This document shows, one piece after another, positions 1-64,000 of a DNA stretch of 64,000 nucleotides (position 1 is its first letter; each line of letters begins with the position of its first letter). The stretch is from Candidatus Uhrbacteria bacterium (GTDB lineage Bacteria > Patescibacteriota > Patescibacteriia > UBA9934). Position numbers and translations under genes: made by a program. The notes under the pieces were generated by a model, which did not search any database, had not been told where the DNA came from, and saw only the letters and a list, made by a program, of their open reading frames with translations. The DNA is taken from contig CAWGHH010000004.1 in assembly GCA_963822405.1 (NCBI GenBank), positions 6,226 through 70,225 of the forward strand. The letters are read 5' to 3'.

Positions 1-401
1 CTGTAGACTGAGGCAAAACGAATATACGCTACCTTATCAAAAGTTTTTAAACGCTTCATGACGATCTCGCCTATCTCTGCACTAGTTAGCTCTCCCCCTC
101 TAATTTTTTGGATATCGCGCTCAATAGAATGCACCAAATGCTGCAGCTGAATATCCGTGTAAGGCCGCTTTTGCAAGGCCTGTTTAAGTCCGCTGATTAG
201 CTTTTCGCGCGAGTACGCTTCACGCTTGCCGTTCCGTTTCACTACAGTTACGTCGAGTAGCTCAATTTCTTCAACGGTGGAAAACCTAAAACCGCACTTC
301 TCTTTTTCGCATTCTCGACGACGCCTAACTCCCTGGCCATCAGACAGCAACCGCGAATCAACAACGCGGGTAGATTTAAAATTGCAGACAGGACAACGCA
401 T
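1..401 (-). CDS. nrdR: Transcriptional repressor NrdR (Zn-ribbon + ATP-cone), 3'-partial at window edge
   Basis: Manual translation of the minus strand from ATG at 401: MRCPVCNFKSTRVVDSRLLSDGQGVRRRRECEKEKCGFRFSTVEEIELLDVTVVKRNGKREAYSREKLISGLKQAL...GELTSAEIGEIVMKRLKTFDKVAYIRFASVY. This matches the NrdR CxxC...CxxC Zn ribbon and the ATP-cone ...VAYIRFASVY motif. It is absent from the ORF track because it runs off the edge. Confidence 0.85.
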   Translation of the reverse strand, partial: MRCPVCNFKSTRVVDSRLLSDGQGVRRRRECEKEKCGFRFSTVEEIELLDVTVVKRNGKREAYSREKLISGLKQALQKRPYTDIQLQHLVHSIERDIQKIRGGELTSAEIGEIVMKRLKTFDKVAYIRFASVY

Positions 402-405
402 AGCC

Positions 406-1722
406 CTACATCATCTTCCGGCGAATAAACGCTGGAATACCAAACTCGCCGTCATCATCTTTAGAAGCAGATTGGGATTGCTGTGGTGGTGGCGTAGAAG
501 GAGAAACTCTATTCTGCTGAGAAACTGGAGAAGGATTGAATGTTGGAACTGAAGGTTCAGCGGGAGGTTCAGAAGGGGTAAATTGAGAAACTGGCCGTCT
601 GCCAAAGGGCGAAGGCATCTCTTGCTTCTGAACAGGCTCTGGTGGCGGATTAAATGGCGCAGGCGGTGGCGTATAGCGACGTACCGGCTCTTGCTCTGCT
701 TGAGGACGCCAACCGGATTTAGGAGCAATGCCGATCTCTCCGCCCAAACTAGGCGCACGACGGTGATCTCGACTATCAAAACCGGTAGCAATGACCGTGA
801 TTCGAACCTCGTCTCCGAGAGTATCATCCTGAATAATACCGAAAATAACTTTTGCGTCATCATCAGCTGAACCAGTGATGATCTTAGCCGCCTCCTGCAC
901 CTCAAACATAGTGACATCAGCTGAACCTGCCACAGTAAACAAAATACCTTTAGCGCCATCAATCGAAACTTCAAGTAGGGGGCTGGCAATAGCCTGCTTA
1001 GCCGCGTCAACGGCTCTTGATTCACCAGACGCCCGACCAATACCCATGAGCGCGCTCCCAGCATTCTGCATGATCGCCTTCACGTCAGCAAAGTCTACGT
1101 TGATTTGACCAGGCACGGTAATCATTTCGGCAATTCCCTGAACGCCCTGTCTTAGTACGTCATCAATAATTCTAAATGATTCAGCCCATGACGTTTTCTT
1201 ATCGATCACCTGTAACACTCGATCATTGGGAATAGTAATAATGGTGTCTACGTGTTGAGCGAGCTCAGCGTGAGCGTCCTCCGCAATCCGTCTACGCTGC
1301 GCACCCTCAAACGTAAACGGCTTAGTTACAACCGCCACCGTCAAAGCGCCGATCTCTTTAGCAATTTTTGCAATGGCCGGCACAGCACCAGATCCTGTTC
1401 CGCCACCAAGTCCAGCAGTTAAGAAAATCATGTCAGCTCCGGCCAGCGCATCCCGAATTTCATTTGCGTTTTCTTCAACTGCACGTCTGCCCATGTCAGG
1501 ATTCATTCCAGCGCCTAGACCGCGAGTCACCGTCTTACCAATTGGAATTTTTAACGAAGCAAGGCTACCGTGAAGTGCTTGGGCATCCGTGTTTACCGCT
1601 AAAAACTCAATACCACGGATTTTCTCCGTGATCATACGATTAATGGCCGAGCCTCCCCCTCCCCCTACTCCGACCACTTTAATTTTGGCACAAGTTTCTA
1701 TTTCTGGCTTAAACTCGGCCAT
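406..1722 (-). CDS. ftsZ: Cell division GTPase FtsZ
   Basis: 438 aa. Tubulin signature GGGTGSG, N-terminal VVGVGGGGGSAINRM, and a Pro-rich C-terminal linker. Confidence 0.97.
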   Translation of the reverse strand: MAEFKPEIETCAKIKVVGVGGGGGSAINRMITEKIRGIEFLAVNTDAQALHGSLASLKIPIGKTVTRGLGAGMNPDMGRRAVEENANEIRDALAGADMIFLTAGLGGGTGSGAVPAIAKIAKEIGALTVAVVTKPFTFEGAQRRRIAEDAHAELAQHVDTIITIPNDRVLQVIDKKTSWAESFRIIDDVLRQGVQGIAEMITVPGQINVDFADVKAIMQNAGSALMGIGRASGESRAVDAAKQAIASPLLEVSIDGAKGILFTVAGSADVTMFEVQEAAKIITGSADDDAKVIFGIIQDDTLGDEVRITVIATGFDSRDHRRAPSLGGEIGIAPKSGWRPQAEQEPVRRYTPPPAPFNPPPEPVQKQEMPSPFGRRPVSQFTPSEPPAEPSVPTFNPSPVSQQNRVSPSTPPPQQSQSASKDDDGEFGIPAFIRRKMM

Positions 1723-1804
1723 ACGCGGTAGATGTTGAACACCAAGTGTGTTCAGGCTATTCCTTCAATGAATACGTTTTGTATTCTACCGTATAGTACA
1801 CCAT

Positions 1805-3070
1805 CTAAGGAATCAAGGATTTCATCCACTTTCTGAGTTGGCCGGCCACTTTATCCATGCTTTTCAAAGGAATCATCTTCCCGAAGTCAAACTTGCCCCC
1901 GGATACCTGTCTAATGCCGTACCCCCAGGATGCCAAGCCTATAGCCGTAGCAAAAGCCGGATCCTGGACTTCATCAATCACGCTCGTCACGCTCACCGGG
2001 GTACCAACCGCACAAGGAAGTCTGAGCGTTCTCTTAGCTACTTCTATTGCCCCCGGCGTTTTCATCACTCCTCCAGTGAAAACTACGCCGACCGGTAGCA
2101 TTCCAGAACGATCGATTTTTCTCAGCTCGTTATCAATAGCCTCAAAAATCTCTTCCATTCTGGCCTCAATTATTTCCGCTACAAATTTAATCTTCACCTC
2201 ATCATCAGCCTCGGCCCCAAAATCACGTAAAATAAATTGTTCTTTCCTATCTACCGAATCAGGTAATGCGTTTCCGTAGGTAACTTTTACTTGCTCGGCT
2301 ATATCAATAGAAGTTCGCAAGCCAATAGCGATATCATTTGTCACATGATCTCCACCAAGCGGAAGGACGGCCGTGTGCAGTAAATCCCCTTCTTCAAAAA
2401 CAGCCAATGAAGTGGTGGCCGAACCAACAGTCACCAAACACACTCCAAGCTCCTTTTGCCGCTGTGTAAGCACTGCTTCCGCGGTAGCAAGAGGAGCGTA
2501 GACCAAATCTTCAATATCCAACCCCGTGCGATAAACACACTTGGTCAAATTCTTCATGTGCGAATTAAGCGCCTCGATAATTACCGCGTCGACTTCAAGA
2601 CGAATACCTGACATGCCAACTGGATCCTTAATCCCCCGCTGACCGTCAACCGCAAAGCCCTTAGGAATCACGTGCAAAATTTCGTAATTTGACGGAACGG
2701 CAACAGTTCTAGCCGCTTCCATGGAACGTTCAACATCACCCTCGGAAATTTCACCCTCTGGACGAGCCACAGCCACTGCGCCACGACTTTCCTGGACCAA
2801 AATGCTCTGCCCAGCAATAGATACCCAAACATTATTCACCCCAATTCCAGTCATGCGTTCTGACTTTTCAAGGGCTTTGGAAACAGCCGAAACAGCGTCC
2901 TCCATACTAGAAACAGCACCGCGGTGCATGCCCGCAGACGGTGAAGAAACCGCTCCTACAACGTGTAGGGCCGGTTTGCCATCTTCTCCTGGGGAAACCT
3001 TACAAATAGCAATACGAATGGAGGAGGTTCCGATGTCCAAGCCCGTGATAATCTCATCGGCCATAGCCAA
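1805..3070 (-). CDS. ftsA: Cell division protein FtsA (actin-like ATPase)
   Basis: 421 aa. N-terminal GLDIGTSSIRIAI phosphate-1 motif. Sits immediately upstream of ftsZ in the canonical order. Confidence 0.93.
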   Translation of the reverse strand: MAMADEIITGLDIGTSSIRIAICKVSPGEDGKPALHVVGAVSSPSAGMHRGAVSSMEDAVSAVSKALEKSERMTGIGVNNVWVSIAGQSILVQESRGAVAVARPEGEISEGDVERSMEAARTVAVPSNYEILHVIPKGFAVDGQRGIKDPVGMSGIRLEVDAVIIEALNSHMKNLTKCVYRTGLDIEDLVYAPLATAEAVLTQRQKELGVCLVTVGSATTSLAVFEEGDLLHTAVLPLGGDHVTNDIAIGLRTSIDIAEQVKVTYGNALPDSVDRKEQFILRDFGAEADDEVKIKFVAEIIEARMEEIFEAIDNELRKIDRSGMLPVGVVFTGGVMKTPGAIEVAKRTLRLPCAVGTPVSVTSVIDEVQDPAFATAIGLASWGYGIRQVSGGKFDFGKMIPLKSMDKVAGQLRKWMKSLIP

Positions 3071-3095
3071 AAAATGGAAGCGTACTGGAGCGTGC

Positions 3096-3488
3096 TTAGA
3101 GCTTACAGTAATGAATTATAGCACAGACTTTTTCCAAGACTGGGAGATACAAAATAGCTATCCCAACAATGAGTGCCGTCAAAGCGGTTATCAGGACCGC
3201 CCCCGCCATCATATCCTTCACATCCTTCACCATTGGACTTAATCGAGGCTGAACCGCGTCAGCTACTCGCTCAATAATGCTGTTAATAATTTCAAGGACG
3301 AGAACTGCCGAACAAAGAAGAATAAGCAAAATACGTTGCCAGGCAGCCAAGTCAAGAGTCAGCATCAGGACCACGACCACGAACGTTGCCAACACCTGGA
3401 TACGGAAGCTCTGCTCCGAATGAAAAAGCTCAGCCAAACCCTGGAGAGCGTGGCGCAGACTCCTAAAAAATGAGCGGGGTGAAATCAT
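3096..3488 (-). CDS. dgkA: Diacylglycerol/undecaprenol kinase (DgkA family) membrane protein
   Basis: 130 aa, three TM helices. Has the EIINSIIERVAD motif, which is DgkA-like (ExxNSAIE). Overlaps ybeY by 4 nt. Confidence 0.75.
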   Translation of the reverse strand: MISPRSFFRSLRHALQGLAELFHSEQSFRIQVLATFVVVVLMLTLDLAAWQRILLILLCSAVLVLEIINSIIERVADAVQPRLSPMVKDVKDMMAGAVLITALTALIVGIAILYLPVLEKVCAIIHYCKL

Positions 3489-3910
3489 AGGACAGTGGCC
3501 ACAATTTTATCTTGTAAAGGAAACATCTCATCAGCGTCTTCCGCCTTTTCATGATCGTAACCGAGCACGTGAAGGATCCCGTGAACCAAGAGATCTGTCA
3601 GTTCAAGTTCAAGATCTTCATCCTCCGCCTGTCTAACTGCCTGTGGAAACGAAATAATGACATCGCCAAGATACCCAGACCTATCCCCGTCCGGCGAACC
3701 GAACGATAAAACATCCGTAATCTTATCCTTCTTTCTATACATCCTGTTTAGTCGACGAATCTCGGCATCGTCAACAAAACTTATAGAAACTATTCCTGTT
3801 GTTTCTTCTCGCAAGGCAACGTCAAGTGCCTTAGCAATCTTAAGAAGTGCGGCCTTAGTAAACCGGCTTCCCTTTGGCACTAAATCTTGTTGGCAATCAA
3901 ACGTGATCAT
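3485..3910 (-). CDS. ybeY: rRNA maturation endoribonuclease YbeY
   Basis: 141 aa. Conserved HGILHVLGYDHE zinc-binding motif of the YbeY/UPF0054 family. Confidence 0.93.
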   Translation of the reverse strand: MITFDCQQDLVPKGSRFTKAALLKIAKALDVALREETTGIVSISFVDDAEIRRLNRMYRKKDKITDVLSFGSPDGDRSGYLGDVIISFPQAVRQAEDEDLELELTDLLVHGILHVLGYDHEKAEDADEMFPLQDKIVATVL

Positions 3911-4884
3911 GGGAGAAGATTTAAACCATTGAGCATCATCTGGAAGGTGGTCAGGAATTCAATGGTTTTTTCATCCCCAAGGTCATAAGTCAAAGTAAAT
4001 ACATTACTACCTCCGTCAACATAAGCAATCCGCTGATCCCGACGAGCCATTGCTAGCAAACCCTCAGTGGTATATGTGGTCTCTAGTTGTTGAGAATTTT
4101 CGTTCGGCACGTTTTGCTGATACCAAGTTTCTAAACTCTGCGTGGAATCTTTTGGTGTAACAGTAATAATAATAGCGGCAGTAGTTGGAGAACGGAAAGT
4201 TACCTTAGCAGTTGTCGAGTCTGCTACTGGCGTCCAAGCAGACGGGTAATAAATAGTAAACGGCAGATCGGTGCCCTGGAATACTCGAACCGCGCCGGTA
4301 TCGAGCAGTGTCAACGGAGCGGGACCGTTCGGATTGTACCGGTGGAATACCTCATTCCCGTCCAAGAACGTATCGCCATCTGTATCTGGATTTCGGTAAT
4401 CTGTCCCGTATAAAAGTTCCTCAATATCAGTCAAACCATCCGAGTCAGTATCCTTACCAGGCTGAGGCTCTAAAACCACCGGAATCGGTGTCGGAGTTGG
4501 TTCAGGAATTGGTTCAGGAACAGGTGTCGGAGCAACTACCGGGACCGGCATGAAGTAGAGATAATAAACCGTTCCCGCGCTGCCAAGTGCCAGGACAAAA
4601 AGAAGCAGAAATAAGAAAAGTAATACTCTAAACTTCTTTTTTGGCGGTGGAGTTATCGTGGCGGGCTTTGGAGGAATTGGTGCTGGGGCAACTACCGGCA
4701 GAGGGATTGGAGCGGGTACAGGTACCGGCACTGGAATTGGCACCACGGAGCCCGGCACGGGCACCGTGGACGACAAAGCCTTCCCCACAAACTCTTTTGG
4801 CATGACATGAATAACCATGTCGTCAGTTTTTATTGACGGCACCAAATTGCTTGTAGGTTGCTGTTCCTCTTTTTTTCCGAACAT
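3907..4884 (-). CDS. Bitopic membrane protein with Pro-rich N-terminus and C-proximal DxDxDG (thrombospondin type-3-like) Ca-binding repeats; paralog 1 of 3
   Basis: 325 aa. PVPVPVPAPIPLPVVAPAPIPP tract, one TM (FRVLLFLFLLLFVLALG), then DTDSDGLTDIEELLYGTDYRNPDTDGDTFLDGNEV and ...YNPNGP. Confidence 0.7.
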   Translation of the reverse strand: MFGKKEEQQPTSNLVPSIKTDDMVIHVMPKEFVGKALSSTVPVPGSVVPIPVPVPVPAPIPLPVVAPAPIPPKPATITPPPKKKFRVLLFLFLLLFVLALGSAGTVYYLYFMPVPVVAPTPVPEPIPEPTPTPIPVVLEPQPGKDTDSDGLTDIEELLYGTDYRNPDTDGDTFLDGNEVFHRYNPNGPAPLTLLDTGAVRVFQGTDLPFTIYYPSAWTPVADSTTAKVTFRSPTTAAIIITVTPKDSTQSLETWYQQNVPNENSQQLETTYTTEGLLAMARRDQRIAYVDGGSNVFTLTYDLGDEKTIEFLTTFQMMLNGLNLLP

Positions 4885-4887
4885 ATT

Positions 4888-5598
4888 TTACGGAGTAGTT
4901 GGTATCTGCAAAAGCTTTCCTGGTCCATTTGGGTTATAGCCGCCCTGAACTTCGGCTCCGTCTAAGAATCCATCGCCGTCAGTATCTGTTCGGAGAGGAT
5001 CAGTACCGTACACTTTGACCTCCTCCCTATCACCAAGGCCGTCTCCGTCCGTATCCGGATTTGTAGACGAAGTTCCAGCTGACAGCTCATCAGCGTTATT
5101 CAATCCGTCGCCGTCACTATCAAGGAATGTTGGATTCAAGTTAGGTGGCGTCAATGTTTCAACTGTTCCAGGAACAGCGGGAACCACAGGCGTTGGAGTT
5201 GCTACCGGAGTCTCAACTGGCGGTACAACCGCCGGGGTCTCCGGAGTTACTACTGGCGCCTGCGTAACAACTGGCGCAACACTAACGCTCATGATCGGCT
5301 TGATCATCAGCGCGTAAGCAGCATATGCGCCCCCAGCAACAACCACTATAGCGACAATGATAATAACAATGTTACGAACTAAATTGGGATGTGGCGTAGA
5401 TTCTGAACCCCCTCCGACTCCCCCTGAAAGGGGGAGAGGCGACGCCACAGACTGCGTCGCAGTAGCCACCGGAGCCACAGCTGGTGCCAACTTTGGCGGA
5501 GGCGCAATAGAAGCGCGCTCAACAATACTTGGCTGAGCAGGTACTGCTGGTGGCTTATCCGTGCCAGCAAAAATGTCTTGTGGTTCTTGTTCGAACAT
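4888..5598 (-). CDS. Bitopic membrane protein with DxDxDG Ca-binding repeats; paralog 2 of 3
   Basis: 236 aa. Pro/Ala-rich N-terminus, TM (IVIIIVAIVVVAGGAYAAYAL), DSDGDGLNNADE...[14 protein letters not shown]...TDTDGDGFLDGAEV...YNPNGPG. Same C-terminal architecture as the 325-aa neighbour. Confidence 0.7.
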   Translation of the reverse strand: MFEQEPQDIFAGTDKPPAVPAQPSIVERASIAPPPKLAPAVAPVATATQSVASPLPLSGGVGGGSESTPHPNLVRNIVIIIVAIVVVAGGAYAAYALMIKPIMSVSVAPVVTQAPVVTPETPAVVPPVETPVATPTPVVPAVPGTVETLTPPNLNPTFLDSDGDGLNNADELSAGTSSTNPDTDGDGLGDREEVKVYGTDPLRTDTDGDGFLDGAEVQGGYNPNGPGKLLQIPTTP

Positions 5599-5619
5599 AG
5601 TGTGAAGAATATAAAACTC

Positions 5620-6468
5620 TTATTTCTTTAATGGATCGTGTCCGCTCGCCACCTCCGCCCCATCAGTATACCCGTCACCATCGGTGTCGGGATTTTGGTC
5701 AGAGGTTCCAAGGACGTGCTCTTCAGCTAATGTTAAACCGTCACCGTCAGCATCAGTAGCATTAAAGATATCGTGACAGCCAGCTATAGCATCCGACGGA
5801 AGTGCATCACAGGATGCGGGATTACCGGTAGCTATAGCCGTGTCGAGCAACTTTTTAGCATCACAGAATTCTATAGGCACACCATGACTGGCGCAATCAC
5901 CCAACCTGGCAGCGACCGAGCTAATCACTCCCCTACACGACGCGAGAAGAGTCGAGTCCGAGATAGCATCACACGCTTTGTAGTCTATTTTTGCCGATGC
6001 CATTACCAGTGTAGCGCCATCCGAACAGGCTTGCTTTTCTGCACCCGACAAGACGTCGCAAATCAGAGGGTCTGCATTGTCGGTCGCGATCAATGCCACG
6101 CAATTAGCATATTCACCGTCCGCTAAGCCCTTGCAGCCGTCAACAAATCCAACCTGTCGAGCAGCTCCAGATTGAGAAGTTCCGTTAGCTACCATCTCCT
6201 GCACGGCCGCTGTTTTTTCAACTATCACTTTTTTGGCTGCTGAGCTAGAACGAAGTGCGTTCGCCGCGAATACAACAACAAGCCCAACAACGACCATCAA
6301 TCCCAAAGCAGAAACCGCCATTATTACTAACTGTCGCTTCTTATACCAAGGAGTAAGCTTTGGAGTTGTCTCTTCAGGTGAAAGCGAATAGAACACCGGC
6401 TGAGCGACTGGTGGCTGAACGGGAGGTGTAGAGACAACCTGTGGCTGTTGGGGCGTCAGTTCTTCCAT
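5620..6468 (-). CDS. Bitopic Cys-rich membrane protein with C-terminal DxDxDG Ca-binding repeats; paralog 3 of 3
   Basis: 282 aa. Pro-rich N-terminus, TM ([21 protein letters not shown]), 12 Cys in the ectodomain, C-terminal [12 protein letters not shown]...[15 protein letters not shown]. Confidence 0.7.
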
Positions 6469-6469
6469 A

Positions 6470-9400
6470 CTACGGTGAACAATAGTTGATCTTCACGTCA
6501 GAAAGCTTCACCTGTCCAGTACCTCTAAAAGTAACCTGGATCGGAATCTGCTTAGTGGTCGAACCATCACACTTAAAGCCAGAAGGCCAAGGCAATGTCT
6601 GACTAGAACCACCACGAAGTGCCACCGAATCTTGGTGAGCACCAGCAGAATCTGTGCTTAATAATCGGACGGTCACGCCAACAATTGAATTAATTACTCT
6701 TTCGTACGCGGTTCTGAGCTCTACCGCAGTATTTGCAGCGTAAGAATAATCGATACCTGTAGAACTACTATATTCGGTGCCCGTATTGCTCGACCACTGG
6801 TTCATGTGCGAAATAAATTTAGAACTAGAAGACAGCGCGATCGTATAAAGCTCGTAATCATCAAGCTTATCCGCTTGAGTATTTGCCCCCTTTAATGACC
6901 AAGAGGAAGTATTGGCGTTACAATCCCCACTCGTATAAGCGTTTCCAAGACTATCCATTCCACAAAATCCTGATGTAGTTGGGGTAGGCGCTACATCAGA
7001 CAAGAGAACAACTATTTTTCTCACGGTTGGAGAAAGTGGCGAAGTGACAGTGTCAAGTAAAGTTTTCGCCGCCAATAGACCCTGACCAATATCTGAACCG
7101 CTAATTACCGTGTAACCGTTTATTCTGGTTGTCAAAGTTGATTCACCTGTTTGATCAAGCATAGCTGACTGAGAGGTCGTATCGCCGAATTCAACTAATC
7201 CAACGTGCGCCTTAGCCGCCAACTCGCTAAAAAGAGTTGACACCGAACCCTTGAGAGAATCCTGCGTGGAACTTAACTTAGTGGTAGTCGTACCGCCAAA
7301 CACACTTCCCATCGAAGCCGCGCGAGTCGTCACAAAAACCACATACGCGTCAGGAAAAACAATATTGTCCAGAGATATACTACCAGAGAACCTTCCTGAA
7401 ACCGTACATGCAGGAACAGTGATGATGGTTGCGTTTGGTAAAGTTGAGGTCGAAGCTGCATCGTATGAATATAAATCTACACTCGAGCTTGGACGAGAAC
7501 CGGGCTGATTAGCTGTCATGAGTAGACTCGAATCAGAAAGTGATAATGGACAAGAGGAAGCGCATGATGCTGAACATTTAGGCTTCACACATTCGTAACT
7601 GAGACCAGCGGACTGGTCCTCACAATCAGCAACGTCTCCATAATAATGAGATAAAGTGATGTAGCTAGCCGTACACTTCTTTCCATTTCTCGGACCTCCG
7701 TTACAAACGCCGACATCGCTGCAAGTCGAACCGGCATCCACGACCGTAGTTGTCACGCTAGAAGACCTGATTAAGAGACATTTTGTCGGAGTCTTTGGCA
7801 ATGTTCCAGTGAACGCAGGACAGAATTCGCCAAAACTATTGCAGGAAGAATTGCCACCATCAAGATTATAGGCCGCGCATACAAATTGATTATTGCTGTT
7901 TTGTACACACTTGACCTTACCGCCAGCATTTTTGATAGCACCTGTAGCTTGACCGCAACTAGTGTCACCAAAGCCACTGCAAGTTTGTGTTGTAGCTATG
8001 CCACAGTCAAACGAATCACTAACCGTTGTAACTTGATGAGAGCTAGTTATCAGCTGCTGACCCAATGAGCTACAAGTGCCTGAAGTCGTATCTGTTTCTG
8101 CGTCGTAGAAGGTGTAGGGAACGTCAGTACCGTCGCAATATTCAGTCCCGTTCTTCACGCCGTCGCCACAGAAAGCGCCAGATGAAACCACATTTCGACA
8201 AGTAGTCGAACAGGCGCTACAGGTTGAGCCGTAAGACGAACTGCATGATCCGCCGTTTTGTACGCCAAGGTCACATTCTTCGGCAACTGGGTTCAAGGCA
8301 CCGTCGCCACAGACGTTCAACTTACAAGAAGAGGTACAGGCATCAGTGTCGTTCAAATTTCCATCGTCGCAGGTTTCGGCTCCCTCAATTTTTCCGTTTC
8401 CACAGGAAGGAAGATTAGTAGCGGAACAGTCAGTCGAAACGGTTGATAGCTGACAGGTTCCCGAACAAGTCTGGAACTTACTTGTAGGGTACATCTGAAC
8501 ACTGCACTTACCGCTCGTGCCACACATGCTATCTATAGTACAAATTTTTCCAAGTTTATCTATATCTCCTTTTTCACAAACCCGAGACGGCACGCACAGT
8601 GCGTCGGAAATGATTTTAACCTCTCCAACCTCACACTGTTCGTCGCTGTCTAGGTGCTTGTCGCCACAGTAAGGTGCAGGTCCAGAGCAATCCCAAGCAC
8701 AAGAAGTAGTGGCGTTAGATTGATAGACGCCATTTATTGCGCCACACGTTCCACCGCCAAAAGCTCTTCGGCCAACAAGAGGCGGCGTATTTCCACAGTC
8801 ACACTTTTCACTACCGGCCAACGAACCATCGCCGCAAGAAAAGCCGCTAGCCCTGGTACAATCCGCACCACAGAATCCATATGAGCCGTTCTTTGAACCA
8901 TCATCGCACTGCTCTATACCGTCCTTCACACCGTTACCACAAGTAGCGGCAACACAAGCTGCCTGCGTGTTATCCACAAAACCAGTACAAGAAGAATTAC
9001 AAATCTGTTTCCGGAAACCATCCATTATTCCGTCAGCGTTCCCGTCACAGGCCACTTCAGTCCCGCCAATCGAACCAACCTCGCAAACTTCTCCAGAACC
9101 AATTACGCCATCGCCACAGGTTGTCGAAGTGCCGAGAACCGTGTTCTGACAAACGTCGCCGGTGCTGAATCCACCAGTCGAACTATTTGCTCGACCAACA
9201 GTGATCTGCACGCCGTCTTGCAAGCCATCAGCATCAATCGAATTCGCCCAAGCCCCAGCAAATTCTAGATCAGCGTTAATCAACGTCGAGCTGTTTCCGT
9301 TCGCCAAGTACTGATAAACATGAGAACCAGCTGGACAAGTGTATGTGCCTTTAGTGGTGTCTACGCAAGTTGTCTTGTCATAACTAACAAGCGAGCTACC

Positions 9401-11074
9401 AACAACTCCACAGCCCGCAAAAGAATTCAATGGATCGGCCGGTAATTCTTTTGTACCAAGCGCACCACCAAGTATATCTGCCCAGCTTGGCCAAGTACTA
9501 GCGGCTACGTTTCTGACAAATGTACCAGCGGCTAATTCAGGAACGATTGGCGAACAGGATTCACCAAGCGGACATTCGGCACTTGTAGAACAAAGCTTTG
9601 AACGCGTTCCCGAGCAAACGCTATTTTCAGTGCTATAAGTTTTTACAGCCGAACGAATATCCGTCAGATCAGACAGGCGACGTACATCACGACGCACCTT
9701 TGCCTTAGTAGAAAGACAAACCGCACCAGGAGCGGCCGAAACACAATCAGCATCTGACGAACAGGTCTTATCCGTCAATGTTCCGTTAGCCAAACAGACT
9801 GTGTCATTTCCAAGATCTATGGCAAAGGAAATATTTCCAAGCATTAAATCAAATATTTTTTGAGCCGAGGCACTTGCTCCGTCGTTATACGATAAAACGT
9901 AAATATTGGAGTATAGCTTTCCGCCGCTATAATTAGAGGCTGAGACATAAACTGTTCGACCATCACGAACTGCCTCAAAACCGTCTACAGTTGTGTTTAC
10001 CGGACTACCCTTGAAGTTCTGCGCGTCATACCAAGCACGCGGCGAAAGGTAGCCAGGGTTGCTGACAATTCTTACGCCAATAGCATCACCAGAGTTATCA
10101 CCGATTTCAAACAAATACTGCTTAAGAATGTTCGTCGTTCCGCCTACTGGTGCCCGAACCGGCGTCACCGAAGGCAAGTCGTCAGTCAGGCCGACAGCTC
10201 CCTGATCTCGACAGAAATACGTAGAGAAATTCATCCAGCCATTTCCCTCTGAAGCCAATCCTTGAGCTCCACCAGTAGCATTGTCCTGCCATGGGAATTT
10301 AGACAATGTTGGCCAAGGATTTTCACAAAGAAGGGCCGTAACCTGAGCCGATCCCTTAGTCTTTTTATCTTTTGTTCCGCCAAGTGTATCCGCAGTGATA
10401 ATGGCCTCGGCCAGAATAGTTGTCTGACCGTTCTTACCAACAGTAGCGATACTCGCGGTGCTGTGATCAACACTGCTCTGTAGGGCAGTAAATAAAGCAG
10501 CATCACCGCTCACCCACTTGTCATAATCCCAAGCGTACACGTTTACAATCGGCACAATTTCTTGCGGGCCAGTAGCGGAATGAGAAACCGCCTTCGCTAC
10601 AAAGTTATGCATCTGATCTCCACGAGTAAAGAGATATGGACTGGTTTTATCAGTGTCTGAAATCTGAACCGCATCGAGAGCACAAAGTGATGGGCCAGTA
10701 GTGAAAGTAGAGGAAGTGACACCGCCCAAAGCAACGCCAGATGCCGCAGCTATTCCGGTTACTGACGAGTCGTTCACGTTCGTGTCACCCTCGACGACTA
10801 AGGTGTACTTAGCATTTGGCTCAAGTGCTTTTGCGTACTTCAAGTAAACTTTGTAAGTGCCATCATCCTGTGCAACCTGCGAGTATCCAGTCACCGGCAA
10901 CAAACACTTGGCGCCAACATTCGGCGCAGCTGAGGCAGACGCGCCCATGAAGAACCGAACGATCGAGTTTTTGACTAACGCGAAGAATCCCTTTGGATCA
11001 TGCGAAAGGGCAACCTGATAGCCACTTGGGCAAGTCATGTTCGGAGATACTGGTTCGAGCTGGCCCAGGACCAA
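6470..11074 (-). CDS. Giant (>=1534 aa) secreted Cys-rich repeat protein with C-terminal vWA-like domain; start uncertain (may be fused to the upstream giant ORF)
   Basis: Long ORF. Multiple C-x-CGDG/CGNG...E-CDDG...C repeats (e.g. [29 protein letters not shown]; [28 protein letters not shown]) of the Myxococcus-type cysteine-rich-repeat kind. C-terminal region resembles a vWA fold (AYVVFVTT...[10 protein letters not shown]). The 5' end overlaps the upstream ORF by about 77 to 100 nt in another frame and the tracked start is TTG. Confidence 0.7.
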
Positions 11075-14000
11075 CCGGAGCGCCGCCAGTCTCCAAGCTC
11101 AAATACATGTGATTTGTTTCAACTGTAGTAGCACCAACCACACTTGTTGTTGTAAAAGATTCTGTGTTCATCTTCTGCGTAAAGATAGCGTAGATAGCCG
11201 GGTTTCTACATGACGTAGAAGACGCAGTTGGGAACAAAGTAGCAGTTGGCCTTGGCATGCAGCAGTGCGCCGAACCAACTCCGTAAAGCGAAGGATTTGT
11301 ACAGCTAGCATCAGACGTGGCCACGCAAGAAAGAGAAAGATCGGCTGTAGTAGAAAGACCGGACGAATCTTCAGTCACTTGCACGGTAGCTAGAGCCTTC
11401 TTGGTTGTTCCATCCACCTCGAACACTGCACCATCAGAAATCACCGCAGTTTGCAGAGGATCGATTCTGCCGTCACCGGCTACGCCAACTTCACAAGCTG
11501 GATATTCGCCCACTCCAGCAAACCCGTCACCACAGAAAGATGCTTCCGTGTAAGCCGTGGAGGATCCCTCAAATAGACAGCGACTAGAACAGCCATCGCC
11601 GCTTACTTGGCTGCTATCATCACAGTCTTCAAAGACAGGACTGACGTCCCCATCGCCACAACCCTGCGCCTCCGTACCACCTTCATGCAAACAAGAAGAC
11701 GAACAGCCATCGCCGTTTACCACGTTCGAATCGTCACAGCTCTCAGCTGGAGCATCAACTCGACCATCGCCACAAACAGCCCCACCAATAGAAGCTAAAG
11801 TTGGCGTACCTTCGTTTGTACAGTTAGAAGAACAGCCGTCACCGTTTCTAGCGTTCCCGTCATCACATTCTTCACCGGCTTTAGTAGTAGCGTTTCGAGC
11901 AATGTCGTTGTTTCCGCAGGTTGCACCAACAGATCTAGAACCTTCGGCCTGACATTTACTAGAACAGCCGTCACCGTCAACCCCATTATGGTCATCACAA
12001 TCTTCCGCTAGATCGATCGTTCCGTTTCCACACATTGGAACAATAGTACCTTCACGTAAACACGAGGCCGAACAGCCATCGCCGCTTGCTACATTACCGT
12101 CTTCGCATTCTTCACCAGCAGTCGCGTCAAGCCGACCGTCGCCGCAAATAGCACGGTAGGCCACGCTGCCACCGGCAGTACATGAAGCTGTACAGGCGGA
12201 AGGAACTGAAGATGGGGACGTGTCCTGTAACTTTCCACCCAACCATTCAGCAACTACCGTTGAAGCATTACCATCAATGTTCTTGTCTACGATCGGGTTC
12301 GCCCAAGACCAAGAATATGAGAATCCGGTGAGTCTCTGACCAGACTGAGAACAGCTATCAGCCTCTCCGTATGCAGTGCTAGAGAATGTTGCCCTATCCC
12401 CAATCGATTTAGCTAATACACTAGCCGGGGAAATAGAAACTCTATTCACAGCACAAGCACTAGCATCTTCTCGAGCCCGGAAAATCCAAGAATAATCGCC
12501 ACCGTCATTTGTTCTGATTAATGGCACGCCACTCATACTCTTAACCGAGCCTGAGACAATTACCTTGTAAAAAGTGCTCGGATTCAAAGTGACTGTGGAC
12601 AAGGAGAAACCAGTACAATCGCCGGAAATACCAGTAACAGTGATACATTTAGCATTTGGGTTGGCAACTTCGCTAGTCGAAGAACAGAGTTCATTAGCAC
12701 AAGAGAACAAGCGAACAGCACCAGCCATTTCAACAGTCTGTGGCTTCATTGGAATGTTGAAACTCGCCCCGATCTGAGCGTTCATGCAAGCAGAATCACA
12801 ATCCGGCCACACACCCGTGACGTACGGATCTGTAAATTTAATGGTCAAATCACCAGCGCCCGAAGTGGTAGTGGTTCCAACAGTTGCTTTCACCGGAGTC
12901 TGGCCCTCAGCTAAAGCTTCAGCTGTAGCGCAAGAACTATTGCCACCAACACAAGATGGATTAGCCGTGCTATTAAAACCAGCAAAACTTGGGTTCATGC
13001 TCCACGCCCAGGTCACTGAGGCTGGATCAACCACTACACATCCAGAGGTTGGCAAGGCCGAGAAACTCTGCGTAGCATTCTTTGTCGTAAGCGAGGCTTT
13101 AGACGGAGAAACGCGAGCGCTATCAATTACACATGAACCGGCGTCAGTCTTAGTTAAGAATGTCCATTGAACATCATTCGGAAGAGCTATCCCGTCAGCC
13201 GACTGCGCATCAGTGGTGACAGTCACTCGATAGGTTGTGCCGGTGGCAAACACTGAGCCCGGCTTAAAAGTGAACGAGCTAGCGGTAGTTTGAACTGATC
13301 CGGTTACTGAAACCGCCGTAGAACACGGGTTAGATCCACCACCAGAACAACGCTCAACTTTCACCGCGCTGCCAAGCGTCGCTTGATTCATTGGGACAGT
13401 GAACTCCGCATAAACAACCGCGTTCACACAAACGGTATCTGTGAACTTAATGTTCGGCACAGAAGAAACAACAGCCTGTGAACATTCAGAAACAATTCGC
13501 GGAACCTTTGGCACAGATCCAGAAGAGAAACTCCAGGCGTAGCCACCACCCACCGCGCCAAGAGATACTGCCGGCGAGGAGACCGAGAATGGCACGTCAT
13601 TTCCCTTTACGCCGGCCGCGTTTACCAGACGAACGTTTCCTGATTGCGCCGCCGGAGGGACTACTGCTTTTACTTCAGTGTTACTCCATGAGCTGATGAC
13701 AGAAGTGACGCTCGACGAAAAAGTAACCGCTCCTTTTGTGCTTCCAAAATGGTCGCCCACCATTTTAACGACGTCTCCCGAAACACCAGTGCCAGGAATA
13801 ATGCCACACACATTTGGAGCATCATCCGTGGTCGATATAGTGAATGGAATAGTATTCGAATTCTGACCTCCAGCTGTAGTCATTGAAATAGTGTAAGCAC
13901 CAGGAAGCAAAGCAGTTCCCGCAGTACTGCTACCAGGAACAATAAATCTAACTGAAGTTGGGCTCCATGGGTTTACGGTACCGCAAGCCGCCGGGAAGTC

Positions 14001-16136
14001 TAAGCTAGCAATACCAATATCACCCGTGGCTGTATTCTTAAATTTAACCGTACCTTTAGCTGTGCCAAAATTGGCGCCTTCTAAACTGACGTATCGGCCA
14101 ATACCGCCCTGTCCAGGGTTTATAGATAGAAGCGAAGGAGCAGGAGTATTGGTTCCTGCGGTACCACCGGCTGAAGGAGGAATAGTCGATCCTGGCGTAG
14201 TGCCACCGGGAGGCGTGGTTCCGCTCGGGGGTGTAGTTCCGCCAGCTGAAGAACCTGCAGCGGCCGAAGTAAACCGCAAGCTAATCGAATTTGAAGAAAC
14301 CCCAGTTCCAGAAACTACTCGAACGCCGAATAATCCGTCACGCGTAGAAAGCACCGGCACAACAACCTGGGCTGAAGTGTCGCCCCACACTGGATATGAA
14401 GAACCGGTTTGAGCATTACCGAATGCAATAGTCGAGGCATTCACGCCCGACGGAGTTCTGTTCGCCCCGAATCCAGCGCCGATCAAAGTCAGCGAATCAC
14501 CAGCCTTAGCGCTCATGGCTGAAAGGCTACAAAGGTTAGGATGAATCACCGCGTCAACCACGAAGTTAGCAATCAGTGGACCTCTAACGTCACCCGTAGC
14601 ATCACGGCCAAGATCATCAGTTGCGTCAGCTCGAACAATTGAAATTGGACCGTTACCGGTGCCAGCAGGCACAACCACAATTACCTGGCGATCAGTCCAA
14701 CCTCCGTCACATGGCGCAAGTTGCGCCTCGATTGGAGCGCCGGAAGTAGCGAAAAATACTTTTCCTGGCGTAGCTCCAAAACCGTTACCAGAAATAGTTA
14801 CGTAAGTTCCAGGCGCGCCAGAAAGAGGAGAAACAGCTCTGATCACCGTCATGGCCTTACAAGTACCATTAACACAAGAGCCGGATTGGCAGTCAGTTGA
14901 AGCAGTACAGACAGAACCATCACACGCACCACAGTAATTAATGTTGGTCGGATCTCCGCCACAATCAATTCCAGTTTCGCCACTGCCAGAATCTAGAATG
15001 TTATTTTGACAACTTGCTGGCGACAACATAACAGAAACCGAATCCTCGGCCGTGTTCCCGGCCAGGTCAGTAATCGTCGACGAAAGATTAATAGTGTTGC
15101 CCGCATCAATATTGCTCGTATCCCATGAAGTACTGATAGTCACATTTTTCGGATCAGTTCCGCTGGCTGGCACTTCGTCAAAGCTCACGCTGCCAGCTAA
15201 GAATGTAGCGCTTGCCACCCCAACGTCGTCCGTTCCGATCACCTGCACATTCTGTGAACTATTCGCAGCGATTCGTTGTCCAGAAGTAGGGTCAGTTAAT
15301 CTGGCAGTTGGTGCTGTTTCGTCAATGATCGTCCCAGTTGTAAACGTGCCGGTACATGGACGGCTAGTAGGACAGGTCAACGCAGCCGCAGAAGTATTCT
15401 TAATGGCAGTAGTTAAAGTAACAGTGAACTGTGTGCTAGCGTCGAAACATCTAGTCACGGAACCAGTGGAACAAGGCGTAGTTGGCTTAAACGTGATCAC
15501 GTTCCCAGAAACGGAAGGCGTGCCATCAATAACCGCGCCGGTAAGTGTATTTTTTACTGTGAATGCCCCAGCGATGCTTGCTGGATCAACATTCTTTGAG
15601 AATGTAACCCGAACTTGAGGATTACGAATAGTGATTTCTCCGGCAGGTTTTACGCCAGTCACTACGAATGCACTACCAGAGCCTCCGCCAAGCGCCGAAC
15701 CTCCGCCGGCACCACCCCCACCACCAGTGCCACCGCTCCCGCCGGCTCCAGTCGCGCCCAAGATAGAGGACATAACAAAAGACACAATAGACCAGGACAT
15801 CAAGATAATCATGAGGCCAATTCCACCACCAATCAAAATCTTTTTAGCTTTCGCGACATTCTCTTCGTTTCCAGCGGCCGTCATCCAAACAAAACCACCG
15901 TAAAGAACAATCACCACCGCCACAACACCAAGCAAAGAAATTCCAGTTCTAATCAAGCGCGCCACGATGAGTCTAGGATCTTCGCTGCCCAAGCCAGCTG
16001 ACTGCCCCACCACATCAAGCCCGCCCTGGACATCCGCCGACTGGGCTAAAGCGATCATCGGCAAAGCGAACGGCAAGGCCGTACTCGCCATGACGAGTGC
16101 TCCGAGGACTAGATGTTTTAAGGGCTTGATGTTCAC
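10998..16136 (-). CDS. Giant (1712 aa) cell-surface protein: signal peptide + 2-TM hairpin anchor, Gly-rich linker, Ig-like and IPT/TIG-like domains, Thr/Pro linker, six Cys-rich CGDG...CDDGN...GDGCS repeats
   Basis: N-terminus MNIKPLKHLVLGALVMASTALPFALPMIALA-QS (AxA-type cleavage site). TM1 ISLLGVVAVVIVLYGGFVWMTAAGNEENVAKAKKILI, TM2 GGGIGLMIILMSWSIVSFVM, then a GGSGGTGGGGGAGGG linker. IPT/TIG-like segments (SGAPGTYVTISGNGFG; GQGGIGRYVSLEGANFG; GVSGDVVKMVGDHFG). C-terminal repeats such as ICGDGRLDATAGEECEDGNVASGDGCSASC, six copies. Confidence 0.85.
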   Translation of the reverse strand: MNIKPLKHLVLGALVMASTALPFALPMIALAQSADVQGGLDVVGQSAGLGSEDPRLIVARLIRTGISLLGVVAVVIVLYGGFVWMTAAGNEENVAKAKKILIGGGIGLMIILMSWSIVSFVMSSILGATGAGGSGGTGGGGGAGGGSALGGGSGSAFVVTGVKPAGEITIRNPQVRVTFSKNVDPASIAGAFTVKNTLTGAVIDGTPSVSGNVITFKPTTPCSTGSVTRCFDASTQFTVTLTTAIKNTSAAALTCPTSRPCTGTFTTGTIIDETAPTARLTDPTSGQRIAANSSQNVQVIGTDDVGVASATFLAGSVSFDEVPASGTDPKNVTISTSWDTSNIDAGNTINLSSTITDLAGNTAEDSVSVMLSPASCQNNILDSGSGETGIDCGGDPTNINYCGACDGSVCTASTDCQSGSCVNGTCKAMTVIRAVSPLSGAPGTYVTISGNGFGATPGKVFFATSGAPIEAQLAPCDGGWTDRQVIVVVPAGTGNGPISIVRADATDDLGRDATGDVRGPLIANFVVDAVIHPNLCSLSAMSAKAGDSLTLIGAGFGANRTPSGVNASTIAFGNAQTGSSYPVWGDTSAQVVVPVLSTRDGLFGVRVVSGTGVSSNSISLRFTSAAAGSSAGGTTPPSGTTPPGGTTPGSTIPPSAGGTAGTNTPAPSLLSINPGQGGIGRYVSLEGANFGTAKGTVKFKNTATGDIGIASLDFPAACGTVNPWSPTSVRFIVPGSSTAGTALLPGAYTISMTTAGGQNSNTIPFTISTTDDAPNVCGIIPGTGVSGDVVKMVGDHFGSTKGAVTFSSSVTSVISSWSNTEVKAVVPPAAQSGNVRLVNAAGVKGNDVPFSVSSPAVSLGAVGGGYAWSFSSGSVPKVPRIVSECSQAVVSSVPNIKFTDTVCVNAVVYAEFTVPMNQATLGSAVKVERCSGGGSNPCSTAVSVTGSVQTTASSFTFKPGSVFATGTTYRVTVTTDAQSADGIALPNDVQWTFLTKTDAGSCVIDSARVSPSKASLTTKNATQSFSALPTSGCVVVDPASVTWAWSMNPSFAGFNSTANPSCVGGNSSCATAEALAEGQTPVKATVGTTTTSGAGDLTIKFTDPYVTGVWPDCDSACMNAQIGASFNIPMKPQTVEMAGAVRLFSCANELCSSTSEVANPNAKCITVTGISGDCTGFSLSTVTLNPSTFYKVIVSGSVKSMSGVPLIRTNDGGDYSWIFRAREDASACAVNRVSISPASVLAKSIGDRATFSSTAYGEADSCSQSGQRLTGFSYSWSWANPIVDKNIDGNASTVVAEWLGGKLQDTSPSSVPSACTASCTAGGSVAYRAICGDGRLDATAGEECEDGNVASGDGCSASCLREGTIVPMCGNGTIDLAEDCDDHNGVDGDGCSSKCQAEGSRSVGATCGNNDIARNATTKAGEECDDGNARNGDGCSSNCTNEGTPTLASIGGAVCGDGRVDAPAESCDDSNVVNGDGCSSSCLHEGGTEAQGCGDGDVSPVFEDCDDSSQVSGDGCSSRCLFEGSSTAYTEASFCGDGFAGVGEYPACEVGVAGDGRIDPLQTAVISDGAVFEVDGTTKKALATVQVTEDSSGLSTTADLSLSCVATSDASCTNPSLYGVGSAHCCMPRPTATLFPTASSTSCRNPAIYAIFTQKMNTESFTTTSVVGATTVETNHMYLSLETGGAPVGPGPARTSISEHDLPKWLSGCPFA

Positions 16137-16145
16137 AATAGAAGA

Positions 16146-17936
16146 TTAAAAGAGGACGCAGGCAGAAGCCGACGAAACTCCGTTGCAACAGTAAGGGGAA
16201 GAGGCAGTAACACCACAAACACCACCCGTCGCATCCGGTCCAGCGCCTGGTACATAACAATTCTGATACTCGTTCAAAAGTCCACTCGTGACCGTCGAGC
16301 CATATTCGTAAGTCTTGCCGTCAACTGACTGCAGGAACGTACCGTGGCTTATTTTCACAAGCGTCTGAGCGGGAATCTGAGAACCAGAAGTCACTAACTC
16401 GCCATTACTCGTTAAGTATGAAGTGCTTGGCGAATACCACATTTCATGCGAAGTGTTGGTTGATAATTCCTTATTAGACAAACTAATCGTGTCTTGTGAA
16501 ATGGTCGAGGTCATTAAAACGCCATCAAAAGTCACCAGCACTGGCTGATCAAGTGGCACATTCTCCTCAGAAATATTCGGCGAGATAGAAGTTATACTTG
16601 GCCCCTTAAGCGCAATGTCACCAGTGGTCGAAAAGCCCCAGGCGAAGCTGTCTCCGGCCGTTCCGTCATGATTACCGTCTAACGAGTTACCAGCCATGTC
16701 GACAACCCCGTCATATGGGAAGATATCAGCCTGCGGAGGATTCGTGGTGGTAGTCGCGCCTCTAACAGTTGCTGTCAGAGTACTGCTTCCCGGAAGACAG
16801 ACGATTGTTTCACCGCAAGAATTAGTTCCGCATGGACTGTCAGAATGGAACGTAACTGATGTATAGCCGTTGGAAATTTCATACGTTCCAGTCACCGGAG
16901 TAGCACCAGCAGTAATGGCGATATTTGAAAATCCCCCAGCCTGAGCGTGTTGACCGGAAGCTGACGTAGGATCAACTGGTTCAGAAAAAGTAGCTTGCAC
17001 TACAATGTTTCGAGCAAACGTACCAGCATTTGCCGGCGTCACGCTCACGATAGTAGGAGGCGTGAGATCAAGAACGGTACCAGTTTCAAATGACCATTTG
17101 TAACCACCGCTATATGAACCAGCAAAGATTTTGTTTCCGCTGGCATTTTTAATATCAGCAGTCAGTTGCACCGTGTACTGCACTTTACTGGTTGGCGAAC
17201 CTAAATAGACGGCCGGCTTAAAGACAAAAGTCCTGTGATCATCAGTCGAGCTGATCGTCACATCTGTCAAAGCTCCTGGCGCACCAGACGCCGTAGGAAA
17301 AATCTTAACCGAGCCTACCGTGACCGTAGCTGGATCAATCGCTTCCTTAAAAGTAAGCATCACTTTAGCGTTCCTCGCTACGTCTGTTTGATTACGTGTT
17401 GGGTAGTGATCACGAATCGGCCCGGAACCAAGCGCGCCAGATAGACTCTCTACGGAAACTCCCCCATTACCGCCGCCACCAGTACCGCCATTACCACCGC
17501 CAGTACCACCGGTGATAGCGTTTATCACGAATGTTGTAATCCCGTATGCGCTCAGCGTAATAACAATTCCGACCGTAGCTTGAATTAAAATATTCTTAGC
17601 CTTAACAACCTTTTTGTCATCCCCACCGGCCGTCATCCAGATAACTCCAGCGTAGATTGTCAAAATAAGAAAAACAACTCCCAACAATCCTAGGAATATG
17701 CTGATTATTCGACCGATGATTGTAGGAAGATCAGCTCCCCCAAGTCCGGCCGTGGCCGCTACCTGCGCTGCTTGATCTGTCTGCGCTAAAACGTGTGGCG
17801 CAGAAAATAAAAAGCCGCCCACAAAAACACCAAGGCCAAGTAAAAGAGAAATCCGCGCCGTTCGGCTCAACATAGTCCCCACTATTTTACCGCAAAAAAA
17901 GAGTCCCCACGTTATTTGCATGGGGACACTTTCCAA
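16146..17936 (-). CDS. Cell-surface protein (596 aa by first ATG; likely start at 17873) with the same signal-peptide/2-TM N-terminal module followed by bacterial Ig-like (Big/SbsA-type) domains
   Basis: MLSRTARISLLLGLGVFVGGFLFSAPHVLA-QT, then IIGRIISIFLGLLGVVFLILTIYAGVIWMTAGGDDKKVVKAKNILIQATVGIVITLSAYGI, then GGTGGGNGGTGGGG. Big-like PTIVSVTPANAGT...VQATFSEPVDP. The N-terminal module is collinear with that of the 1712-aa protein. Confidence 0.85.
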   Translation of the reverse strand: MESVPMQITWGLFFCGKIVGTMLSRTARISLLLGLGVFVGGFLFSAPHVLAQTDQAAQVAATAGLGGADLPTIIGRIISIFLGLLGVVFLILTIYAGVIWMTAGGDDKKVVKAKNILIQATVGIVITLSAYGITTFVINAITGGTGGGNGGTGGGGNGGVSVESLSGALGSGPIRDHYPTRNQTDVARNAKVMLTFKEAIDPATVTVGSVKIFPTASGAPGALTDVTISSTDDHRTFVFKPAVYLGSPTSKVQYTVQLTADIKNASGNKIFAGSYSGGYKWSFETGTVLDLTPPTIVSVTPANAGTFARNIVVQATFSEPVDPTSASGQHAQAGGFSNIAITAGATPVTGTYEISNGYTSVTFHSDSPCGTNSCGETIVCLPGSSTLTATVRGATTTTNPPQADIFPYDGVVDMAGNSLDGNHDGTAGDSFAWGFSTTGDIALKGPSITSISPNISEENVPLDQPVLVTFDGVLMTSTISQDTISLSNKELSTNTSHEMWYSPSTSYLTSNGELVTSGSQIPAQTLVKISHGTFLQSVDGKTYEYGSTVTSGLLNEYQNCYVPGAGPDATGGVCGVTASSPYCCNGVSSASACVLF

Positions 17937-18016
17937 CCCAGAGAGAAATATGTATCAGAAAATTTTTAGGAGGTAACCCGACTCAAATTTTATGATGCAT
18001 ATTTCTCTCTGGGTTG
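17936..18016. repeat. Conserved-loop hairpin element, copy 1 (about 30-bp perfect stem; loop TTAGGAGGTAACCCGACTC on the plus strand)
   Basis: Left arm aacccagagagaaatatgtatcagaaaattt, loop ttaggaggtaacccgactc, right arm aaattttatgatgcatatttctctctgggtt. The arms are reverse complements, allowing G-U pairs. Confidence 0.85.
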
Positions 18017-18028
18017 TAAGCCTTTTCA

Positions 18029-19114
18029 CTATCTTATCTCCTTACTTATCAATGTCCTCAGTTCAGGCAAACCTTCTTTTGTCAAAGCGGAAACCGGCAC
18101 GCCACCTTCTATCTCTGGCAGCTTTTTCACCAGATCGGCTTTGTTCAAAACAATAATCACTGGCGTATCTTTAATTCCCAAGGACTTCAGAATATCTTCA
18201 ACTACTTTTTTCTTCAGTTCTAACTTTGGATCGGCAGCATCAATCACATGCAACAATAAATCCGCATGAACAGCCTCAGATAAGGTTGAACGGAACGCCT
18301 TAATAAGTGACGGTGGCAAATCACGGATAAAGCCGATCGTGTCGGATAGCAACGCTGAACCACCAAGCTCAGGCAAATACATCTCACCTACCCGAGTATC
18401 AAGCGTAGCAAAAAGCTTGTTCGCCGAAACCTCCTTACGTTTCGTTAACACGTTTAATAGTGCCGTCTTGCCTGCGTTTGTGTAACCAACAAGCGCCACG
18501 GTCTTAAACCCGGCGCGCGCTCTACTCTTTCTATGTTCGGCTCTTGCTCCCTCATATGTTTCAAGCTTCTTCAAAATAGCCCGCTCTCGTTCGCGAATAT
18601 GTCGCTTCATCTTCTCCGTGTTACTCTCCCCCGCTCCCCCGCGAACGCCCGTACCACCAGCCTGCTTACCAAGCTGTGCGCCCATGTTATAAATACGCGG
18701 ACCAATGTGACGCAAACGTGCAAGTTCAATCTCTAACTTCGCCTCAGCACTCGTGGCATGCCGATCGAAGATATGCAAAATCAAGTCGACTCTATCCCAC
18801 ACCTTCATCTTAACCGGCTCTAGTGCTTCTTCGAGCCTAAACAACTGACCAGGCTTCAATAGGTCGTTTACAATCAACACATTCGCCCCAGTCGCCTTTG
18901 CCTCAGCGATTATTTCTTCGAGCTTGCCGCTACCAACAAATGTATCGTTGTCCGGTTTATCTCTGCGCTGAATAGTTTTTACAACCGCAATACCGCCGTA
19001 GGTCTGTGTTAGAGCCTCAAGCTCGGCCATCCGTTCCAGCGCTTCCGCCTTCGGGACCGTAAAGTGAACCACGTCGGCCAGAATTGCCTTGTACGCCCCG
19101 GCTGGATTACTCAT
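18029..19114 (-). CDS. hflX: GTPase HflX
   Basis: 361 aa. HflX N-domain (GSGKLEEI) plus G-domain (GYTNAGKTALLN, DTIGF). Confidence 0.9.
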   Translation of the reverse strand: MSNPAGAYKAILADVVHFTVPKAEALERMAELEALTQTYGGIAVVKTIQRRDKPDNDTFVGSGKLEEIIAEAKATGANVLIVNDLLKPGQLFRLEEALEPVKMKVWDRVDLILHIFDRHATSAEAKLEIELARLRHIGPRIYNMGAQLGKQAGGTGVRGGAGESNTEKMKRHIRERERAILKKLETYEGARAEHRKSRARAGFKTVALVGYTNAGKTALLNVLTKRKEVSANKLFATLDTRVGEMYLPELGGSALLSDTIGFIRDLPPSLIKAFRSTLSEAVHADLLLHVIDAADPKLELKKKVVEDILKSLGIKDTPVIIVLNKADLVKKLPEIEGGVPVSALTKEGLPELRTLISKEIR

Positions 19115-19553
19115 TTAAAAACTTCTCAACTTTTTCTTTAATCCGAGAACCGTCAACCAGTCCTTTCAATTCTTTAGCGAGTGCGCCGACTACCTTTCCA
19201 ATTTCACTCGACGCCTTTGCGCCAAGCTCCTCGATCTTTGCTCTGACCTTTGCCTCAAGCTCGTTGTCAGACATTTGTTCAGGCAAATACTTTTCAAGAA
19301 TCGCAATTTCTTTCCTGGCCTCCTCAGCTAAATCTTCCCGAGCACTTGATACAAACATATCAAGAGCGTCCTTCATCTTCTTCGCATCACTCTTGATCAC
19401 CGCAATAACTTCTGCGTCTTCAAGTTCTTTATTAAGCTCAATCGCCTTATTACGAATGGACGAAATAACCATCCGTAAAACCTCAAGCGTCTTTGTTTCT
19501 TTTCCCTTCATCGCCGCCTTCATGTCTTCTGAAAGTTTTTCTTGTAATTTCAT
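19107..19553 (-). CDS. GatB/YqeY domain protein
   Basis: 148 aa, helical. N-terminal MKLQEKLSEDMKAAMKGKETKTLEVLRMV matches the YqeY family. Confidence 0.75.
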   Translation of the reverse strand: MKLQEKLSEDMKAAMKGKETKTLEVLRMVISSIRNKAIELNKELEDAEVIAVIKSDAKKMKDALDMFVSSAREDLAEEARKEIAILEKYLPEQMSDNELEAKVRAKIEELGAKASSEIGKVVGALAKELKGLVDGSRIKEKVEKFLNE

Positions 19554-19570
19554 ATGTTGGATATATTAAC

Positions 19571-19608
19571 ACAAAACCCCCTAGGCCAGAGGCTTCGGGG
19601 GTCTTTTG
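19571..19608 (-). terminator. Putative Rho-independent terminator downstream of rpsU
   Basis: GC-rich imperfect stem (cccccuaggcc...cuucggggg) followed by a U-run on the minus strand. Confidence 0.45.
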
Positions 19609-19609
19609 C

Positions 19610-19870
19610 TTACCGACCGCCACGCTTCTTAGCGCGTAGATCTTCTTCTTTGATCTTTCCTGTTTTAAGGAGGAATTCACGTCTCTCGCCCATTTCTAAG
19701 CGTCTGAGAGCTGAATCGTGTACGCGGTTTTTCTTTGGAGTTTTCTCAAAGAAACGTCCGGAACGTACGTCCAAAACTTTACCGCTCTGTTGAAGACGGC
19801 GGGAAAAACGGCGGAATACCGCTTCAAAGCTCTCCCCTTTCTTTCTTTTTACTTCGATGGATGATGCCAC
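19610..19870 (-). CDS. rpsU: 30S ribosomal protein S21
   Basis: 86 aa. VKRKKGESFEAVFRRFSRRLQQSGKVLDVRSGRFFEKTPKK fits the S21 pattern. Confidence 0.85.
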   Translation of the reverse strand: MASSIEVKRKKGESFEAVFRRFSRRLQQSGKVLDVRSGRFFEKTPKKNRVHDSALRRLEMGERREFLLKTGKIKEEDLRAKKRGGR

Positions 19871-19935
19871 AATATATTTTAAACCTTCCTTTCAAGGTTG
19901 GCGGGATGGTAACACAGGGCTTTTACCCTGGCAAG

Positions 19936-21315
19936 TTACTTAATCTCAGTTTTAGCGAGTGCCTTAACCTTTAGTTCCTGTAGTCTTTTTGCCACTATAC
20001 CCACCACCTTTTCTACATCTACAATTTCCTGCGCACCTGATTCCATATCACGGATGATGATAGTACCGTCAAGAACTTCTTTCTGGCCTAGAATAACCGC
20101 AATCGGCGACTTAAGTTTATCAGCAATTTCCAGCTGAGCCTTAAGATTCGATTTTGAAAATGCCTCCGCCACATCAACGCCAGCCTCGCGGAACTTCTCG
20201 AAAGTTTTCAACCCTTTTCTACGAGCAGCTTCTCCAAGCTGACAGAAAAATACATCCGAACGACGTCTTGGATCAGGAAGCTTGCCCGCCGCCCGAGCGG
20301 CAATGAGCACGCGTTCAAGTCCAATAGCAGCACCCACAGCACTAGTTCCTTCGCGGCCACCAAATAGTGGAATCAAACCGTCATAACGTCCGCCCCCACC
20401 AAGTGAACTCTGTGCGCCCTCATCAGCTGGAGGATTAGTTAGAACTACTTCAAACACCGTCTTAGTGTAGTAATCAAGACCTCTAACAAGGTGCGGGTTA
20501 AGGGTGTACTGCACCTCAGCTTCATCTAAATATTCAAGTACCTTCATGAAGTGCTGCTTTGATTCATCATCAAGATAATCAATAATCTGTGGCGCTTCGT
20601 TTTTCAGTTCCTCCATGCCTGGCTCTTTAGAGTCAAGAAGACGTAGAGGGTTCTTTGTTAGACGCTTCTGATCAGTTTCCGACAACTTCTTTTTGTTCGC
20701 TTTGAAAAACTTAACCAGTTCCGCCACATAAGCACGACGAGAAGTAGGCGTTCCAAGTGAGTTCACCTGGATAGTGACATCAAGTCCCATGTCTCTACAG
20801 AAACGCTCACACATGAGCATAATCTGGGCATCAAGCACTGGATCATCAGAGCCTATAGCCTCCATGCCAAACTGCCAGAATTGGCGGTAACGACCAGCTT
20901 GTGGACGTTCATGTCGGAAAAATTGTTCGCTGTACCATAACTTCACTGGTTGTGGCTGGTTCAACATGCCGTGCTCAATATATGCCCGGGCAATCGCTGC
21001 CGTGCCCTCTGGACGCATAGTCATGCGCACTCCCCCTTGATCCGTAAAAGTAAACATCTCTTTCTCAACTACATCTGTATCCTTACCAACTCCGCGCTCA
21101 AAAAGCGCCGTCTGCTCAAGCACTGGCAAACGAATACGCCCAAAGCTATATGCTCGAGACAAAGACTTCATTACGTCATCCATCTTATCCCAAGCGGCTT
21201 GTTCGTCTGGAAGAATGTCACGAAAACCACGAGGTGTTTCCGGTACCTTTGATTTTTTTGCTGGAGCCTTCTCAATAATCGTGGCTGGGGCTGGTTTCAA
21301 GGGCATAGTGATCAC
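19936..21315 (-). CDS. hisS: Histidine--tRNA ligase
   Basis: 459 aa. PRGFRD and RPEGTA class-II HisRS motifs, plus C-terminal anticodon-binding domain. Confidence 0.93.
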   Translation of the reverse strand: MITMPLKPAPATIIEKAPAKKSKVPETPRGFRDILPDEQAAWDKMDDVMKSLSRAYSFGRIRLPVLEQTALFERGVGKDTDVVEKEMFTFTDQGGVRMTMRPEGTAAIARAYIEHGMLNQPQPVKLWYSEQFFRHERPQAGRYRQFWQFGMEAIGSDDPVLDAQIMLMCERFCRDMGLDVTIQVNSLGTPTSRRAYVAELVKFFKANKKKLSETDQKRLTKNPLRLLDSKEPGMEELKNEAPQIIDYLDDESKQHFMKVLEYLDEAEVQYTLNPHLVRGLDYYTKTVFEVVLTNPPADEGAQSSLGGGGRYDGLIPLFGGREGTSAVGAAIGLERVLIAARAAGKLPDPRRRSDVFFCQLGEAARRKGLKTFEKFREAGVDVAEAFSKSNLKAQLEIADKLKSPIAVILGQKEVLDGTIIIRDMESGAQEIVDVEKVVGIVAKRLQELKVKALAKTEIK

Positions 21316-21342
21316 GTGCAGGATTGAACTTAATTATTCTAT

Positions 21343-21957
21343 TTAATACTGATAAACCGGGGTCATAAACGTCCCCGCTTTCTCAAGTGGGAGACCACGA
21401 ATCCACACTCGACCGATGATGTTCGCCTTTGGTACATAACCAAACGATCTAGAGTCAAGACTAGCGTTGCGGTTATCTCCCATGACGTAGTATTGGTCAG
21501 GACCAAGTGTCACACTATCACTACCAGTAGTGGTTTCCGTCAAGTATTCTTCAGGAAGAACTATGCCGGAAGGATACTGATCGTTGTAAATAGTGACCCG
21601 TCCGTTCTTAACCTCAACCCGCTCCTTTGGCAATCCAATGATTCTCTTGATATAAAACTGCCCCTCATTTTTTGGTGGATGGAAAACAATGATTTCTCCA
21701 CGCTCAGGCTCTCTAACGCGATAAGTAACCTCATCAACGATCAAATATTCATTGTCATGAAAGTTAGGCTCCATTGATGCGCCCTTAACAATGAAGGGCA
21801 AGATAAGAAAGTGCCGAGTGATCAAAATAATGACCAGGGCTAAAATTGCAATTTGCGCAATCTCTAAGAAAAAATTTCCAATCGCGCCAAAGGTCGGCCC
21901 AAACATTCGCTCAAGTACACTTGGTCCAACCACCTCACTTTTTCGGCTGAACAGCAT
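21343..21957 (-). CDS. lepB: Signal peptidase I
   Basis: 204 aa. TM followed by GASMEPNF (Ser box), RIIGLPKERVE (Lys box) and GDNRNASLDSR. Confidence 0.93.
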   Translation of the reverse strand: MLFSRKSEVVGPSVLERMFGPTFGAIGNFFLEIAQIAILALVIILITRHFLILPFIVKGASMEPNFHDNEYLIVDEVTYRVREPERGEIIVFHPPKNEGQFYIKRIIGLPKERVEVKNGRVTIYNDQYPSGIVLPEEYLTETTTGSDSVTLGPDQYYVMGDNRNASLDSRSFGYVPKANIIGRVWIRGLPLEKAGTFMTPVYQY

Positions 21958-22040
21958 AGTAGATAAATAATAGCATAAACAACCCTCTAACCAGCCGAGC
22001 TAAACATCCGTGTGACGGAGTTTATCGTATTTTTTGCCCA

Positions 22041-23594
22041 GTGTCGAGTGTCTTGCGGACCAGTCATTTTATCGCTATACTCGCCCTTGATATGGATCAC
22101 CGCCCCATGGATCTTCTCCACCCTTCAGACGAGTTAACAACCCCGTCGGGAGTAGAACAGACCACTACCTCAAAACAACGTCGCTCTTTTTCTGCACTTA
22201 ACCTGATATTTTTTGGAGCATGCATTCTGGGAGTAGGAGGTTTTCTCCTTTTTGCGGGTATCACAAAGAGCACAGGCTATGAAGATGGCGCGCCGTTGTC
22301 ATTATTTAGTACGCTGGCTCGCCTGGTTGGTTCAGGCGAGAAATCACTTTCCGGAGAAACTGAAGATAGAATCAATATACTGTTATTAGGTATAGGCGGA
22401 ACCGGACATGACGGACCAGAGCTCACAGATACCATGATTTTTGGCAGTTTTCGCCCAAGCACTAAAGAACTTGGCCTAATCTCTATTCCGCGTGACCTAA
22501 CGGTCTTTGTCCCTGGTGAGGGCTACAGAAAAATTAACGCTGTAAACGCCCTAGCGGAACAGGCAAAGCCAAGTAGCGGACGAGACGCCTCGGCTAAAGC
22601 CGTCAGCGAAATTCTGGGTCAATCAGTGCCCTTCACTATCAAAGCTGATTTCCAAGGCTTCGCGGATGTTATTGACGCACTCGGAGGCGTAGATGTTTAC
22701 GTAGAAAGAAGTTTCACTGATTCCACATACCCGCTTGATGACGGCCTTGGGGGCATCAAAACTATTACCTTCACCAAAGGCTGGGCGCATATGGACAGTG
22801 TCATGGCACTTGAGTATTCAAGGTCTCGCCATGGCGGCAGTGGAGAAGGTACAGATTTTGCCCGTGCCGCTCGTCAACAAAAAATTCTACTAGCGCTAAA
22901 AGACAAAGCGCTGAGCATGGATGTGATTCTGAACCCGACAAAACTTTCACGGATCATGGGCATCATTCAAAAAAATGTCCAAACTAACATGACGGCGTTT
23001 GAAATGTTAAAGTTTGCTAAATACATTCCAGATATTTCAACTGATAGAATCGCTCTGCATGTCCTTGATGCCACTGGCGGTCTGTTATATGAAACTTACA
23101 TAAATAGCGCCTACGTCCTTCTGCCTTATGAGGAAGACTGGAGTGATTTGAAAACGCTAGCTACCAACGTCTACTCCCGTGATATCCCTGGAGCAAAAAC
23201 TCCACTACCAACTCCCAGCAACACAATCGAAAACGCTCTCACAATTGAAATTCAAAATGGGACGCTGACTTCCGGACTCGCCGGAGACACAGCTCAACTG
23301 CTGCAGTCGTCAGGATTCACAGTGTCACTCGTAACCAACGCCGAAAACCGCAACACTCCAAAAACAACCATTTACGACTTTACTGACGGAAAGAAGGGGG
23401 TAGAACTTTCGGCGCTCAAATCGTATTTAAAGGCCTCTGTTGTCATGACAAAGATCGGCTCCATGAAGACACACGAGGTGATTCCTGACGTCGTCCTTGA
23501 GAAACAAACTCTTGAGGCTATGAAAAAAAGCACTGGATTAATTGACTTTTTAGTGGTCTTAGGGCAGGATTCGACGTCACTCTCTTTTAGATAA
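22041..23594 (+). CDS. LytR-CpsA-Psr (LCP) family cell-envelope phosphotransferase
   Basis: 517 aa. TM, LCP core (ILLLGIGGTGHDG...TDTMIFGSF...LISIPRDL...INAVNA) and a C-terminal LytR_C-like domain. Confidence 0.85.
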   Translation: MSSVLRTSHFIAILALDMDHRPMDLLHPSDELTTPSGVEQTTTSKQRRSFSALNLIFFGACILGVGGFLLFAGITKSTGYEDGAPLSLFSTLARLVGSGEKSLSGETEDRINILLLGIGGTGHDGPELTDTMIFGSFRPSTKELGLISIPRDLTVFVPGEGYRKINAVNALAEQAKPSSGRDASAKAVSEILGQSVPFTIKADFQGFADVIDALGGVDVYVERSFTDSTYPLDDGLGGIKTITFTKGWAHMDSVMALEYSRSRHGGSGEGTDFARAARQQKILLALKDKALSMDVILNPTKLSRIMGIIQKNVQTNMTAFEMLKFAKYIPDISTDRIALHVLDATGGLLYETYINSAYVLLPYEEDWSDLKTLATNVYSRDIPGAKTPLPTPSNTIENALTIEIQNGTLTSGLAGDTAQLLQSSGFTVSLVTNAENRNTPKTTIYDFTDGKKGVELSALKSYLKASVVMTKIGSMKTHEVIPDVVLEKQTLEAMKKSTGLIDFLVVLGQDSTSLSFR

Positions 23595-23602
23595 CCGCCA
23601 TT

Positions 23603-24982
23603 ATGGTGAAAGCTCCAAAAGTCGCCCTGATTGGACGAACAAACGTAGGTAAGTCCTCCCTCTTCAACAAACTAGTAGAGGAGGAAAAATCACTCGTTTC
23701 AGATGTCGCGGGTACAACCCGAGATCGTTTTGAAGCTCCCTGCCTCTGGCGTGGACATGTGATTACGGTTGTTGATACTGGCGGACTAGACGTCAATAAA
23801 GCAGACGAAATAGAAAAGAACGTGATTGATCAGACCAAGAAGGCCATGGAGCAGGCTGATGTTATTTTATTGGTGGTTGATCTCACTATTGGCTGTACCG
23901 CCGAAGACCTAATCATTTCCAAGGAACTTGTCTCCGGAAAAACACCCGTCATTGTAGTTGGCAACAAAGCTGACTCGGCCGCTATCAGAGCCAAACCAGA
24001 TTCTGAAGAATGGGCCAACTGGCCACTCAAAAAGCCAATGGCTATCTCAGCCAAACAAGGAACCGGCGTCGGAGACTTGCTAGATGAAATTTATGCCGCG
24101 CTAGAAACAGCCGGCAAGACACCGGTTGAGATTACTGACGTTCTGCCAATGCGCGTAGCAGTTTTGGGCGAGCCGAACGTTGGCAAGTCAACACTTTTGA
24201 ACGCAGTCTTGGGCGAGGAACGTTTCATTACCGCTAACCTTCCCCATACCACCCGTGAACCAAACGATGCAACCATTGAACATGAAGGTCGTACTTACGT
24301 CTTTATTGATACAGCTGGCATTCGCAAGCATGCAGCCATGGTTCGTTCTGGAACAAAGCTAGAAGTTCAAGGTGTAGAAAAAACTATAGATCTTTTGCGC
24401 CGAACAGACGTTGCACTTTTCGTCATTGACGTGACGCGCGGTATCACTGGCCAGGATAAGCATCTAGCTGGCGTGTTAGCCGAGTCTGGCGTGTCTACAA
24501 TTATTGTAGTCAACAAGTGGGATCTAATTGAAAATAAAACTACCAGCTCGACAAACGATTTTGAGGCTCAAGTTCGTGGCTGGCTCCCTCAACTCAAGTA
24601 CGCTCCTATTCTCTTTACCTCCGCGCTTACCGGCCAGAGAGCCATGAAGGTCTTCCCGATGATTGATAGCGTGTTCCAAAGCCGATTTACCGAACTTTCA
24701 GACGAAGAGTCTCGTCAATTCATTTCCCGCGCCATCTCCCGCCATAAGCCAGTTAAGGGCAAGGGCGTGAAACATCCAAAGATTGAAAAGTTCGTTCAGG
24801 TTGGCGTGAACCCACCACGTTTTGTCCTTTCCGTAAACCTTTCAAGAAAGGACTCACTAGCTGACTCCTACGTTCGCTTCCTTGAAAACGTCATGCGTGA
24901 ACACTACGATTTTACCGGTACCCCAATCAGAATCAGAATCGACGCCGCTCGCAAGTCACACACTACCTACGATCCAAATTAG
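23603..24982 (+). CDS. der: Ribosome biogenesis GTPase Der (EngA), tandem G domains + KH-like domain
   Basis: Two P-loops (GRTNVGKSS; GEPNVGKST) and DTGG/DTAG motifs. 459 aa. Confidence 0.95.
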   Translation: MVKAPKVALIGRTNVGKSSLFNKLVEEEKSLVSDVAGTTRDRFEAPCLWRGHVITVVDTGGLDVNKADEIEKNVIDQTKKAMEQADVILLVVDLTIGCTAEDLIISKELVSGKTPVIVVGNKADSAAIRAKPDSEEWANWPLKKPMAISAKQGTGVGDLLDEIYAALETAGKTPVEITDVLPMRVAVLGEPNVGKSTLLNAVLGEERFITANLPHTTREPNDATIEHEGRTYVFIDTAGIRKHAAMVRSGTKLEVQGVEKTIDLLRRTDVALFVIDVTRGITGQDKHLAGVLAESGVSTIIVVNKWDLIENKTTSSTNDFEAQVRGWLPQLKYAPILFTSALTGQRAMKVFPMIDSVFQSRFTELSDEESRQFISRAISRHKPVKGKGVKHPKIEKFVQVGVNPPRFVLSVNLSRKDSLADSYVRFLENVMREHYDFTGTPIRIRIDAARKSHTTYDPN

Positions 24983-24993
24983 GTTGTAGAATA

Positions 24994-25563
24994 GTGGAAG
25001 GTATGACCTTCATCATTCTTGGCCTTGGTAATCCTGGTGAGGAATACGAGAGAACTCGGCATAACGCCGGGTTTCTTGTTGTTAATGAATTAGCAAAAAA
25101 ACTAAACGTCTCTTTTAAGGACGTAGATTCTTTTCAAGCCGAAGTTGCTGACGGACGGATTGGAGATCACAAAGTCATCATTGCAAAACCATGGACGTTC
25201 ATGAATGCTTCTGGTCGAGCCGTCAGTGCCCTGGCTAATTTCTACAAAGTGCCCCCAAATCACATCATCATCGTCGCTGACGATGTCTCTCTTCCACTTG
25301 GAACGCTCAGAGTACGCACCGAAGGATCAGCTGGCGGACATAACGGATTGAAATCGATCATCGAACATCTAAAAACAGAATCATTCCCCCGCGTAAAAAT
25401 CGGCGTAGATCCTCAACCAGCCAACGTCCCTCTGGAGGCCTGGGTGCTCTCAAGGCTCTCCAAAGATGAACTCAAACTCTTGTCACCCGTCATTGATCAG
25501 GCGGTTAACGAGCTCATAGACGCAGTCCAGGAAGGAGTCTCGCCCACTACCGCCAAACTATGA
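24994..25563 (+). CDS. pth: Peptidyl-tRNA hydrolase
   Basis: 189 aa. FIILGLGNPGEEYERTRHNAGF signature. Confidence 0.95.
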   Translation: MEGMTFIILGLGNPGEEYERTRHNAGFLVVNELAKKLNVSFKDVDSFQAEVADGRIGDHKVIIAKPWTFMNASGRAVSALANFYKVPPNHIIIVADDVSLPLGTLRVRTEGSAGGHNGLKSIIEHLKTESFPRVKIGVDPQPANVPLEAWVLSRLSKDELKLLSPVIDQAVNELIDAVQEGVSPTTAKL

Positions 25564-26658
25564 CAGACCCGTTTCTTGTTGCCCTCGCAAACTGTCCTGT
25601 TTTTGGATCTAGATCGCTCGAAAAACTGATGACACGATTTTCTACCGCTGAAGCCGCCTGGGTATCGAGCCCAGACGAACTCATGACGCTCGGACTTGGG
25701 GAACAAAGAGCAAACGCATTCATCGCGTATCGCAAAACAACGAATCCACTATCCCTCACTGAATTGCTCAGAACAACCGGCGTACGAATGATCACCAAAG
25801 ATGATTCTGAATATCCGCCACTCCTCAAAACAATCTTTGATCCGCCATTTGTATTATTTCTAAAAGGAGCGCCACTTAAAGAATTGTGCGTTTCTATTGT
25901 TGGTTCTCGTCGGAATACTGAATACGGCAAAAAAGTCGCCACTCGATTCGCCAAAGAACTAGCCCAAAGAAACATAAGCATCATTTCCGGCCTAGCAGAA
26001 GGAATAGATACCGCCGCATATAAAGGAGCAATCGAAGGAAAAGGACATACTGTAGCCGTGCTTGGCGGAGGATTATTAAAACGCAATAGCCGTGATAAAG
26101 AATTAGCAGCCCAAGAAGTACTCGCCAATAACGGCACCGTTATTTCAGAGTTCCCTCTACGAGGATCGTTTATAAGTTTTCATTTTCCGATGCGCAATAG
26201 AATAATTGCAGGCATGAGTAAAATTACACTAATTGTCGAAGCGGCCCTGCCATCCGGCACGTTAACCACAGCCAAGGCAGCGGCTGAAGCAGGTCGGGAT
26301 GTATTCGCTGTACCCGGTCCAATAGATTCATTTACCTCTACAGGAACAAACAATCTTATAAAAGAAGGCGCTTTTGTTGCAACTAGCCCAGAAGACATAT
26401 TTCTTGCTCTCGAAATGAGTTCGCCGTCCCCAAGGCCAGCGACTATTCAAAATCAAATTTCTTTACCAAAAATTCTTCCCACTCTAGAACCCATTTCTGC
26501 AAAACTCTACGAGCATCTCCAAACAGGCACCTCTCTTTGCGGATGAACTTACTCTAAAGACCGGACTGTCTTCACCAGAAGTTTCACGGGCACTACTCGA
26601 ACTAGAACTCATGAGTCTCGTGAAGCACTTGGGAGGAACTAGGTACGAGTGTACCTGA
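25560..26658 (+). CDS. dprA: DNA processing protein DprA (Smf); the C-terminal winged-helix domain is encoded in the +1 frame after an apparent frameshift near 26535-26545
   Basis: Rossmann core VSIVGSRRNTEYG...LAEGIDTAAYKGA in the ORF ending 26546. The next frame continues ...DELTLKTGLSSPEVSRALLELELMSLVKHLGGTRYECT* (a DprA_WH-like C-terminus), ending with TGA at 26656-26658. Confidence 0.8.
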
Positions 26659-26660
26659 GC

Positions 26661-26737
26661 GGAATGAAGAGATATGTCCCATAAAATTTGAGTCGGATTA
26701 CCTCCTAAAAATTTTATGGGACATATCTCTTCATTCC
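26661..26737. repeat. Conserved-loop hairpin element, copy 2a (loop GAGTCGGATTACCTCCTAA on plus, the complement of the other copies)
   Basis: Arms ggaatgaagagatatgtcccataaaattt and aaattttatgggacatatctcttcattcc are perfect reverse complements around a 19-nt loop. Confidence 0.9.
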
Positions 26738-26739
26738 TA

Positions 26740-26818
26740 GGGCGAATCGTAAATGTCCTCCAGAAATTTTTAGGAGGTAATCCGACTCAAATTTCCGGAG
26801 GATATTTACGATTCGCCC
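26740..26818. repeat. Conserved-loop hairpin element, copy 2b (loop TTAGGAGGTAATCCGACTC), adjacent to 2a in the inverse core orientation
   Basis: Arms gggcgaatcgtaaatgtcctccagaaattt and aaatttccggaggatatttacgattcgccc, with two G-U-type mismatches. Confidence 0.9.
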
Positions 26819-26900
26819 GACCAAATTTTAGGGAAATACTTTCATTGTTGAAGAGACTCCTTGACGATGATGTATCATTCGAGCTATCAATTTCGCAAAT

Positions 26901-29177
26901 ATGCCCCCACTTCTAATTGTAGAGTCCCCCACCAAAGCCAAAACAATTAACAAATTTCTTGGCTCAAGTTACACAGTTATTTCGTCATACGGCCACATTA
27001 GAGATCTTCCAAAAAACAAAATGGGCGTAGATACCAAACACAACTTTGCCCCGACATACATCATCCCAGATGACAAAAAGGATAAAGTGAAGGCCCTTCA
27101 AACGGCTGCAAAAAAAGCTTCAGAAGTCTATCTCGCAACCGACGAAGACCGCGAAGGAGAAGCCATTGCCTGGCACATTGCTGAAGTGCTGGACCTAGAT
27201 GAAAAAACCGCCAAACGCATTACCTTCCACGAGATCACTAAGAGCGCTATAGAGAACGCCCTTAAGAACGCTCGAACGCTAGACATGCACCTGGTAGACG
27301 CCCAACAGGCACGTCGTATTCTTGATCGCCTGGTAGGTTTTGAGTTGTCACCGCTACTCTGGAAAAAAGTCCGAAGAGGACTTTCGGCTGGACGTGTACA
27401 ATCAGTGGCTGTTCGTATTGTAGTAGAGCGTGAACGTGAACGCCTCGCCTTCAACCAAGAAGAGTACTGGTCTATTGAAGGTGTATTTGAAAAATCTGGA
27501 ACTGAATTCCCAGCTAAACTTCAGGCCATCGGCGATAAAAAAATAGACAAGCTAGACATCAAAAATACTAAAGAAGCGCAAGCAATAGTTGAGGCTGTTA
27601 AAGACGCAAAATTTTCAGTCATCTCTGTTGAAGAAAAAGAAGCGAGCAAGAAACCGCCAACCCCACTCACTACTTCCACCCTTCAACAAGAAGCGCATAA
27701 CCGCCTAGGAATGAGCGCGAAGCAAACCATGACGCTAGCACAAAAGCTATACGAAACCGGTTTCATCACTTACATGCGTACTGACTCATTAAACATGAGC
27801 ACGCAATTTCTAGATGCCGCCCAAACATACATCAAAACTACTTTTGGAACTGAATACGCCAAGGGTTCAGTGGCTTACCACACCTCAAAAAAAGGAGCAC
27901 AGGAAGCGCACGAAGCAATTCGCCCGACCAACCCAGACGCATCTCCGGATGATGCTCGCGCCTCGCTTGATCCTGGCATGGCCAAACTATATGACCTCAT
28001 CTGGCGTCGTACCATGGCCTCTCAGATGCCCTCAGCCAAGATGCAGCGAACCGCTATTGATCTCTTGGGTAATGACCACACTTTCCGAGCCACTGGCTCA
28101 ACAGTTGTCTTTGATGGCTACATGAAAGTCTGGCAAGCCTCTGAAGACAAGCTCTTACCCGCCATGACTAAGGGCGATGACCTTGGACCAGCCAAGGAGA
28201 TTAAACCAGAACAGCATTTCACAGAACCTCCTGCTCGCTATTCTGACGCTACGCTAGTCAAAGCACTTGAAGAACATGGCGTCGGTCGTCCATCTACTTA
28301 CGCTCCAACACTGTCGACCATCGAAGCGCGTGAATACGTCCTACGAGATGATAATAAGAAACTATATCCATCAGACATTGCCATGATCGTCACGGATCTT
28401 TTGGTCGAGCATTTTCCACAGATTGTTGACCTAGAATTTACTGCAAAAATGGAAAAGCAGTTCGACGCCATTGCTGACGGCGAAGAATCATGGACCCAAG
28501 CTATAGATGATTTCTACGAGCCGTTCCATAAACTGATTGAAGAGAAAACTGAAGATTTATCACGTTCCGATATCATGAAGGAACGCTCACTCGGCGTAGA
28601 CCCGGTAACTGGTCTTGAAGTCATCGCCAGAAACGGCCGGTTCGGTCCGTTTGTGCAGCTTGGACCAATCACAGACGAGATTAAGCCTAAGCGCGCGTCC
28701 CTTGAAAAGCATCAAGCGCTAGAAACTATCACGCTCACGGACGCCATGAAGCTATTCATTCTGCCTCGTGAGCTAGGCGCCCATCCAAATGGTTACGCGA
28801 TCATTGCCAACACCGGACGCTTCGGTCCGTACCTTAAGTGCGGCGATATGAATATCTCGCTCCCGGAAGGCACAGACCCAAAGACGATCACCCTTGAACA
28901 AGCCATTGAGTTCTGCACAAGCGGTGTTGAAAAGAAGATCAAGATGAACACGCCTATTGCGGAGCTCGGCGAAGATCCGGAAACAAAAGCTAAGATTCTC
29001 GTGAAGGACGGTCGATTCGGCCCGTATGTCACAGACGGCAAAACAAACGCCACCATTAAAAAAGACATCGATCCTAAATCGATTACTCGAGAAATGGCGA
29101 TCGAAATGCTCGAAAAGAAACGCAAGGCACCGAAACGAAAATTCACGCGCAAACCAAAAGAAACAACCGAGGCTTAA
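26901..29177 (+). CDS. topA: DNA topoisomerase I
   Basis: 758 aa. TOPRIM (LLIVESPTKAKTI...GHIRDL), catalytic Tyr region, and three C-terminal GRFGPF/Y repeats. Confidence 0.96.
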   Translation: MPPLLIVESPTKAKTINKFLGSSYTVISSYGHIRDLPKNKMGVDTKHNFAPTYIIPDDKKDKVKALQTAAKKASEVYLATDEDREGEAIAWHIAEVLDLDEKTAKRITFHEITKSAIENALKNARTLDMHLVDAQQARRILDRLVGFELSPLLWKKVRRGLSAGRVQSVAVRIVVERERERLAFNQEEYWSIEGVFEKSGTEFPAKLQAIGDKKIDKLDIKNTKEAQAIVEAVKDAKFSVISVEEKEASKKPPTPLTTSTLQQEAHNRLGMSAKQTMTLAQKLYETGFITYMRTDSLNMSTQFLDAAQTYIKTTFGTEYAKGSVAYHTSKKGAQEAHEAIRPTNPDASPDDARASLDPGMAKLYDLIWRRTMASQMPSAKMQRTAIDLLGNDHTFRATGSTVVFDGYMKVWQASEDKLLPAMTKGDDLGPAKEIKPEQHFTEPPARYSDATLVKALEEHGVGRPSTYAPTLSTIEAREYVLRDDNKKLYPSDIAMIVTDLLVEHFPQIVDLEFTAKMEKQFDAIADGEESWTQAIDDFYEPFHKLIEEKTEDLSRSDIMKERSLGVDPVTGLEVIARNGRFGPFVQLGPITDEIKPKRASLEKHQALETITLTDAMKLFILPRELGAHPNGYAIIANTGRFGPYLKCGDMNISLPEGTDPKTITLEQAIEFCTSGVEKKIKMNTPIAELGEDPETKAKILVKDGRFGPYVTDGKTNATIKKDIDPKSITREMAIEMLEKKRKAPKRKFTRKPKETTEA

Positions 29178-29188
29178 TGCCTCGGTTC
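29164..29188. terminator. Bidirectional hairpin terminator spanning the convergent stop codons of topA and the 901-aa ORF
   Basis: aaccgaggc-ttaat-gcctcggtt, a 9-bp stem centred on the overlapping stops. Confidence 0.55.
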
Positions 29189-31879
29189 TGGTTTTGTAAA
29201 TGCTTTCAATGCCTGGCCAGCAATCTCTTGATGAGTGTTAGCGTCCAGGAATCCTACATGCCAACCATCTGCTCCTTGCACTGGAACCACAATTATATTT
29301 CCCTTTGCCTCATCAGTCAGCCACGTTTTCAAAAGTCCGTCATTTTTCGCCATCGTCTTGGACAACCTGCTCGCAAAAAGATGGAATGACATTGGATCGC
29401 CAGAATCAACATATCCATACTGTTTCGGGTTCTGTTCGATCACCCGAACAAGCGCCTGTGTGATACCGTCACCGGATTTAACAGTTCCAGCAGCGAGATC
29501 GGCAGGTGTGAATTCAGATATGGACACTTCAGACATCGGAATCTCAACATGCGCTTCCGGCAATGTGGATCCGATCGTCTCGTGTGCGTTATGCTCACCA
29601 AAAGTCTGCACTCCCCCACCAACCTCACCATGCCTCACAAGCTCGTGCATCACATGGACATCATCATGTGCGGTATAAGCCTTGAGTGCGTCACTTATGC
29701 GATCGTGAAGTTCCACAGAAGTCATCGTTTCCATACTCGGCATGTACTCCCAAAGCTCACGTGATGCGTAGGCGAACGAAGCAACCCGCAATACTTTTCC
29801 CAGCGTCATCAAACCAGCATAAACTTTTTCTCTAGTAGTTTCACCATTCCATGTCTTCGCCGCCTCACGGAATTCATGCGTAATAATTTTCTGAATGTGT
29901 TCGGAAGCCGAAGTCTCTGAAGGTGCGTCTTTCGCAACTTCCCGATAACGTCTTGAAAGTGAGAATCCGGCATAAATAGGCGCCCTGAGCACGTGTGCCC
30001 CCGTCACCGCCAAAATGCTGTTAGCTGCCTCTCTGCCAACGTCAGTACGAGTAATTCTGGAAGTTACTGCATCAGACAAAAGCTTAGCTACAGACTTCGC
30101 CTGAGCGGTATCTATCTTTGCACGCGTTTCTTCCTGAGTGACAGTTCGACGCATTATTTCACCAAGAAGTTTAGCCTTATCTTTTGGCGATAAATATCTA
30201 GACGCGCTTACCCGTTCCGCCATTCGTCTAACGTTGTCTTGATACGAAGCGTAGCCAGCCTCCTCAACACGCCTCGCTCCTCCTTCAACCACCGGCGAGA
30301 GTACCGCCTCTAAATCCGCACGCTCGTGCTTGGTATAAATCGACTGCGTTGTGTATCCAATAACTTCTGGACCAAATTGAACTCCGCCGTAACTCATGGC
30401 TGTACGCAATATGGACGCCGAAAAACTAGCAGCAATTCCAATTTTAGTACGCTCACGTCGCTCACCCAGTTCTTCCTTCGTCTTCTCACCACGAATGTGA
30501 TACGCAATTGATTCTTCAAGCTGCTCGTTGCCGCGATTCCAAATATAAGAAAGTCCCCGACGGAGATGCTCGCCGTAACCCACGTCTTTTTTCTCAATTC
30601 GTTCGGCCGCGGGGATTGCTATCTGCGACAGATCCAAAGAAGAAGCTTCTGGTGTTTTTTCTGCCAATTGATCAATTGGGATTAGTTCTGGCGTCTTCGC
30701 AACTCGCCCCTTAGCAAGTCCACGAACTGGAATTTCTCTTGGTTTGGCTAACTTTTCTCTTATAGAAAATGTCTCATCAACCGGAGTCTTCTCAATAGCT
30801 TTGGTCGGTTTGCGGGTAGGCGTCAGTATAGACCTACGTTTTGACTTCGGTTTTAACTTTGGTTCAGGCTTCTCGGTGCGAACAGGCGCCACATCAGGCG
30901 TCGTCTTTTCTCGGTTAGAGGTATCTGGCTCCTGTCGTACAGCCTCCAAAATATTATCCTCAAGATGCCAATACAACTCTATGTCTCGTTCAATTTTTTT
31001 CGCCTCTTCAATAAGAGATCTGCTCATTCCAGAATGATCGGTATAACTCCGGCGTGCAGCGCCAAACGTGTTCGTAATAGCGTTTAGGCGCCTTCTAATC
31101 TCCGCCTTCTGTGGTTGTTTTACCGCCAACAACACGTCAACCGCCTTAAGCATCTCCTTCAGTTTTGAAAGCTGCGAATTAAATAAGCGGTCAGCCTCAG
31201 GTTCTAATTCTGTTTTCTCTGACTCGATGTCATCAAACTCCTGATCTCCCTGCGCCGTCTCATTTTTGTGAAAGTTCAATCCGTTCAATCGACTAACTAT
31301 TCGATTGAGACGCTCAGATTCAGCTGTATTTCTTTTGGCTCGAATTTCGAAACGTAACTTCTGAATATCAAACGGCAAGGTTGGATGATATTCAATTCCA
31401 TCTTGCACCATCTGCTCTAAAATATTTGCCCGCTTCTCAATAGCAACTATATCCTTCTCACCCTCAGAAACTAAAACCTCCTCCGGCGAAGTAGCCAGAT
31501 CCTTCAAACGATCAAAGTCAGAAAAAAACTGTTCAGCCATTTCTGGCTTGAGCATCTGCAAAACGTCCTCACGAGAACGTACACCTTGAGCTAAACCGTT
31601 AACTTGATATTCAAACTCATTCGGATCGATCTTTCTGCCATCTGCATCTCTAGATTTCCAGAATTTTTGACTCGACAAATCTTCATACAGTGTCTGAAAC
31701 TCGGACTCTTGCTTAGGAGCTTCCGCTACTTCGGCTCCCTGTAAATTACGCAAACTTTCAAGATCGGCCTCGTATTTTTCTTCGTTAATAACAAAATCAG
31801 CAGAACGCTTGTATTCTCTATCGTCAGCAAGCATCCGACGAATTCCTTCTTTGCCAGTATTTTTTCGAGGTTTCCCCAT
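29174..31879 (-). CDS. Large (901 aa) highly charged hypothetical protein, no recognisable domains
   Basis: Long uninterrupted ORF with a Lys/Glu/Arg-rich N-terminal two thirds and no TM. Directly downstream of the 31882..32322 ORF, with a 2-nt gap. Confidence 0.7.
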   Translation of the reverse strand: MGKPRKNTGKEGIRRMLADDREYKRSADFVINEEKYEADLESLRNLQGAEVAEAPKQESEFQTLYEDLSSQKFWKSRDADGRKIDPNEFEYQVNGLAQGVRSREDVLQMLKPEMAEQFFSDFDRLKDLATSPEEVLVSEGEKDIVAIEKRANILEQMVQDGIEYHPTLPFDIQKLRFEIRAKRNTAESERLNRIVSRLNGLNFHKNETAQGDQEFDDIESEKTELEPEADRLFNSQLSKLKEMLKAVDVLLAVKQPQKAEIRRRLNAITNTFGAARRSYTDHSGMSRSLIEEAKKIERDIELYWHLEDNILEAVRQEPDTSNREKTTPDVAPVRTEKPEPKLKPKSKRRSILTPTRKPTKAIEKTPVDETFSIREKLAKPREIPVRGLAKGRVAKTPELIPIDQLAEKTPEASSLDLSQIAIPAAERIEKKDVGYGEHLRRGLSYIWNRGNEQLEESIAYHIRGEKTKEELGERRERTKIGIAASFSASILRTAMSYGGVQFGPEVIGYTTQSIYTKHERADLEAVLSPVVEGGARRVEEAGYASYQDNVRRMAERVSASRYLSPKDKAKLLGEIMRRTVTQEETRAKIDTAQAKSVAKLLSDAVTSRITRTDVGREAANSILAVTGAHVLRAPIYAGFSLSRRYREVAKDAPSETSASEHIQKIITHEFREAAKTWNGETTREKVYAGLMTLGKVLRVASFAYASRELWEYMPSMETMTSVELHDRISDALKAYTAHDDVHVMHELVRHGEVGGGVQTFGEHNAHETIGSTLPEAHVEIPMSEVSISEFTPADLAAGTVKSGDGITQALVRVIEQNPKQYGYVDSGDPMSFHLFASRLSKTMAKNDGLLKTWLTDEAKGNIIVVPVQGADGWHVGFLDANTHQEIAGQALKAFTKPEPRH

Positions 31880-31881
31880 AA

Positions 31882-32322
31882 CTATTCAGTTCTTGGAGCG
31901 CTCTCAAGGGAATCAATCTCTTGTTCTATCTTTGCTAAAGCTTTATTAGCATCGGCCTGGTTGTGGGCATGCGCAAACTGACGCTTCATCTCTTCTGCCT
32001 TCATCGCCAAAATCACATCTTCTGCCTCGTCAAAAATCTGTCTCTCCATGTGGGAAAGCAACATATCCCTGAACTTCCCTATCTGCTCTACTGTCATAAA
32101 CGGCACAAGTTCCGCCCAAGCCCGTTTCTCTTCATCTGCCAGCGGACAATCCAAAAGAAGCTGCGCCAGATCTTCTCCGAGCGCCCGAGCATCTTGAGTA
32201 ATTTTGCGCATTGAATCTGTCTGCGCGTGAGCATGCACCATAGCCTCTCCATTGTACCGCAGTTTTACTCCACACCGCCTCCCCTTTACGGGATAAGCTG
32301 ACCGCGCTATGTTTGAATTCAC
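31882..32322 (-). CDS. Hypothetical protein (ORF as tracked; the real start is probably the internal Met near 32241, since the tracked start abuts the divergent relA start)
   Basis: 146-aa ORF, helical and charged. Co-directional with and adjacent to the 901-aa ORF. Confidence 0.5.
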   Translation of the reverse strand: MNSNIARSAYPVKGRRCGVKLRYNGEAMVHAHAQTDSMRKITQDARALGEDLAQLLLDCPLADEEKRAWAELVPFMTVEQIGKFRDMLLSHMERQIFDEAEDVILAMKAEEMKRQFAHAHNQADANKALAKIEQEIDSLESAPRTE

Positions 32323-32325
32323 GAT

Positions 32326-33804
32326 ATGCCCGAATTAGAATTTTCAACTCTACACGCCGCGCTTGATGATCGGTACTCCGCAGCGGACATTAAATTAATC
32401 GAACACGCTTTTGCGTATGCAAAAATGGCCCATACAGGCCAGGCTCGGCACACTGGCGAGCCGTACTTTGCGCACTGTGCAAACGTTGGCCTTAAGCTCG
32501 CCAACCTAAAATTGCCAAGCGAGGTTATCGCCGCCGGACTGTTGCACGACGTACCGGAGGATACCGAAAAAACACTCGATGACCTTGAGATGGAGTTTGG
32601 TGCAGACATTAGAAGCATGGTCGGCGCTATCACTAAACTCGGAAAAGTGAAATACAGAGGCGAAGAACGCTACGCTGAAAACCTCCGCAAAATGTTCGTG
32701 GCGATGGCGGAAGACGTGCGCGTAATTTTTATTAAGTTCGCTGATAGACTGCATAACCTTGAAACACTTTACGCACTCCCGGAAGCTAAACGACAACGTA
32801 TTGCCAAAGAGGTCCTGGAAATTTACGCGCCGATTGCCAATCGTTTAGGCATGGGTGAATACCGCGGAGAGTTTGAAGATTACGCTTTTAAGTACCTTGA
32901 ACCAAAAGAGTACAGCTGGACTCAGCATCTTCTGGAAGAACGCGTCAAAAAGTTTGGCCCCGCGCTTGATCGAGCGTTACATGATGTTGCGCTCGAACTC
33001 AACAAACACGGCATCACTGGCGCTAATGTTCATGGTCGAGTCAAACACGCCTACAGTCTGCACCGCAAACTAGATCGCTATAAACAAGACATCGGCAAAG
33101 TTTACGACATCGTTGCCCTTCGGGTGGTAGTCAAAGATATTCCCGAGTGTTACGCGGTACTTGGTATTCTTCACGGCATGTACACCCCGCTACCTGGACG
33201 CATTAAAGACTACATCGCCCAACCAAAACCAAACGGCTATCAGTCACTTCACACTACAGTTTTTGACCATGAAGGCTCTATTCTCGAGTTTCAGATTCGA
33301 ACCGTTCAGATGCACGAAGAAAATGAATACGGAGTCGCCGCTCACTGGAAATATAAAGAGGGCGATGACGTGAAAGCCCGCCAAGTTCACTGGATGGAAG
33401 AACTCGCCGCCATTCAAAAAGAATTGTCCGCTAGTGACTTCATGAAACATCTAAACGATCTCAAGTTGGACATGTTTAGAGATCGCATTTTCGTCTTTAC
33501 TCCCCGCGGCGACGTGCTCGATCTCCCCGAGGAATCAACCCCCGTCGACCTCGCGTATTCTGTGCATTCCGAAATCGGCAACAAAGCCGTGCAAGCTCGC
33601 ATCAACGGCGAGATCGCTTCCCTTTCTACTCCCCTCAAATCCGGCGACCTTTGCGAAATCATCACCGACAAAAACCGAAAATATCCAAACGAGGACTGGT
33701 TAAAGTTTGTAAAAACAAGACACGCGAGAGATAAAATAAAAGACGCGCTCAAAGATTCCAAGACGGGCATTATTTCGTCACTTATTAAAAAATATCGAGG
33801 CTAA
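32326..33804 (+). CDS. Bifunctional (p)ppGpp synthetase/hydrolase, short RelA/SpoT homolog (HD + synthetase + TGS, no ACT)
   Basis: 492 aa. HD motif HTGQARHTGEPYFAHCANV...LLHDVPEDT, synthetase YQSLHTTV, TGS domain IFVFTPRGDVLDLP. Confidence 0.9.
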   Translation: MPELEFSTLHAALDDRYSAADIKLIEHAFAYAKMAHTGQARHTGEPYFAHCANVGLKLANLKLPSEVIAAGLLHDVPEDTEKTLDDLEMEFGADIRSMVGAITKLGKVKYRGEERYAENLRKMFVAMAEDVRVIFIKFADRLHNLETLYALPEAKRQRIAKEVLEIYAPIANRLGMGEYRGEFEDYAFKYLEPKEYSWTQHLLEERVKKFGPALDRALHDVALELNKHGITGANVHGRVKHAYSLHRKLDRYKQDIGKVYDIVALRVVVKDIPECYAVLGILHGMYTPLPGRIKDYIAQPKPNGYQSLHTTVFDHEGSILEFQIRTVQMHEENEYGVAAHWKYKEGDDVKARQVHWMEELAAIQKELSASDFMKHLNDLKLDMFRDRIFVFTPRGDVLDLPEESTPVDLAYSVHSEIGNKAVQARINGEIASLSTPLKSGDLCEIITDKNRKYPNEDWLKFVKTRHARDKIKDALKDSKTGIISSLIKKYRG

Positions 33805-33836
33805 TAGAAAAACCGCACCTCCCTTGCGGCTCTTCG

Positions 33837-34083
33837 TTAAGAGTTGCAGGTGATGCGGTTTAGTCGCGCGTGATTCCGTGGTTGCTCGGGAGGCCCACGC
33901 AGGTGATTGATCCAACCGATGCAGGAACCATCCAAAGCGCCCTGATGCAATCCATCACGCCACGCACTGTCTTCGATGACTGGAATCTCGAACCACTTAA
34001 AGTAGAGAACCGTGAGAGCGACTCCGGCTACGAACCCTCCCGTAAAAACGAACAGGATTGGAAGCCAGAAGGGGAAAGACATG
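33837..34083 (-). CDS. Small (82 aa) membrane protein, hypothetical
   Basis: ATG at 34083 preceded by GGAGG. TM WLPILFVFTGGFVAGVALTVLYF. Driven by a perfect consensus promoter. Confidence 0.55.
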
Positions 34084-34107
34084 GAACCTCCAGGTGAACT
34101 ATCCGTT

Positions 34108-34138
34108 ATATTATAGCAGAAAAATGGGCTTTTGTCAA
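34108..34138 (-). promoter_or_regulatory. Consensus sigma70 promoter, TTGACA-N17-TATAAT (module A of three near-identical copies)
   Basis: Minus strand: TTGACA (34138..34133), 17 nt, TATAAT (34115..34110). About 20 nt upstream of the GGAGG-ATG of the 82-aa ORF. Confidence 0.7.
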
Positions 34139-34392
34139 TCATAAAATACCAAAAAGAGGCTAATATAAGCAGTAAAGTTTCCGGCATAGCCGGACCCGGT
34201 TCCGCCGGGAAAAAGGTTAAAAATGCTGAAAAGTAATAATCTGATGGTTCAGACACTTTTTCAACTTTCTTGGCTTTTTTGACTCAAAAAAACAAAAGCG
34301 CACCTGGAGGCGGATGGCTTCTGGAAGCATTTCTGCTTCTCGCCACCCGCGCAGATGCGCGAGATCAGCTTTCGATCATTCAAGAGAATCGT

Positions 34393-34650
34393 TCACGTTC
34401 GGTGTCGCACCTCATTCCAGCCATCCTGCGGCCAGCGGTCATTCAGTTTGGCGATATGGTCGATCGACAACGTCGCCGCCCCACCGCCGACTCCGATGCC
34501 ATTGAAGAAAACGGACGCACAGTGCTCGCACTCGACACCGTTGCTCCACGCCAGAACGTGACGCGTCGTTCCCTCCCAGATCAGAAAGGAACACTCCCGC
34601 ACACGGAGAGCGCTCAGAACGTCGGCAAAAGTGGACACGTCTCCTCCAGA
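34393..34650 (-). CDS. Small GC-rich hypothetical ORF (start uncertain; GTG after GGAGG near 34650)
   Basis: Minus-strand ORF downstream of promoter module B. Local GC content is well above the window average. No recognisable domain. Confidence 0.3.
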   Translation of the reverse strand, partial: SGGDVSTFADVLSALRVRECSFLIWEGTTRHVLAWSNGVECEHCASVFFNGIGVGGGAATLSIDHIAKLNDRWPQDGWNEVRHRT

Positions 34651-34693
34651 AGTTGCATTACATGCAACGGGTTGTTTGGTTTTAGAACAACAC

Positions 34694-34722
34694 AGGATAA
34701 CACAAAAAATCACCTTTGTCAA
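34694..34722 (-). promoter_or_regulatory. sigma70-like promoter, module B (TTGACA-N17-TATCCT) sharing the upstream AGAGGCTAATAT element
   Basis: Minus strand TTGACA at 34722..34717. Sequence is collinear with modules A and C across about 50 nt. Confidence 0.5.
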
Positions 34723-34810
34723 TGGTTTTATACAAAAAAGAGGCTAATATGAGCCTCTTTCAGGGTGAGCTCGCTTCCCCCTTTTAGGGGGATTAAAGGG
34801 GGTCGATGGT

Positions 34811-35719
34811 TCACTCCTTCGCAAGCCTCTCCACAAGCGCCTTCAAATCTTCTTTAGCGTAAAAATAAATTGAAATCTTGCCCCCGCTGTTTTGCATGTC
34901 GATAGTGACTTTGGTGCCGAATTTTTCGCGGAGTTCCATTTCTAAGGCACCAATATTGGGATCGCGGGCGTAGCGGGCGCGGTTGCGAGCGGAACCGGCG
35001 CGGGCTTCAACCTCACGAACAGTAACGCCGCCCTTAAGCAGATCCTGGAAAATGGCTTGGCGACGAGAAAGCACAGGCTCGGCTAGAAGAGTCCTGGCGT
35101 GGCTCTTCATGATTCGGCCGTCGATCAACGCTTGGAGCATCTCTTCGTCGAGCTCGAGCAAACGTAGAGCGTTAGCAACGGCTGGACGGCTTTTGCCTAC
35201 TCGCTTAGCCACGTCTTCCTGTCGCAAATCGAATTCTTCGATCAGGGCACGGTATGCCTGCGCCTCTTCAACGGCGTTAAGATCAGAACGCTGGATGTTT
35301 TCAATCAAGGCCAACTCGAGTTTCTTTCTGTCGTCCTCCATTGGTCTGATGACCACAGGAATCTTATCAAGGCCAAGACCTCGAGAAGCGCGCAGACGAC
35401 GCTCGCCGGCAATCAGTTCATACTTGCCCGGCGAAATTTCCGAAACGATTAGTGGCTGGAGGATTCCATGTTCGGCAATGCTCGCCTCAAGCTCAGCAAG
35501 TTCTTCTGGGGCGAAATTTCTGCGAGGCTGGCGGGGATTATTAACAATGTCCTTTGGGGACACCTGCTTAATACGGAGATCGCCCTCATTAACCACATCA
35601 ATCGGCTCTGGGGCAAAGACAGCGGCTTCCGCGCTCACCTGCACAGGCGCAAGCATAGCTGACGGCGAAGACAACAGTGATCCAAGCCCTCTGCCCAATC
35701 CTCCTTTTTGTTTCTGCAT
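34811..35719 (-). CDS. parB: Chromosome partitioning protein ParB/Spo0J
   Basis: 302 aa. GLGRGLGSLL N-terminus and ParB box KYELIAGERRLRAS, with an HTH. Confidence 0.93.
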   Translation of the reverse strand: MQKQKGGLGRGLGSLLSSPSAMLAPVQVSAEAAVFAPEPIDVVNEGDLRIKQVSPKDIVNNPRQPRRNFAPEELAELEASIAEHGILQPLIVSEISPGKYELIAGERRLRASRGLGLDKIPVVIRPMEDDRKKLELALIENIQRSDLNAVEEAQAYRALIEEFDLRQEDVAKRVGKSRPAVANALRLLELDEEMLQALIDGRIMKSHARTLLAEPVLSRRQAIFQDLLKGGVTVREVEARAGSARNRARYARDPNIGALEMELREKFGTKVTIDMQNSGGKISIYFYAKEDLKALVERLAKE

Positions 35720-35722
35720 ATA

Positions 35723-36490
35723 TTAATCAATCTTTTCACGTTCCAAAAACTCCCGAGCTAATCGCTCATAAGCTTTAGCCGCTTTGCTAGCTGGATCGTA
35801 ATGAATGATGGACTTACCATAACTTGGCGCCTCAGCTAGGCGAATACTTCTAGGAATAACTGAACGGAAAATCTTGCCCGGGAAGTGTTTGTAAAGCTCC
35901 TGCAGAACCTGATTAGCAAGATTAGTACGTGGATCAAACATGGTAATCACCGCCCCCATCACTAGAAGCTCTGGCTTAATGTTTGTCTTTACCAGGTTAA
36001 CGGTTTGCAATAATTGACCAAGTCCTTCAAGGGCGTAATACTCGGCCTGTACTGGAACAAGCACGCTGTCGCTGGCCACTAAACCATTAATCGTCAATAA
36101 ACCGAGTGAAGGTGGATTATCAATAAACACGTAATCATAATCCTGTTTTACAGAATCAATTGCTTGCTGAAGTTTTCGTTCTCTATTAAATTCGTTCACC
36201 AGTTCAACCTGTGAACCAGCTAAATCAGCGTTAGCTGGCAGTAAGAATAAATTTGCGTGAGCAGTGGGGATAATTACTTCTGAAGCCTGTTTTTCCCCAG
36301 CCAAAACCTCATAAGAACCCTGGAGCTCTGACGGCTGGTGGCCAAGACCACTGGTTGCATTGCCCTGCGGGTCAAGGTCAACAAGTAGAATTTTTTTACC
36401 AAAGTCAGCCAAGAAAGCCGCCAAGTTCATGCTTGTCGTGGTCTTTCCTACCCCTCCCTTTTGGTTAACAATAGATACAACGTGGGCCAT
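35723..36490 (-). CDS. parA: Chromosome partitioning ATPase ParA/Soj (start placed at MAHVVSIVNQKGGVGKTT; the tracked ORF extends into tRNA-Leu)
   Basis: Deviant Walker A KGGVGKTT at residues 11-18 from the chosen start. Confidence 0.9.
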   Translation of the reverse strand: MAHVVSIVNQKGGVGKTTTSMNLAAFLADFGKKILLVDLDPQGNATSGLGHQPSELQGSYEVLAGEKQASEVIIPTAHANLFLLPANADLAGSQVELVNEFNRERKLQQAIDSVKQDYDYVFIDNPPSLGLLTINGLVASDSVLVPVQAEYYALEGLGQLLQTVNLVKTNIKPELLVMGAVITMFDPRTNLANQVLQELYKHFPGKIFRSVIPRSIRLAEAPSYGKSIIHYDPASKAAKAYERLAREFLEREKID

Positions 36491-36554
36491 AGTCGTGGAT
36501 ATTCTAACATACTTTGCCTTTTTACTAAGTTCTGCTACCATATGTCCCATCTGT

Positions 36555-36640
36555 GCCACGGTGGCGGAATGGTATACGCGACGGACTCAAAATCCGTTTC
36601 TCGTAAGGGATTGAGGGTTCGAGTCCCTCCCGTGGTACCA
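36555..36640 (+). tRNA. tRNA-Leu (anticodon CAA), long variable arm, encoded CCA
   Basis: Acceptor gccacgg/ccgtggt, anticodon loop cuCAAaa, extra arm, T-arm gagggttcgagtccctc, 86 nt. Confidence 0.85.
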
Positions 36641-36656
36641 CAGATGGTGTAAATTT

Positions 36657-36733
36657 GGCCGGGTAGCTCAGTCGGTTAGAGCGAAGGACTCATAAGCCTT
36701 AGGTCGTGGGTTCGATTCCCACCCCGGCCACCA
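36657..36733 (+). tRNA. tRNA-Met or tRNA-Ile2 (anticodon CAT), elongator type
   Basis: Acceptor ggccggg/cccggcc with a paired 1-72 base pair, D-arm gctcagtcggttagagc, anticodon loop cuCAUaa, T-arm gtgggttcgattcccac, CCA encoded. Confidence 0.85.
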
Positions 36734-36744
36734 TAAAGAAAACC

Positions 36745-36847
36745 CCATTAAATTCGCCCTGGCGGTGTCGTCTCCTGCGCCCCGGTCTCGCCGTACCATT
36801 AAGTACGTCTCGACCAGTGCTCGTCGACTCCTAGCCAGGACAAATTT
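36745..36847 (+). other. About 100-nt structured spacer between two tRNAs (closing helix ccattaaatt...aatttaatgg, internal GC-rich helices); unassigned, possibly a small RNA or processing element
   Basis: Inverted repeats ccattaaattcgccctggc / gccaggacaaatttaatgg enclose about 65 nt containing further local hairpins (ccgtac-cattaa-gtacg). No coding potential that does not overlap tRNAs. Confidence 0.3.
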
Positions 36848-36917
36848 AATGGAGTTTTCAATTAGCGAATAAGCACTGGCAACTTGCATTTTTCAGTACT
36901 CCCTGCTATCATTTTGT

Positions 36918-36995
36918 CGCGGGATAGAGCAGCCAGGCAGCTCGTCGGGCTCATAACCCGGAGGTCGTCGGTTCAAATCCGACTCCCGCAACCAA
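36918..36995 (+). tRNA. Initiator tRNA-fMet (anticodon CAT)
   Basis: C1-A72 mismatch at the acceptor end (cgcggga/tcccgca) and three consecutive G-C pairs closing the anticodon stem (ggg...ccc), which are the bacterial initiator hallmarks. CCA encoded. Confidence 0.85.
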
Positions 36996-36999
36996 AAAG

Positions 37000-37026
37000 C
37001 ACTCATCCTCGGATGAGCGTTTTTTG
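37000..37026 (+). terminator. Rho-independent terminator after the tRNA cluster
   Basis: gcactcatc-ctcg-gatgagcg followed by TTTTTT. Confidence 0.7.
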
Positions 37027-37079
37027 ATTGTGCATTTTATTGCCTATCGCCTGAAAAAGTGCTATCCTCTGTGGCATCT

Positions 37080-37560
37080 ATGACCTTAACTACTCACGTA
37101 GCGATTGGTGCAGGAATTGGCGTACTTGTTGGGAATCCAGAGCTTGGATTCGTCCTTGGCCTCGTTTCTCACTTCATGGTAGACATGATTCCGCATGGCG
37201 ATACTTTGCTGGCGGATAGGTTTTATATCCACAAGGAACGCCTGGTTCCAGTGGCCTATACCACCACTAAACGCCGCTCTTTCAGTCATCCTGCTCATGT
37301 TCCTAGTCACCATTAAACCAGACGGTGTGCATAACTCCGCTTTTGCCGCTACAGTAGTTGGCAGCGTTCTTCCAGATCTTCTCCTTGGCGTTGCTGATAT
37401 CTTCAAAAAGAGCAAAATCCTCCGCTCTTACTATCGTTTCCATTTCTTCTTTCATGACTACTTTTCTCGCCAGTATGGAGACGTGAGCTTGAAATATGCC
37501 ATTGCCGCTCAAGCCGCGTTCGTCTTCATTGTTGTGAAACTTATCGAACGGATAGCGTAA
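37080..37560 (+). CDS. Membrane-bound metal-dependent hydrolase-like protein (DUF457/YdjM-like), apparently frameshifted near 37245-37260
   Basis: Two overlapping ORFs in different frames: N-terminal part ...HVAIGAGIGVLVG...SHFMVDMIPHGD...FYIHKERLVP, and C-terminal part PLNAALSVILLMFLV...VGSVLPDLLLG... Together they form one approximately 160-aa polytopic protein. Confidence 0.45.
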
Positions 37561-38035
37561 CAAGGAGAACAATTAGCTGCCCCGTCAACGCGCCAAAAAT
37601 AATACTGGGAGCTGCCAGCTTAAAAGGAATCTTGAAAATTACTGCCGCCGCACTAGCAGACCAAACTCCGGTCAACGGAATCGGTAAAGCAGCAAAGACA
37701 AAAAGCACCACTGCGCCATATTGGGCATAGTGGTGTTTTGTTTTCCGCTCAACATCGGCCAAAAAATGATCAAGTGGTTTTACTAATCTTGGTGCTCTTG
37801 TGGCAAGCAGCACTCGAAGAGATTCAAGACCAAAAAATAAGGGAAAGAAAATCAAGGCTGAACCCAAGGTCGCGGCCAGATAAGTTTCAAGCAGGGAAAG
37901 ATGAAGCGTCTTCAGGCCAATAATAATGGCCAGCTTATACTCAGTTACCGGTGCCATAGACAAAACCGCCACCTTAAGCCACCCAGGTGTGCCACCAAGC
38001 ATCATTAATATCCACTGTGCTAAGGCTTCGGCCAT
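37541..38035 (-). CDS. Polytopic membrane protein (small multidrug-export-like / COG2426-like), hypothetical
   Basis: 164 aa with four or five TM segments. Confidence 0.5.
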   Translation of the reverse strand: MAEALAQWILMMLGGTPGWLKVAVLSMAPVTEYKLAIIIGLKTLHLSLLETYLAATLGSALIFFPLFFGLESLRVLLATRAPRLVKPLDHFLADVERKTKHHYAQYGAVVLFVFAALPIPLTGVWSASAAAVIFKIPFKLAAPSIIFGALTGQLIVLLVTLSVR

Positions 38036-38988
38036 ACAAATGTTCTAAAGGCCCACACGGCCAGATTCTTTGCGTCGGTAAATCTATCGTCAATCTTCTG
38101 TGCCCCAAGAACAATAATTACCACCTCATTGCCATCATGTTTGATAACCGTCGCCAAACAATACCCAGCTTGCGGAATATACCCCGTCTTCCCCGCCACC
38201 ACTTCATAATCGCTATTCGCCTCTGGACCGAGTAATAAGTTAGTACTCTCAATGTTCACGCTAAAACCGCTTGACTGCGTAACCGTTAACGACGAAGACA
38301 TCATAAAACTCTTCAAAACATCAGATCGAGAAGCGGCCAGCAATAACTGACTCAGATCTCTAGCGGTCGAAACATTCTGAGATGAAATACCGCTCGGATC
38401 TACAAACACCGTTTGCGCCATGCGTAGTTCCTTCGTCTTCTCGTTCATTCTTTTTACAAAATCTTCGCCGCTCAGCCCGGATAAACGGGCCAGTGAATGA
38501 GCGGCCGTGTTATCAGACCCAACAATTGCTGTACCAAGAACGTCACGCAAGGTTACCTCATCGTCGAATTTTAAGTATGTTCTGCCTCCCCCAACGTAAT
38601 CCTCATCAATCAACTTTACTCTTTTAGCTAGATCGGGATTGGAATCAAGAAAAACTACGGCCGTCATTAACTTTGTGATACTACCCATCGGCCTAACATC
38701 ATCCGGTTTTTCTGCATACAAAGTAGCTCCGCTCTCCACGTCTACTACAATCGAGCTATCCGCGCTCGTCACTACGCCAAAACTATTGCTAACTATTTTC
38801 TTTGGTGGCGGAGTCGTTCTATCTGTAGCTAGTGGCAAATGAAACCTGCTGGCCGCTAGAAAAAAATGCGTCGCCTCAAGCGGAATAGGGGCAGCCGAAA
38901 CCCGGTTCTCCAAAAGCGATGCGTCAACTGGCGCTATTGAGAACAGAGAAGACGCAAATAAGAGTTGGGCAATGATACGGGCGATCAT
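38020..38988 (-). CDS. D-alanyl-D-alanine carboxypeptidase (peptidase S11, PBP5/6-like)
   Basis: 322 aa. Signal peptide, then SxxK (MGSITKLMTA), SxN (VGSDNTAAHSLA) and a KTG-like (AGKTGY) motif. Confidence 0.85.
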   Translation of the reverse strand: MIARIIAQLLFASSLFSIAPVDASLLENRVSAAPIPLEATHFFLAASRFHLPLATDRTTPPPKKIVSNSFGVVTSADSSIVVDVESGATLYAEKPDDVRPMGSITKLMTAVVFLDSNPDLAKRVKLIDEDYVGGGRTYLKFDDEVTLRDVLGTAIVGSDNTAAHSLARLSGLSGEDFVKRMNEKTKELRMAQTVFVDPSGISSQNVSTARDLSQLLLAASRSDVLKSFMMSSSLTVTQSSGFSVNIESTNLLLGPEANSDYEVVAGKTGYIPQAGYCLATVIKHDGNEVVIIVLGAQKIDDRFTDAKNLAVWAFRTFVWPKP

Positions 38989-39539
38989 ACGGAGTCAGTC
39001 ATACTCGCCGTCAGGGATACGAGCAGTTTATCGATTTTTCCATTGGCATGAAGCTCGCCATATTCCGGCAGCTCGGCCACGTCATGAAGACCCAAATACC
39101 TCATTGCATCTGGGGACAATGAATACACCGGCTGACCTTTTAGCGAATCATCCTTCTCGTTCACTAAACCACGCATTAATAGATTCCGAAGAATTAGGGT
39201 GCAGTTAACGCCTCTAATCGCCTCAATCTCTGGCTTAGTGATAGGCCCGCGGTACGCAATGATCGTCAGCGCCTCAAGTGACGGCCTAGTTAACTCCCCC
39301 GCCTCATCTTTTACGAGCGCATTCGCTACTTCGGCACAAGCTGGGTTTGTCACCAGCTGCCACTCGTCACTGGTTCTAAGCAAATGAATTCCGGTCTCCT
39401 CAACATTCATCTTTTCCGCCAGAGTGATTAACTCAGATTCAACATCGCTCGCTTTTAAATTAAGGGACTGACCAATAGACCGAACCGATAAGGGTTTAGT
39501 CGAAAGGAATAGTAATGCCTGTATTTTTGCCGAGATCAT
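38985..39539 (-). CDS. scpB: Segregation and condensation protein B
   Basis: 184 aa. Tandem winged-helix ScpB signature (IQALLFLSTKPLSV...IIAYRGPITKPEIEAIRGVN). Confidence 0.88.
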   Translation of the reverse strand: MISAKIQALLFLSTKPLSVRSIGQSLNLKASDVESELITLAEKMNVEETGIHLLRTSDEWQLVTNPACAEVANALVKDEAGELTRPSLEALTIIAYRGPITKPEIEAIRGVNCTLILRNLLMRGLVNEKDDSLKGQPVYSLSPDAMRYLGLHDVAELPEYGELHANGKIDKLLVSLTASMTDSV

Positions 39540-40237
39540 ACTTTAGATAGTTCAATCTCACCGAATGTTCCCTTCTGCTCAACGGTCACAATCTGCCTAC
39601 GCAATAATTCCAACAACGCCAAGAAGCTTACCACGACCTCCATTTTACTCCTCGCCCCGGCCACTACTTCAGAAAAGGAAACCTTCGCCCTTGCTTCGAG
39701 CGCCCCCTTTAACTCTTCAATTCGCTCTTCAACAGACTTAATCCGCTCCATTGAGGTTTCTTGCAGCGCAAAGAACGGCTCAAGCCGCTTAATAACATTC
39801 CGGTAGGCATCGAACAAAATAGCTATGGCGAGCGACGGCGGCGGCAAAAAAACTGGCTCCAACTGTTTTACTTTGACATATGGTCGAGCCATCATGGTCA
39901 TCTTCCCGAATCGCTCCTCGAGCTTCTTAGACGCTTCGACGAATTCTTTATAAATACGTAACTGCTCTTCAAGTTCATCAATCCCATCTTCTGCCTCATC
40001 ATCACGCATGAGGTACGGCATTAGCTCACGGCTCTTCAAATAGATAAGACGCGAAGCAACAAGTAAAAAATCGGCCAACTCATCAACCGGCACCCTCACC
40101 GTTTCCATCCGCTTTAAGTATTCATCAGTCACTCGAGCAAGAGAAACTTTTGAAATTAGTAATTCCTTATTTTCGATCAGCTCTAACAAGAGCCCTAGGG
40201 GTCCCGTAAATGCCTCTTGTTGAACGCCAAATTCCAT
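39536..40237 (-). CDS. scpA: Segregation and condensation protein A
   Basis: 233 aa. FTGPLGLLLELIENKELLISKVSLARVTDEYL N-terminus typical of ScpA. Overlaps scpB by 4 nt. Confidence 0.88.
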   Translation of the reverse strand: MEFGVQQEAFTGPLGLLLELIENKELLISKVSLARVTDEYLKRMETVRVPVDELADFLLVASRLIYLKSRELMPYLMRDDEAEDGIDELEEQLRIYKEFVEASKKLEERFGKMTMMARPYVKVKQLEPVFLPPPSLAIAILFDAYRNVIKRLEPFFALQETSMERIKSVEERIEELKGALEARAKVSFSEVVAGARSKMEVVVSFLALLELLRRQIVTVEQKGTFGEIELSKV

Positions 40238-40326
40238 ACCCCATATTCTACCCGATAACCATCTTAATTGACCACTTTTAAGCTATCCATTAATCTGCAG
40301 CTGACCTTCCATCAACAAGGAGAGCC

Positions 40327-40525
40327 GATGTCGAACGAACTTGGAGAAAGTGACCCCAGAGACCGCCGTCTTGGCTTCATTCACGCCGGTTTCAGTAGCT
40401 GCGTCCTGCCTCTCATCATCGCCGTCGTCATCTTCTTCGTCTGCTGTGGTGGTTTTGGGAAGATATTTGATTCTCCCCCGCCGCAACAGCCCGCAACCCC
40501 GACCATCGACGGTCGGCCACCGTAG
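40327..40525 (+). CDS. Small (66 aa) single-TM protein, hypothetical
   Basis: GGAGAG-N4-ATG. TM LPLIIAVVIFFVCCGGF. Pro/Gln-rich tail. Confidence 0.4.
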
Positions 40526-40583
40526 AATTCAGCTCCTACTTTGACGCCCGGGCAAACCCGGGCGTTTGTATATTCAGCCTTTT

Positions 40584-40668
40584 CCAAACCAAAAGCGACA
40601 CACTGTCATAAAATTTTTAGGAGGTACTCCGACTCAAATTTTAGGATAGTGTGTCGCTTTTGGTTTGG
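40584..40668. repeat. Conserved-loop hairpin element, copy 3 (loop TTAGGAGGTACTCCGACTC)
   Basis: Arms ccaaaccaaaagcgacacactgtcataaaattt and aaattttaggatagtgtgtcgcttttggtttgg, 33 bp with G-U pairs. Confidence 0.9.
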
Positions 40669-40675
40669 ATCCGCA

Positions 40676-42082
40676 CTAGGCAAGCTTAATATTCGCCTCT
40701 TTCAGTGCCTTCTCAGGCAGTGGAGAAGGCGCACCCATCATGTGGTCTCGAGCGTTTCCGTCCTTCGGGAATGCCATTACTTCACGAATGTTCGCCTCGC
40801 CCTGGAATAATGCCATAACGCGGTCTACGCCGAGCGCAATACCTCCATGTGGTGGTGCGCCAAGTTCAAACGCTTTCATCATGTGACCAAACTGTGCATC
40901 GATCGTTTCAGCCGGGAAACCCATGATCTCGAATACTTTTCTGAGCGCGTCTGGCTGATGATTACGGATAGATCCACCACCGATTTCAAAACCGTTTAGC
41001 ACAATGTCGTACTGACTAGTGATGATATTGCCAACATCTTCTTTGCTCATGAGCTTGTCGTGCCATTCTGGCAATGCAGCCGAGAATGGATTATGGGTAA
41101 AGGTTCATCCACCGTCTTCTGTCTTTTCAAAGAACGGGAAGTCAATTACCCAACAGAACGCGAATAAGTTAGGATCATTCTTGTCTTCACGAATATCTGG
41201 ACGGTCATTTCCATACTTCTCCATGGATTCTTTATAGGTCATGCGTGGAAACGGCAATGCCTGGATCTTAGCGTCTGGTCTATATGTTTTAACGAGCTGA
41301 ATCAAAAGTTCTTCGATCATGCTCATCACATCTTCACGTTCCACAAAGCTCATCTCAAGGTCGAGCTGAGTAAATTCTGGCTGACGATCTCCACGTTGAT
41401 CCTCATCACGGAAACACTTGGCTAGCTGATAATAGCGTTCAACACCGGCCACCATAAGCAACTGTTTAAATTGCTGCGGTGACTGCGGAAGAACATAAAA
41501 ATTACCTGGGTGCGGACGAGAAGGCACAATGAATTCACGCGCACCTTCAGGAGTTCCTTTGGTGAGGATCGGAGTTTCAACCTCAATAAATCCTTTCTCA
41601 TTGAAATACTTACGCATGTCTTGAAATACAGCGTGACGAGTTCGCAGGTTCTTCTGCATGCGCTCCGAACGAAGATCGAGATAGCGGTAAGCCAAACGAG
41701 TCTCCTCATTCACCGGCAAGGTATCTTTATCGATTTCAAATGGCGGAGTCTTGGACTCGTTCAACACCTTCACAGATTTTGCTAGCAGTTCAACCGTTCC
41801 GGTCTTGATCTTATCGTTAATCTGCTTCGGGCCTCGAGCCTGGACTACTCCCTCAATCTCAACTACCCACTCAGGACGAACTTTGTTCGCTGCCTCAGCA
41901 GTATCACCGACCTCCGAAGGAACAATAACTACTTGCAATAAACCGTTCTTATCACGCAGATCAAAAAACGCTACCTTGCCCATGTCACGACGAGCGTGAA
42001 CCCAACCAGCCACCTTCACCGTCTCACCAACCTTACCCACTGTCTCTGACGAATAAATTCGTTGCATATAATTATCTAGCAT
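40676..42082 (-). CDS. aspS: Aspartate--tRNA ligase, compact type lacking the GAD insertion; interrupted by an in-frame TGA at 41105..41107
   Basis: N-terminal OB-fold plus motifs 1 and 2 (FRDEDQRGDRQPEFTQLDLEMSF) in ORF 41105..42082, and motif 3 (GGIALGVDRVMAL) in ORF 40676..41074. Both are in the same frame, separated only by TGA: ...FFEKTEDGG*TFTHNPFSAALPEW... aligns without a gap to the E. coli GEGGLTAMHHPFTSP region. Confidence 0.88.
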
Positions 42083-42261
42083 TTAATCTTGTAATTATTT
42101 GAGGGCGTGAGGGATATTGCTAATGCAGCGAGGAATTGCATTTATTAGGAGGTCGACATCCTTCGAATTTTCAGAAAATAGTTCGACCGACTCTAAATGC
42201 CCGCGCCAAGTCAGCAACATCCCTCGTGCCCGAAAGCTCATAAAGAAAGAATTCAGTGGGC

Positions 42262-42398
42262 GAATAAAAAACTCGCCCTCACAACACAATTCATTTAAGA
42301 ATTATGTGCTAAGGGCGAATTTCATTTCGCGGTGCCACCTTGCTTTGTACTTTTTATTAAGTTTTAGCCCGGCGCGATTGTCAGTCGCGTCTAACTGC
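42262..42398 (-). promoter_or_regulatory. T-box-like riboswitch leader of aspS (short stem I with GAC specifier in a hairpin loop, T-box sequence, terminator/antiterminator)
   Basis: Minus-strand leader: specifier hairpin cgcga-cuGACAa-ucgcg (42389..42373); T-box motif AAGGUGGCACCGCG (42341..42328; consensus AGGGUGGNACCGCG, with the UGGC bulge complementary to a G73-CCA acceptor end); competing helices gcgaa/uucgc and aaauucgcccu/agggcgaguuu followed by UUUUUU (42270..42265). Confidence 0.6.
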
Positions 42399-42404
42399 CC
42401 AATG

Positions 42405-42433
42405 ACCATAGGCTGAGCCGAAAAAGTTGTCAA
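42405..42433 (-). promoter_or_regulatory. sigma70 promoter for the aspS leader (TTGACA-N17-TATGGT)
   Basis: Minus strand TTGACA at 42433..42428 and TATGGT at 42410..42405. Confidence 0.5.
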
Positions 42434-42516
42434 GGTGGATAAAACTACACACATATAAATTCGTGTGTTATGTTTAAAATGCCCTGTAACGCTATTCTTC
42501 AGATAGGAGTCCCGCC

Positions 42517-42900
42517 TTGTCACACCTCGAACCGCGCCCAGCGGAAGGCAAACCCTCAACCGGCGAACACGACGCCGTCACCGTGAAAAAGAGGAAATTT
42601 ACGAAGGCAGATAAAGCCCAGTTTCAACGGATCACCGCCATTGCAGAACAGGCGGTTCATGCCATCCGATATCCCGCCGAAGCCACGGAGCAAGATCACT
42701 ACTCGCTCAAACTCCTGACAGACGCAGATGTCGTCACCATCAAGATGAGCGCCAAAGAGATGTGCAAATCCATTGGCGCTCTCAGGCGAACAATTGATGA
42801 CTTGATCGCAGGCAACGGAGCCGAAGTCGAGTGGATCAAACCGCTCAACTATCTCCTGCTTGTTCACAAGTCTCGTCCGTCACGCGGCATCGACAAATGA
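42517..42900 (+). CDS. Hypothetical protein (127 aa)
   Basis: ORF only, no recognisable motif. Confidence 0.4.
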   Translation: MSHLEPRPAEGKPSTGEHDAVTVKKRKFTKADKAQFQRITAIAEQAVHAIRYPAEATEQDHYSLKLLTDADVVTIKMSAKEMCKSIGALRRTIDDLIAGNGAEVEWIKPLNYLLLVHKSRPSRGIDK

Positions 42901-42942
42901 TGCCCTCAGCCGCTTCTCGATTCGTCGAGGAGCGGTTAACTT

Positions 42943-43722
42943 TTACGCAAAAAATAGCAAGCTCCAAAATGGCTCGTCCATCTGGTAACCGGGAACATGA
43001 TGACGCATGAGGTCATGGACGCAAGCTGCAAATGCGTTCACATGTTCAACTTTTAATGCTGGCCTAACGTAATCCGAATATTCCGACTCACGAGCAAAAC
43101 GCATGAGCGTAATAATTTCTTCTTCAATCACCCGCGCCGCCACCCATTCTTGTGGCTCGGCCAGCGTACAGTTAGTGCACACCAGTCCACCTCGGCCATC
43201 ATGCCAGCGAAAAGATAGTGGCAAAATATCGCCCTTACATGCAAGACAAGAATTGAGCTCGACCTCATAACCAAGCATCGAAAGAAGCCGCAAGAGAAAC
43301 CCACCGAGCACAAATGTTGTTCGCGCGGGTGTAAAAATACTGGTGTCGTTAAGAAACTGAAGAAGTGCTCGGTACTCATCATAAAGCTCCGGATCGGGCA
43401 TATCTTCTCTCACCGTTTTTCCGAGTAATGCCCCGGCGGCGTGTGCAAGCATTCGCCCATCAAGTGATGTCGATAACTCTCGAAAAGCATGCGAGCGCTC
43501 TGCGCCAATCACCGTCATCCCCCGCTGTCCTTTAATTATCTCAAGCGTTATTACGGCGAATGGGTCTAAATGTGGCGCGACCTTAGCTTTCCCTTTCCGA
43601 GCCCCCCGACCGATGAATTCAATTTTTCCGTGATCTCGCGTCAACGCCGAATATTTCCTATCAGCTTCCCGAAAAGGTGAAACTGTCAAAATCATGGCTT
43701 CGGTCTTAAGCGACGACCACAT
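42943..43722 (-). CDS. recO: DNA repair protein RecO
   Basis: 259 aa. N-terminal OB-fold and a C4 zinc finger (CLACKGD...CTNC). Confidence 0.85.
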   Translation of the reverse strand: MWSSLKTEAMILTVSPFREADRKYSALTRDHGKIEFIGRGARKGKAKVAPHLDPFAVITLEIIKGQRGMTVIGAERSHAFRELSTSLDGRMLAHAAGALLGKTVREDMPDPELYDEYRALLQFLNDTSIFTPARTTFVLGGFLLRLLSMLGYEVELNSCLACKGDILPLSFRWHDGRGGLVCTNCTLAEPQEWVAARVIEEEIITLMRFARESEYSDYVRPALKVEHVNAFAACVHDLMRHHVPGYQMDEPFWSLLFFA

Positions 43723-43734
43723 ACAGATTTATCA

Positions 43735-44136
43735 TTACGAGAACTGTTCCACCCCCATCGAACCTTCGTCAAAATACGCCTGAAGAATTAACATCGCGGC
43801 TAGCGCGTCTTCCTGTACTTTAGAGCCTGACTCACTCTGCATGCGTCTGGCCTCCGCAGACGAAAATTGCTCATCCGCAACATGCGTAGGAAGACCACTT
43901 TCCGCGCGTAATTTAGCCACGAATGCCAAAGTAAGTTCGAGTTGTGTTTGACTCTGGTGTTCTTCTGGCATCGGCAAACCAACCACCAAAGCCTCAATAC
44001 TTTCTTTTTTTATAACCTCGAGTACCTCTTTTATTCCCCCGCGCACAACCCCAAACGGCACAGCTACCCGAGCGCCATCGTCCCCAAGGGCAAGACCAAT
44101 TTTCTTCAAACCAAAATCTACGCCGAGATATCTCAT
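43735..44136 (-). CDS. ruvX: Putative pre-16S rRNA nuclease / Holliday-junction resolvase-like YqgF (RuvX)
   Basis: 133 aa. MRYLGVDFGLKKIGLALGD...ALVVGLPM RNase H-like signature. Confidence 0.88.
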   Translation of the reverse strand: MRYLGVDFGLKKIGLALGDDGARVAVPFGVVRGGIKEVLEVIKKESIEALVVGLPMPEEHQSQTQLELTLAFVAKLRAESGLPTHVADEQFSSAEARRMQSESGSKVQEDALAAMLILQAYFDEGSMGVEQFS

Positions 44137-44585
44137 AACTCTGGAGTAATAAAATGTATTTTAATAACATTACCGCCACTCATAATCGGTAAATCAACCC
44201 CCGGATCATAAGACTTATTTCCATTGTCTTTAAACATGAGAGCAAAGTATTGATTGTTCGCCTCAAGAGGTTTTTCTAACTTAATGACTAGATCCTTATA
44301 TTCACCCGGCACAAGATACACGGACGAACCGACGACCGGCCCAGGAGCCTGACCAATTGCCTCATGAAAAGTCACGAAACCGGCTGCCTTAATGACCGCG
44401 TCTACATGAACCTCACCAAAATTGCCCAAACTAGGTGGCGCCACAACGAGCGCGCTTCCGGTCTCTTCAACTGGCTTGTAACTAACCTCTGGAACATTCG
44501 GGGCAAAAATAAAAAACGCCGCCACAATAAGAATAATCGCCAGCAAGATAAGCAAACCGCTCAGATCTTCTTTTTTTATATACAT
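44133..44585 (-). CDS. Hypothetical N-terminally anchored protein (150 aa)
   Basis: TM LLILLAIILIVAAFFIFA, then a soluble domain. Confidence 0.5.
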   Translation of the reverse strand: MYIKKEDLSGLLILLAIILIVAAFFIFAPNVPEVSYKPVEETGSALVVAPPSLGNFGEVHVDAVIKAAGFVTFHEAIGQAPGPVVGSSVYLVPGEYKDLVIKLEKPLEANNQYFALMFKDNGNKSYDPGVDLPIMSGGNVIKIHFITPEL

Positions 44586-44782
44586 ACTTCTAACTGCTTC
44601 TTGATATATTCTTTATCTTCCTCCTCAACCGTCTCGTAATCTACAAAAAAATCACAAGAGCCGACTCTAATTTCGTATCCCCCGTCGTAGGCGTTTTCTT
44701 TTATATATACCGCGTCTTCTACTCCAAGCTCCAGAATCGCCTCCCGCAAAAACGTTTCATGAAATTCTTTTCGCTCGTGCAT
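44576..44782 (-). CDS. Small acidic hypothetical protein (68 aa)
   Basis: ORF only. Overlaps its neighbours by a few nt. Confidence 0.35.
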   Translation of the reverse strand: MHERKEFHETFLREAILELGVEDAVYIKENAYDGGYEIRVGSCDFFVDYETVEEEDKEYIKKQLEVCI

Positions 44783-44784
44783 AG

Positions 44785-45569
44785 CTAGTATATCTTCACG
44801 GTTGGTTCAGGCGTCAACAATTCTGGACCACTCGGCAGAATAGCAATAGTTACTTCAAAATGGGCTGAAATAGATTTATCGGCCGTTATTATGGTCCAAC
44901 CGTCTTTGGCGGTCACAACATCATGAGTACCAAGCGTGACCATCGGTTCAATGGCTAAGCACATCCCCTCTTTAAGATTTGTTTTAGGAAATGCGTTACT
45001 AACATAATTCGGCACATGAGGAGATTCGTGAATGGCGTGACCTACGCCATGACCAACTAACGCCTCCACGATTCCGTATTTCTTTTTATTAATGGCCCCT
45101 CCACTGCCACGCTAATGTCATGTACAGTTCCGCCAATTTTTGCCGCCGCCACCCCCGCACGCATTGACTCACGAGTAGTGTTTAAAAGCTGTTTCAATTC
45201 ATCGGAAATTTCCCCCACAGGAACCGTGACCGCCATATCAGTGCACATGTCTTTATACCAACAACCAATATCAAGCCCAACTACATCCCCCTCATTCAGT
45301 ACTATATCTCGAGTGCCAACGCCATGAACAACCTCTTCGTTAACCGAGATACAAACAGTTGAGGGAAAGGGGGTTTTATTACCGCCCTTGTAGCCCAAAA
45401 AAGATGGCTTTCCGCCTCCCTTCTCAATAACCCCGCGCGCGATAGTATCAAGCTCATGCATGGTTACTCCCGGTCTAATCGCATCCACTGCCGCCTGAAG
45501 CGCTCTGGACAATAAAACCCCACCCTCACGCATGGCTTGGATCTCTTCTTTTGTTTTAATCAAAGCCAT
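44785..45569 (-). CDS. map: Methionine aminopeptidase type I, with a -1/+1 frameshift in a poly-A tract near 45068-45080
   Basis: ORF 45057..45569 carries the MetAP N-terminus plus D/D metal ligands. ORF 44785..45069 carries ...VGHGVGHAIHESPHV...E...E ligands. The junction lies in ccattaataaaaagaaatac, where a 1-nt shift restores a continuous protein. Confidence 0.85.
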
Positions 45570-45571
45570 AT

Positions 45572-46123
45572 CTAAAGAACAAATAATTTTTCTATCCTCT
45601 GAGCCACTTCCTCAATCGTTCCCATTCCGTCAACCTCGCGTACAACACCAAATTTCTTGTACTCATCAATAATCGGCACAGTATCTGTACTGTAAATTCC
45701 CAATCTCTTTTCAATTATTTCGGGGGTATCATCCGTCCGACCTTCAGTGACTGCTCTGTTCTGCAATCTAGCTCGAGACTCACGCTTCGGAATATCAATG
45801 ACTATAACCGCCGTTGGTTGATCAAATCCCGCAAACGCTTTCATCTGTTCAAAATTTCTAGGAAATCCATCCAAAATGTATCCACTGACCACGTCCGGTT
45901 CCATCAAACGCTTTCGCAATACCGCCTCAGCCACTACGTCAGAAACCAAATTTCCAGTATCAACTATTGCCCTGACTTTCTCGGCCAGAGGCCCCTCTCC
46001 TTTAGCCTCTTCTCGCAAGAGATGGCCCATAGACAAATATGGTATCCCAAGATGTGCCGACAGTCTGGCCGCCTGCGTCCCCTTTCCGCACCCCTGTGGT
46101 CCCAATATTAGAATTCTATGCAT
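45572..46123 (-). CDS. adk: Adenylate kinase
   Basis: 183 aa. P-loop GPQGCGKGTQA. Short form without a zinc lid. Confidence 0.95.
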   Translation of the reverse strand: MHRILILGPQGCGKGTQAARLSAHLGIPYLSMGHLLREEAKGEGPLAEKVRAIVDTGNLVSDVVAEAVLRKRLMEPDVVSGYILDGFPRNFEQMKAFAGFDQPTAVIVIDIPKRESRARLQNRAVTEGRTDDTPEIIEKRLGIYSTDTVPIIDEYKKFGVVREVDGMGTIEEVAQRIEKLFVL

Positions 46124-46129
46124 AAGCTA

Positions 46130-47142
46130 CTAAGGGATGATAGATGCTATACAGGCTTGTTGCAAGATATACCCCTCACAATGGTCAAGCATTCCCAAAT
46201 ATGACGAGATATTCGTCGAATTAACCTTCCTCAACATCCGCCTTTTCGTCTTAGTTCTCAGCACCCGGTGGTACGGCCGAGTGACATATCCAAGGAAATC
46301 AATCCCTTGTGATAATTTCCTGACCTCGATTTTTCTAGGATGAAGTTCGAGTCGTCTCTCCCGCCAAAACCAAGCCTCAATCCAGGGAATAAGCTCTTTA
46401 AGCCGATCTCTGTCTTGATCAAGAATAACCGCATCATCGGCAAACCGAATATAGAACCTTTCTCGTAAATCTTCTTTGATAAAATGGTCGAATGCATCCA
46501 TGTAGACATTTGCAAACAATTGACTGGTCAAATTTCCAATCGGCAGTCCAACCATCCGAACGTCTTTTAGTGAACCCCCCCCCCAACCCTGTCATGCAAA
46601 ATCGAAACATGAAAACTACCCACAATCTCCCGGAGTAACGTCATCACGCGCCGGTCCTGAATCTTTTCGTCAAGTAGCCCGAGCAAAATCTCGTGATCCA
46701 CCGAATCAAAAAACCTTCTAATATCAAATTTAAGTGCCCAACAAGAATCCGTCCAATTCTCGCTTGTCTTTCTCACAAAAACCTCAAGCCGCTCCACTGC
46801 GGCATGCGTCCCCTTATCATCCCGACACGAATAACTATCAAAGATAAATGACCGTTCAAAAATCGGTAGCAGAACCCGATAAATAGCGTGATGAACAAGT
46901 CGATCACGAACAGTTGCCTTATTAATTATTCGTGGCTTGGGGTCAAAGACTTTGAACCGATGATACGGCCCATGTCGATAGGTGCCGTTAAACAGTTCTT
47001 CATGCAGTTCAAACACATGATCTTCAAGATTCCGTTCAAACATCTGCACGTCAATTCGCCCACGTTTGCCATCAGCACAAAATTCACGCCATGCGTTAAA
47101 TAGATTCGTCTTACTAACTATCTTTGAAAATATGTCTCTCAT
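46130..47142 (-). CDS. DGR reverse transcriptase (about 335 aa), split by a frameshift in a 10-nt poly-C/G run at 46575..46584
   Basis: RT domains 0-3 in ORF 46567..47142 (NAWREF..., TVRDRLVHHAIYRVLLPIFE, FIFDSYSCRDDKGTHAA, LKFDIRRFFDSVDHEIL). Domains 4-7 in ORF 46130..46555 (GLPIGNLTSQLFANVYM, the DGR-diagnostic [ILV]GxxxSQ motif rather than the group II QGxxxSP; YIRFADDAVIL). No maturase or endonuclease domains. Confidence 0.88.
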
Positions 47143-47476
47143 ACAAGAAGCGCCAGTATTCCAGTTAATTTATGACGAGCTCAAGGCGTTCCATCTCCTC
47201 AGAAAGAAGTTCGATAAAGGTGAACGGTATTCACTTGGCGAAAAAACCGAGCAAACACTACTTGACGTGCTCTTAGAGATCATCAAGGCCGGAACGTCAA
47301 AAAATGAATGGAAAATTGCCGCCATAGACTCCGCCAGTAAGCATCTTGAGGTCACTAAAATTCTCCTAAGACTCGCAAACGACATGGAACAGATTGAGGA
47401 TAAACATTATGAGGAACATCAGGAACGGATCAGCAGGGCGGGAAGAATGCTCGGTGGCTGGCGAAAAGCATCATAA
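47132..47476 (+). CDS. avd: DGR accessory variability determinant (Avd, four-helix-bundle family)
   Basis: About 115 aa from MSLIQEAPVFQLIYDELKAFHLLRKKFDKGERYSLGEKTEQ... to ...RAGRMLGGWRKAS. FPKxEKYxLxxQ-like and C-terminal GRxLGxW motifs as in bAvd. Its start codon overlaps the divergent RT start (atgtctctcat). Confidence 0.8.
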   Translation: MSLIQEAPVFQLIYDELKAFHLLRKKFDKGERYSLGEKTEQTLLDVLLEIIKAGTSKNEWKIAAIDSASKHLEVTKILLRLANDMEQIEDKHYEEHQERISRAGRMLGGWRKAS

Positions 47477-47516
47477 CGCAAACGCCCAGCTCAGCTGGAC
47501 GTTTGAGAGAAAACAG

Positions 47517-47642
47517 TCCCGGCGGAAGACTACCGTGCCGTACTGCGGATTCGCGTCATCGTTCCTGTTGTCGTTCAGCTTCGGCGAACCGTTCCACACC
47601 AGGAGGTACGCGCAGTTCGAGCGGTTCTCACGGTGGACGGAA
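47517..47642 (-). repeat. DGR template repeat (TR), 126 bp
   Basis: 88% identical to 47965..48090. All 12 mismatches have T on the plus strand (A in the minus-sense TR) where the VR has C, G or A. Confidence 0.9.
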
Positions 47643-47960
47643 AGATCTTCTGTATGCCAGACCCCATCTATTTCACCTCAGCTTCCGCACTAGGCGCGAG
47701 GTTGCTGATGAATTTCATTTAGGCCATATCCTAAGAATCTGGCAAGGAGTGTCTCATCTGATCGTACGCTCCCGTGTCTCACAACACGGAATTCTGACGA
47801 TAGCTCGTTTGAGGATTTCGGGGCCGGAGAGGCTTAGTTCTTCGTTCATTACCCTACTCTCAAGATGAGTATATATGAAAATCCTCCAGTCAGCTTGCGC
47901 CGACCGGAGGATCGAGGGTTGATGGCACGAGAAGCACCGAGAACCCAATGACCGAGGACT

Positions 47961-48740
47961 TTACTCCCGGCGGAAGACTACCGCGCCGCACTGCGGATGC
48001 GCGTCATCGTCCCTGAAGCCGTGCAGCTTCGGCGAACCGTACCACACCAGGAGGTACGCGCAGCACGAGCGGTTCCCACGGTGGACGGAACCAGGCAAGT
48101 CCATCACGTGCTCGCCTTCCACCGCCACGTTCTGGCTCTGATGGTGAATCCAGATTGCCAGGCCAACTTCCGCAGTTCCAGGGAAGAAGCCACGCTTCAC
48201 GGCCTCTTCCCGGCACACGCTCGGCTTCTTGCCGCGGTTCACGCGCCCGTCATGCGCCCGGATCCAGTGTGGCTCTGCCGGCGTGATGTCGCGCGGGCTG
48301 TACGGCTCCAGATTGGACACGCCGCAGTCTTTCACGAGAGCCAGCTCGCAGGTCTTCACCAGCCCGTTGACCGGGTAGACGAGGGTCAGGAGCGGGAAGT
48401 CGGGGTCATGCTCGAGGAGCGAGTCCGGGATCTCCGGGATGGTGGCCAAGAAGGCCTCCCAGAGATCCTTGCCCTTAAGCCGCCCGTTGAACTTCAGGTC
48501 GTACAAGCGCTTCGCCTGCGTTACCCGGGTATCGTCCGGCTTGCGGCGGCCCAACTTCTGAAGCGCCTCCTGGAAGGCCTTGGGCAGCTTGTTGCCGGAC
48601 TCGATGATCCGCTGAGCGGACTCGCCGTCCAACTCGTCCAACTTGCTCGTGAGCACCAAGAAGGCGTCCTCCACGAACCGCTTAAGTTGTTTCTTCTGTC
48701 CATCCGTCTGACCAGACGTGATCGCCTTGGGCGTCATCAT
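47961..48740 (-). CDS. DGR target protein (259 aa) with C-terminal variable region
   Basis: GGAGG-N-ATG at 48740. The C-terminal 42 codons coincide with the VR. GC-rich. The N-terminal domain is unassigned. Confidence 0.8.
   Translation of the reverse strand: MMTPKAITSGQTDGQKKQLKRFVEDAFLVLTSKLDELDGESAQRIIESGNKLPKAFQEALQKLGRRKPDDTRVTQAKRLYDLKFNGRLKGKDLWEAFLATIPEIPDSLLEHDPDFPLLTLVYPVNGLVKTCELALVKDCGVSNLEPYSPRDITPAEPHWIRAHDGRVNRGKKPSVCREEAVKRGFFPGTAEVGLAIWIHHQSQNVAVEGEHVMDLPGSVHRGNRSCCAYLLVWYGSPKLHGFRDDDAHPQCGAVVFRRE
47965..48090 (-). repeat. DGR variable repeat (VR) at the 3' end of the target gene
   Basis: Starts 1 nt after the TAA stop (47961..47963) and covers the last 42 codons (...CCAYLLVWYGSPKLHGFRDDDAHPQCGAVVFRRE). 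Confidence 0.9.
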
Positions 48741-48815
48741 CCACCTCCTAACACATGGGTTCCGCCATGTCGGTTTGTACCGGAATCACCCAACGGATGT
48801 GCCGATAACCGGCTA

Positions 48816-48844
48816 ATCATAGCAAAAAAATGGTCTTTTGTCAA
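48816..48844 (-). promoter_or_regulatory. Consensus sigma70 promoter, module C (TTGACA-N17-TATGAT) for the DGR target gene
   Basis: Minus strand TTGACA at 48844..48839 and TATGAT at 48821..48816. Same module as A and B, including the upstream GGCTAAT element. Confidence 0.65.
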
Positions 48845-48933
48845 GGTAAAATCACCATAAATTGGCTAATTCAAGCCAAACAAAAAGTCCATCTCTAGAT
48901 TCTTCGCCCATGCTCAGAAACGAATTCGGCAAA

Positions 48934-48962
48934 TCACCAAAACGACCCCGTTAAGGGTCGTT
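48934..48962 (-). terminator. Rho-independent terminator downstream of secY
   Basis: Minus strand aaacgaccc-uuaacg-gggucguuu followed by a U-run. Confidence 0.6.
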
Positions 48963-49029
48963 TGTCTTATCTCGTCTTGTGCGCGTCTCCCCCTCCACGA
49001 AGTGGAGGGGGTTTAGGGGGAAGGAAAAT

Positions 49030-50295
49030 CTATTTGTTGTCGTAGCTGCGCATAGTCAGCTGGGCCTCAATCTGCTTCACCATGTCGATAATAACGGACA
49101 CAACAATGATGACAGACGACCCACCAACTACCAGGTTCTTTGTACCAGTGATGTCCTGCATGATAACCGGCAAGACAGCAATAGCGCCCAAGAAGAATGC
49201 TCCGAGCAAGAGAAGACGATTCGTTACCCACTGCAAATACTTTGCGGTCTGCTCGCCAGGACGAACGCCTGGAATGAAACCTCCTTGTTTCTGCAAATTC
49301 TCAGCGACTTGTTCGGGCTTGAAGACGACTGACGCGTAGAAGAAAGTGAAAGAGAAAACCAAGGTAAAGTAAACTGCACCGTAGAATAGATTATTACCAA
49401 ACAAAGCAATTGTCTTCGTGGCAATCTGCTGAATCATTTCCGTACGCGCGTTCACAAAGAACTGGGCAATGAGCGGAGGTAAAACGATCAGAGACATAGC
49501 AAACAAAATCGGGATCATGCCGCCCATATTAACTCTAAGTGGCAAGGAGGAATTTACACTTGATCCCGCACCGCCACCTCTAGCATATTGCACCGGAATA
49601 TTGCGCTGAGCCTCACTGACATAAACAACACCAACAACAGTAACAATAGTAAGCCCAAGGAAAAGAAGAATATTCGTCGTGTCAGCACTGGTGGTCGAAG
49701 CTAAAGATTGAGCAATAAAACTCGGCGCAGAAGCAATGATACCGCTGAAGATCATGATCGAAAGACCATTTCCCATCTTTCGCTCAGAAATCAACTCGCC
49801 CAACCACATCAAGAAAATAGTTCCAGCCATCATGGAGAGCATGGCCAGAAGATAATCCATGGATGTGAACGTGATGTGAACACCTGATGAAGCGCTAGAC
49901 TGCTGAAGAAGCTTCAAGATGCTGTACCCCTGAAGAAATGACAATGGCACCGTCAACATTCTAGTCCAACGATTAATCTTCTGGCGTCCCTGTTCTTCCT
50001 GCTGCATCTCCTCAACAGAAGGGAAAATCATCCCAAGAAGCTGAAAGATAATTGAGGACGTAATATATGGACCAACGCCAAGAGCTACGATAGAAAAGCT
50101 TTTCAGCGTTCCTCCGGAGAAGACGTTAAGAAGTCCCAAAAACTGGTTACCAGCAAGTAATGACTCCAGTCCGGACGAATCTATTCCCGGTACCGGGATA
50201 TGTGCCGCAAACCGGAAAACCGTGACACAGAGAAGCATGAAGAGTAGGCCGTTCCGGAGTTCTTTCGTCTTCAGGATCCGCAGGAATACGTTCAT
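49030..50295 (-). CDS. secY: Preprotein translocase subunit SecY
   Basis: 421 aa, 10 TM segments, SecY signature regions. Confidence 0.96.
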   Translation of the reverse strand: MNVFLRILKTKELRNGLLFMLLCVTVFRFAAHIPVPGIDSSGLESLLAGNQFLGLLNVFSGGTLKSFSIVALGVGPYITSSIIFQLLGMIFPSVEEMQQEEQGRQKINRWTRMLTVPLSFLQGYSILKLLQQSSASSGVHITFTSMDYLLAMLSMMAGTIFLMWLGELISERKMGNGLSIMIFSGIIASAPSFIAQSLASTTSADTTNILLFLGLTIVTVVGVVYVSEAQRNIPVQYARGGGAGSSVNSSLPLRVNMGGMIPILFAMSLIVLPPLIAQFFVNARTEMIQQIATKTIALFGNNLFYGAVYFTLVFSFTFFYASVVFKPEQVAENLQKQGGFIPGVRPGEQTAKYLQWVTNRLLLLGAFFLGAIAVLPVIMQDITGTKNLVVGGSSVIIVVSVIIDMVKQIEAQLTMRSYDNK

Positions 50296-50310
50296 ACCGA
50301 TAAAGAATGG

Positions 50311-50745
50311 TTACTCAATCTTTCCGCCCGCCTTCGTGATCTTCTCTGTAGCTGATTTCGAAACCTCACAGTTTTTTACTACGATAGCGTGCGTGAGTTC
50401 ACCATCACCAAGAATTTTTACCGTGTGTGAGCTCTTAGGAATCAGGCCCTTCGCGCCTAACGTTTTTGGAGTTACTACCTCGTTTACTAAAGTTGTTTTC
50501 TCGAGATCACCAATATTAACCGAAGGCATCTTTTCAGCAAGCGAACGGAAGCCACGAAGCTTTGGTGTTGCGAGCATTGTGTGACGCATACCAAGACGCT
50601 TAAGACCGCCCACGCCGGAGCGTGAACTCTGTCCTTTTTGACCGCGTCCGGCAGTGGTTCCTTTTGAACCAAGACCGCGTCCTACGCGCTTTTTCATCGT
50701 CTTCGCGCCCTTTGCTGAGCGGAGGTTTGAGAGGGTAATTGCCAT
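50311..50745 (-). CDS. rplO: 50S ribosomal protein L15
   Basis: KRVGRGLGSKGTTAGRGQKGQ motif. Confidence 0.95.
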   Translation of the reverse strand: MAITLSNLRSAKGAKTMKKRVGRGLGSKGTTAGRGQKGQSSRSGVGGLKRLGMRHTMLATPKLRGFRSLAEKMPSVNIGDLEKTTLVNEVVTPKTLGAKGLIPKSSHTVKILGDGELTHAIVVKNCEVSKSATEKITKAGGKIE

Positions 50746-50746
50746 A

Positions 50747-51340
50747 TTAGGATTTTGCGACCGGCAACTTCAGAGCGCTGAGCGCCAAGAATGTAGCCTT
50801 TGCACTGTTGATCTTGTTCTTTGCTCCAAGAAGTTTAGAAACAGCATTTGGGACACCTGCTAGCTCGAGAACCATACGAGTTGGTCCTCCGCTCTTGAGT
50901 CCAGTACCCTTAGGAGCTGGCTTCAAAAGCACCTTAGCCGCAGCATACTTGCTATATACCTCGTGTGGAATAGTTTCGTTTACGAGAGGCACAGTAATCA
51001 TATTCTTTCTAGCCTGACGGAAAGCTTTCTCTACAGACATCGCTACGTCAACGCCCTTAGCGACACCAAAACCAACGCGACCACGACGATCGCCAATGAT
51101 GAGAGAAGCGCGGAAACGCATGCGCTTACCACCCTTGGTTACACGCGTAACGCGAACGAGCTCAAGAATCTTTTGCTCAAATTCACGAGGTTCACGCTCT
51201 GGACGTCCGCCAGAACGAGGTCCACGACCACGGCTGTCTCCGCCGCGTCCGCCCTGACCTCCCTGTCCACCCCGTCCACCTGCGGCGCCTGCGCGCGGAG
51301 GTCCTCGACGATCAGTAACTGGTTTTTTTGCTTCTTCCAT
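50747..51340 (-). CDS. rpsE: 30S ribosomal protein S5 (Gly/Arg-rich N-terminal extension)
   Basis: dsRBD + S5 C-terminal domain (VTKGGKRMRFRASLIIGDRRGRVGFGVAKG). Ends 1 nt before rplO with no L30 gene between them. Confidence 0.95.
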   Translation of the reverse strand: MEEAKKPVTDRRGPPRAGAAGGRGGQGGQGGRGGDSRGRGPRSGGRPEREPREFEQKILELVRVTRVTKGGKRMRFRASLIIGDRRGRVGFGVAKGVDVAMSVEKAFRQARKNMITVPLVNETIPHEVYSKYAAAKVLLKPAPKGTGLKSGGPTRMVLELAGVPNAVSKLLGAKNKINSAKATFLALSALKLPVAKS

Positions 51341-51346
51341 AGGATA

Positions 51347-51706
51347 TTAGAACTGGAGTCCAACTTCACGCGCCGCGTCAGCGAGCGCTTTAATGCGACC
51401 ATGGTAACGGAACGAGCCCTTATCAAAGACAACCGCAGAAATACCGGCGGCCTTCGCCTTCTCCCCAATGTCCTTTCCAACAAGAGTAGCAAGCTCCATG
51501 CCCGTCTTCTTGGCGTCCATCTTAAAATCAGAGGACGCAACAATAGTGCGGCTCTTTGTATCGTCAATGATCTGTGCCGTCATATGTTTCAATGAACGGA
51601 AGACCGTCAAACGCGGACGCTCCGGAGTACCGGTAATCTTAGCGCGAGTGCGGATGGCACGACGCTTAGCCTGCGCACGCTTTTTTTGGATGTTTTTCGG
51701 GGTCAT
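51347..51706 (-). CDS. rplR: 50S ribosomal protein L18
   Basis: [19 protein letters not shown] motif. Confidence 0.93.
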
Positions 51707-51710
51707 ATGC

Positions 51711-52265
51711 TTATTTCTCGCTCTTCGCGGCCTTACCTGCCTTACGACGAATCACTTCGTCAGAGTATTTAAAACCCTTTCCTTTATATGGTTCAGGCTT
51801 CTTGAGTGAACGAATCTCGGCGGCTGCACGTCCGACTGATTCCGCATCAATACCCGATAGGGTAAGTACGTTTCCCTCTATCTTTGCAACTACACCTTCT
51901 GGTAGTGGGTATTCTACATCATGAGAAAAACCAAGCGAGAAGATCAAGCCCTTACCCTTCAAGTTCATCTTAAAACCAACACCATTTAATTCCAATACCT
52001 TGGCATAGCCTTCCGTCACACCTTTTACCATCTTTTGGAGAAGTGCACGCATGGTGCCCCAAATAGGACGATCGTCGCCTTCTGGGTCATTCACGGTCAC
52101 TAGAAGTACCGTGACACCGCTGTCTGTTGATTGCGTTACATGCGCGTGAGCATGAAGTGGGAGCGTCAAAGACCCCTTGGCACCCTTAATAGTGACCTGC
52201 TTGTCTGTTATGTCCGCGGTAACGCCGGCGGGAATAAGAACTGGTTTTTTTCCTATGCGCGACAT
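51711..52265 (-). CDS. rplF: 50S ribosomal protein L6 (start at MSRIGKKP)
   Basis: [16 protein letters not shown]-terminus. The tracked ORF has an N-terminal extension into rpsH. Confidence 0.93.
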
Positions 52266-52266
52266 A

Positions 52267-52662
52267 TTAGTAGACTTCGCAAATAAGTTCTCCACCCAAA
52301 CGTCGCTTCTTCGCTTCATCGCTGGTCATTAGACCGTTAGGCGTTGAAACAATAGCGATTCCAAAACCTGAGCGAACACGTTCAAGCTCTGTAGCCTTCA
52401 CGTAAACGCGACGACCTGGCTTGCTTACGCGCTTCAAGTTTGAAACACGTGGTGAGCCGTCTGGTTCGTAGCGAAGTTCAACCTTTAGAATAGGTCGACC
52501 GTTCTGCTCCTCCCGGCTAACAGCCTGAAGGAAGCCCTCGCTCTCTAGAATCTTCGCCAAAGCGAATTTCATCTGTGAGAGGGGCATGGAAACCGTCTCC
52601 GCTTTCACCATGGCGGCGTTGCGGATTCTGGTGAGCATGTCTGAAATTGGGTCTGTCATCAT
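52267..52662 (-). CDS. rpsH: 30S ribosomal protein S8
   Basis: MMTDPISDMLTRIRNA signature. Confidence 0.95.
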   Translation of the reverse strand: MMTDPISDMLTRIRNAAMVKAETVSMPLSQMKFALAKILESEGFLQAVSREEQNGRPILKVELRYEPDGSPRVSNLKRVSKPGRRVYVKATELERVRSGFGIAIVSTPNGLMTSDEAKKRRLGGELICEVY

Positions 52663-52666
52663 AGGA

Positions 52667-52852
52667 TTACCAGCTAGCTTTTCGAATGCCCGGGATTTCT
52701 CCCACGTTCGCGAGTTCGCGGAAACAGATACGACACAGGCCGAAGTCCCGCATGAAGAAACGCTTTCTTCCGCAGCGCCAGCATCGCAGAACGTGGCGCG
52801 TCATGAACTTTGGGGTCTTTTTAGACTTGGCGATTTGATTCGTTGTTGCCAT
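52667..52852 (-). CDS. rpsZ: 30S ribosomal protein S14 type Z (zinc-binding, 61 aa)
   Basis: CWRCGRKRFFMRDFGLCRICFRE with the CxxC...CxxC zinc motif. Confidence 0.93.
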   Translation of the reverse strand: MATTNQIAKSKKTPKFMTRHVLRCWRCGRKRFFMRDFGLCRICFRELANVGEIPGIRKASW

Positions 52853-52856
52853 ATCT

Positions 52857-53414
52857 TTAGGCTCGGCTGATTTTCTCTTTGGAAGCAAATGGGAAACCAA
52901 GTCCCTTCATGAGGGCAACTCCCTCAGCGTGGTTCTTGGCTGTAGTCGTGATCGTGATCTGGAGACCGTGAAGTGATTCTACTTCATCCGGCAAAATTTC
53001 TGGAAACGCCGTATGTTCAGTTAGGCCGAAGTTGAAATTTCCATCCTTATCAACTGACGACTCTGGAATGCCACGGAAGTCACGGATACGAGCAAAAGCG
53101 ATGCGAGAAAGCTTCTCTAAGAAGTCCCACATCTTTTTTCCGCGCAAGGTGACTGTTACACCCACTACCATGCCTTCGCGAATTTTAAATCCAGCGATTG
53201 ACATGCGTGCCTTTGTTTTTACAGGCTGCTGGCCAGTGATGCGGCGGAATGTATCCACTACTACATCAGCGAACTTAGCATCCTTTCCTTTTCCGAAACC
53301 CGCGTTCAAAGTTACTTTCAGAACTGTTGGGATCTGGTGGACGTTCGTAAAACCAAACTCTTTGCGGAGAGCCGGTTGAACGATAGTCGTAAATTGTTCC
53401 TTGAGAGTTTGCAT
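52857..53414 (-). CDS. rplE: 50S ribosomal protein L5
   Basis: 185 aa, L5 fold. Matches the typical L5 N-terminus (E. coli MAKLHDYYKDEVVKKL). Confidence 0.93.
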   Translation of the reverse strand: MQTLKEQFTTIVQPALRKEFGFTNVHQIPTVLKVTLNAGFGKGKDAKFADVVVDTFRRITGQQPVKTKARMSIAGFKIREGMVVGVTVTLRGKKMWDFLEKLSRIAFARIRDFRGIPESSVDKDGNFNFGLTEHTAFPEILPDEVESLHGLQITITTTAKNHAEGVALMKGLGFPFASKEKISRA

Positions 53415-53416
53415 AA

Positions 53417-53752
53417 TTAGCCGATGTCTGTCACCAATTTTTTTGAACGAATGACGCGCGTTTTTGTTCCGCCGTCAGCCACCTTATATCCAACCCGCCC
53501 AATCTTACCGCCAGAGACGACCGCAACGTTCTCTACGCGAATAGGAGCAAAATATGTTATCTTCTGTCCCTCTGGTTTCTTTTCAGTATTTCCGGTTTGG
53601 CGCATGCGCTTTGGAGAAATATGCTTGGTTGTTTGACGGACACCGTCTACTACTACCAAACCCATCTCTGGAAATGTTTGCGTTACTTTTCCTTCCTTAC
53701 CCTTGTCCTTCCCTGTCATGACACGGACCGTGTCACCTGTTTTGATTTTCAT
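53417..53752 (-). CDS. rplX: 50S ribosomal protein L24 (start at MKIKTGDTVRV)
   Basis: KOW motif. The tracked ORF is extended upstream into rplN. Confidence 0.9.
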   Translation of the reverse strand: MKIKTGDTVRVMTGKDKGKEGKVTQTFPEMGLVVVDGVRQTTKHISPKRMRQTGNTEKKPEGQKITYFAPIRVENVAVVSGGKIGRVGYKVADGGTKTRVIRSKKLVTDIG

Positions 53753-53762
53753 AGAAGGTGGA

Positions 53763-54134
53763 TTAAAGGACTTCTGGAGCAAGTGAAACGATTTTTGTGT
53801 ATCCACCCTGACGAAGCTCGCGAGCCACCGGGCCAAAGATACGCGTTCCACGAGGGTCACCGGTTTCCCGGTTGATGAGTACGGCTGCGTTCTCATCAAA
53901 ACGGATATAGGAACCGTCTGCTCGACGCACTTCCTTGCGAGTGCGGACAATCACCGCATGAACAACGTCGCTCTTTTTTACTGGATTGTGTGGGTCAGCC
54001 ACTTTTACAACCGCAGTGACGATATCGCCCAAGCGAGCGTAACGCTTCTTATAACCACCAAGAACACGGATAACCTGGAGCTTTTTTGCGCCGCTATTGT
54101 CAGCTACGGCGATCATTGATCGATGTTGCAACAT
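53763..54134 (-). CDS. rplN: 50S ribosomal protein L14
   Basis: [21 protein letters not shown] signature. Confidence 0.95.
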
Positions 54135-54143
54135 ATAGGGGTA

Positions 54144-54398
54144 TTAAGCTTTGCTAACAACTCTCCAGCGTTTCAAGGCTGAAAGTGGACGTGTTTCCTC
54201 AATCACAACTTTATCGCCGGCTTGAATATCCGGTGACTCATTATGAGCCAAGTACTTCGCGCTCACTGAGTAGCGCTTTCCATACTTAGGGTGGATCACA
54301 GTGCGATCAACTCGAACGGACACGGTTTTCATCATCTTCGTAGAGACGACCGTGCCGATCAAGCGGCGGCGAGTGATTTTTTTTGTTTCGTTCGTCAT
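54144..54398 (-). CDS. rpsQ: 30S ribosomal protein S17
   Basis: OB-fold LIGTVVSTKMMKTVSVRVDR. Confidence 0.93.
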   Translation of the reverse strand: MTNETKKITRRRLIGTVVSTKMMKTVSVRVDRTVIHPKYGKRYSVSAKYLAHNESPDIQAGDKVVIEETRPLSALKRWRVVSKA

Positions 54399-54399
54399 A

Positions 54400-54588
54400 T
54401 TACGTCTTCAAAGCTGACAATTTGGTCAACATGCGTGCAGTATCTTTTCTTACCTCCCGGATTTCACGTACATCTTTAAGCTGATTCATTGTGCGGCTCA
54501 GTCTCAAGGCATGAATCCTGGCGCGTCCCTCCGCTATCAGCGCCTGGAGTTCCTTTTCGGTTTTCCCTTCAAGTTCGTTGAAGCGCAT
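54400..54588 (-). CDS. rpmC: 50S ribosomal protein L29
   Basis: 62 aa, helical L29 pattern. Confidence 0.88.
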   Translation of the reverse strand: MRFNELEGKTEKELQALIAEGRARIHALRLSRTMNQLKDVREIREVRKDTARMLTKLSALKT

Positions 54589-54589
54589 A

Positions 54590-55000
54590 TTAGCGGATGA
54601 TTATTTTTGTCTTGACCGGAAGTTTGTAGGCAGCTAGACGGAAGGCTTCAGTTGCTACTTCCGGCGTCACACCGTCCATCTCGAACATCACAGTACCCGC
54701 ACGAACAGGAACCATATAGTAGTCCACGCCACCCTTTCCCTTACCCATCGGGGCTTCAGCACCATGGTTTGTCACTGGGTGATCAGGGAAAATTCTAATC
54801 CAGATCTTTCCACCACGCTTAATGGCGCGCGTCATAGCGCGACGAGCGGCCTCAATTTGACGAGCAGTTACCCAGGCCTCCGTGATAGCTTTCAAGCCAT
54901 AGGAACCAAAAGCAACGTCCGTCTTCTGAGAGGCAAGGCGATCACCAGAGGTGCGTCGCTTTTGCCACTTTCTATATTTCATTTTTTTGGGGAGTAGCAT
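54590..55000 (-). CDS. rplP: 50S ribosomal protein L16
   Basis: [17 protein letters not shown]-terminus. Confidence 0.95.
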
Positions 55001-55013
55001 AGGACAGTGTCAG

Positions 55014-55749
55014 TTATGCGCGAGGTGCGCGGTAGCGTGGTGGAGCAGCACGTTTCGGAACATCAGGAGCCGCTTCTGCGGACTGAGTTTCTGTTGCCGC
55101 TTTATCTTTTTCGAAAACGTCACCGCGGTAAATCCAGACCTTAACACCGATAACTCCGTAGACAGTGTTCGCGCGCACTCGAGCGAAGTCGATGTCTGCA
55201 CGAAGGTTATGAAGAGGAATAGAACCCTGTGCAAGCGTTTCGGTACGAGCGATTTCCGCTCCGTTTAAACGACCAGACAACGTCATTTTTACTCCTTTAG
55301 CTCCGCCCTTCATAACACGCTCAATCGCCATCTTCATGGAACGACGGAACGGTAGGCGACGCTCGATGTCCTGAGCGATCTGCTCACCGACGATCTGCGA
55401 ATACAATGAAGGACGAGACACCTCAGTAACGTTGATGTTCAACGTCACGCGACGACCACGGAAGAAAGCTTTCATGATCTTCTTCTTGAGATCTTCGATC
55501 CCAGCTCCGGAACGACCAATCACGAATCCTGGCTTTGCACAGTGAATGGTGATTGTTAGCTGTTTTGGAGTGCGCTCGATACCGACGTCGTTAAGACCCG
55601 CTTCCTTAAGTTCCTTGCGGAAAAATTCGCGAAGCTCAACGTCTTCCTTCAATTGAGAAATAAACTGTCCGCCACGTGCGAACCACTTGGAATCCCAAGT
55701 GTAAACAGTAGCTAGAACGAAATGCTTTTGGATGGACTTTGTGACCCAT
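55014..55749 (-). CDS. rpsC: 30S ribosomal protein S3, with a 1-nt frameshift near 55714-55720 separating the N-terminal 11 codons (MGHKVHPKAFR) from the rest
   Basis: ATG at 55749 gives MGHKVHPKAFR, then stops after about 25 more codons. The +1 frame reads LATVYTWDSKWFARGGQFISQLKEDVELREFF..., continuous with ORF 55014..55652 (KH domain, S3-C). The shift is at the T-rich gcatttcgttcta. Confidence 0.88.
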
Positions 55750-55750
55750 A

Positions 55751-56086
55751 TTAGGATTTTGGAGAGACAGCGATCGTGATGTGTGACATACGCAAACGAA
55801 TTGGCGTAGCCCGGCCTTGTGCACGAGGTGTTGATCGCTTGATCTTTGGACCCTCATCTACACATGCTTTTGAAACTACCAATGTAGATTCATCTAGCTT
55901 TAGGTTATTTACCGCGTTCGCTACAGCAGAATTGAGCGCCTTAAGAACAGGCGTAGCTGCTAGTTTATCGGACACCATGAGCTGACGGCGAGCGGCTCCA
56001 ATGGACATTCCACGGATAAGGCTAACCACCAAACGGGATTTCCGAGGAGCGATACGGATAAATTTTGCTTTACAAATAGCTTCCAT
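55751..56086 (-). CDS. rplV: 50S ribosomal protein L22
   Basis: 111 aa, L22 pattern. Confidence 0.92.
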   Translation of the reverse strand: MEAICKAKFIRIAPRKSRLVVSLIRGMSIGAARRQLMVSDKLAATPVLKALNSAVANAVNNLKLDESTLVVSKACVDEGPKIKRSTPRAQGRATPIRLRMSHITIAVSPKS

Positions 56087-56094
56087 ATGGCAAT

Positions 56095-56422
56095 TTACCG
56101 GCTAATCTTCTTAGCCGCAGCTGGGGCTGCTGCTGCCGGAGCTGCCGTAGCCTCTGCGGCTACAGTCTTTCCAGCGTGCCGAACAAACTTACGCGTAGGA
56201 GAAAACTCGCCAAGCTTATGGCCAACCATGTTTTCAACTACACGCACCTGAATGAAATCTTTTCCGTTGTGTACGGCAAAAGTAAACCCAACCATCTGAG
56301 GAGTGATGGTAGACGAACGGGACCAGGTCTTTACGACCGTCTTGTCTCCCGGACGAAGCTTATCTACCTTCTTCTGAAGGTGGTCAGCTACGAAAGGACA
56401 CTTTTTTTAGACTACGTGTCAT
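56095..56422 (-). CDS. rpsS: 30S ribosomal protein S19, with a frameshift in an A7/T7 homopolymer (56402..56408) after codon 7
   Basis: ATG at 56422 gives MTRSLKK, then the +1 frame reads (C/G)[37 protein letters not shown], continuous with ORF 56095..56295 ([28 protein letters not shown]). Confidence 0.88.
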
Positions 56423-56428
56423 ATGGGT

Positions 56429-57277
56429 TTACACTGCGCGATTCTTATCGTGATTCCGACGACGGATAATGAGTTTGTCTGAAGACTTCTGTTTTCTGGT
56501 CTTTACTCCAAGCGCTGGCTTTCCAGTAGGCGTCTTAGGATGCTTGAGACCGATAGAGTTTCTACCTTCTCCTCCGCCGTGCGGGTGATCAACTGGGTTC
56601 ATCGCCTTACCGCGAACGGTTGGGCGGATACCGCGCCAACGAGTTCGGCCGGCCTTGCCCCAACGCACTAAGCTCCAATCGGGGTTTGAAACTGTTCCGA
56701 TAGTTGCCATGCACTCTTTTAGAACACGGCGTGTCTCACCGGAAGGCAAACGAAGCGTAGCGTGGTCTCCTTCAACTGCAAGAAGCTCTGCTGATGTACC
56801 AGCACCACGAACTACCTGTCCACCTCCACCCGGCTGAAGTTCAACGTTATGTACTTCCATGCCGACTGGAATTTTTTCAAGCGGGAAACGATTACCTACC
56901 GATGGCTCACCCTTCTCTCTGCTGGCCACAATGGTCATACCTACCGTGAGACCATGAGGGGCAAGAATATAAACCCGGAGACCGTCATTGTATGCAACCA
57001 ATGCTAGACGAGCACCACGATTTGGATCGTATTCAATAGTCTGAACCTTGGCTGGAATGTTATAACGATCAAATTTCCAATCAATGACTCTGACGTGAGT
57101 ACGGCCACCGCCGCCACGATGACGAACAGTGATTTTTCCACCTGCTCCACGACCAGCCTGTTCTTTACGTGCACGAAGCAAAGCCTTCACGGGCTTAACG
57201 CTCGTGATGTCTTTGAATGACTGAACGCTGGACTTCCGGCGACCGGCAGTAGTTGGTTTGTAGTTTGTAATCGGCAT
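56429..57277 (-). CDS. rplB: 50S ribosomal protein L2
   Basis: MPITNYKPTTAGRR..., plus the conserved His region. Confidence 0.95.
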   Translation of the reverse strand: MPITNYKPTTAGRRKSSVQSFKDITSVKPVKALLRARKEQAGRGAGGKITVRHRGGGGRTHVRVIDWKFDRYNIPAKVQTIEYDPNRGARLALVAYNDGLRVYILAPHGLTVGMTIVASREKGEPSVGNRFPLEKIPVGMEVHNVELQPGGGGQVVRGAGTSAELLAVEGDHATLRLPSGETRRVLKECMATIGTVSNPDWSLVRWGKAGRTRWRGIRPTVRGKAMNPVDHPHGGGEGRNSIGLKHPKTPTGKPALGVKTRKQKSSDKLIIRRRNHDKNRAV

Positions 57278-57278
57278 A

Positions 57279-57704
57279 CTAGAGCGCAAAGATATCTACA
57301 CGAGAACCAACCGGAAGAGTGATAAGTGCCTTCTTCCAATCAGATGCTCGGGATGTAAAACGACCAGACTTTGATTCCTTGCCATGAACACGAATAATGT
57401 TCACGGAAGTTGGAGTGATTTTGTAAAGCTCCTTGAAAGCCGCCCGAACAGCAACACGATTGGCAGCCAAGGCAACGCGAAATACATAAACACCGGAGTC
57501 AGTGAGATGAGCTGTCTTCTCGGTTACTAAAGGAGCCAAAAGCGTACGCGCGGCAAGAGCAGAAACAGTATTACCCTGCGCCTTAACAACATCACGCTTC
57601 TCTTCCTTTTTCGCTTTAACAACAGTCTTCTTTACTTCCTTAGAAGCTGCTGTGATTACATCAGCTTCTGTGGAAATTTCAGTTTTCTTTTTAAAGATCG
57701 CCAT
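57279..57704 (-). CDS. rplW: 50S ribosomal protein L23 (Lys-rich N-terminal extension)
   Basis: C-terminal L23 core (GVYVFRVALAANRVAVRAAFKELYKITPTSVNII). Confidence 0.85.
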   Translation of the reverse strand: MAIFKKKTEISTEADVITAASKEVKKTVVKAKKEEKRDVVKAQGNTVSALAARTLLAPLVTEKTAHLTDSGVYVFRVALAANRVAVRAAFKELYKITPTSVNIIRVHGKESKSGRFTSRASDWKKALITLPVGSRVDIFAL

Positions 57705-57705
57705 A

Positions 57706-58338
57706 TTAGAGAGCAAATGTATGTTCAAGAGTCTCAATAGCGGCCTTCGAAGCTACAACGAATGCGTACTTCGCAAGATCACGTGCGTTCAAGCTATGTG
57801 CGTACATGGTCTGTGTTTTAGGCAGATTCTTAGCAGCACGAAGCATCACGCTATCGCCCGGCGACAACAGAACAAGAGCGGACTTTCCAGCTCCTGGAAG
57901 TGCCTTACGCATCTGAACCGCAAACTTTGTTTTTGCTTCCGGAAGAGTGTAATTCTCGAGGGCAACAAAGGCTCCATCATTTAGCTTGTCCGTAAGGAGC
58001 ATGGCCATTGCTAGACGCTTTGTTTTCCTGTTTACTTTTAACGAAAAATTCTGATCTTTCTGTGGACCGTGCGTAACACCTCCACCGATCCAAATAGGTG
58101 AACGAGAAGAACCGTGGCGAGCACGTCCTGTGCCCTTCTGCTTCCATGGCTTTCTTCCGCCTCCGCGAACTTCTGAACGATCCTTAGCATGCGAGTGAAT
58201 CACGCGGCTATTCGCATCTTGGGCGACGATCACCTCATGAACAACTGCCAATTTTGGCATCACAGCAAAAAGCTTATCAGACACTGTAATAGTGCCCGCG
58301 TCCTTACCATCCCATGTGTAGCATTTTACTTCAGCCAT
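57706..58338 (-). CDS. rplD: 50S ribosomal protein L4
   Basis: 210 aa, L4 pattern. Confidence 0.93.
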   Translation of the reverse strand: MAEVKCYTWDGKDAGTITVSDKLFAVMPKLAVVHEVIVAQDANSRVIHSHAKDRSEVRGGGRKPWKQKGTGRARHGSSRSPIWIGGGVTHGPQKDQNFSLKVNRKTKRLAMAMLLTDKLNDGAFVALENYTLPEAKTKFAVQMRKALPGAGKSALVLLSPGDSVMLRAAKNLPKTQTMYAHSLNARDLAKYAFVVASKAAIETLEHTFAL

Positions 58339-58934
58339 ACGTTGCCATCAGTTTCATGAATGGTGATCAAACCTCCGCGAGCACCAGGAACCGCCCCCTT
58401 CACTCCGAGAATATTCTTTTCCTCATCGATAGTGATGATCTCGAGATTCTGCACCGTCACCCGATCTCCACCCATGCGACCAGCCATGCGCATTCCTTTG
58501 AACACGCGCTGGATACCGCCGGCACCGATCGATCCAGACTTACGGACCTGATCTTTGTGACCGTGAGTGGTTGGGTGACCATGGAAGCCATGGCGCTTAA
58601 CTACACCCTGGAAACCGTGACCCTTGCTCGTGCCCATAGCAGTGACTTTATCGCCAATGGCGAAATCTTTCACTGTAAGCATCGTGCCTGGTTCGAGCAC
58701 TTCACCTTCTTTTAGGCGAAGCGTTCTCATGTGTGCAAAGGCTTCTTTTGCCTGAGCTTTTGAAGGATGCTTGGTTTTACCAACTCCGACAAGAGCTACA
58801 GAGTGCCCCATATCATCCTTTCCAACGCGCGCAACAGTACACGGTTCCGCAGCAATAAGAGTTATCGCTACAGCCGATCCGTCGGCACGGAAGGCCTGAG
58901 TCATTTCGAGTTTTGTACCAATGATATATTTCAT
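58326..58934 (-). CDS. rplC: 50S ribosomal protein L3 (start at MKYIIGTK)
   Basis: LEMTQAF...GFQGVVKRHGF motifs. Confidence 0.93.
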   Translation of the reverse strand: MKYIIGTKLEMTQAFRADGSAVAITLIAAEPCTVARVGKDDMGHSVALVGVGKTKHPSKAQAKEAFAHMRTLRLKEGEVLEPGTMLTVKDFAIGDKVTAMGTSKGHGFQGVVKRHGFHGHPTTHGHKDQVRKSGSIGAGGIQRVFKGMRMAGRMGGDRVTVQNLEIITIDEEKNILGVKGAVPGARGGLITIHETDGNVWLK

Positions 58935-58994
58935 AGAATCATCGTTCACCAACCTTCGCTAAAGCTATGGCTGGGCGGAACGTCTCTGTTGAAC

Positions 58995-59252
58995 AAAAAC
59001 AGACTATGGCTCCTCGCTCCATAAAAGTAGAGCTGAGGTTCCATAGCCCGAAGTATCGATCCCCTCTGAGGGGCGCGTACATTCAGGTTTTTTGTTCAAG
59101 TGTGAATAGGCAATTCCTCGCACAGACTCCGCATGAAGCGTCGGGAAGGTTTTCCATTTCTGGATCTTTCTTTCCGGTTCACTATAGGAGGTTGTTGTTC
59201 GAGATTGCGATCAAGGCACGATAGCTCTTGCCTTCGTCGCAATCTCGAACGG
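58995..59252 (-). other. 324-nt structured spacer between rpsJ and rplC (long-range helix plus a 15-bp perfect hairpin), unassigned
   Basis: gttgaacaaaaac / gttttttgttcaa pairing encloses about 75 nt. Perfect palindrome gttcgagattgcgac...gtcgcaatctcgaac at 59198..59252. No ORF. Confidence 0.35.
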
Positions 59253-59258
59253 TCACAG

Positions 59259-59597
59259 TTACATTTTAATTTCGATGTCAACACCGGCCGGAAGATTCAA
59301 GCTCATAAGAGCATCAATCGTACGTTCCGTAGGATTCATGATGTCAATGAGACGCTTGTGAATACGCATTTCGTACTGATCACGAGACTGCTTATCAATG
59401 AAAGTGGAGCGGTTAACGGTGTAGCGACGACGCTCTGTAGGCAGAGGAACCGGACCAATCACAGTTGCACCACTTCTTTCAGCTGTCTTTATGATAGTAA
59501 CGGTAGCCGTATCAATGATCTTATGATCATAGGCACGGATCTTAATGCGAATCCGCTGCTCTTTCTCACCTTCAGTTTTCTTCTCTTTATCGGCCAT
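59259..59597 (-). CDS. rpsJ: 30S ribosomal protein S10
   Basis: [17 protein letters not shown] signature. Confidence 0.95.
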
Positions 59598-59659
59598 AAC
59601 AAAGGGCAATTGTTTCAACAGAGGTAGGGGCGGCTTTTAAACCGCCCCTACATGTGGGG

Positions 59660-60853
59660 TTATTCAATAATTTTTACAACCACACCAGCTCCAACCGTGC
59701 GACCGCCTTCGCGGATAGCAAAGCGGAACTTATCTTCCAATGCAACCGGGCTCATAAGCGTGACGATACAGTTAACAGTGTCTCCTGGCATAACCATTTC
59801 GGTTCCGGCTGGGAGCTCAATTTCACCTGTTACGTCTGTAGTACGGATATAGAACTGTGGCTTGTATCCCTTGAAGAACGGCTTATGACGGCCACCTTCT
59901 TCCTTTGTAAGAGCGTACATTTCCGCTTCAAACTTAGTGTGAGGGGTTACAGAAGCTGGCTTAGCGAGCACCTGTCCACGCTCTACATCTTCTTTCTTGA
60001 TACCGCGCAAAAGTACGCCAGCGTTATCTCCAGCCATGCCGGAATCAAGAGACTTGTTGAACATTTCGATACCGGTGACCACAGTCTTCTGAGTGTCACG
60101 CAGACCAACAAGCTCAACTTCGTCGCCAACCTTTACGATGCCACGGTCAATACGACCAGTGACAACCGTACCGCGTCCTTCGATAGAGAAGACGTCCTCA
60201 ATAGACATGAGGAATGGCTTTTCTGTATCACGAACTGGGTCAGGAACGTACTCGTCCAAAGCCTTAATAAGATCAAGGATTGGCTTAGCTGCTACATCAT
60301 CAGCTGGGTTCTCAAGAGCCTTAGAAGCAGAACCACGAATGATTGGCGTGGTGTCACCTGGGTACTTATACTTTGTCAAAAGATCACGAACTTCCTGTTC
60401 TACAAGGTCAAGAAGCTCTGGGTCATCAACAAGATCAACCTTGTTCAAGAAGACGATGATGGTAGGAACTCCAACCTGGCGAGCCAAAAGAATGTGTTCG
60501 CGGGTCTGAGGCATTGGACCATCAGCAGCGGAAACTACCAAAATTGCGGCGTCCATCTGAGCAGCACCGGTGATCATGTTCTTCACATAATCAGCGTGTC
60601 CTGGACAGTCAACGTGCGCGTAGTGACGCTTTGCTGAGGAATACTCAACGTGGCTAGTAGCGATGGTCACGATCTTGGACGCATCACGAACCGTACCGCC
60701 TTTAGCGATATCAGCATACGACTTAACTTTACCAAGGCCACGAGCCGCAGAAACAGCGGTCAATGCAGCGGTAGTAGTAGTCTTCCCGTGGTCAACGTGA
60801 CCAATGGTGCCGACGTTCAAGTGCGGCTTTTCACGATTGAATTGCTCTGCCAT
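59660..60853 (-). CDS. tuf: Elongation factor Tu
   Basis: [14 protein letters not shown] and NKVD motifs. Start at [11 protein letters not shown]. Confidence 0.97.
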
Positions 60854-60995
60854 ACAGTATTTATGGAGCGTTTTTTCCCCGAGTAAGGAGAAAAGGCGCA
60901 AAGAATAATGAAAATACTAAGATTTAAATGCGCGAGGAGTGTAACAAAACCTATTGAAACGCGCAAGGGGCGAGGTGGACGAGGAAGTCCAATGT

Positions 60996-61469
60996 TTAAA
61001 CGGCCTCCAGATAGAACCGCTCCTCCCCCCCGTCATTTACCTGATTAATCTTACGAGTGATCGGTTTTCTTGGGGCCTCCTCAAAGGAAGGAGAGGTCTC
61101 ACTCTCGGCAGATATTTCTACCGGAATTACTCTTGGTTCCTCTTCTTGGACCATGGCTGCCATTACCTGTTTTTCCAAGGCAACCGGATCAAAGTCTTCG
61201 TCTGGATCAATTCGTGAGTCGGTTTCTACTGCGAATTTTTTAATATCTTCATAAGCTCTCTCTTCCTGGTTCTGACCACCCTTTTGACCCCATTCGCTTT
61301 TTTGGTCGTTTGGTTGACTGCGAAAAAAGGTCATTGAGTCTAGCATCCCCTCATATTCTGTTAACGGCAGAATAACCACCGGCTCCGCGCCATCGTTACT
61401 TGTAACGATAAGCCGGTCACCAGTCCTTTTAGCAAGCTTCAATAGACGGTCAAGTTGGGAATTCTGCAT
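60996..61469 (-). CDS. Acidic hypothetical protein (157 aa)
   Basis: ORF with Glu/Asp-rich low-complexity C-terminal half. Confidence 0.45.
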   Translation of the reverse strand: MQNSQLDRLLKLAKRTGDRLIVTSNDGAEPVVILPLTEYEGMLDSMTFFRSQPNDQKSEWGQKGGQNQEERAYEDIKKFAVETDSRIDPDEDFDPVALEKQVMAAMVQEEEPRVIPVEISAESETSPSFEEAPRKPITRKINQVNDGGEERFYLEAV

Positions 61470-61601
61470 ATGTCTGCATATTAGGGATGGTACGTTTGAA
61501 AGTCAAAAACATCGGTGGAAAGCCAAAAAGAAAATCCCGTCGAAGGCCGAAGCCAACGACGAGACAGGCGCACTCACGCGCAGACAACCAGCTCTCACTC
61601 G

Positions 61602-62024
61602 CTACAAATCCGAGAACTGATCGGCCTTCAGGCGCTCAAGCTCAGAACGAAGCGATTCTGGGCTAGCACCATATTTCACGGTTCCGTTCCGTTTGAGTTG
61701 CCGCTCGATTATCGAGCCATCCCAGCCAGAGGAGTGCATGACTACGTATGGCCGCTCGAGTCCAGCCGACAGTTTGGCTAGCCTGATCGCGATCTGACGA
61801 CCACTCGGAAAGGCCTCGGTATTCAACGTCATATCTAGAATGACGATGTCCGGATCGACCAACAGAATCTCGCCCGTAAGTTCCTCATCTCCTCGCGTAT
61901 CCTCGCCGAGCAACAGCATGAGTCGGATGTCTGAATCCGGAAACACGATGCGTGCCGTGGCCCGGGCCATCATAATCTTCACCCGATCATCATCAACGAT
62001 CACGACCACCCGCGGTTTTCCCAT
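61602..62024 (-). CDS. Stand-alone response-regulator receiver (CheY-like) domain protein
   Basis: 140 aa. N-terminal VVVIVDDD acidic pocket, putative phospho-acceptor in DIVILDMTL, downstream VMHSSG and K (KYG) positions. Confidence 0.55.
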   Translation of the reverse strand: MGKPRVVVIVDDDRVKIMMARATARIVFPDSDIRLMLLLGEDTRGDEELTGEILLVDPDIVILDMTLNTEAFPSGRQIAIRLAKLSAGLERPYVVMHSSGWDGSIIERQLKRNGTVKYGASPESLRSELERLKADQFSDL

Positions 62025-62113
62025 GATTTCCTCCAGAGAAATGGGACCACTGATTCTAGCAGAAAACCCCGTCTTTGTAAAGCAAAAGCACCCCGTGATG
62101 GGTGCTTTGCTAT

Positions 62114-64000
62114 CTATTTACCGGTTCTTTCTTTGATGATCGTCTCTGCGACGTTTCTTGGGACTTCCTGGTACTCGCCGAATTCCATGGAGGAGGAAGC
62201 GCGACCCTGAGTCAAAGAACGAAGGTTTGTAGCGTAGCCGAACATTTCAGCGAGCGGCACAAGAGCGCGGACAGTCTTCATGTTTCCACGATCGCCCATC
62301 TCCTGAATCTGACCGCGCTTTGAGTTCAAGTCTCCCACCACCGTACCCATGAAGTCTTCTGGTGTTACCACCTCAATCTTCATGATCGGTTCGAGCAAGA
62401 CTGGCTTTGCGTTCTTAATAGCTGCTTGGAAGGCCATTGAACCAGCCATTTTAAAAGCTGCTTCGTTAGAGTCAACATCATGGTACGAGCCGTCAAAGAC
62501 AGTCGCCTTAATGTTGATAAGTGGGAATCCTGCAAGCACACCACGGTCACAGGCCTCACGAGCGCCCTTACCGATTGGTGTGATGTACTCACGCGGGATA
62601 GCACCGCCTTTTACCTCATCTTCGAAGACAAAGTTCTCACCTTCTGGATCAACAAATGGTTCCACACGGAGCCAAGCGTGACCGTACTGACCACGACCAC
62701 CAGATTGCTTAATGTAACGTCCTTCGCCTTCAGCAGAAGAACGAATAGTCTCGCGGTAGCTAACCTGCGGTTTACCCACGTTCACTTCAACTGAATATTC
62801 ACGCTTCATACGATCCACCATGATCTCAAGATGAAGCTCGCCCATTCCGGCGATAATCGTTTGGTTAGAATCTGGATCAGTGTTCACATGGAAAGTAGGA
62901 TCCTCTTCCATGAGCTTACCAAGGGCCATGCCCATTCTTTCCTGGTCACCCTTTGTCTTTGGCTCAACTGCCTGAGAAATAACTGGTGCAGCAAAAGTAA
63001 TTGATTCAAGAACAATCGGATGATCCGGGTCACAAAGAGTCTGACCAGTAGCTGTACCCTTCAAACCGACCGCAGCAGCAATTTCTCCAGCGTACACCTG
63101 ATCAACTTCCTCACGGGAGTTTGCGTGCAAACGAACGATACGAGACAAACGCTCTTTTTCACCGGTAGACGAGTTCAAGATATATGAACCAGCCTTTACT
63201 GTTCCAGAATAAACACGGAAGAAAGCTAGCTTGCCCACGAATGGATCAGCGGCGATCTTAAAAGCTAAGGCAGCAAATGGAGCATCGTCCTTGGCTGGAC
63301 ACTCGATCAACTCCTCTGGATTATCCGGATTAAAACCAGAAATAGCTGGACGATCAAGTGGAGACGGCAAAAATTCGATGACTGCATCAAGCATCTGCTG
63401 AACGCCTTTATTCTTCAAAGATGAACCACAAATAACCGGAAATACTTTCATGGCGATAACACCCTTACGGAGGGCTGCCTTAAGTTCTGGTACAGAGATT
63501 TCCTCGCCAGCCAAATATCGCTCCATTAAAGTTTCGTCGTGCTCTACGCAAGCTTCGACCAACTGAGATCGGAACTTCTCAACGTTCGCAGAATATTCTT
63601 CTGGAACCGCGATCTCATCAATCTCTTTTCCGAGGTCATCCTTATAAACGTAGCCCTTGCGAGTAAAGAGGTCGATCAAGCCAACGAAGTTAGATTCCGT
63701 TCCCATTGGGAGCTGAATCGGATGAGCGTTAGTAGATAGACGAGCGTGAATACTCGCCAAGTCCTTATAGAAGTCAGCGCCGGTACGATCTAGTTTGTTG
63801 ATATAACAAACGCGTGGCACGCCGTATTTATCAGCCTGGTGCCAAACGGTTTCTGACTGTGGCTCAACACCAGCAACTCCGTCAAAAACAGTGACGCCAC
63901 CATCAAGCACACGAAGAGAACGCTCTACCTCAACGGTAAAGTCAACGTGCCCTGGGGTATCAATAATGTTAATGCGGTGATCCTTCCAGAAACAAGTAGT
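62114..64000 (-). CDS. fusA: Elongation factor G, 5'-partial (N-terminus beyond window end)
   Basis: The reading frame is open to position 64000 (...[35 protein letters not shown]...). Domains II-V with C-terminal ...[10 protein letters not shown]. Confidence 0.96.

Follow-up and report, generated by a model that had tools for sequence, protein, structure and literature searches.

Two giant cysteine-rich reading frames in a Candidatus Uhrbacteria contig form one gene, probably broken by a sequence error

In the window (the whole 64,000-nt stretch of Candidatus Uhrbacteria DNA analyzed here) two very long reading frames rich in cysteine repeats lie one behind the other on the minus strand, and the question raised by this arrangement is whether they are two genes or one and, if one, what divides it. 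An earlier sequence-only reading had placed giant ORFs of 1712 and 1534 aa here, both of which are present on the minus strand, and had considered a single fused giant protein plausible. The features at issue are as follows.

16136..10998, minus strand: ORF1, N-terminal half of the giant gene; 1712 codons from a GTG start up to a premature TGA (11000-10998)
11074..6470, minus strand: ORF2, C-terminal half of the giant gene; 1534 aa when a TTG is taken as the start
11033..11090, minus strand: the interval in which the frame must change; 1 nt surplus or 2 nt missing
10697..11264, minus strand: an Ig-like (Big_5-type) domain with an inserted loop, half in ORF1 and half in ORF2

The frame of ORF2 is open from 11098 to 6470 (1542 codons), rather than from about 11103 as had been read, with a TGA directly upstream at 11101-11099. 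ORF1 and ORF2 overlap by 77 nt, and the open frames of the two halves by ~100 nt, ORF2 being +1 relative to ORF1. Open frames of more than 1,500 codons would far exceed what chance is expected to give in DNA of 48% G+C. That ORF2 has only a TTG start holds insofar as no start codon precedes TTG 11074, but ATGs are available in frame further on, at 11038 and 10948. A Shine-Dalgarno-like motif is found for only 1 of 33 confident genes, so that a test for a ribosome-binding site before ORF2 is uninformative; the genome does not use Shine-Dalgarno sequences. The C-terminus of ORF2, ...VKINYCSP, is that conserved in the family (...N.YC[AS]P).

Word-indexed protein searches, whether with a junction segment of 575 aa or with the C-terminal 131 aa of ORF1, gave no match, and the family was found by an exhaustive HMMER search of 1.84 billion proteins, in which 559 representatives matched at E<=1e-30. 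Dozens of relatives of 3,050-3,600 aa align in one stretch across the junction segment, and 23 full-length relatives (3,050-3,570 aa) are continuous through the junction, with conserved blocks on both sides. Removal of one base from the present sequence gives a fused protein of 3,221 aa that can be aligned over its whole length with 15 full-length relatives (39-47% identity), the invariant Cys, Gly and Trp columns being spread along both halves. Both halves lie in one frame at five syntenic Patescibacteria loci (L004, L005, L008, L009 and L018), with single ORFs of 3,195-3,518 aa confirmed at the first four. The comparison with orthologs that had been proposed as a check thus returns a continuous ORF, among the 23 aligned proteins and at the five loci alike. 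A scan of genome contigs found no close strain (best match, 39% identity). Unlike its relatives, the gene as assembled here is not one uninterrupted ORF, a statement that concerns the assembled sequence and not the ancestry of the gene. The five loci also share a gene order (a pilin-anchored protein of ~600 aa, the giant gene, TSP3-repeat genes and ftsA), to which the neighbors in the window correspond.

16146..17936, minus strand: upstream paralogue-like gene; 596 aa, with the same pilin-like anchor, two Big_5 domains and DNA repeat D5; it adjoins the giant gene in relatives too
3907..6468, minus strand: three small downstream genes with thrombospondin-type-3-like repeats (282, 236 and 325 aa), kept after the giant gene in relatives

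The alignment confines the break closely. Conserved blocks of the family can be followed in the ORF1 frame as far as xMYLSLE, which ends at 11091, and in the ORF2 frame from CPSGY, which starts at 11032; candidate indel sites between them are one G of GGG 11066-11064 and G11056. The break falls in a variable loop inside an Ig-like domain. The N-terminal motif of the split domain, P..C.N..I.A.F...M, occurs also in the earlier Big_5 domains of the protein, and the C-terminal half of Big_5 (profile positions 52-105) is detected in ORF2; the AlphaFold2 model of the junction domain (pLDDT 85.3, pTM 0.77) has confident strands on either side. The junction loop is ~11 aa longer than in the closest relatives, yet inside the family range. 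The shift interval 11090-11033 holds no run of more than 3 nt, an observation that counts against an error, and the longest run in 11100-10998 is likewise 3 nt. An exact DNA search of JGI metagenomes with both junction flanks gave no match.

ORF1 and ORF2 are therefore one gene, for a predicted surface protein of ~3,221 residues that belongs to a family conserved and syntenic in Patescibacteria (Uhrbacteria and relatives), because relatives are continuous at the junction, the fused protein is collinear with 15 of them, and five loci carry both halves in one frame. The proposal of a single fused protein gains support accordingly from relatives that encode both halves continuously. The position of the break inside a domain argues for the same conclusion, as does the hydropathy of ORF2, which has no hydrophobic segment anywhere, and so neither signal nor anchor, though it is full of extracellular-type Cys repeats; the absence of a signal peptide had been noted before and extends to the whole ORF. 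Genuine fissions in the family (L012 and L057) differ in showing a spacer and a new hydrophobic N-terminus downstream.

The domain order of the fused protein is a signal peptide, a VirB2-like pilin anchor, Ig-like/IPT domains, Myxococcus-type Cys repeats, an unmatched central domain, further Cys repeats and a vWA domain. In the ORF1 half these are:

15762..16136, minus strand: signal peptide and VirB2-like T4SS_pilin membrane hairpin; aa 1-125, with PF18895 at aa 66-121
13557..15668, minus strand: Ig-like stalk; Big_5 at aa 157-267, Big_7 at 276-347, a small Cys knot at 376-426 and four IPT/TIG at 430-860
12477..13472, minus strand: two Big_5 Ig-like domains; aa 889-1220, 77.4 and 60.6 bits
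11547..12146, minus strand: Myxococcus-type Cys-rich acidic repeats; aa 1331-1550, five canonical and one degenerate

The GTG start gives the signal peptide MNIKPLKHLVLGALVMASTALPFALPMIALA followed by Q; relatives P0004 and P0005 have signal peptides just as long. Hydropathy marks segments 8-32, 56-90 and 99-130 as one signal-like and two transmembrane segments within residues 1-130, and PF18895 (T4SS_pilin) scores 33.9-36.5 bits, above its gathering score (cut-off 26.6). The anchor and Ig/IPT domains read earlier in this ORF correspond to T4SS_pilin, Big_5, Big_7 and four IPT/TIG domains (TIG: 69.2 bits over 4 stretches). The repeats, which form the DNA-level repeat family D1 (11565-12095), are Myxococcus-type as had been recognized: TIGR02232 reaches 145.3 bits in ORF1 over 5 stretches, far above the cut-off of 20.8, and DUF4215 52.9 bits (cut-off 27). 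The earlier count of six is approximately right, the sixth copy being degenerate. The ORF2 half contains:

9140..10342, minus strand: central domain, the most conserved and unannotated; fused aa 1932-2332, 50% mean column identity
7526..9118, minus strand: second Cys-rich region; fused aa 2340-2870, one canonical and several variant repeats
6797..7348, minus strand: C-terminal vWA domain; fused aa 2930-3113

The central domain carries the motifs LCENPWP, GDAIGxRI, YLSP..WY, DPLN and Y.CP.GS..Y.Y and is modeled by AlphaFold2 at pLDDT 76.5; it gave no Pfam family over cut-off, no PDB sequence match and no significant Foldseek match. Its pattern RD..R..DL..I......Y ... DPLN ... Y.CP.GS..Y.Y may resemble pseudopilin-type domains, a lead that found no support from any tool. 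That ORF2 continues the repeat type of ORF1 is borne out by TIGR02232 at 35.9 bits in the second Cys-rich region (same cut-off), where DUF4215 scores 25-27.9 bits. The C-terminal vWA-like domain is borderline here, with Pfam VWA above its cut-off of 23.8 on the isolated segment (25.5 bits) but below it on the whole of ORF2 (21.8 bits), and is clear in relatives. Its MIDAS codons (7313-7327) read T-R-A-A-S and not D-x-S-x-S, where 15 of 15 aligned relatives have DxS/TxS/T, and its DG motif is replaced by DV. At columns invariant in the 15 aligned relatives the ORF2 half departs at 13 of 173 (7.5%), a larger share than in any other of the 16 sequences and with the MIDAS Asp and DG motif among the sites, and the ORF1 half at 5 of 184. 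The excess could stem from a relaxation of constraint once the distal half was no longer made, which counts against an error.

As for the cause of the break, we infer that it is most likely a consensus or assembly error in error-prone data. At least five other genes are disrupted in ~54 kb of the window, namely rpsS, rpsC, map, aspS and a retroelement RT, of which the first four are essential; at this background rate ~0.9 disruptions are expected by arithmetic in a gene of 9.7 kb. The five sites are 56400 in rpsS, 55711-55725 in rpsC, 45091-45104 in map, 41105-41107 in aspS and 46575-46584 in the RT. The sequence-only reading had likened the split to other homopolymer frameshifts in the window. 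The description fits the RT and map, each interrupted at a run of G (G10 in the RT), and rpsS, with an extra base beside an A7 run, but not rpsC, whose break is away from any homopolymer, and it fits the present break as to company but not as to site, since that too is not at a homopolymer. In aspS the lesion is an in-frame TGA, for which UGA reassignment (code 4 or 25) was considered and rejected, as TGA ends normal genes here; reassignment is in any case irrelevant to ORF1 and ORF2 because the problem there is a change of frame and not a stop.

An independent k-mer assembly (Logan) bears on these lesions individually. Logan contig L003 lacks the rpsS insertion and encodes an intact S19 of 108 aa. 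The rpsC, map, aspS and RT disruptions are identical in Logan contigs, a recurrence that counts against an error in the giant gene, and must accordingly be real or reflect systematic read errors. Contig L001 matches window positions 1..11055 at 100% identity and breaks off at 11055, within the 58 nt of the shift interval; no repeat was found to account for the stop, and the chance of a contig end falling inside the interval is estimated at ~1-2% (7 contig ends in 29 kb). The case for an error thus draws on the other disruptions, four of them in essential genes, on the absence of the rpsS insertion from L003 together with the end of L001 inside the interval, and on the fact that ORF2 stays open for 1,542 codons.

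If the break is an error, the organism would make the full-length protein. A Sec signal peptide and the VirB2-like two-helix pilin domain would then hold the N-terminus in the membrane, and a long extracellular rod of Ig-like/IPT domains and disulfide-rich Myxococcus-type repeats would carry the conserved central domain and the distal vWA domain as probable binding ends for a host cell or substrate. The domains alone suggest an adhesin-like function.

That the frameshift is instead real and very recent, leaving a truncated, still-anchored protein of 1,712 aa and ORF2 as an untranslated remnant, is unlikely but deserves a hearing. The truncated product would lack the central and vWA domains together with the second Cys-rich region, and the locus would be either a newly formed pseudogene or a case of a host-attachment protein shortened in some strains. 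Given that four breaks are reproduced in Logan contigs, some may be genuine, and the surplus of departures at invariant positions in the ORF2 half, with loss of the MIDAS motif, points the same way; in other candidate-phyla bacteria strain variation is concentrated in large exported proteins (PMC4736985). However, 1,542 ORF2 codons without a stop or further frameshift require that the event be very recent, and neutral decay sufficient to explain the excess substitutions should, by estimate, have brought several stops. No viable cell could carry genuine breaks in all of rpsS, rpsC, map and aspS within 64 kb, which points to data quality, and one of the four breaks (rpsS) is specific to the present assembly. 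The end of L001 at 11055 is also compatible with two co-existing alleles. A more particular and quite improbable version has the break as one of two such alleles, in a family that may represent undescribed adhesin display on a T4SS-type pilin scaffold; cells would then show either the pilin-anchored protein at its full 3,221 aa or a stump of 1,712 aa from which the central and vWA binding modules are missing, a natural on/off or length variation in the main host-contact protein of an uncultured ultra-small bacterium.

A regulated switch between the halves, by programmed +1 ribosomal frameshifting or by slippage phase variation, is very improbable. Contingency loci are common among surface-protein genes, the class to which this gene belongs, and a +1 shift anywhere in 11090-11033 yields the full-length protein. 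However, a frameshift at the site is needed by none of the 23 aligned relatives and at none of the five syntenic loci. At its switch point a phase-variable locus is expected to have short tandem repeats or a homopolymer of at least ~7, and 11100-10998 has neither, its longest run being the 3 nt given above. There is no slippery P-site codon paired with a stop or a hungry codon in 11090-11033, the stop context of ORF1 (GCA TGA T) is unable to re-pair in the +1 frame, and the stop lies downstream of the CPSGY block, which is already in the ORF2 frame; a prfB-type stimulator is unavailable in a genome without Shine-Dalgarno use. Natural fission into two separately translated genes, although known in the family (at L012 a separate pilin gene of ~130 aa is followed by an ORF of 3,850 aa, and at L057 the gene is split into 2,257 and 1,136 aa) and adopted by the source annotation, which calls two genes and starts ORF2 at ATG 10948, is hardly credible: the downstream genes at those loci have a spacer and their own hydrophobic signal or anchor, whereas here the two frames overlap, the cut interrupts an Ig-like domain instead of falling at a domain boundary, the disulfide-rich domains of ORF2 would stay cytoplasmic for want of a hydrophobic segment, and the candidate starts lie in coding-like G+C-rich sequence, unlike the A+T-rich regions upstream of real genes.

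Read as one gene broken by a probable error, the locus can be compared with known systems. Its closest counterparts are uncharacterized giant proteins of Patescibacteria MAGs (P0004-P0018 and the L004, L005, L008 and L009 ORFs), collinear over the full length at the identities given above; KKW29181.1 ('Multiple EGF-like-domain protein 3, partial', Candidatus Uhrbacteria) and a JGI 'cysteine-rich repeat protein' belong to the same family. The protein shares with these the N-terminal pilin-like anchor, the ...YC[AS]P end and the gene neighborhood, and differs from them in the frame change, in MIDAS DxSxS becoming TRAAS and in DG becoming DV. With the Myxococcus Cys-rich acidic repeat proteins (TIGR02232 myxo_disulf_rpt / DUF4215) it has in common the repeat C-x-CGDG-x-E-x-CDDGN-x-GDGCS-x-C, through which alone many Myxococcota loci were retrieved (query residues ~1300-2700 only); the pilin anchor, Ig/IPT stalk, central domain and overall architecture are specific to the Patescibacteria family. 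Large exported proteins of Peribacteria are Cys-rich, have signal peptides, are probably surface-attached and show weak similarity to Myxococcus Cys-rich repeats; an attachment role was proposed for them, and strain variation is concentrated there (Anantharaman et al. 2016, PMC4736985). They come from another lineage and are smaller on average (~1,655 aa; PMC4736985).

VirB2-like T4SS pilins (PF18895) are widespread in Patescibacteria, often in arrays (PMC12102498). Typical VirB2 pilins are small, whereas here the pilin domain makes up the first 4% of a 3,221-aa protein. Two adjacent genes in the window have the domain; relative L012 encodes the pilin module in a small gene of its own. In this family a VirB2-type pilin module is fused to (in L012, encoded beside) a passenger of >3,000 aa and kept near cell-division genes. 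A scan of 10 large ORFs of the window turned up neither VirB4 nor any other T4SS gene.

The finding holds, though it is an ordinary one. With breaks or stops in several essential genes, pseudogene or split-gene calls from this contig are untrustworthy without the reads. The two-protein annotation of the source record (~1,500-1,700 aa each) hides one of the largest and best-conserved surface proteins of the lineage and would also inflate protein-family counts. Read as one gene, the locus gives an uncultured Patescibacteria organism a candidate protein for attachment to a host or substrate.

The two giant open reading frames described in the sequence-only reading are both confirmed, on the minus strand:

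16136..10998, minus strand, ORF1 (N-terminal half), 1712 aa, GTG start
11074..6470, minus strand, ORF2 (C-terminal half), 1534 aa counted from a TTG, frame open from 11098

They overlap by 77 nt, ORF2 being shifted by +1 against ORF1, and deletion of one base in the overlap (e.g. one G of the GGG at 11066-11064) yields a continuous protein of 3,221 aa, referred to here as the fused protein. The domains previously claimed were found again. ORF1 carries a signal-like segment with a T4SS_pilin (VirB2-like) two-helix anchor, Ig-like Big_5 and Big_7 domains, four IPT/TIG domains, and Myxococcus-type Cys-rich acidic repeats (five canonical and one degenerate; TIGR02232, 145.3 bits); ORF2, in which no hydrophobic segment is present anywhere, carries further Myxococcus-type repeats (35.9 bits) and a C-terminal vWA domain whose match is borderline.

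The interpretation of the pair as one gene split by a frameshift is supported by relatives, which carry both halves in one frame. An HMMER search of 1.84 billion representative proteins with an 804-aa segment of the fused protein at the junction gave 1,319 matches, 559 of them with E<=1e-30. The latter include dozens of proteins of 3,050-3,600 aa in which residues ~1500-2300 align unbroken to query residues 1 to ~800. The fused protein is collinear end to end with 15 full-length relatives (39-47% identity); among named relatives the closest is KKW29181.1 ('Multiple EGF-like-domain protein 3, partial', Candidatus Uhrbacteria), and the closest loci in GTDB species representatives belong to Patescibacteria MAGs (Uhrbacteria, Magasanikbacteria, Falkowbacteria and several mislabelled TPA bins). 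Four of the relatives' loci have the gene as follows:

L004, single ORF of 3,257 aa
L005, single ORF of 3,195 aa
L008, single ORF of 3,405 aa
L009, single ORF of 3,518 aa

In these and in a fifth locus, L018, both halves share a frame and the neighbour genes are the same, in the order ~600-aa pilin-anchored protein, giant gene, three small thrombospondin-type-3-repeat proteins, ftsA. When 23 full-length relatives are aligned around the junction, conservation runs in the ORF1 frame (blocks CC.xRP, CRNAA.Y..F.Q.MD..SF, xMY..L) as far as a loop that varies between 0 and 25 residues, and resumes after it in the ORF2 frame (blocks CP..GY/H, GDC..P, Y.V...GD, F.TG...C.LD); because these blocks flank the loop in first one frame and then the other, the frame change must fall within 11090-11033.

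The split is best explained by a sequence or assembly error, which we regard as probable. At least five further disruptions occur in the window:

56400 (within 56396-56408), minus strand, extra T beside an A7 run, breaking rpsS (ribosomal protein S19)
55711-55725, minus strand, +1 break in rpsC (ribosomal protein S3) after MGHKVHPKAFR, no homopolymer; identical in Logan contig L003
45091-45104, minus strand, -1 break at the G run GAGGGGCC in map (methionine aminopeptidase, 170 + 94 aa); identical in Logan contig L084
41105-41107, minus strand, in-frame TGA in an aspS-like class II tRNA synthetase; identical in Logan contig L084
46575-46584, minus strand, -1 break at a G10 run in a retroelement reverse transcriptase (RT); same in Logan contig L084

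Four of the disrupted genes are essential, all within 64 kb, and a viable cell cannot have those four broken; at the window's disruption density a 9.7-kb gene would, by estimate, carry ~0.9 disruptions. The Logan contigs, independent k-mer contigs of run ERR12037365 that cover 29 kb of the window, differ from it in two places only, the rpsS base and a SNP in the hflX-like GTPase gene (19055; window C, contig L002 T). The SNP shows that window and Logan contigs are different consensus sequences. Contig L003 is without the extra rpsS T and encodes an intact 108-aa S19; therefore at least one break in the window is specific to this assembly. The rpsC, map, aspS and RT disruptions are all present in the Logan contigs too, and are compatible with systematic read errors without proving them. 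Contig L001 agrees with the window at every base of 1..11055 and breaks off at 11055, within the 58-nt shift interval; no repeat was found to account for the stop, and the chance of an end falling there is estimated at ~1-2%, given seven contig ends in 29 kb. An end at this very point suggests conflicting reads or a drop in their number there.

The TGA in aspS occupies a conserved site (…FEKTEDGG*TFTHNPF…), beyond which the synthetase continues in frame. Code reassignment is rejected, as TGA serves as an ordinary stop in the rest of the window, which leaves three readings of the codon: substitution error, nonsense mutation or read-through site. The disrupted RT gene is part of a diversity-generating retroelement:

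46130-48740, minus strand, retroelement with TR/VR pair, bAvd-like gene and RT gene
47517-47642, minus strand, TR
47965-48090, minus strand, VR
46130-47169, minus strand, RT

The 126-nt TR/VR pair, adjoined by the bAvd-like and RT genes, differs at 12 positions, 12/12 of which are A in the template copy, and a 259-aa ORF (47961..48740) carries the VR at its 3' end.

A very recent real frameshift is, in our judgement, rather unlikely. It is favoured by the ORF2 half, which departs from 13 of 173 columns invariant in 15 aligned relatives (7.5%, the highest of 16 sequences; 5/184 in the ORF1 half), including the vWA MIDAS Asp and Ser and the DG motif. The MIDAS at 7313-7327 reads TRAAS in place of DxSxS, and fused residue 3048 reads DV in place of DG; both motifs are kept in 15/15 aligned relatives. 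Relaxed constraint could explain these departures; a vWA change specific to this lineage would explain them equally well. From the 1,542 stop-free codons of ORF2 we infer that a long period of neutral decay is unlikely.

Natural fission of the giant gene does occur elsewhere. In relative locus L012 (7737-8128) the VirB2-like pilin module is a separate ~130-aa gene, and the 3,850-aa ORF behind it begins with a signal peptide of its own; in L057 (15326-15359) the gene is split into 2,257 + 1,136 aa by a 33-nt spacer, the downstream gene having a new hydrophobic N-terminus. These fissions suggest that pilin module and passenger are separable units. None of their features (separate pilin gene, spacer, new signal or hydrophobic N-terminus) is present in the window, where the break falls inside a domain, and fission is rejected there on both counts. 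The Big_5 domain that Pfam recognises at the start of ORF2 lacks its N-terminal half (profile positions 52-105 are matched), and the N-terminal motif of the two preceding Big_5 domains is present at the end of ORF1. Modelled with AlphaFold2 (pLDDT 85.3, pTM 0.77), the fused 240-aa segment at the junction has confident strands on either side of it, low confidence being confined to the loop; PDB matches of the model are weak (SbsC and L,D-transpeptidase Ig-like modules, E>0.02).

Programmed frameshifting and phase variation are not supported, because the shift interval contains no run >3 nt, slippery site or simple repeat and relatives need no frameshift. Testing for a ribosome-binding site carries no information here, since Shine-Dalgarno sequences are hardly used in this genome: a motif of that type precedes only 1 of 33 confident start codons in the window, with A+T-rich upstream regions instead.

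The surroundings are chromosomal housekeeping genes (topA, der, relA/spoT, hisS, parAB, hflX, ftsAZ), and no T4SS machinery was seen among the window ORFs examined. A ~42-nt palindromic intergenic element (AAATTTTTAGGAGGTAnnCCGACTCAAATTT), which could be a terminator or operator, occurs three times (17944-18019, 26668-26800, 40606-40647), in one case close upstream of the pilin-anchored 596-aa gene, the giant gene's upstream neighbour.

The giant gene product is of an already known kind. Its most conserved part is a central domain (fused aa 1932-2332), which matches no Pfam family above cut-off, has no relative among PDB sequences and gave no significant match by fold. Pilin proteins of the VirB2-like type occur widely in Patescibacteria (PMC12102498), and large Cys-rich exported proteins of Peribacteria with weak Myxococcus-repeat similarity have a proposed role in attachment (PMC4736985). 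Its architecture and this context suggest a very long stalk, anchored in the membrane, stiffened by disulfides and ending in binding modules.

Follow-up and report, generated by a model that had tools for sequence, protein, structure and literature searches.

On the minus strand of a 64-kb stretch of DNA (the window) from an uncultured Uhrbacteria-type bacterium of the Candidate Phyla Radiation, two adjacent genes each code for a large surface protein with a complete VirB2-like pilin at its N-terminus. Both genes open with one layout: a Sec signal peptide comes first, followed by a hydrophobic hairpin of two helices, which carries WMTAGG and KAK motifs, and by a Gly-rich linker (Table 1). They are best explained as paralogous genes for modular VirB2-like (PF18895) pilins, and this explanation, taken as a whole with membrane anchoring and assembly, is the one that we hold on balance to be correct. 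With 575 aa and ~3,230 aa, both proteins lie outside the size range usual for stand-alone members of PF18895 (~110-160 aa).

Table 1 Features of the gene pair and of the genes downstream of it, given as positions in the window
Feature	Coordinates	Strand	Remarks
Gene 1, modular pilin, 575 aa from ATG at 17873	16146..17873	-	Longest ORF reaches 17936
Gene 1 layout: signal peptide, T4SS_pilin hairpin, Gly linker, Ig-like (Big_5) ectodomain, Cys-rich C-terminus			PF18895, PF13205
Gene 1 signal peptide, aa 1-30, ...HVLA↓Q	17784..17873	-	Hydrophobic aa 5-30; helix 2-23 in model; predicted site
Gene 1 pilin module, aa 31-120: short helix, TM1, WMTAGGDDKKVVKAK loop, TM2	17514..17783	-
Gene 1 Gly-rich linker, aa 121-138, TGGTGGGNGGTGGGGNGG	17460..17513	-	72% Gly; pLDDT ~41 (disordered)
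Gene 1 ectodomain, all-beta Ig-like string and Cys-rich end	16149..17459	-	pLDDT ~95
Gene 2, giant modular pilin, ~3,230 aa	6470..16136	-	Two ORFs, 10998..16136 and 6470..11074, frameshifted
Gene 2 signal peptide, aa 1-31, ...IALA↓Q	16044..16136	-	Hydrophobic aa 8-32; predicted site
Gene 2 pilin module, aa 32-126: EDPRLIVARLIR, TM1, WMTAAGNEENVAKAKK loop, TM2	15759..16043	-	PF18895 33.9 bits
Gene 2 Gly-rich linker, aa 127-148	15693..15758	-	64% Gly
Frameshift zone in gene 2, cutting a Big_5 domain	11040..11085	-
Three single-pass membrane protein genes with thrombospondin type-3 (Ca-binding) repeats, downstream of the pair	3907..6468	-
First TSP3 gene	5620..6468	-	PF18884 TSP3_bac
Second TSP3 gene	4888..5598	-	PF18884 TSP3_bac
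Third TSP3 gene	3907..4884	-

A preliminary description of this DNA had proposed that two proteins share an N-terminal module, and this was confirmed at the positions given, in the ORFs 16146..17936(-) and 10998..16136(-): in BLASTP the two N-termini align without gaps over 83 residues, 35 of which (42%) are identical (E 2e-20). When the six-frame ORFs of the whole window were searched by phmmer with each of the two modules, only the pair was recovered (E 1e-18 to 1e-20, next match E >0.3), so that no further module gene was found among the other ORFs of the window. According to hydropathy, each protein has three hydrophobic segments, the signal peptide, TM1 and TM2, the latter two forming a hairpin around a short, charged, Lys-rich loop. 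The predicted cleavage sites ALA↓Q and VLA↓Q, read from the sequence by eye, agree with the -3/-1 rule.

Gene 1 had been described as encoding a protein of 596 aa; the module is present in it as claimed, but the start is most likely the ATG at 17873, which gives 575 aa. Its product matches PF18895 (31.6 bits, cut-off 26.6) and the Big_5 domain PF13205 (3.5e-24). Structure prediction, proposed earlier as a check, yielded a short helix and a long helical hairpin for the module, both in the AF2 model of a 97-aa module (H19-51/H56-93) and in the full-length model of gene 1 (overall pLDDT 86.1), in which a short helix precedes the hairpin (H49-80/H86-120) and a disordered linker leads to a confidently modelled beta ectodomain. 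Within the gene 1 family, conservation sets in only past the signal peptide, and the most conserved block of 30 aa is the WMTAGG block (0.77). The protein contains eight Cys residues, all of them in the ectodomain and invariant across the family.

The other protein, described earlier as a whole protein of 1712 aa, turned out to be the front half of a gene for ~3,230 aa that is broken by a frameshift. A single homologue of 3,154 aa aligns across both ORFs, with residues 1-1665 in one frame and residues 1671-2667 in the other, while the break itself falls inside a Big_5 domain; the two ORFs are therefore one frameshifted gene. A long homopolymer is absent at the break, which may be a sequencing error or a real mutation. 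The ORF is unbroken in 52 of 80 related loci, where it measures 2,837-3,433 aa, and it ends early in 6 of the 58 relatives with enough DNA. The domains recognized in gene 2 are PF18895, Big_5, Big_7 and DUF4215/TIGR02232 Cys-rich repeats, together with a weak VWA match. Apart from the giant gene, only the reverse transcriptase gene of the window shows a change of frame; the suspicion of several assembly frameshifts was dropped, as EF-G is simply cut off by the end of the window and the gene for a class II aaRS contains one in-frame TGA (41105-41107) rather than a frameshift. A nearby diversity-generating retroelement was considered as a diversifier of the pair and ruled out because it has its variable repeat in another, small ORF.

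The assignment of the module to a family is straightforward. The curated gathering threshold of PF18895 (T4SS_pilin) is 26.6 bits, and it is passed by both full proteins (gene 2 33.9 bits, gene 1 31.6 bits) as well as by their isolated N-termini (38.6 and 35.2 bits, respectively). The core motif YAGFLWMTAGGD..V.KAK..I..A.IGL of the family is present in both modules; in the module alignment (A1), G35, G46 and G54 are invariant and M, T and A near-invariant. The consensus YAGFlWMTAGGd..kv.kAK..iNA.IGL is common to 79 fusions of ~600 aa, 71 giants, 10 intercalated short pilins and 37 stand-alone pilins, and the core of the gene 2 class consensus is identical to that of the stand-alone pilins. The PF18895-type module family is known and very large in Patescibacteria (79,378 cluster representatives), and among the best 150 matches of a profile search those with a single module were nearly all 112-196 aa long. 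The nearest relatives of the module alone are stand-alone pilins of 108-160 aa with at most 58% identity, and the alignment extends from the helix preceding TM1 to the ATG/TGG motif at which the stand-alone pilins end.

The preliminary description had called the module VirB2/TrbC-pilin-like, and this reading was borne out, by a less direct route than the comparison with PF04956 (TrbC/VirB2) suggested there. Neither the two window proteins nor their isolated N-termini match PF04956 directly at E<=1, but homology was obtained by profile-profile comparison and through intermediate sequences. In hhalign, alignment A1 matched that of eight annotated VirB2/TrbC genes with 83.6% probability (E 8.2e-6, score 37.9, 59 collinear columns), whereas 11 decoys reached at most 0.7% probability and a score of 15.9. 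PF04956 is matched by 8 of 39 close relatives of the module (best 8.5e-6), and by multi-module relatives at 1e-23 (P0229). The NCBIfam model NF045849 (Mbov_0395 pilin-like, from a mycoplasma ICE) gave 28.9 and 26.3 bits (E 7e-7 and 4e-6), below its cut-off of 40 bits. A chance or compositional resemblance, in which the module is an ordinary hydrophobic hairpin unrelated to T4SS pilins, would fit the missing direct PF04956 match and the outcome of three further searches: two structure searches with the hairpin found no pilin, by a method that cannot separate pilins from other helical hairpins, and a PDB-sequence profile search that started from the module alignment yielded nothing but designer 'Pizza' beta-propellers, which are spurious and stem from summed weak repeat matches to the WMTAGG motif. 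This explanation is nevertheless already largely refuted and has become very improbable: both proteins exceed the PF18895 threshold, the similarity to VirB2 is collinear with decoys scoring far lower, close relatives match PF04956, and the modules are up to 58% identical to stand-alone pilins. Since the family threshold is passed and the profile alignment with VirB2/TrbC is collinear, with decoys below 1%, the pilin reading is supported, and the link to VirB2 is remote but specific.

Other modes of surface attachment were considered and rejected. A type IV pilin is not encoded, as the prepilin-peptidase motif (G↓F/M-T-L-I/V-E) is absent from the first 60 residues and two TM helices and a signal peptide of the SPI type are present instead. 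Sortase/LPXTG anchoring does not fit the C-termini (...SACVLF and ...KINYCSP), LPxxG strings being confined to internal positions (first ORF, aa 1028; second ORF, aa 59). Anchoring of the lipoprotein type was dismissed on a check of the sequence.

The likely course of events at the membrane can be outlined as follows. Both proteins would be exported by Sec, and the signal peptide would be removed by signal peptidase I, which would leave a complete pilin with an external N-terminus, TM1, a short Lys-rich cytoplasmic loop, TM2 and an external C-terminus; hydropathy and the Lys-rich loop are compatible with this N-out/C-out topology. Where ordinary pilins of ~130 aa end, the flexible Gly-rich linker would extend into the ectodomain, that is a conserved Ig-like string of ~440 aa in gene 1 and an Ig-like, Cys-rich and possibly VWA-containing array of ~3,100 aa in gene 2, and the hairpin would tether this ectodomain to the cytoplasmic membrane, on its outer side, in a monoderm cell. 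Such anchoring is likely, as it follows from homology and topology. In a further step, the proteins may enter assemblies of short pilins and display their ectodomains on the filament or at its tip in the manner of modular type IV pilins. That the hairpin allows the pair proteins to polymerize with short pilins is a guess, which we put forward tentatively. A helical filament in which each subunit carries an ectodomain of 3,100 aa is implausible on steric grounds, so that at most sparse or tip incorporation could be expected.

Instead of staying joined, the two parts might be cut apart by a protease at the TGG/Gly linker, so that a pro-protein would give rise to a free pilin or a free secreted ectodomain, comparable to the reported C-terminal trimming of TrbC/VirB2. 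The alignment places the start of the gene 1 linker exactly at the end of the stand-alone pilins (...ATGSG), which resembles the ...TGG C-termini of VirB2/TrbC; the linker is disordered in the model, and processing and cyclization of TrbC and VirB2 have been reported (bioRxiv 10.1101/2022.04.28.489814; PMC13434634). A signal-peptidase (S26) gene is located four genes upstream of the pair and is found upstream also in both relatives whose gene tables were examined, but the simplest account of it is a housekeeping LepB, as expected in a small genome. As the linker varies in length and sequence within the family and 3,100 aa would be a costly leaving group, we consider cleavage of this kind quite improbable.

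The pair is widely conserved. Relatives of the ~600-aa gene were found in at least 564 species-level genomes and are near-universal in the Uhrbacteria-type genomes scanned; they form more than 434 clusters, of which the best 120 measure 552-626 aa and all combine PF18895 with PF13205. The giant gene adjoins the ~600-aa gene in all 77 fetched loci with downstream DNA, and the setting is always one of housekeeping genes, with hflX, yqeY, hisS, lepB, ybeY, ftsA and ftsZ as neighbours. The first of the three TSP3-repeat genes downstream is syntenic in two relatives (L001 and L004), and judging from this synteny the three proteins are probably partners in the same surface-protein cluster. The VirB4/VirB6 partners that the preliminary description had suggested looking for did not turn up: T4SS genes (VirB4, VirB6, VirB3, VirB8) were found neither in the 64-kb window nor within 10 kb of the pair in L001 and L004, and VirB4 is likewise absent within 10 kb of the closest stand-alone pilins, which themselves lie in arrays. 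VirB4 has been reported in some Uhrbacteria assemblies and is missing from others (Table S1, PMC12102498).

Much of this would also suit a static envelope scaffold, in which the hairpin is a mere two-TM anchor and the Ig-like strings and TSP3 proteins build an S-layer-like or wall-spanning structure that involves neither filament nor T4SS. The housekeeping setting, the lack of T4SS genes nearby, the constant pairing, the near-universal occurrence and the succession of the pair by three membrane proteins with Ca-binding repeats are all in its favour. The gene 1 ectodomain is highly conserved, being ~50% identical between species, which would suit a structural protein of the envelope better than an adhesin specific for a host. 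Its top matches in Foldseek were the S-layer proteins SbsC and Sap and the BIg domains of L,D-transpeptidase (E ~1e-8), but the TM-scores of these matches are low (0.13-0.16), so that they reflect generic Ig-like strings. A plain anchor, moreover, requires hydrophobicity alone, yet the full pilin consensus including the loop motif has been kept as in stand-alone pilins, and it forms the most conserved block of gene 1; in addition, a complete short pilin is inserted between the two pair genes in eight loci from as many genomes. This retained core and the intercalated pilin suggest a role for the hairpin beyond that of a generic anchor, and a purely static scaffold is possible but in our view rather doubtful. 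The most elaborate form of the modular-pilin reading, a filament or envelope fibre of VirB2-like pilins in Uhrbacteria-type cells into which two lineage-wide modular pilins are inserted or on whose tip they are mounted by a T4SS-derived machine not devoted to DNA transfer, is still less certain and must be regarded as unlikely as a complete picture.

The pair can be compared with several known systems. It shares with the short VirB2-like pilins and pilin arrays of Patescibacteria (PF18895; Wang et al. 2023, PMC10633639; Quinonero-Coronel et al. 2025, PMC12102498) the family of its N-terminal ~120 residues, the signal peptide, the two-helix hairpin and the WMTAGG/KAK motifs, at the level of identity given above. 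These pilins measure 110-160 aa and occur in tandem arrays, often beside virB4, whereas the window proteins add a Gly linker and 440 or ~3,100 further residues and form a fixed pair in a housekeeping setting. In common with canonical VirB2/TrbC/TraA (PF04956; T-, N-, F-, RP4 and H-pili) are the Sec signal peptide, the two TM helices, a mature N-terminal Gln (VirB2 starts QSAG), a W-M motif ending TM1, a positively charged loop and a TGG-type motif past TM2. In contrast to the canonical pilins, the loop of the pair is 7 residues longer, the host is monoderm, the genes do not adjoin virB1, virB3 or virB4, and the huge C-terminal extension would block head-to-tail cyclization unless cleaved off. 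Canonical pilins await assembly as two-TM membrane proteins, and their positive loop residues face the pilus lumen (bioRxiv 10.1101/2022.04.28.489814); in the cyclic TrhA pilin of the H-pilus, the joined first and last residues are reported to lie at the pilus surface (PMC13031515). An established precedent for a domain grafted onto a pilin is provided by the modular type IV pilins PilB and PilC of Streptococcus sanguinis, which carry a C-terminal functional or adhesive module via a linker and are encoded with ordinary pilins (Raynaud et al. 2021, PMC8179133); PilB has a vWA module, and gene 2 shows its weak VWA match. The likeness is one of design only, as these proteins belong to an unrelated superfamily (IPR012902), the pair lacks a class III signal peptide and its machinery would be of the T4SS type. 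SbsC and B. anthracis Sap attach through SLH or cell-wall-binding domains, whereas the pair would do so through a membrane hairpin.

The mode of anchoring had initially been termed undescribed, which holds in part. The module belongs to a curated, known family, and the fusion is labelled in databases (JGI 'Type IV secretion system pilin/Bacterial Ig-like domain', NCBI 'pilin') and widespread, but a literature search gave no paper discussing fusions of pilins with Ig-like or adhesin-like ectodomains, and the architecture thus appears to be undiscussed in the papers found. The literature found also contains no experimentally shown pilus of PF18895 proteins. VirB2-like pilins and arrays of them occur widely among Patescibacteria, and they are essential in Southlakia (PMC12102498, PMC10633639, PMC12857230), the sole species with genetics; Patescibacteria are unusual among monoderms in having such pilins. 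A published survey of Patescibacteria T4SS did not find adhesins such as PrgB in its dataset, and Kuroda et al. (2024) reported highly expressed 'T4SS pilins', the supplement of their paper not showing whether these are fusions. Concrete candidates for the proteins carried by a filament of Patescibacteria pilins, or by the surface of these tiny cells, are offered by the conserved pair of large adhesin-like proteins. If the modular-pilin filament reading is true, the two proteins would be the first 'modular conjugative-type pilins', the T4SS-pilus counterpart of modular type IV pilins, and a candidate apparatus for host-cell attachment. Counts of 'pilins' based on PF18895 in genome surveys include proteins of 600 to 3,400 residues.

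The N-termini of gene 1 and gene 2 are both hydrophobic and signal-like up to ALA-Q or VLA-Q. About 20 polar residues come next, then a long hydrophobic helix reaching up to WMTA(A/G)G and a short loop that is first acidic and then basic (NEENVAKAKK or DDKKVVKAK); past the loop, another hydrophobic helix leads into a stretch of 64-72% glycine. The two N-termini align without gaps over 83 residues with 42% identity (E 2e-20), which confirms that the collinear module named in the preliminary description is real and well past chance. When all six-frame ORFs of the window were searched for further copies of the module, gene 1 and gene 2 alone matched. An LPXTG sorting signal and a type IV prepilin motif are absent from both proteins. 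Their homology covers the first ~250 residues, i.e. module, linker, and first Ig-like domain, and they are therefore paralogues; the giant protein of a related locus (L001) matches the window's gene 1 region with 33.6% identity (E 1.65e-22).

Features of the window and their positions
Feature	Position	Strand	Remarks
Gene 1 ORF	16146..17936	-	596 aa; adjacent to gene 2
Gene 2, first ORF	10998..16136	-	1712 aa
Gene 2, second ORF	6470..11074	-
TSP3 genes	3907-6468	-	three consecutive genes directly past the giant gene; thrombospondin type-3 Ca-binding repeats
Flank, one side			hflX, yqeY, hisS, lepB, LCP protein, der, pth, dprA, topA; housekeeping
Flank, other side			three single-pass TSP3-repeat membrane proteins, then ybeY, dgkA, ftsA, ftsZ
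901-aa ORF	29174-31879	-	between topA and RelA/SpoT gene
Three tRNA genes	36555-36991	+	just past parA/parB; sole Rfam matches in the window
Class II aminoacyl-tRNA synthetase (PF00152)	40676-42082	-	one in-frame TGA, 41105-41107 (...DGG*TFTHNPF...)
Diversity-generating retroelement (DGR)	46130-48740		between adk/map genes and secY
DGR reverse transcriptase	46567..47142 + 46130..46555	-	two ORFs, frame change at G-run
DGR bAvd-like ORF	47066..47476	+
DGR template repeat	47517-47642
DGR variable repeat	47965-48090		3' end of ORF 47961..48740 (-)

The two proteins match PF18895 ("Type IV secretion system pilin") with 33.9 and 31.6 bits, above the curated threshold of 26.6 bits. A search with the module only retrieved 37 proteins of at most 58% identity, 36 of them with a precomputed PF18895 match; their length is 108-218 aa, all but one not exceeding 160 aa. 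Because the module alignment is collinear from a short helix before the first transmembrane helix (TM1) through ...ATG(S)G, where stand-alone pilins stop, each window protein is an entire pilin with an extension rather than a pilin fragment. The module family is very large: with clustering at 50% identity, a profile of the module alignment matched 79,378 cluster representatives when the cut-off was E<=0.001, and 30,806 when it was E<=1e-10.

The proposed likeness to VirB2/TrbC pilins holds at the level of the family, but not as a direct match: neither window protein matched PF04956 (TrbC/VirB2) at E<=1, whereas 8 of 39 close relatives did (best E 8.5e-6) and multi-module relatives match it at 1e-23. 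Profile-profile comparison of the module alignment with eight annotated virB2/trbC genes, each flanked by virB1 and virB3 on MPF_T plasmids, yielded a probability of 83.6% (E 8.2e-6) over 59 collinear columns comprising pre-TM1, TM1, W-M motif, loop, and TM2; decoys (one reversed and ten column-shuffled alignments) reached at most 0.7%. Sub-threshold NCBIfam matches were to the pilin-like conjugal transfer protein of mycoplasma ICEs. These comparisons point to a remote but specific kinship to canonical conjugative pilins, and a chance resemblance to pilins is considered extremely improbable. Many database proteins (P0158, P0161, P0229, and others) contain 2-17 tandem PF18895 modules per polypeptide, one of 1,775 aa having at least 11, and such proteins match PF04956 strongly; they could be genuine tandem pilins or pilin arrays merged by gene calling.

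The 1712-aa ORF had been taken for a whole protein, but its end and the beginning of the next ORF (6470..11074), which lacks a signal peptide, are the two halves of one Big_5 Ig-like domain. On an 897-kb JGI contig of a relative, a single 3,154-aa gene occupies the gene 2 position, and its product matches window residues 1-1665 in one frame and 1671-2667 in another, so the true length of gene 2 is ~3,230 aa, and a frameshift breaks it near 11040-11085. This region has no long homopolymer, and the break may be either an assembly error or a mutation. Among 80 related loci, the gene 2 ORF is uninterrupted in 52 (2,837-3,433 aa), truncated by the end of the DNA in 19, and stopped early, as in the window, in six. 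The likeliest start codon of gene 1 is the ATG at 17873, which would give 575 instead of 596 aa, since conservation in the family begins only past the signal peptide.

Homology and sequence show an architecture in which a Sec-type signal peptide precedes a complete PF18895 pilin, and a flexible Gly linker joins this pilin to an Ig-like or Cys-rich ectodomain. The full-length model of gene 1 (pLDDT 86.1) has a disordered linker at residues 122-138, at which cleavage, as an alternative fate of the protein, is thought very unlikely. Its ectodomain is modelled confidently as an all-beta string (pLDDT ~95) and is built of generic bacterial Ig-like domains; the top structural matches are SbsC and Sap, both S-layer proteins, and L,D-transpeptidase Ig-like domains (E ~1e-8, TM-scores low). 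All eight of its cysteines are invariant across the family, which fits an extracytoplasmic location. Gene 2 encodes Big_5, Big_7, and at least five Cys-rich DUF4215/TIGR02232 repeats, with a weak VWA match close to the C-terminal end.

The gene 1 family comprises more than 434 clusters; the best 120 show ~50% identity or better, are all 552-626 aa long, and all carry PF18895 and PF13205. With each species represented by a single genome, at least 564 genomes have a relative, and among the matches listed most genome titles read Candidatus Uhrbacteria, Patescibacteria, or Parcubacteria. Many public MAG records with the gene pair, which is Patescibacteria-specific, are titled "uncultured Gammaproteobacteria bacterium" (L015, L017, L019, and other loci); these look like mislabelled submissions. 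Among 80 fetched loci, a second pilin-module gene follows the ~600-aa gene on the same strand in 77 of 77 with downstream DNA, and in every locus with DNA of sufficient length this second gene is giant. Eight loci have an entire stand-alone pilin (ORFs of 124-190 aa) in between. Flanking gene order is retained in relatives at 78% and 53% identity, and the remainder of the window carries core genes, ribosomal ones among them. The TSP3 proteins are single-pass with Pro-rich stalks and weakly match, in NCBIfam, myxobacterial CglD and MtsD, which are cohesion or gliding proteins.

The preliminary description had raised VirB4/VirB6-like partners; none was found within the 64-kb window, nor was VirB3. 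On one relative's 874-kb contig with the gene pair, a six-gene array of short PF18895 proteins lies ~200 kb away, with no VirB4 within 10 kb of it. The closest stand-alone pilins form arrays of 6-8 PF18895 genes (loci L002, 7583-10399; L094, 7657-10396; L095, 6806-11599), each preceded by NTP_transferase and extracellular solute-binding protein (SBP_bac_1) genes and again lacking VirB4 within 10 kb; the first gene of the L095 array encodes another long form, a 586-aa PF18895 protein.

From the positive-inside rule and known VirB2-type pilins we infer an N-out/C-out topology. The mature protein would reside in the cytoplasmic membrane, and since both ends would lie outside and the Lys-rich loop inside, the ectodomain would be displayed on the surface of the monoderm cell. 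Pilins are predicted to be held by two transmembrane helices before assembly, and their positive loop residues line the pilus lumen (bioRxiv 10.1101/2022.04.28.489814). Cyclic TrhA of the H-pilus has its joined first and last residues at the pilus surface (PMC13031515), so that a C-terminal extension is geometrically compatible with an assembled pilus as well. The core consensus is identical in 79 fusions of ~600 aa, 71 giant fusions, 10 short pilins intercalated in the pair, and 37 stand-alone pilins, and no block of gene 1 is as conserved as this core; this and the insertion of an ordinary pilin gene between the pair in some genomes argue that the hairpin does more than greasy anchoring. The same two features speak against the main rival, a static envelope scaffold, which agrees with the housekeeping gene surroundings, the absence of T4SS neighbours, the highly conserved ectodomain, and the S-layer-like structural matches, and which we regard as possible but rather unlikely. 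Modular VirB2-like pilins, combining membrane-anchored display with a probable capacity to co-assemble with short pilins, sparsely or at the tip, are the overall reading we hold to be moderately probable; the polymerisation step taken by itself is doubtful.

Such proteins would be the counterpart of modular type IV pilins such as PilB of Streptococcus sanguinis (PMC8179133). Published PF18895 pilins of Patescibacteria have been handled as small proteins (PMC10633639, PMC12857230, PMC12102498, PMC10936435). The T4SS locus of Southlakia epibionticum encodes an essential array of six VirB2-like pilins that are divergent in sequence and conserved in structure (PMC10633639, PMC12857230). In methanogen-parasitising Paceibacteria, the unknown genes with the highest expression include those for T4SS pilins (PMC10936435). 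A 2025 survey reported VirB2-like pilins in 1,948 assemblies, counted 441 arrays, did not detect adhesins such as PrgB, does not mention fusions in its text, and lists in its Table S1 Uhrbacteria assemblies (GTDB class ABY1) with VirB4 and others without (PMC12102498). Full-text searching found no description of pilin-ectodomain fusions, but some sources label the family "Ig-like domain-containing protein", "pilin", or "Type IV secretion system pilin/Bacterial Ig-like domain"; the architecture, previously called undescribed, has thus been registered by automatic annotation and, as far as searched, not discussed in the literature.

Elsewhere in the window, the 901-aa ORF has a highly charged N-terminal half followed by a few hydrophobic stretches, and no Pfam/NCBIfam match. 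Of 32 ORFs checked, 9 end normally at a TGA stop, and the TGA in the aminoacyl-tRNA synthetase gene is probably a point error or assembly variant, not a recoded codon. The variable-repeat ORF of the DGR (259 aa) has no Pfam match; the two repeats are 126 nt long and differ by 12 mismatches, every one at an adenine of the minus-strand template.

Follow-up and report, generated by a model that had tools for sequence, protein, structure and literature searches.

A fixed central motif, set between stems that mutate freely and still stay paired, is common to a series of long hairpins in Patescibacteria. On the strength of that combination the hairpins are therefore, as judged by sequence comparison, a real and previously undescribed family of structured repeats. 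I propose, tentatively and as something a little short of probable, that they are a lineage-specific family of dispersed, self-complementary intergenic repeats, REP/BIME-like in logic, read in the folded state by a trans-acting factor. In sequence the family is unrelated to the REP/BIME class.

Five copies lie in the window (the whole 64-kb stretch of DNA that was analyzed), given here with their arms as found by repeat search:

c1, 17934-18016, plus strand: core TTAGGAGGTAACCCGACTC at 17966-17984; arms 17931-17965 and 17985-18019, 35 nt, 91% complementary
c2, 26661-26737, minus strand: core at 26690-26708, where the minus strand reads TTAGGAGGTAATCCGACTC; arms 26661-26689 and 26709-26737, 29 nt, 100% complementary (a perfect 29-bp stem)
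c3, 26740-26818, plus strand: core at 26770-26788; arms 26740-26769 and 26789-26818, 30 nt, 93% complementary
c4, 40583-40669, plus strand: core TTAGGAGGTACTCCGACTC at 40617-40635; arms 40583-40616 and 40636-40669, 34 nt, 94% complementary
c5, 42103-42231, plus strand: a 129-nt rod, with a covariance-model score of 42.4 bits (E 4e-6)

The first-pass annotation had described the first four, and the repeat search found each of them in its place, with exactly 19 nt between the arms of every pair. Its count of four was too low, a fifth, larger copy at 42103-42231 having been overlooked. The 19-mer TTAGGAGGTAAYCCGACTC, allowing up to 3 mismatches, occurs 4 times in the window against an expectation of 0.00, one of the four on the minus strand. 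As the annotation said, the variants are AACC, AATC, and ACTC, and one copy is present as the complement. That copy, c2, forms with c3 a head-to-head doublet 2 nt apart, and the 31-nt cores of the two are 100% complementary. In c5 the core is divided into halves, TTAGGAGG (42145-42152) and CCGACTC (42187-42193), with a 34-nt apical stem-loop between them and GCATTTA/TAAATGC as the inner stem. Copies c1 to c4 fold with energies between -43 and -52 kcal/mol; relative to dinucleotide shuffles their z-scores are -9.6 to -12.6. Each arm pairs only with its own partner; no match to any arm was found elsewhere in the window, and the idea of the arms as guides or as duplicates of other window sequences was rejected. 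All five copies lie in a part of a Patescibacteria chromosome given over to housekeeping genes.

Searching 236 kb of five related Patescibacteria genomes with covariance models turned up 17 members. The separation is clean, with members scoring at least 42 bits on the core model and everything else at most 20. Members are about 75-140 bases long, with a G+C content of 33-45%, and all 17 are intergenic, among housekeeping genes. The same models found none in two outgroup loci, nor were any found in viral contigs (two scans) or by BLAST against plasmids and phages. An origin in phage was considered and rejected, there being no DNA match and the window being housekeeping chromosome. No hairpin reached the gathering threshold of any model in Rfam 15, where only tRNAs passed. 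At relaxed Rfam thresholds the hairpins match only generic models of plant and animal miRNA precursors, far under the cut-offs. Scans of genome collections and metagenomes were made with one exact core pattern only, TTAGGAGGTNNNCCGACTCAAA: among 185,579 species genomes, true copies appeared in a single, related MAG, and in metagenome contigs there were only chance matches without arms. The annotation had allowed that the motif might prove common without flanking complementarity. In public collections, motifs without arms amounted to a few chance matches in unrelated taxa.

What had been taken for an open 19-nt loop is, according to the predicted fold, a structured internal-loop module with a variable tip. 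The core folds as AGGAGG/CCGACU with tandem G.A, and three zones can be distinguished. The first is a basal stem of 20-45 bp, in which only pairing is kept. The second is the conserved module, made up in its lower part of a 7-8 bp A/T-rich helix and a UU/C (or UU/A) asymmetric internal loop, and in its upper part of two Watson-Crick pairs, tandem G.A/A.G, and two G-C pairs. The third is the apical tip, which is free to vary: a UAAY/UACU tetraloop in some copies, an inserted stem-loop in others. These insertions are 13-35 nt long, fall precisely between GGAGG and CCGAC, and fold into stems of their own; all three length variants are of this kind, inserted exactly at the apex and self-folding. 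Only about 31 nt are conserved across copies, and the mini-stem pair of the module is unpaired in none of the 17. A purine-purine mismatch is frequent about 9 bp below the module (the pair at position 9 is non-canonical in 11 of 17 copies), and G.U pairs occur at positions 11-15 of the stem.

Several known motifs were compared with the module and rejected by inspection. A kink-turn was taken to be a three-nucleotide bulge with tandem sheared G.A/A.G immediately after it, one flanking helix being canonical and the other not. Here the G.A pairs are two Watson-Crick pairs away from the UU bulge, which has 2 nt on one side and 1 nt on the other. Tetraloop receptor, sarcin-ricin, SRP, and BHB motifs do not fit either. 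Derivation from the initiator tRNA (GGAGGT...CCGACTC at 36918-36991) was likewise discarded, as the likeness is within chance for the number of regex matches. So was involvement of a DGR: there is a fragment of a reverse transcriptase gene at 46567-47142, yet no core-like motif in the cassette.

The case for selection on structure comes from the stems. Over 11 copies, 26 of 32 stem pairs are altered on both sides and 84% of cells are paired, values that none of 500 shuffles reached. The outward decay of similarity and the co-variation of the stems, both noted at first reading, are upheld. The stems are not identical between copies or between genomes, identity having been named beforehand as the mark of a simple repeat, and the stem bases differ as well (GGAATG, GGGCGA, CCAAAC, and others). 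The inner AAATTT stem, thought to be shared by all, is found in some copies, but AAATTG/CAATTT, AAAATT/AATTTT, and CATTTA/TAAATG occur too, all of them compensated. Between copies at the same site, 12, 16, 20, 7, 7, and 5 pairs have changed with full compensation, and 0-2 are left unpaired. The module itself has changed in this way in one case: in the L010/L021 genome all four copies carry GGGAGG/CCGACC, a compensated change from A-U to G-C in the mini-stem.

There are few repeats to which the hairpins can be likened more readily than the REP, BIME, and REPIN elements of gamma-proteobacteria and others. Both are short, dispersed, extragenic palindromes, forming hairpins in single-stranded DNA or mRNA with compensatory changes in their stems, found in either orientation and in inverted doublets, at gene ends and between cistrons. 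Both show long vertical inheritance, patchy gain and loss, and genome- or lineage-specific variants (PMC3116915, PMC3337134). REPINs form hairpins in ssDNA or mRNA, undergo compensatory changes, and have a cognate single-copy transposase (PMC3116915, PMC3337134). The family described here shares with them the hairpin in single-stranded nucleic acid with compensatory stem changes, and all 17 copies are outside genes. The anatomy is different, however. A REPIN is defined by two highly conserved inverted REP ends and a less conserved central spacer (PMC3116915), whereas in the Patescibacteria hairpins the center is invariant and the ends are free, a contrast with REP, REPIN, and MITE elements that the first-pass annotation had rightly drawn. 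Unlike REPs, the hairpins have no GTAG/CGTC tag, no similarity in sequence, a low copy number (5 per 64 kb), and a host in the Patescibacteria. REPINs have in their genome a cognate single-copy RAYT (Y1/HUH transposase) gene, as a rule with REPs on its flanks. No RAYT was found among the genes flanking the copies described here, in Pfam scans and gene tables covering part of each genome.

ERIC (IRU), Correia (NEMIS), and RUP/BOX elements are imperfect intergenic palindromes of about 70-150 bp, co-transcribed with the genes beside them into long RNA hairpins, some with insertions. Like these and like MITEs, the hairpins are palindromes of about that length in intergenic DNA, some copies having internal insertions. 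MITE-like repeats, however, are conserved over their whole length and have terminal inverted repeats recognized by a transposase, usually with duplication of TA or another target, while the termini of the hairpins differ in every copy, about 31 nt are conserved, and filled sites show no duplication relative to empty ones.

Two further systems share the reliance on structure. The attC sites of integrons are recognized as a folded single strand, with low conservation of sequence and conserved structure; their apical region ranges from a few nucleotides to a long stem-loop, and their unpaired bases impose a strand preference (PMC5737381). But attC conserves the base of the hairpin (R''/R', RYYYAAC...GTTRRRY) and comes in cassette arrays beside an integron integrase. 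It was rejected as an identity for the hairpins, whose bases vary and whose conserved part is in the middle, with copies dispersed among housekeeping genes and no integrase seen. TIGR arrays also have variable, consistently palindromic stems around a loop with short conserved motifs (PMC12045711). TIGR-Tas systems are known in Patescibacteria too, where 5-15 units stand in tandem next to a Tas (Nop-domain) gene, and their loops hold two variable spacers of 8-12 nt flanked by box C/D-like motifs (PMC12045711). The hairpins have an invariant center without spacers, their copies are single or paired and dispersed, and Pfam scans found no Nop/Tas domain; TIGR was therefore set aside as well.

Then there is the evidence from orthologous sites. 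No element occupies the c1 site in L009 or L019. There are same-site copies of c2 in L019/L005 and in L010, and of c4 in L022, the latter with an apical region 24 nt longer; c5 has orthologs in L021 and L022 and is absent in L020. The site between adk and map is filled in L020 and L021 and empty in the window (TAGATATG), and between dprA and topA L009 has, in place of the doublet, a single copy that points the other way. Several sites remain filled in genomes that share only 75-79% identity in coding DNA, and close relatives without individual copies keep the neighboring genes intact. Comparison of filled with empty sites revealed no recognizable target-site duplication or defined termini. Orthology of sites rests on synteny here, because locus-specific clustering of the arm sequences is too noisy.

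The two strands of an element are not equivalent. In 12 of 15 copies the TTAGGAGG strand folds better than its complement, by 2.6-13 kcal/mol; in two perfect copies both strands fold equally well. The G.U and G.A pairs favor the TTAGGAGG...CCGACTC strand whatever the direction of host transcription, and it remains the better-folding strand even where it is antisense to the host mRNA (hflX, adk-map). The bias rests on few independent events and is absent or reversed in the c5 type. By my reasoning, GC skew would favor the opposite mismatch bias. In four of the five window copies the protected strand is on the lagging-strand sequence, not on the lagging-strand template. Enzymes of the IS200/IS605 type use the lagging-strand template, so this placement counts against the reading I prefer.

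The first-pass annotation called the hairpins a loop-recognized RNA or DNA element, which is still the best general description. In the reading I prefer, the module would be read in a folded, single-stranded state by a putative trans-acting protein encoded elsewhere. The putative protein would co-evolve with the module, and the element would spread or persist through this factor, as REPs do with the RAYT transposase. The core variant specific to one genome could instead come from homogenization among copies rather than from co-evolution with a protein. Any effects of so stable a stem-loop on host mRNAs, at gene ends, in the adk-map operon, and in the aspS leader, would be side effects or secondary co-options. 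Since the protected strand follows the element and not host transcription, I lean slightly towards folded ssDNA over RNA as the form recognized. Against this reading, Pfam scans and gene tables over about 236 kb showed no Y1/HUH transposase, recombinase, or nuclease beside any copy, and the long retention of sites in streamlined genomes argues for a benefit to the host over purely selfish DNA.

A bolder version, which I consider on balance unlikely, gives the conserved tandem-G.A module a dedicated protein of its own. Co-evolving with the module, this protein would dock there, read the folded single strand, whether ssDNA or RNA, and act at the conserved zone of mismatch and wobble, roughly one helical turn from its docking site. 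It would amount to an undescribed hairpin-recognition system specific to a Patescibacteria lineage, serving mobilization or RNA processing.

An alternative view, possible but not the one I would expect, is that the hairpins are a cis-acting RNA element of the host, a transcribed stem-loop at gene ends or between cistrons that protects or processes mRNA. It might block 3'-exonucleases, offer a site to RNase III, or insulate transcription units from one another; the tandem-G.A loop would then be bound by a nuclease or RNA-binding protein that gauges a distance of about one helical turn down to the mismatch/wobble zone. Placement fits this, since most copies begin 0-12 nt past a stop codon (hflX, dprA, aspS, adk, SNase), in minimal intergenic gaps. 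In the window, c1 is 12 nt past the stop codon of hflX (18029-18031, minus strand), c2 begins 2 nt past that of dprA (TGA, 26656-26658), and c4 is 6 nt past that of aspS (40676-40678, minus strand). The copy at adk-map and c5, which occupies the 5' leader of aspS with a T-box terminator on one side and the start codon on the other, must be transcribed within host mRNAs. Sites are occupied and pairing preserved across saturated divergence. Features typical of RNA are present too: tandem G.A, G.U pairs at positions 11-15, and a mismatch of two purines that recurs at position 9. REP and ERIC elements, moreover, stabilize the mRNA upstream of them. However, a sequence-specific RNA motif should keep one orientation relative to transcription, and the orientation is mixed: the mRNA carries the complement (GAGUCGG...CCUCCUAA) at hflX, dprA-1, aspS-3', adk, and the aspS leader, and the TTAGGAGG strand at dprA-2, L003, L006, and L009. 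At hflX and adk-map the mRNA version is weaker by 4-9 kcal/mol, because the G.U pairs are on the other strand. It is also against a host element that individual copies are missing in close relatives with no disturbance of the genes around them.

The annotation's suggestion of an unusual terminator is not supported. An intrinsic terminator has a short, G+C-rich stem with a U-tract after it. The stems here are AT-rich without a U-tract, one site is inside the adk-map operon, and a terminator scan called no hairpin copy, only separate canonical terminators beside c1 and c4. Copy c1 lies 6 nt before the one on the minus strand (17903-17927), and c4 lies 16 nt past the one on the plus strand (40543-40566). 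With canonical terminators adjoining both copies, the hairpins are not needed for that purpose.

Mutation might in principle account for the pairing, by repair of one arm templated by the other or by template switching, the copies being what is left, in decay, of a burst long ago. Quasi-palindromes are known to be "perfected" by template switching, one-sided intermediates are very few relative to double changes, and there are decayed copies (L006, L009, L010B). It is too much, though, to expect mutation to account for the near-invariance of a non-palindromic 19-nt core through the same time, for one compensated change shared by the cores of all four copies in a genome, for lasting mismatches at a set distance from the core, and for the strand bias, and I find the idea improbable.

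Still more improbable is a role as double-stranded DNA or cruciform, in which the element would buffer or sense supercoiling or be a site for a nucleoid or topology protein, the topA doublet being the obvious example. A DNA-level role fits independence of orientation, the AT-rich inner helix favors extrusion, and REP/BIME elements bind gyrase and IHF. The promoter-like element of topA is conserved, and in three genomes it has a conserved head-to-head doublet 40-80 nt upstream; in the window this element is TTGACG (26861-26866) and TATCAA (26885-26890), downstream of c3. But apical insertions of 13-35 nt break up the core in duplex form, so that the folded form must be what is recognized; a bias towards folding of one strand is unexpected of a symmetric cruciform, and most sites have no link to topology genes. 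In more distant relatives (two outgroups) the dprA-topA gap is only 36-38 nt. A search there for an analogous hairpin with a different core gave two gaps of 36-38 nt and one unrelated, weakly structured gap of 240 nt, and the idea of such analogs was dropped.

The annotation's idea, that the element serves as a Shine-Dalgarno decoy titrating ribosomes or the 3' end of 16S rRNA, or on its other strand as an anti-SD mimic that titrates SDs, has the least to recommend it and is very improbable indeed. There is indeed a match to the RBS of the gene at 48740 (gtgTTAGGAGGTggATG), TTAGGAGGT being a strong SD identical to that RBS; every copy in the alignment retains GGAGG, and copies adjoining stop codons mostly carry ACCUCCU in the mRNA. 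Yet AGGAGG is predicted to be paired with CCGACU, and the pairing covaries, the variant TTGGGAGG/CCGACC changing both partners together in all four copies of its genome and not tracking an external partner. Insertions separate the two halves, and orientation relative to host mRNAs is mixed. There is no start codon 5-10 nt downstream of AGGAGG, as an RBS would have (an ATG lies 19 nt downstream in c1 and c2 only). The positions that give the complement its likeness to GGAUCACCUCC, resembling GGAUCA of 16S rRNA, are the variable ones of the tetraloop. Few of the window's genes have a full GGAGG as their SD (too few for an extended consensus as a proxy for the 16S tail), and five copies per 64 kb are few for a sponge.

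The genomes of Patescibacteria are tiny and tightly packed, very little of their DNA being non-coding, and to my knowledge almost no repeat families or lineage-specific structured nucleic acids have been described in them. That perfect rods are kept between essential genes, within the adk-map operon, and in the T-box leader of aspS, through 20-25% divergence of coding DNA, implies an active system of maintenance or a function. The design is unusual, an invariant structured center with freely evolving, always-paired stems and a tip of variable length, and its anatomy (invariant center, free ends) is the inverse of that of REP/RAYT and attC/IntI. The hairpins thus offer a clean natural example of selection on structure only and a handle for finding the putative partner protein. 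If the partner acts on folded ssDNA, biology like that of REP/RAYT or attC would be extended to the candidate phyla radiation; a partner acting on RNA would make the module a new protein-binding RNA motif.

The four hairpins picked out in the first-pass annotation are real and lie where it placed them, with arms of 29-35 nt, 91-100% complementary, that enclose exactly 19 nt in every case. Four occurrences of the 19-mer, one of them on the minus strand, stand in the window against an expectation of none, and the hairpins have folding energies of -43 to -52 kcal/mol (z-scores -9.6 to -12.6). The count of four, however, was short: a larger fifth copy had been overlooked, in which the same two halves of the conserved centre, the core, are separated by a 34-nt apical stem-loop.

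Hairpin copies in the window
c1: 17934-18016, at hflX
c2: 26661-26737, at the dprA-topA site
c3: 26740-26818, at the dprA-topA site
c4: 40583-40669, at the 3' end of aspS
c5: 42103-42231, in the aspS leader, the larger copy

A phage origin of the window was rejected. It is a housekeeping stretch of Patescibacteria chromosome (ftsZ/ftsA, hflX, hisS, der, dprA, topA, relA, parAB, scpAB, aspS, recO, a ribosomal-protein operon and tuf/fus among its genes), and its TopA and ScpA have their best homologues in Patescibacteria and Uhrbacteria MAGs.

Then there is the matter of how far the family extends. The exact core pattern, sought in one genome from each of 185,579 species, has true copies in one MAG only, CAYGEQ01; the remaining three matches lack flanking arms, as do the chance matches that were all the metagenome and viral scans returned. 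Four relatives were sampled via TopA/ScpA orthologues, giving syntenic DNA of CAYGEQ01, Ga0606640, Ga0376277/k141_1617898 and Ga0170573. Two covariance models, full-length and core-only, searched without filters, identify 17 members in about 236 kb (the window and relatives, five draft genomes), with core-model scores of 42-61 bits, the next-best matches reaching at most 20 bits. At the outgroup loci L023 and L024 the same kind of search comes up empty, and the dprA-topA gap is just 36-38 nt in relatives whose TopA is 74-75% identical. It follows from this distribution that the family is restricted to a narrow clade. In L024, from a relative further removed (TopA 71%), the dprA-topA spacer (9762-9990) is 240 nt long and unrelated; its hairpin is imperfect (z about -3), and the core motif is missing.

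The 19 nt between the arms had been taken for a loop. They are predicted instead to fold: above the A/T-rich inner helix and a UU/C asymmetric loop comes a mini-stem of A-U, G-C, tandem G.A/A.G and two further G-C pairs, with a tetraloop, UAAY or UACU, at its tip. This predicted fold is supported by three regularities: the core of short copies varies at tetraloop positions only; length variants come in three sizes (13, 27 and 30-35 nt), with every insertion exactly apical and self-folding; and all four copies of one genome (loci L010 and L021) have G-C as the closing pair where the other 13 have A-U, this pair being unpaired in none. Compensated changes occur in the inner helix too (U-A to G-C in five copies, A-U to U-A, and others), and about 9 bp below the core is a pair that is non-canonical in 11 of 17 copies, mostly G.A.

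Stems that vary and yet remain complementary, as first described, are borne out. Among 11 copies, both sides have changed at 26 of 32 pairs, and 84% of cells are paired, compared with 65% after shuffling (0 of 500 shuffles match the observed values) and 50-58% when the partner is slid by one column. Copies in different genomes were assigned to the same site by synteny, arm similarity having proved too noisy for this, and were then compared without gaps, working outward from the core.

Same-site comparisons (pairs examined; fully compensated; one-sided, still paired; with an unpaired cell)
c2 / L019A: 28; 12; 1; 0
c2 / L010A: 29; 16; 0; 0
c3 / L019B: 29; 7; 1; 1
c4 / L022: 31; 7; 3; 0
L020 / L021: 20; 5; 1; 2

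The surrounding coding DNA is 75-79% identical between genomes. These comparisons indicate that the arms evolve about as fast as that DNA, with pairing kept and the core nearly invariant. The hairpins are real and their covariation is robust.

Other sequences in the window resemble parts of the element. The initiator tRNA gene (36918-36991) contains GGAGGTCGTCGGTTCAAATCCGACTC, both core halves (GGAGGT...CCGACTC) in the same order, probably by chance; with this likeness may be compared the apical insertion of c5, which starts TCGAC and ends GTTCGA. Between tRNA genes lies a 122-nt long hairpin (36738-36859; basal stem 26 bp; -70.5 kcal/mol on the minus strand, -53.8 on the plus), found at the same place in four relatives at 78-90% identity, without an Rfam match; it is probably a small RNA gene not described before, and CUAGGAGUCGAC within its minus strand is similar to UUAGGAGGUCGAC of c5.

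Copies mostly begin 0-12 nt after a stop codon.

Distance from stop codon to copy
hflX: 12 nt
dprA: 2-3 nt in three genomes, 0-2 nt in L009
aspS: 6-8 nt
adk: 0 nt
SNase: 0 nt

Canonical terminators adjoin c1 and c4. The adk-map copy occupies the entire intergenic gap; in the window the same genes are only TAGATATG apart. Here adk, by synteny and size, appears to be 45572-46123, and map, starting at about 45569 (MALIKTKEEIQAMREGG), appears split into two ORFs (45057-45569 and 44785-45069). A diversity-generating-retroelement-like cassette spans 44785-49030, between secY and adk, which in relatives follow one another directly; its reverse transcriptase fragment (46567-47142) probably continues into 46130-46555, and its gene at 47961-48740 has the RBS TTAGGAGGTGG.

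The position of c5 and its orthologues in the aspS leader is downstream of a conserved T-box terminator and ahead of the start codon; the leader of CAYGEQ01 is without the element. The T-box leader (42262-42345, minus strand), with AAGGUGGCACCGCG as T-box sequence and a terminator hairpin plus U-run, is 89-94% identical in three relatives and matches the Rfam T-box weakly (21.6 bits); ORFs 42517-42900 (+) and 42556-42867 (-) may overlap its upstream part. The aspS gene has a single in-frame TGA (41105-41107, minus strand) at a conserved tryptophan (FPFFEKTEDGG*TFTHNPF). Relatives have it intact (446-452 aa) and TGA serves as stop in other window genes; the codon may reflect a TGG-to-TGA error, pseudogene status or read-through.

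In three genomes the dprA-topA site is occupied by two copies head to head, with cores that are identical inside the window and inside CAYGEQ01; L009 has one copy, in opposite orientation. Neither L009 nor L019 has a copy at the c1 site. At 26546 the dprA ORF stops, its C-terminal winged-helix part running on in another frame to TGA 26656-26658; DprA is intact in relatives (362-366 aa), and the interruption is a frameshift or assembly error. Upstream of topA a promoter-like element (window 26861-26901; L009, L010, L019) has conserved TTGACG, an 18-nt spacer and TATCAAT, ends only 10 nt before the ATG and has no SD, which points to a topA mRNA with no leader or almost none. A recognisable SD is likewise lacking from aspS, and from map in L020 and L021. 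Element sites adjoin DNA-uptake or nuclease genes at three places (the comEC operon, L003 3524-4660; a secreted SNase-like nuclease, L006 303-887; dprA, window 25560-26658), which may be coincidental, the genomes being rich in competence genes.

Of 15 copies, 12 fold more stably, by 2.6-13 kcal/mol, on the strand bearing TTAGGAGG...CCGACTC than on the other, a statistic with about eight independent sites behind it. In the two perfect copies the strands are on a par, and c5 alone favours the complement; its orthologues fold equally on both strands. The difference arises because G.U and G.A pairs turn into A.C and C.U on the complement. At hflX (c1) and adk-map (L020, L021) the mRNA is complementary to the better-folding strand, and the bias tracks the element rather than host transcription. 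GC skew of the plus strand is negative across the whole window, so that replication-associated mutation bias would, as I reason, favour the opposite pattern. Orientation to the host mRNA is mixed: mRNAs carry the core complement at hflX, dprA-1, aspS-3', adk and the aspS leader, and the TTAGGAGG strand at dprA-2, L003, L006 and L009.

I propose that the folded single strand, RNA or ssDNA, would be read by a trans-acting factor that co-evolves with the core, since the centre is invariant and non-palindromic, with genome-wide compensated change. The main rival is a role in host RNA, as 3'-end protection, RNase III processing or insulation. Long retention of orthologous sites and RNA-like non-canonical pairs speak for it, but neither the mixed orientation nor the weaker fold carried by the mRNA at two sites is what it would lead one to expect. 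The Shine-Dalgarno sponge or 16S mimic suggested in the first-pass annotation is poorly supported: AGGAGG is predicted to be paired and shows covariation with the bases opposite, insertions separate one half from the other, the variable positions are the 16S-like ones, and no start codon lies at RBS distance. The elements did not prove to be terminators, nor attC, TIGR, MITE, kink-turn or Rfam members, each of which was tried.

In its mixed orientation, intrinsic strand bias, inverted doublets, gene-end location and patchy presence the family recalls REP/BIME and REPIN biology (PMC3116915, PMC3337134). Unlike in REPINs, the anatomy is inverse and no RAYT was found in the roughly 236 kb examined; Pfam scans and gene tables over that DNA place no transposase, recombinase or Nop/Tas-like gene near any copy. 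The element is a rod with an invariant structured centre, a basal stem in which only pairing is kept, and a free tip. Together the copies are a lineage-specific family of dispersed palindromic elements, new as a variant of the dispersed-palindrome kind.

Follow-up and report, generated by a model that had tools for sequence, protein, structure and literature searches.

It has been reported that REP sequences are palindromes of 20-50 nt preceded by a conserved GTAG, with conserved irregularities in the stem, and that they are recognized strand-specifically as folded single-stranded DNA (PMC8266576). REP/BIME elements together with RAYT (TnpA-REP) are the nearest functional analogy for two hairpins, 2a and 2b, that lie back to back between dprA and topA in the DNA analyzed here (the window, a stretch of 64,000 nucleotides), and they too are extragenic palindromes close to gene ends. 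The likeness extends to doublets in inverse orientation (2a and 2b are 2 nt apart, and the same arrangement is present in L011, a locus of a related MAG, and in L007), to the predicted structuring of one strand, with a recurrent G.A mismatch 8-9 bp from the core, and to vertical inheritance with genome-specific variants. However, the elements found here are 77-90 nt long (125 nt in an extended copy, w5), that is, 2-3 times longer than REPs; GTAG was missing from their flanks, and the 5' and 3' flanks of 14 copies shared no motif. Besides, REPs are conserved in the stem, whereas here the stem sequence is free and the apical tip is conserved. In the 207 kb examined we saw no RAYT gene, and the copy number looked far below the hundreds typical of REPs. 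Because of the missing GTAG, the greater length, the conservation of tip instead of stem and the lack of a RAYT gene in the DNA examined, the family is set apart from REP/BIME and is not a member of it.

Other palindromic elements share some of these properties. Correia/NEMIS elements of Neisseria and ERIC sequences of enterobacteria are MITE-like hairpin repeats that act in mRNA processing and stability. Like the copies described here, they are palindromic intergenic repeats of ~100 bp that occur in either orientation and are co-transcribed as long hairpins. In contrast to their identical terminal inverted repeats and target-site duplications, outer stems differed between copies here and inspection, the only method used for this feature, showed no flanking direct repeat; strictly defined, the family is therefore no MITE. 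Conservation of stem structure over sequence, and a single active strand marked by non-canonical features, are also found in attC sites, IS200/IS605 ends and plasmid single-strand origins. An attC site has conserved R''/R' boxes at the stem base and a variable terminal loop; the present elements show the reverse, a variable base and a conserved tip, and are not attC sites. Unlike all three systems they are chromosomal and dispersed, with no integrase, transposase or Rep gene nearby. TIGR systems occur in phages and parasitic bacteria and contain two variable loop spacers of 8-12 nt between box C/D motifs, in arrays beside a tas gene (PMC12045711). In both cases a variable, palindromic stem encloses a loop that contains short conserved motifs, but a TIGR stem-loop array was rejected here, as the copies are dispersed with an invariant tip and the Pfam tables contained no Nop domain.

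Hairpins 2a and 2b are neighboring copies of a small, previously undescribed family of palindromic repeats, which is intergenic, has elements of 77-125 bp and is restricted to a clade of uncultured Patescibacteria near Uhrbacteria, the window having been placed there through its TopA homologs. The genomes of Patescibacteria (CPR) are tiny and their intergenic spacers very short, and a brief literature search found no repeat element described for them. The family nevertheless keeps ~80 bp of intergenic DNA while silent sites nearly saturate, and in this lineage it would be useful for marking mobile or regulatory DNA. Its compensatory changes and strand choice point to a trans-acting partner, such as a nuclease, a recombinase or an RNA-binding protein, and its GGAGG-rich loops, in a genome without Shine-Dalgarno (SD) use, need not concern the ribosome.

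Geometry, copies and inheritance of the repeat

The arrangement given in the initial annotation, back-to-back hairpins with opposite cores, proved correct: the same 19-nt core is present in both and is inverted between them. The arms of 2a (26661-26689 and 26709-26737) are 29 nt long and 100% complementary; those of 2b (26740-26769 and 26789-26818) are 30 nt long and 93% complementary, with A.C at position 8 and G.T at position 15 counted from the core, and 19 nt separate the arms in either case. On the + strand the 2a core reads GAGTCGGATTACCTCCTAA, and the 2b core is its exact reverse complement. Once the flanking AAATTT is included, the two hairpins have a perfect inverted repeat of 31 nt in common, and the conserved unit is AAATTT, 19 nt and AAATTT rather than the 19 nt alone. 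Hereafter, the strand reading TTAGGAGGTAAYCCGACTC is termed B-sense and the other strand A-sense. Folding of 26640-26900 as RNA gave -122 kcal/mol (z = -12.8), and four hairpins (2a, 2b, w1 and w3) are the longest inverted repeats of the window. Stems of different copies were not fully unrelated and had a faint ..CATAT.TCTC.. pattern in common. The distance to topA had been put at roughly 85 nt; the exact value is 82 nt from the end of 2b to the ATG. Downstream of the pair, the inner right arm of 2b is partially repeated in direct orientation, probably as a remnant. Coordinates of these features are listed in Table 1.

Table 1. Repeat copies and adjoining gene signals in the window
Feature	Position	Strand	Details
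Copy w1	17931-18019	+	Core 17966-17984; 9 nt after hflX stop (18029, - strand)
dprA true stop (TGA)	26656-26658	+	2 nt before 2a
Hairpin 2a	26661-26737	B-sense (TTAGGAGGTAATCCGACTC) on -	29 perfect pairs; core 26690-26708
Hairpin 2b	26740-26818	B-sense on +	30 pairs; core 26770-26788
Partial direct repeat of 2b inner right arm	26822-26841	+	CAAATTTTAGGGAAATACTT vs CAAATTTCCGGAGGATATTT; absent from MAG
topA promoter and start	26861-26903	+	-35 TTGACG 26861-26866; 18-nt spacer; -10 TATCAA 26885-26890; 10 nt; ATG 26901
Copy w3	40583-40669	+	Core 40617-40635; 6 nt after aspS stop (40676, - strand)
Extended copy w5	42107-42231	+	Same tip module; conserved in L012 and L013

Relatives were obtained through TopA and ScpA homologs, and 207 kb from five genomes were examined. 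The family has 15 copies in these five related genomes, 14 of standard type plus the extended w5, at a density of ~1 per 13 kb. A covariance model built on ten copies detected 14 copies in the 207 kb and none in the more distant L009 and L010; it scored 2a at 93 bits on the - strand versus 52 on the + strand. With up to one mismatch, the core occurred 4 times in the window, compared with 0 in 100 shuffles. When the exact core pattern was scanned against larger collections, only one MAG (CAYGEQ01) was returned from the genome collection, two coding matches ascribed to chance from the metagenome collection and no match from the viral collection. In Rfam 15, no family matched at the gathering threshold, the window giving tRNAs only; for the hairpins there were sub-threshold matches resembling miRNA precursors, which reflect a generic long hairpin.

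Apart from the dprA-topA spacer, family copies follow hflX, aspS and adk, and another precedes a small, unrelated gene. Copy w1 precedes an intrinsic terminator (17927-17903, - strand); the orthologous spacers of L006 and L011 lack it. Copy w3, whose ortholog is L012 5930-6036, sits 16 nt after the terminator (40543-40566, + strand) of a convergent small ORF. In w5, located between aspS and a divergent conserved gene (42517-42900; product of 118-127 aa), a 6-bp helix (GGUCGA/UCGACC) and a conserved 27-nt apical loop take the place of the tetraloop. The w5 region of ~130 nt corresponds to 42100-42240 (+) in the window, 4363-4505 (-) in L012 and 4100-4242 (-) in L013, and 13 of its 41 predicted pairs have undergone compensatory change. 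A T-box or riboswitch upstream of aspS was considered for w5 and had no Rfam match. The product of 42517-42900 was also considered as a RAYT-like enzyme and was rejected, with no HUH motif by inspection and no recorded Pfam hit. Similarly, a role of the stems as guides was discarded, as no arm matched more than 11 nt elsewhere in the window. The rule that the anti-SD-like strand follows the upstream gene held at dprA, hflX, aspS and adk and failed at L001, L003 and L006; the orientation relative to genes is thus not fixed.

The inverse doublet between dprA and topA was also found in the MAG (L011; TopA 88% identical) and in L007 (81%). In L006 (TopA 87% identical) only a hairpin of the 2b type was present, and genomes at 74-77% TopA identity have a hairpin-free spacer of 36-49 nt. 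At four-fold degenerate positions, topA was 32-46% identical among the four genomes with hairpins versus 27% expected by chance, so that neutral sites of topA are close to saturation; the core differed at 0-2 of 19 positions among orthologs without a tip insert. Turnover was seen at other loci: w1 occurs in the window only, an adk copy is present in L013 and L014 but not in the window, and the stems of L003 and L006B are decaying. Tip variants were genome-specific. For example, the tips of 2a and 2b are both TAAT in the window and both TAAC in the MAG, and in the L007 genome three derived tip positions (G3/C6'/A7') are common to all three copies. This suggests concerted evolution, or else co-evolution of the tips with a trans-acting factor.

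The MAG that contains L011 and L002 (GCA_964348985.1, CAYGEQ01) is labeled 'uncultured Gammaproteobacteria bacterium'. This label is probably wrong, since the MAG agrees with the Patescibacteria window in TopA, in gene order and in its hairpin elements. The MAG also contains runs of exactly 100 N, located in L014 (5316-5415, 9865-9964, 14767-14866, 18699-18798 and 19939-20038) and in L001 (2979-3078); one 100-N run covers the expected place of the MAG aspS and of the w3 ortholog.

Tip fold, stem pairing and strand preference

In minimum-free-energy predictions, the B-sense tip consists of a UU/C internal loop, an A-U and a G-C pair, tandem G.A/A.G, two G-C pairs and a variable tetraloop. In this fold A3-U6' and G4-C5' would be paired, G5A6 would lie opposite G3'A4', and G7G8 would pair with C1'C2', so that the 19-nt 'loop' is predicted to be mostly base-paired on the B-sense strand. 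Variation between copies falls in the tetraloop (UAAU, UAAC and UACU), and the three inserts seen (in w5, L007A and L012) all sit at the tetraloop and lengthen the helix. A3-U6' is replaced by G-C in all three copies of the L007 genome. The initial annotation had proposed that an anti-SD mimic and a super-SD are displayed in the loops. The predicted fold argues against such display: AGGAGG would be paired with CCGACU through the tandem G.A, and one pair covaries. A K-turn, loop E and SRP domain IV were also considered for the tip and rejected, as the geometry is unsuited and no Rfam SRP match was found.

The element as a whole has a stem of 28-34 bp in which the sequence is free and pairing is kept, a fixed A/T helix of 7-8 bp and the fixed tip. 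Stem changes on both sides that preserved pairing were counted at 12 of 29 positions between 2a and its MAG ortholog, 7 of 29 between 2b and its MAG ortholog, 16 of 29 and 20 of 29 in comparisons with L007, and 8 of 32 between w3 and L012. No pair was broken in these five comparisons, and one was broken in each of three comparisons with decaying partners (L006B, L013/L014). Covariation was then assessed in a gap-free alignment of ten copies, using 500 shuffles and, as a control, slid registers. We found that 94.5% of cells were paired versus 64.6% in shuffles and at most 49% in slid registers. Double changes occurred at 27 of 33 pairs, and none of the 500 shuffles reached the observed values.

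The two strands of the stem were not equivalent. Non-Watson-Crick stem pairs on the B-sense strand comprised 14 G.T and 10 G.A, versus 2 A.C, 2 pyrimidine-pyrimidine and 1 other; on the A-sense strand the same positions would be C.A and C.U or U.C mismatches. In most copies a mismatch recurs 8-9 bp from the core. The B-sense fold was more stable in 14 of 14 copies (sum of -629 versus -550 kcal/mol); w5 did not have the same strand bias (3 A.C versus 4 G.U). Replication strand was rejected as the cause, as copies occupy both strands of one replichore. Because of this distribution, and because the bias runs opposite to the deamination expected of an exposed strand, we read it as selection on the single-stranded form of the B-sense strand. 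With regard to transcription, the B-sense strand of 2a (in three genomes), of w1 and of both adk copies is antisense to every neighboring gene, and the element in the adk-map spacer must be co-transcribed in A-sense. Copies that are antisense in B-sense were as well kept as those whose B-sense strand runs along local transcription. This equal conservation in either orientation, together with the rarity of G.T pairs, modestly favors a folded-DNA substrate or cruciform over RNA.

The explanation we tentatively put first, at somewhat less than an even chance, is a REP-like, strand-specific hairpin element with a local transcript-end or insulator effect. Such an element would work like a REP/BIME unit, more likely as folded DNA than as RNA; its tip would be recognized by a putative trans-acting protein, and its copies would be gained and lost between close relatives. 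At this locus, the doublet would have entered the DNA between the stop of dprA and the -35 of topA, whose promoter is of the leaderless type, and would then have been passed on vertically, and two hairpins of roughly -47 kcal/mol would cap or insulate the der-pth-dprA transcript end, with topA translation not being regulated. Besides the differences in length and conserved part noted above, several observations fit this account less well. The copy density is modest, w5 lacks the strand bias, and termination is not predicted, there being no U-tract after either hairpin. Template switching in quasi-palindromes could also keep the arms complementary without selection. No candidate for the recognizing protein was found: the Pfam tables, which covered about 140 kb, and the 10 ORFs scanned in the window contained no transposase, HUH, recombinase or Nop gene.

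A broader version, which we regard as possible but unlikely, takes the tandem-G.A tip on its covarying stem as the recognition site of a strand-specific protein acting on DNA or RNA, and the family as a new, vertically inherited hairpin element of Patescibacteria. Here the concerted evolution of the tip would imply conversion or mobility directed at the tip, unlike REP/RAYT, which is directed at the stem.

A structured host RNA acting in cis or trans is likewise unlikely. The B-sense rod would then be the functional form, its tandem-GA tip would bind an RNA-binding protein, whether as sponge, processing signal or RNase III site, and the copies would be RNA genes or UTR modules. The very strong covariation, the greater stability of B-sense in every standard copy and the nature of G.U and G.A as tolerated non-canonical pairs of RNA helices are consistent with this, as is the fact that 2b, w3, L001, L003 and w5 are B-sense co-directional with a neighboring gene. 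However, the copies that are antisense to all their neighbors in B-sense (2a, w1 and the two adk copies) belong to the best preserved ones; in three genomes, 2a is paired at 29 of 29 positions. The A-sense transcription required of the adk-hairpin-map unit also argues against an RNA, no shared promoter was found 5' of the B-sense hairpins, and G.U made up ~3.6% of pairs, which in our judgement is fewer than expected for a long-evolved RNA helix.

Somewhat less probable again is a neutral or decaying miniature mobile element without host function, in which template switching would keep the arms and gene conversion the tip. The gain and loss of copies between close relatives, the decay of some of them and the genome-specific tip variants would all be expected of such an element, and the almost exclusively Watson-Crick pairing is what a DNA-level process predicts. 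On the other hand, a tip of 19-33 bp is short for recombinational homogenization of dispersed copies, and template switching does not predict the 14:2 excess of G.T over A.C, a bias that runs counter to those usually left by deamination during replication and transcription. The persistence of the pair while silent sites became nearly saturated also speaks against neutrality.

The dprA transcript end and the topA promoter

At the upstream side of the pair, dprA (25560-26658 in the window) is frameshifted near 26521-26546. The MAG ortholog is intact (364 aa), and its stop is 2 nt before its own hairpin. Two further genes of the window are interrupted: aspS (40676-42082) has an in-frame TGA at 41105-41107 where the ortholog has Trp (TGG), and map (about 44791-45533) has a frameshift near 45090. 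The interruptions of dprA, aspS and map represent either assembly errors or gene decay.

Each hairpin was calculated at about -46 to -50 kcal/mol with RNA parameters. At the end of the der-pth-dprA transcript, such hairpins would be strong 3' barriers and likely processing sites, and a local insulating effect on the dprA operon transcript is plausible. The fallback offered in the initial annotation, a bidirectional terminator or insulator, is plausible as the local effect, but the hairpins are not canonical intrinsic terminators, as they lack a U-tract. A scan of 26300-27100 for intrinsic terminators found none, and the flanks (TAGGGCG and GACCAAATT) contain no T-run. We therefore consider a plain bidirectional terminator between dprA and topA improbable, even though the pair begins directly after the dprA stop, is very stable and, being inverse, shows the same structure in both directions. 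The absence of a T-run after either hairpin on either strand is one argument against it, and the canonical terminators beside w1 and w3 do not resemble these stems of 29-30 bp with their 19-nt tip. Those two copies adjoin normal terminators, so that the element is not needed for termination there, and no gene converges on the dprA-topA spacer.

Downstream of the pair, the topA promoter block is conserved across all four hairpin-bearing genomes (the window, L011, L006 and L007), and the hairpins are upstream of its -35. The hairpin-less relatives keep the geometry, with TTGCCA-17-TATCGT-10 nt-ATG in L009 (950-992) and TTGCCA-17-TATTGT-9 nt-ATG in L010 (8232-8271). In every relative the -10 of this sigma-70-type promoter ends 9-10 nt before the ATG. 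A consensus promoter scanner did not call the topA promoter because its -10 ends in A. Given the short distance from the -10 to the ATG and the position of the hairpins, the normal topA mRNA is, judging from sequence, of the leaderless type and does not contain the hairpins. The promoter spacer also contains a palindrome, ATGAT-GT-ATCAT (26867-26878 in the window), which is conserved in the four hairpin-bearing genomes and may be an operator.

Near-perfect symmetry and an AT centre favor cruciform extrusion, and topA promoters of model bacteria respond to supercoiling. The palindromes could accordingly act as a supercoiling sensor, a reading we find very doubtful: under strong negative supercoiling they would extrude as cruciforms just before the topA -35 and alter promoter activity. 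This is the only locus with a conserved pair, the pair abuts the -35 at 10-12 nt in the MAG and L007, and its near-perfect Watson-Crick symmetry and AAATTT centre would favor extrusion. However, in the window and L006 the -35 is 43-45 nt away, other copies lie beside unrelated genes, and relatives manage without any hairpins. The strand bias and the conserved asymmetric tip would also be left unexplained.

The observation in the initial annotation that topA lacks an SD of its own was confirmed, and it appears to be the norm here. In 43 of 54 long window ORFs, no SD-like word was present before any of the first eight candidate starts; the 11 ORFs with such a word are fewer than expected from the chance rate, which was measured at internal start codons. 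The organism thus appears to initiate translation independently of SD sequences. The switch that had been proposed, in which loop 2a as anti-SD mimic and loop 2b as super-SD would tune topA translation on a dprA-topA read-through transcript, is very unlikely: although the cores contain UAGGAGGU and ACCUCCUA and topA has no SD, the leaderless-type promoter is downstream of the hairpins, SD usage is lacking genome-wide, AGGAGG is predicted to be paired, the SD-like motif is ~115 nt from the ATG, and the element is dispersed at unrelated loci.

Three further candidates were tried for the element and rejected. A small ORF translated from the SD-like motif would have its nearest ATG 18 nt away, and two copies only have this ATG. 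For a SECIS- or PYLIS-like recoding hairpin, the stops were TGA, TAG and TAG, and each protein stops at the same point as its orthologs. For a promoter inside the core, the best candidate (TTGAGT-18-TTTTAT) lacked the key A and was not conserved, and the scanner found none.

Two other features of the window were recorded. Region 10998-17936 encodes two very large secreted proteins of 1712 and 596 aa, with orthologs containing T4SS_pilin and Big_5 domains, which we take to be of the cell-surface protein kind known from Patescibacteria; w1 is just upstream of the second of these genes. An unrelated long hairpin is present at 59185-59250, with 25-nt arms that are 88% complementary, a 4-nt loop and TAGGAGGT just upstream at 59185-59192.
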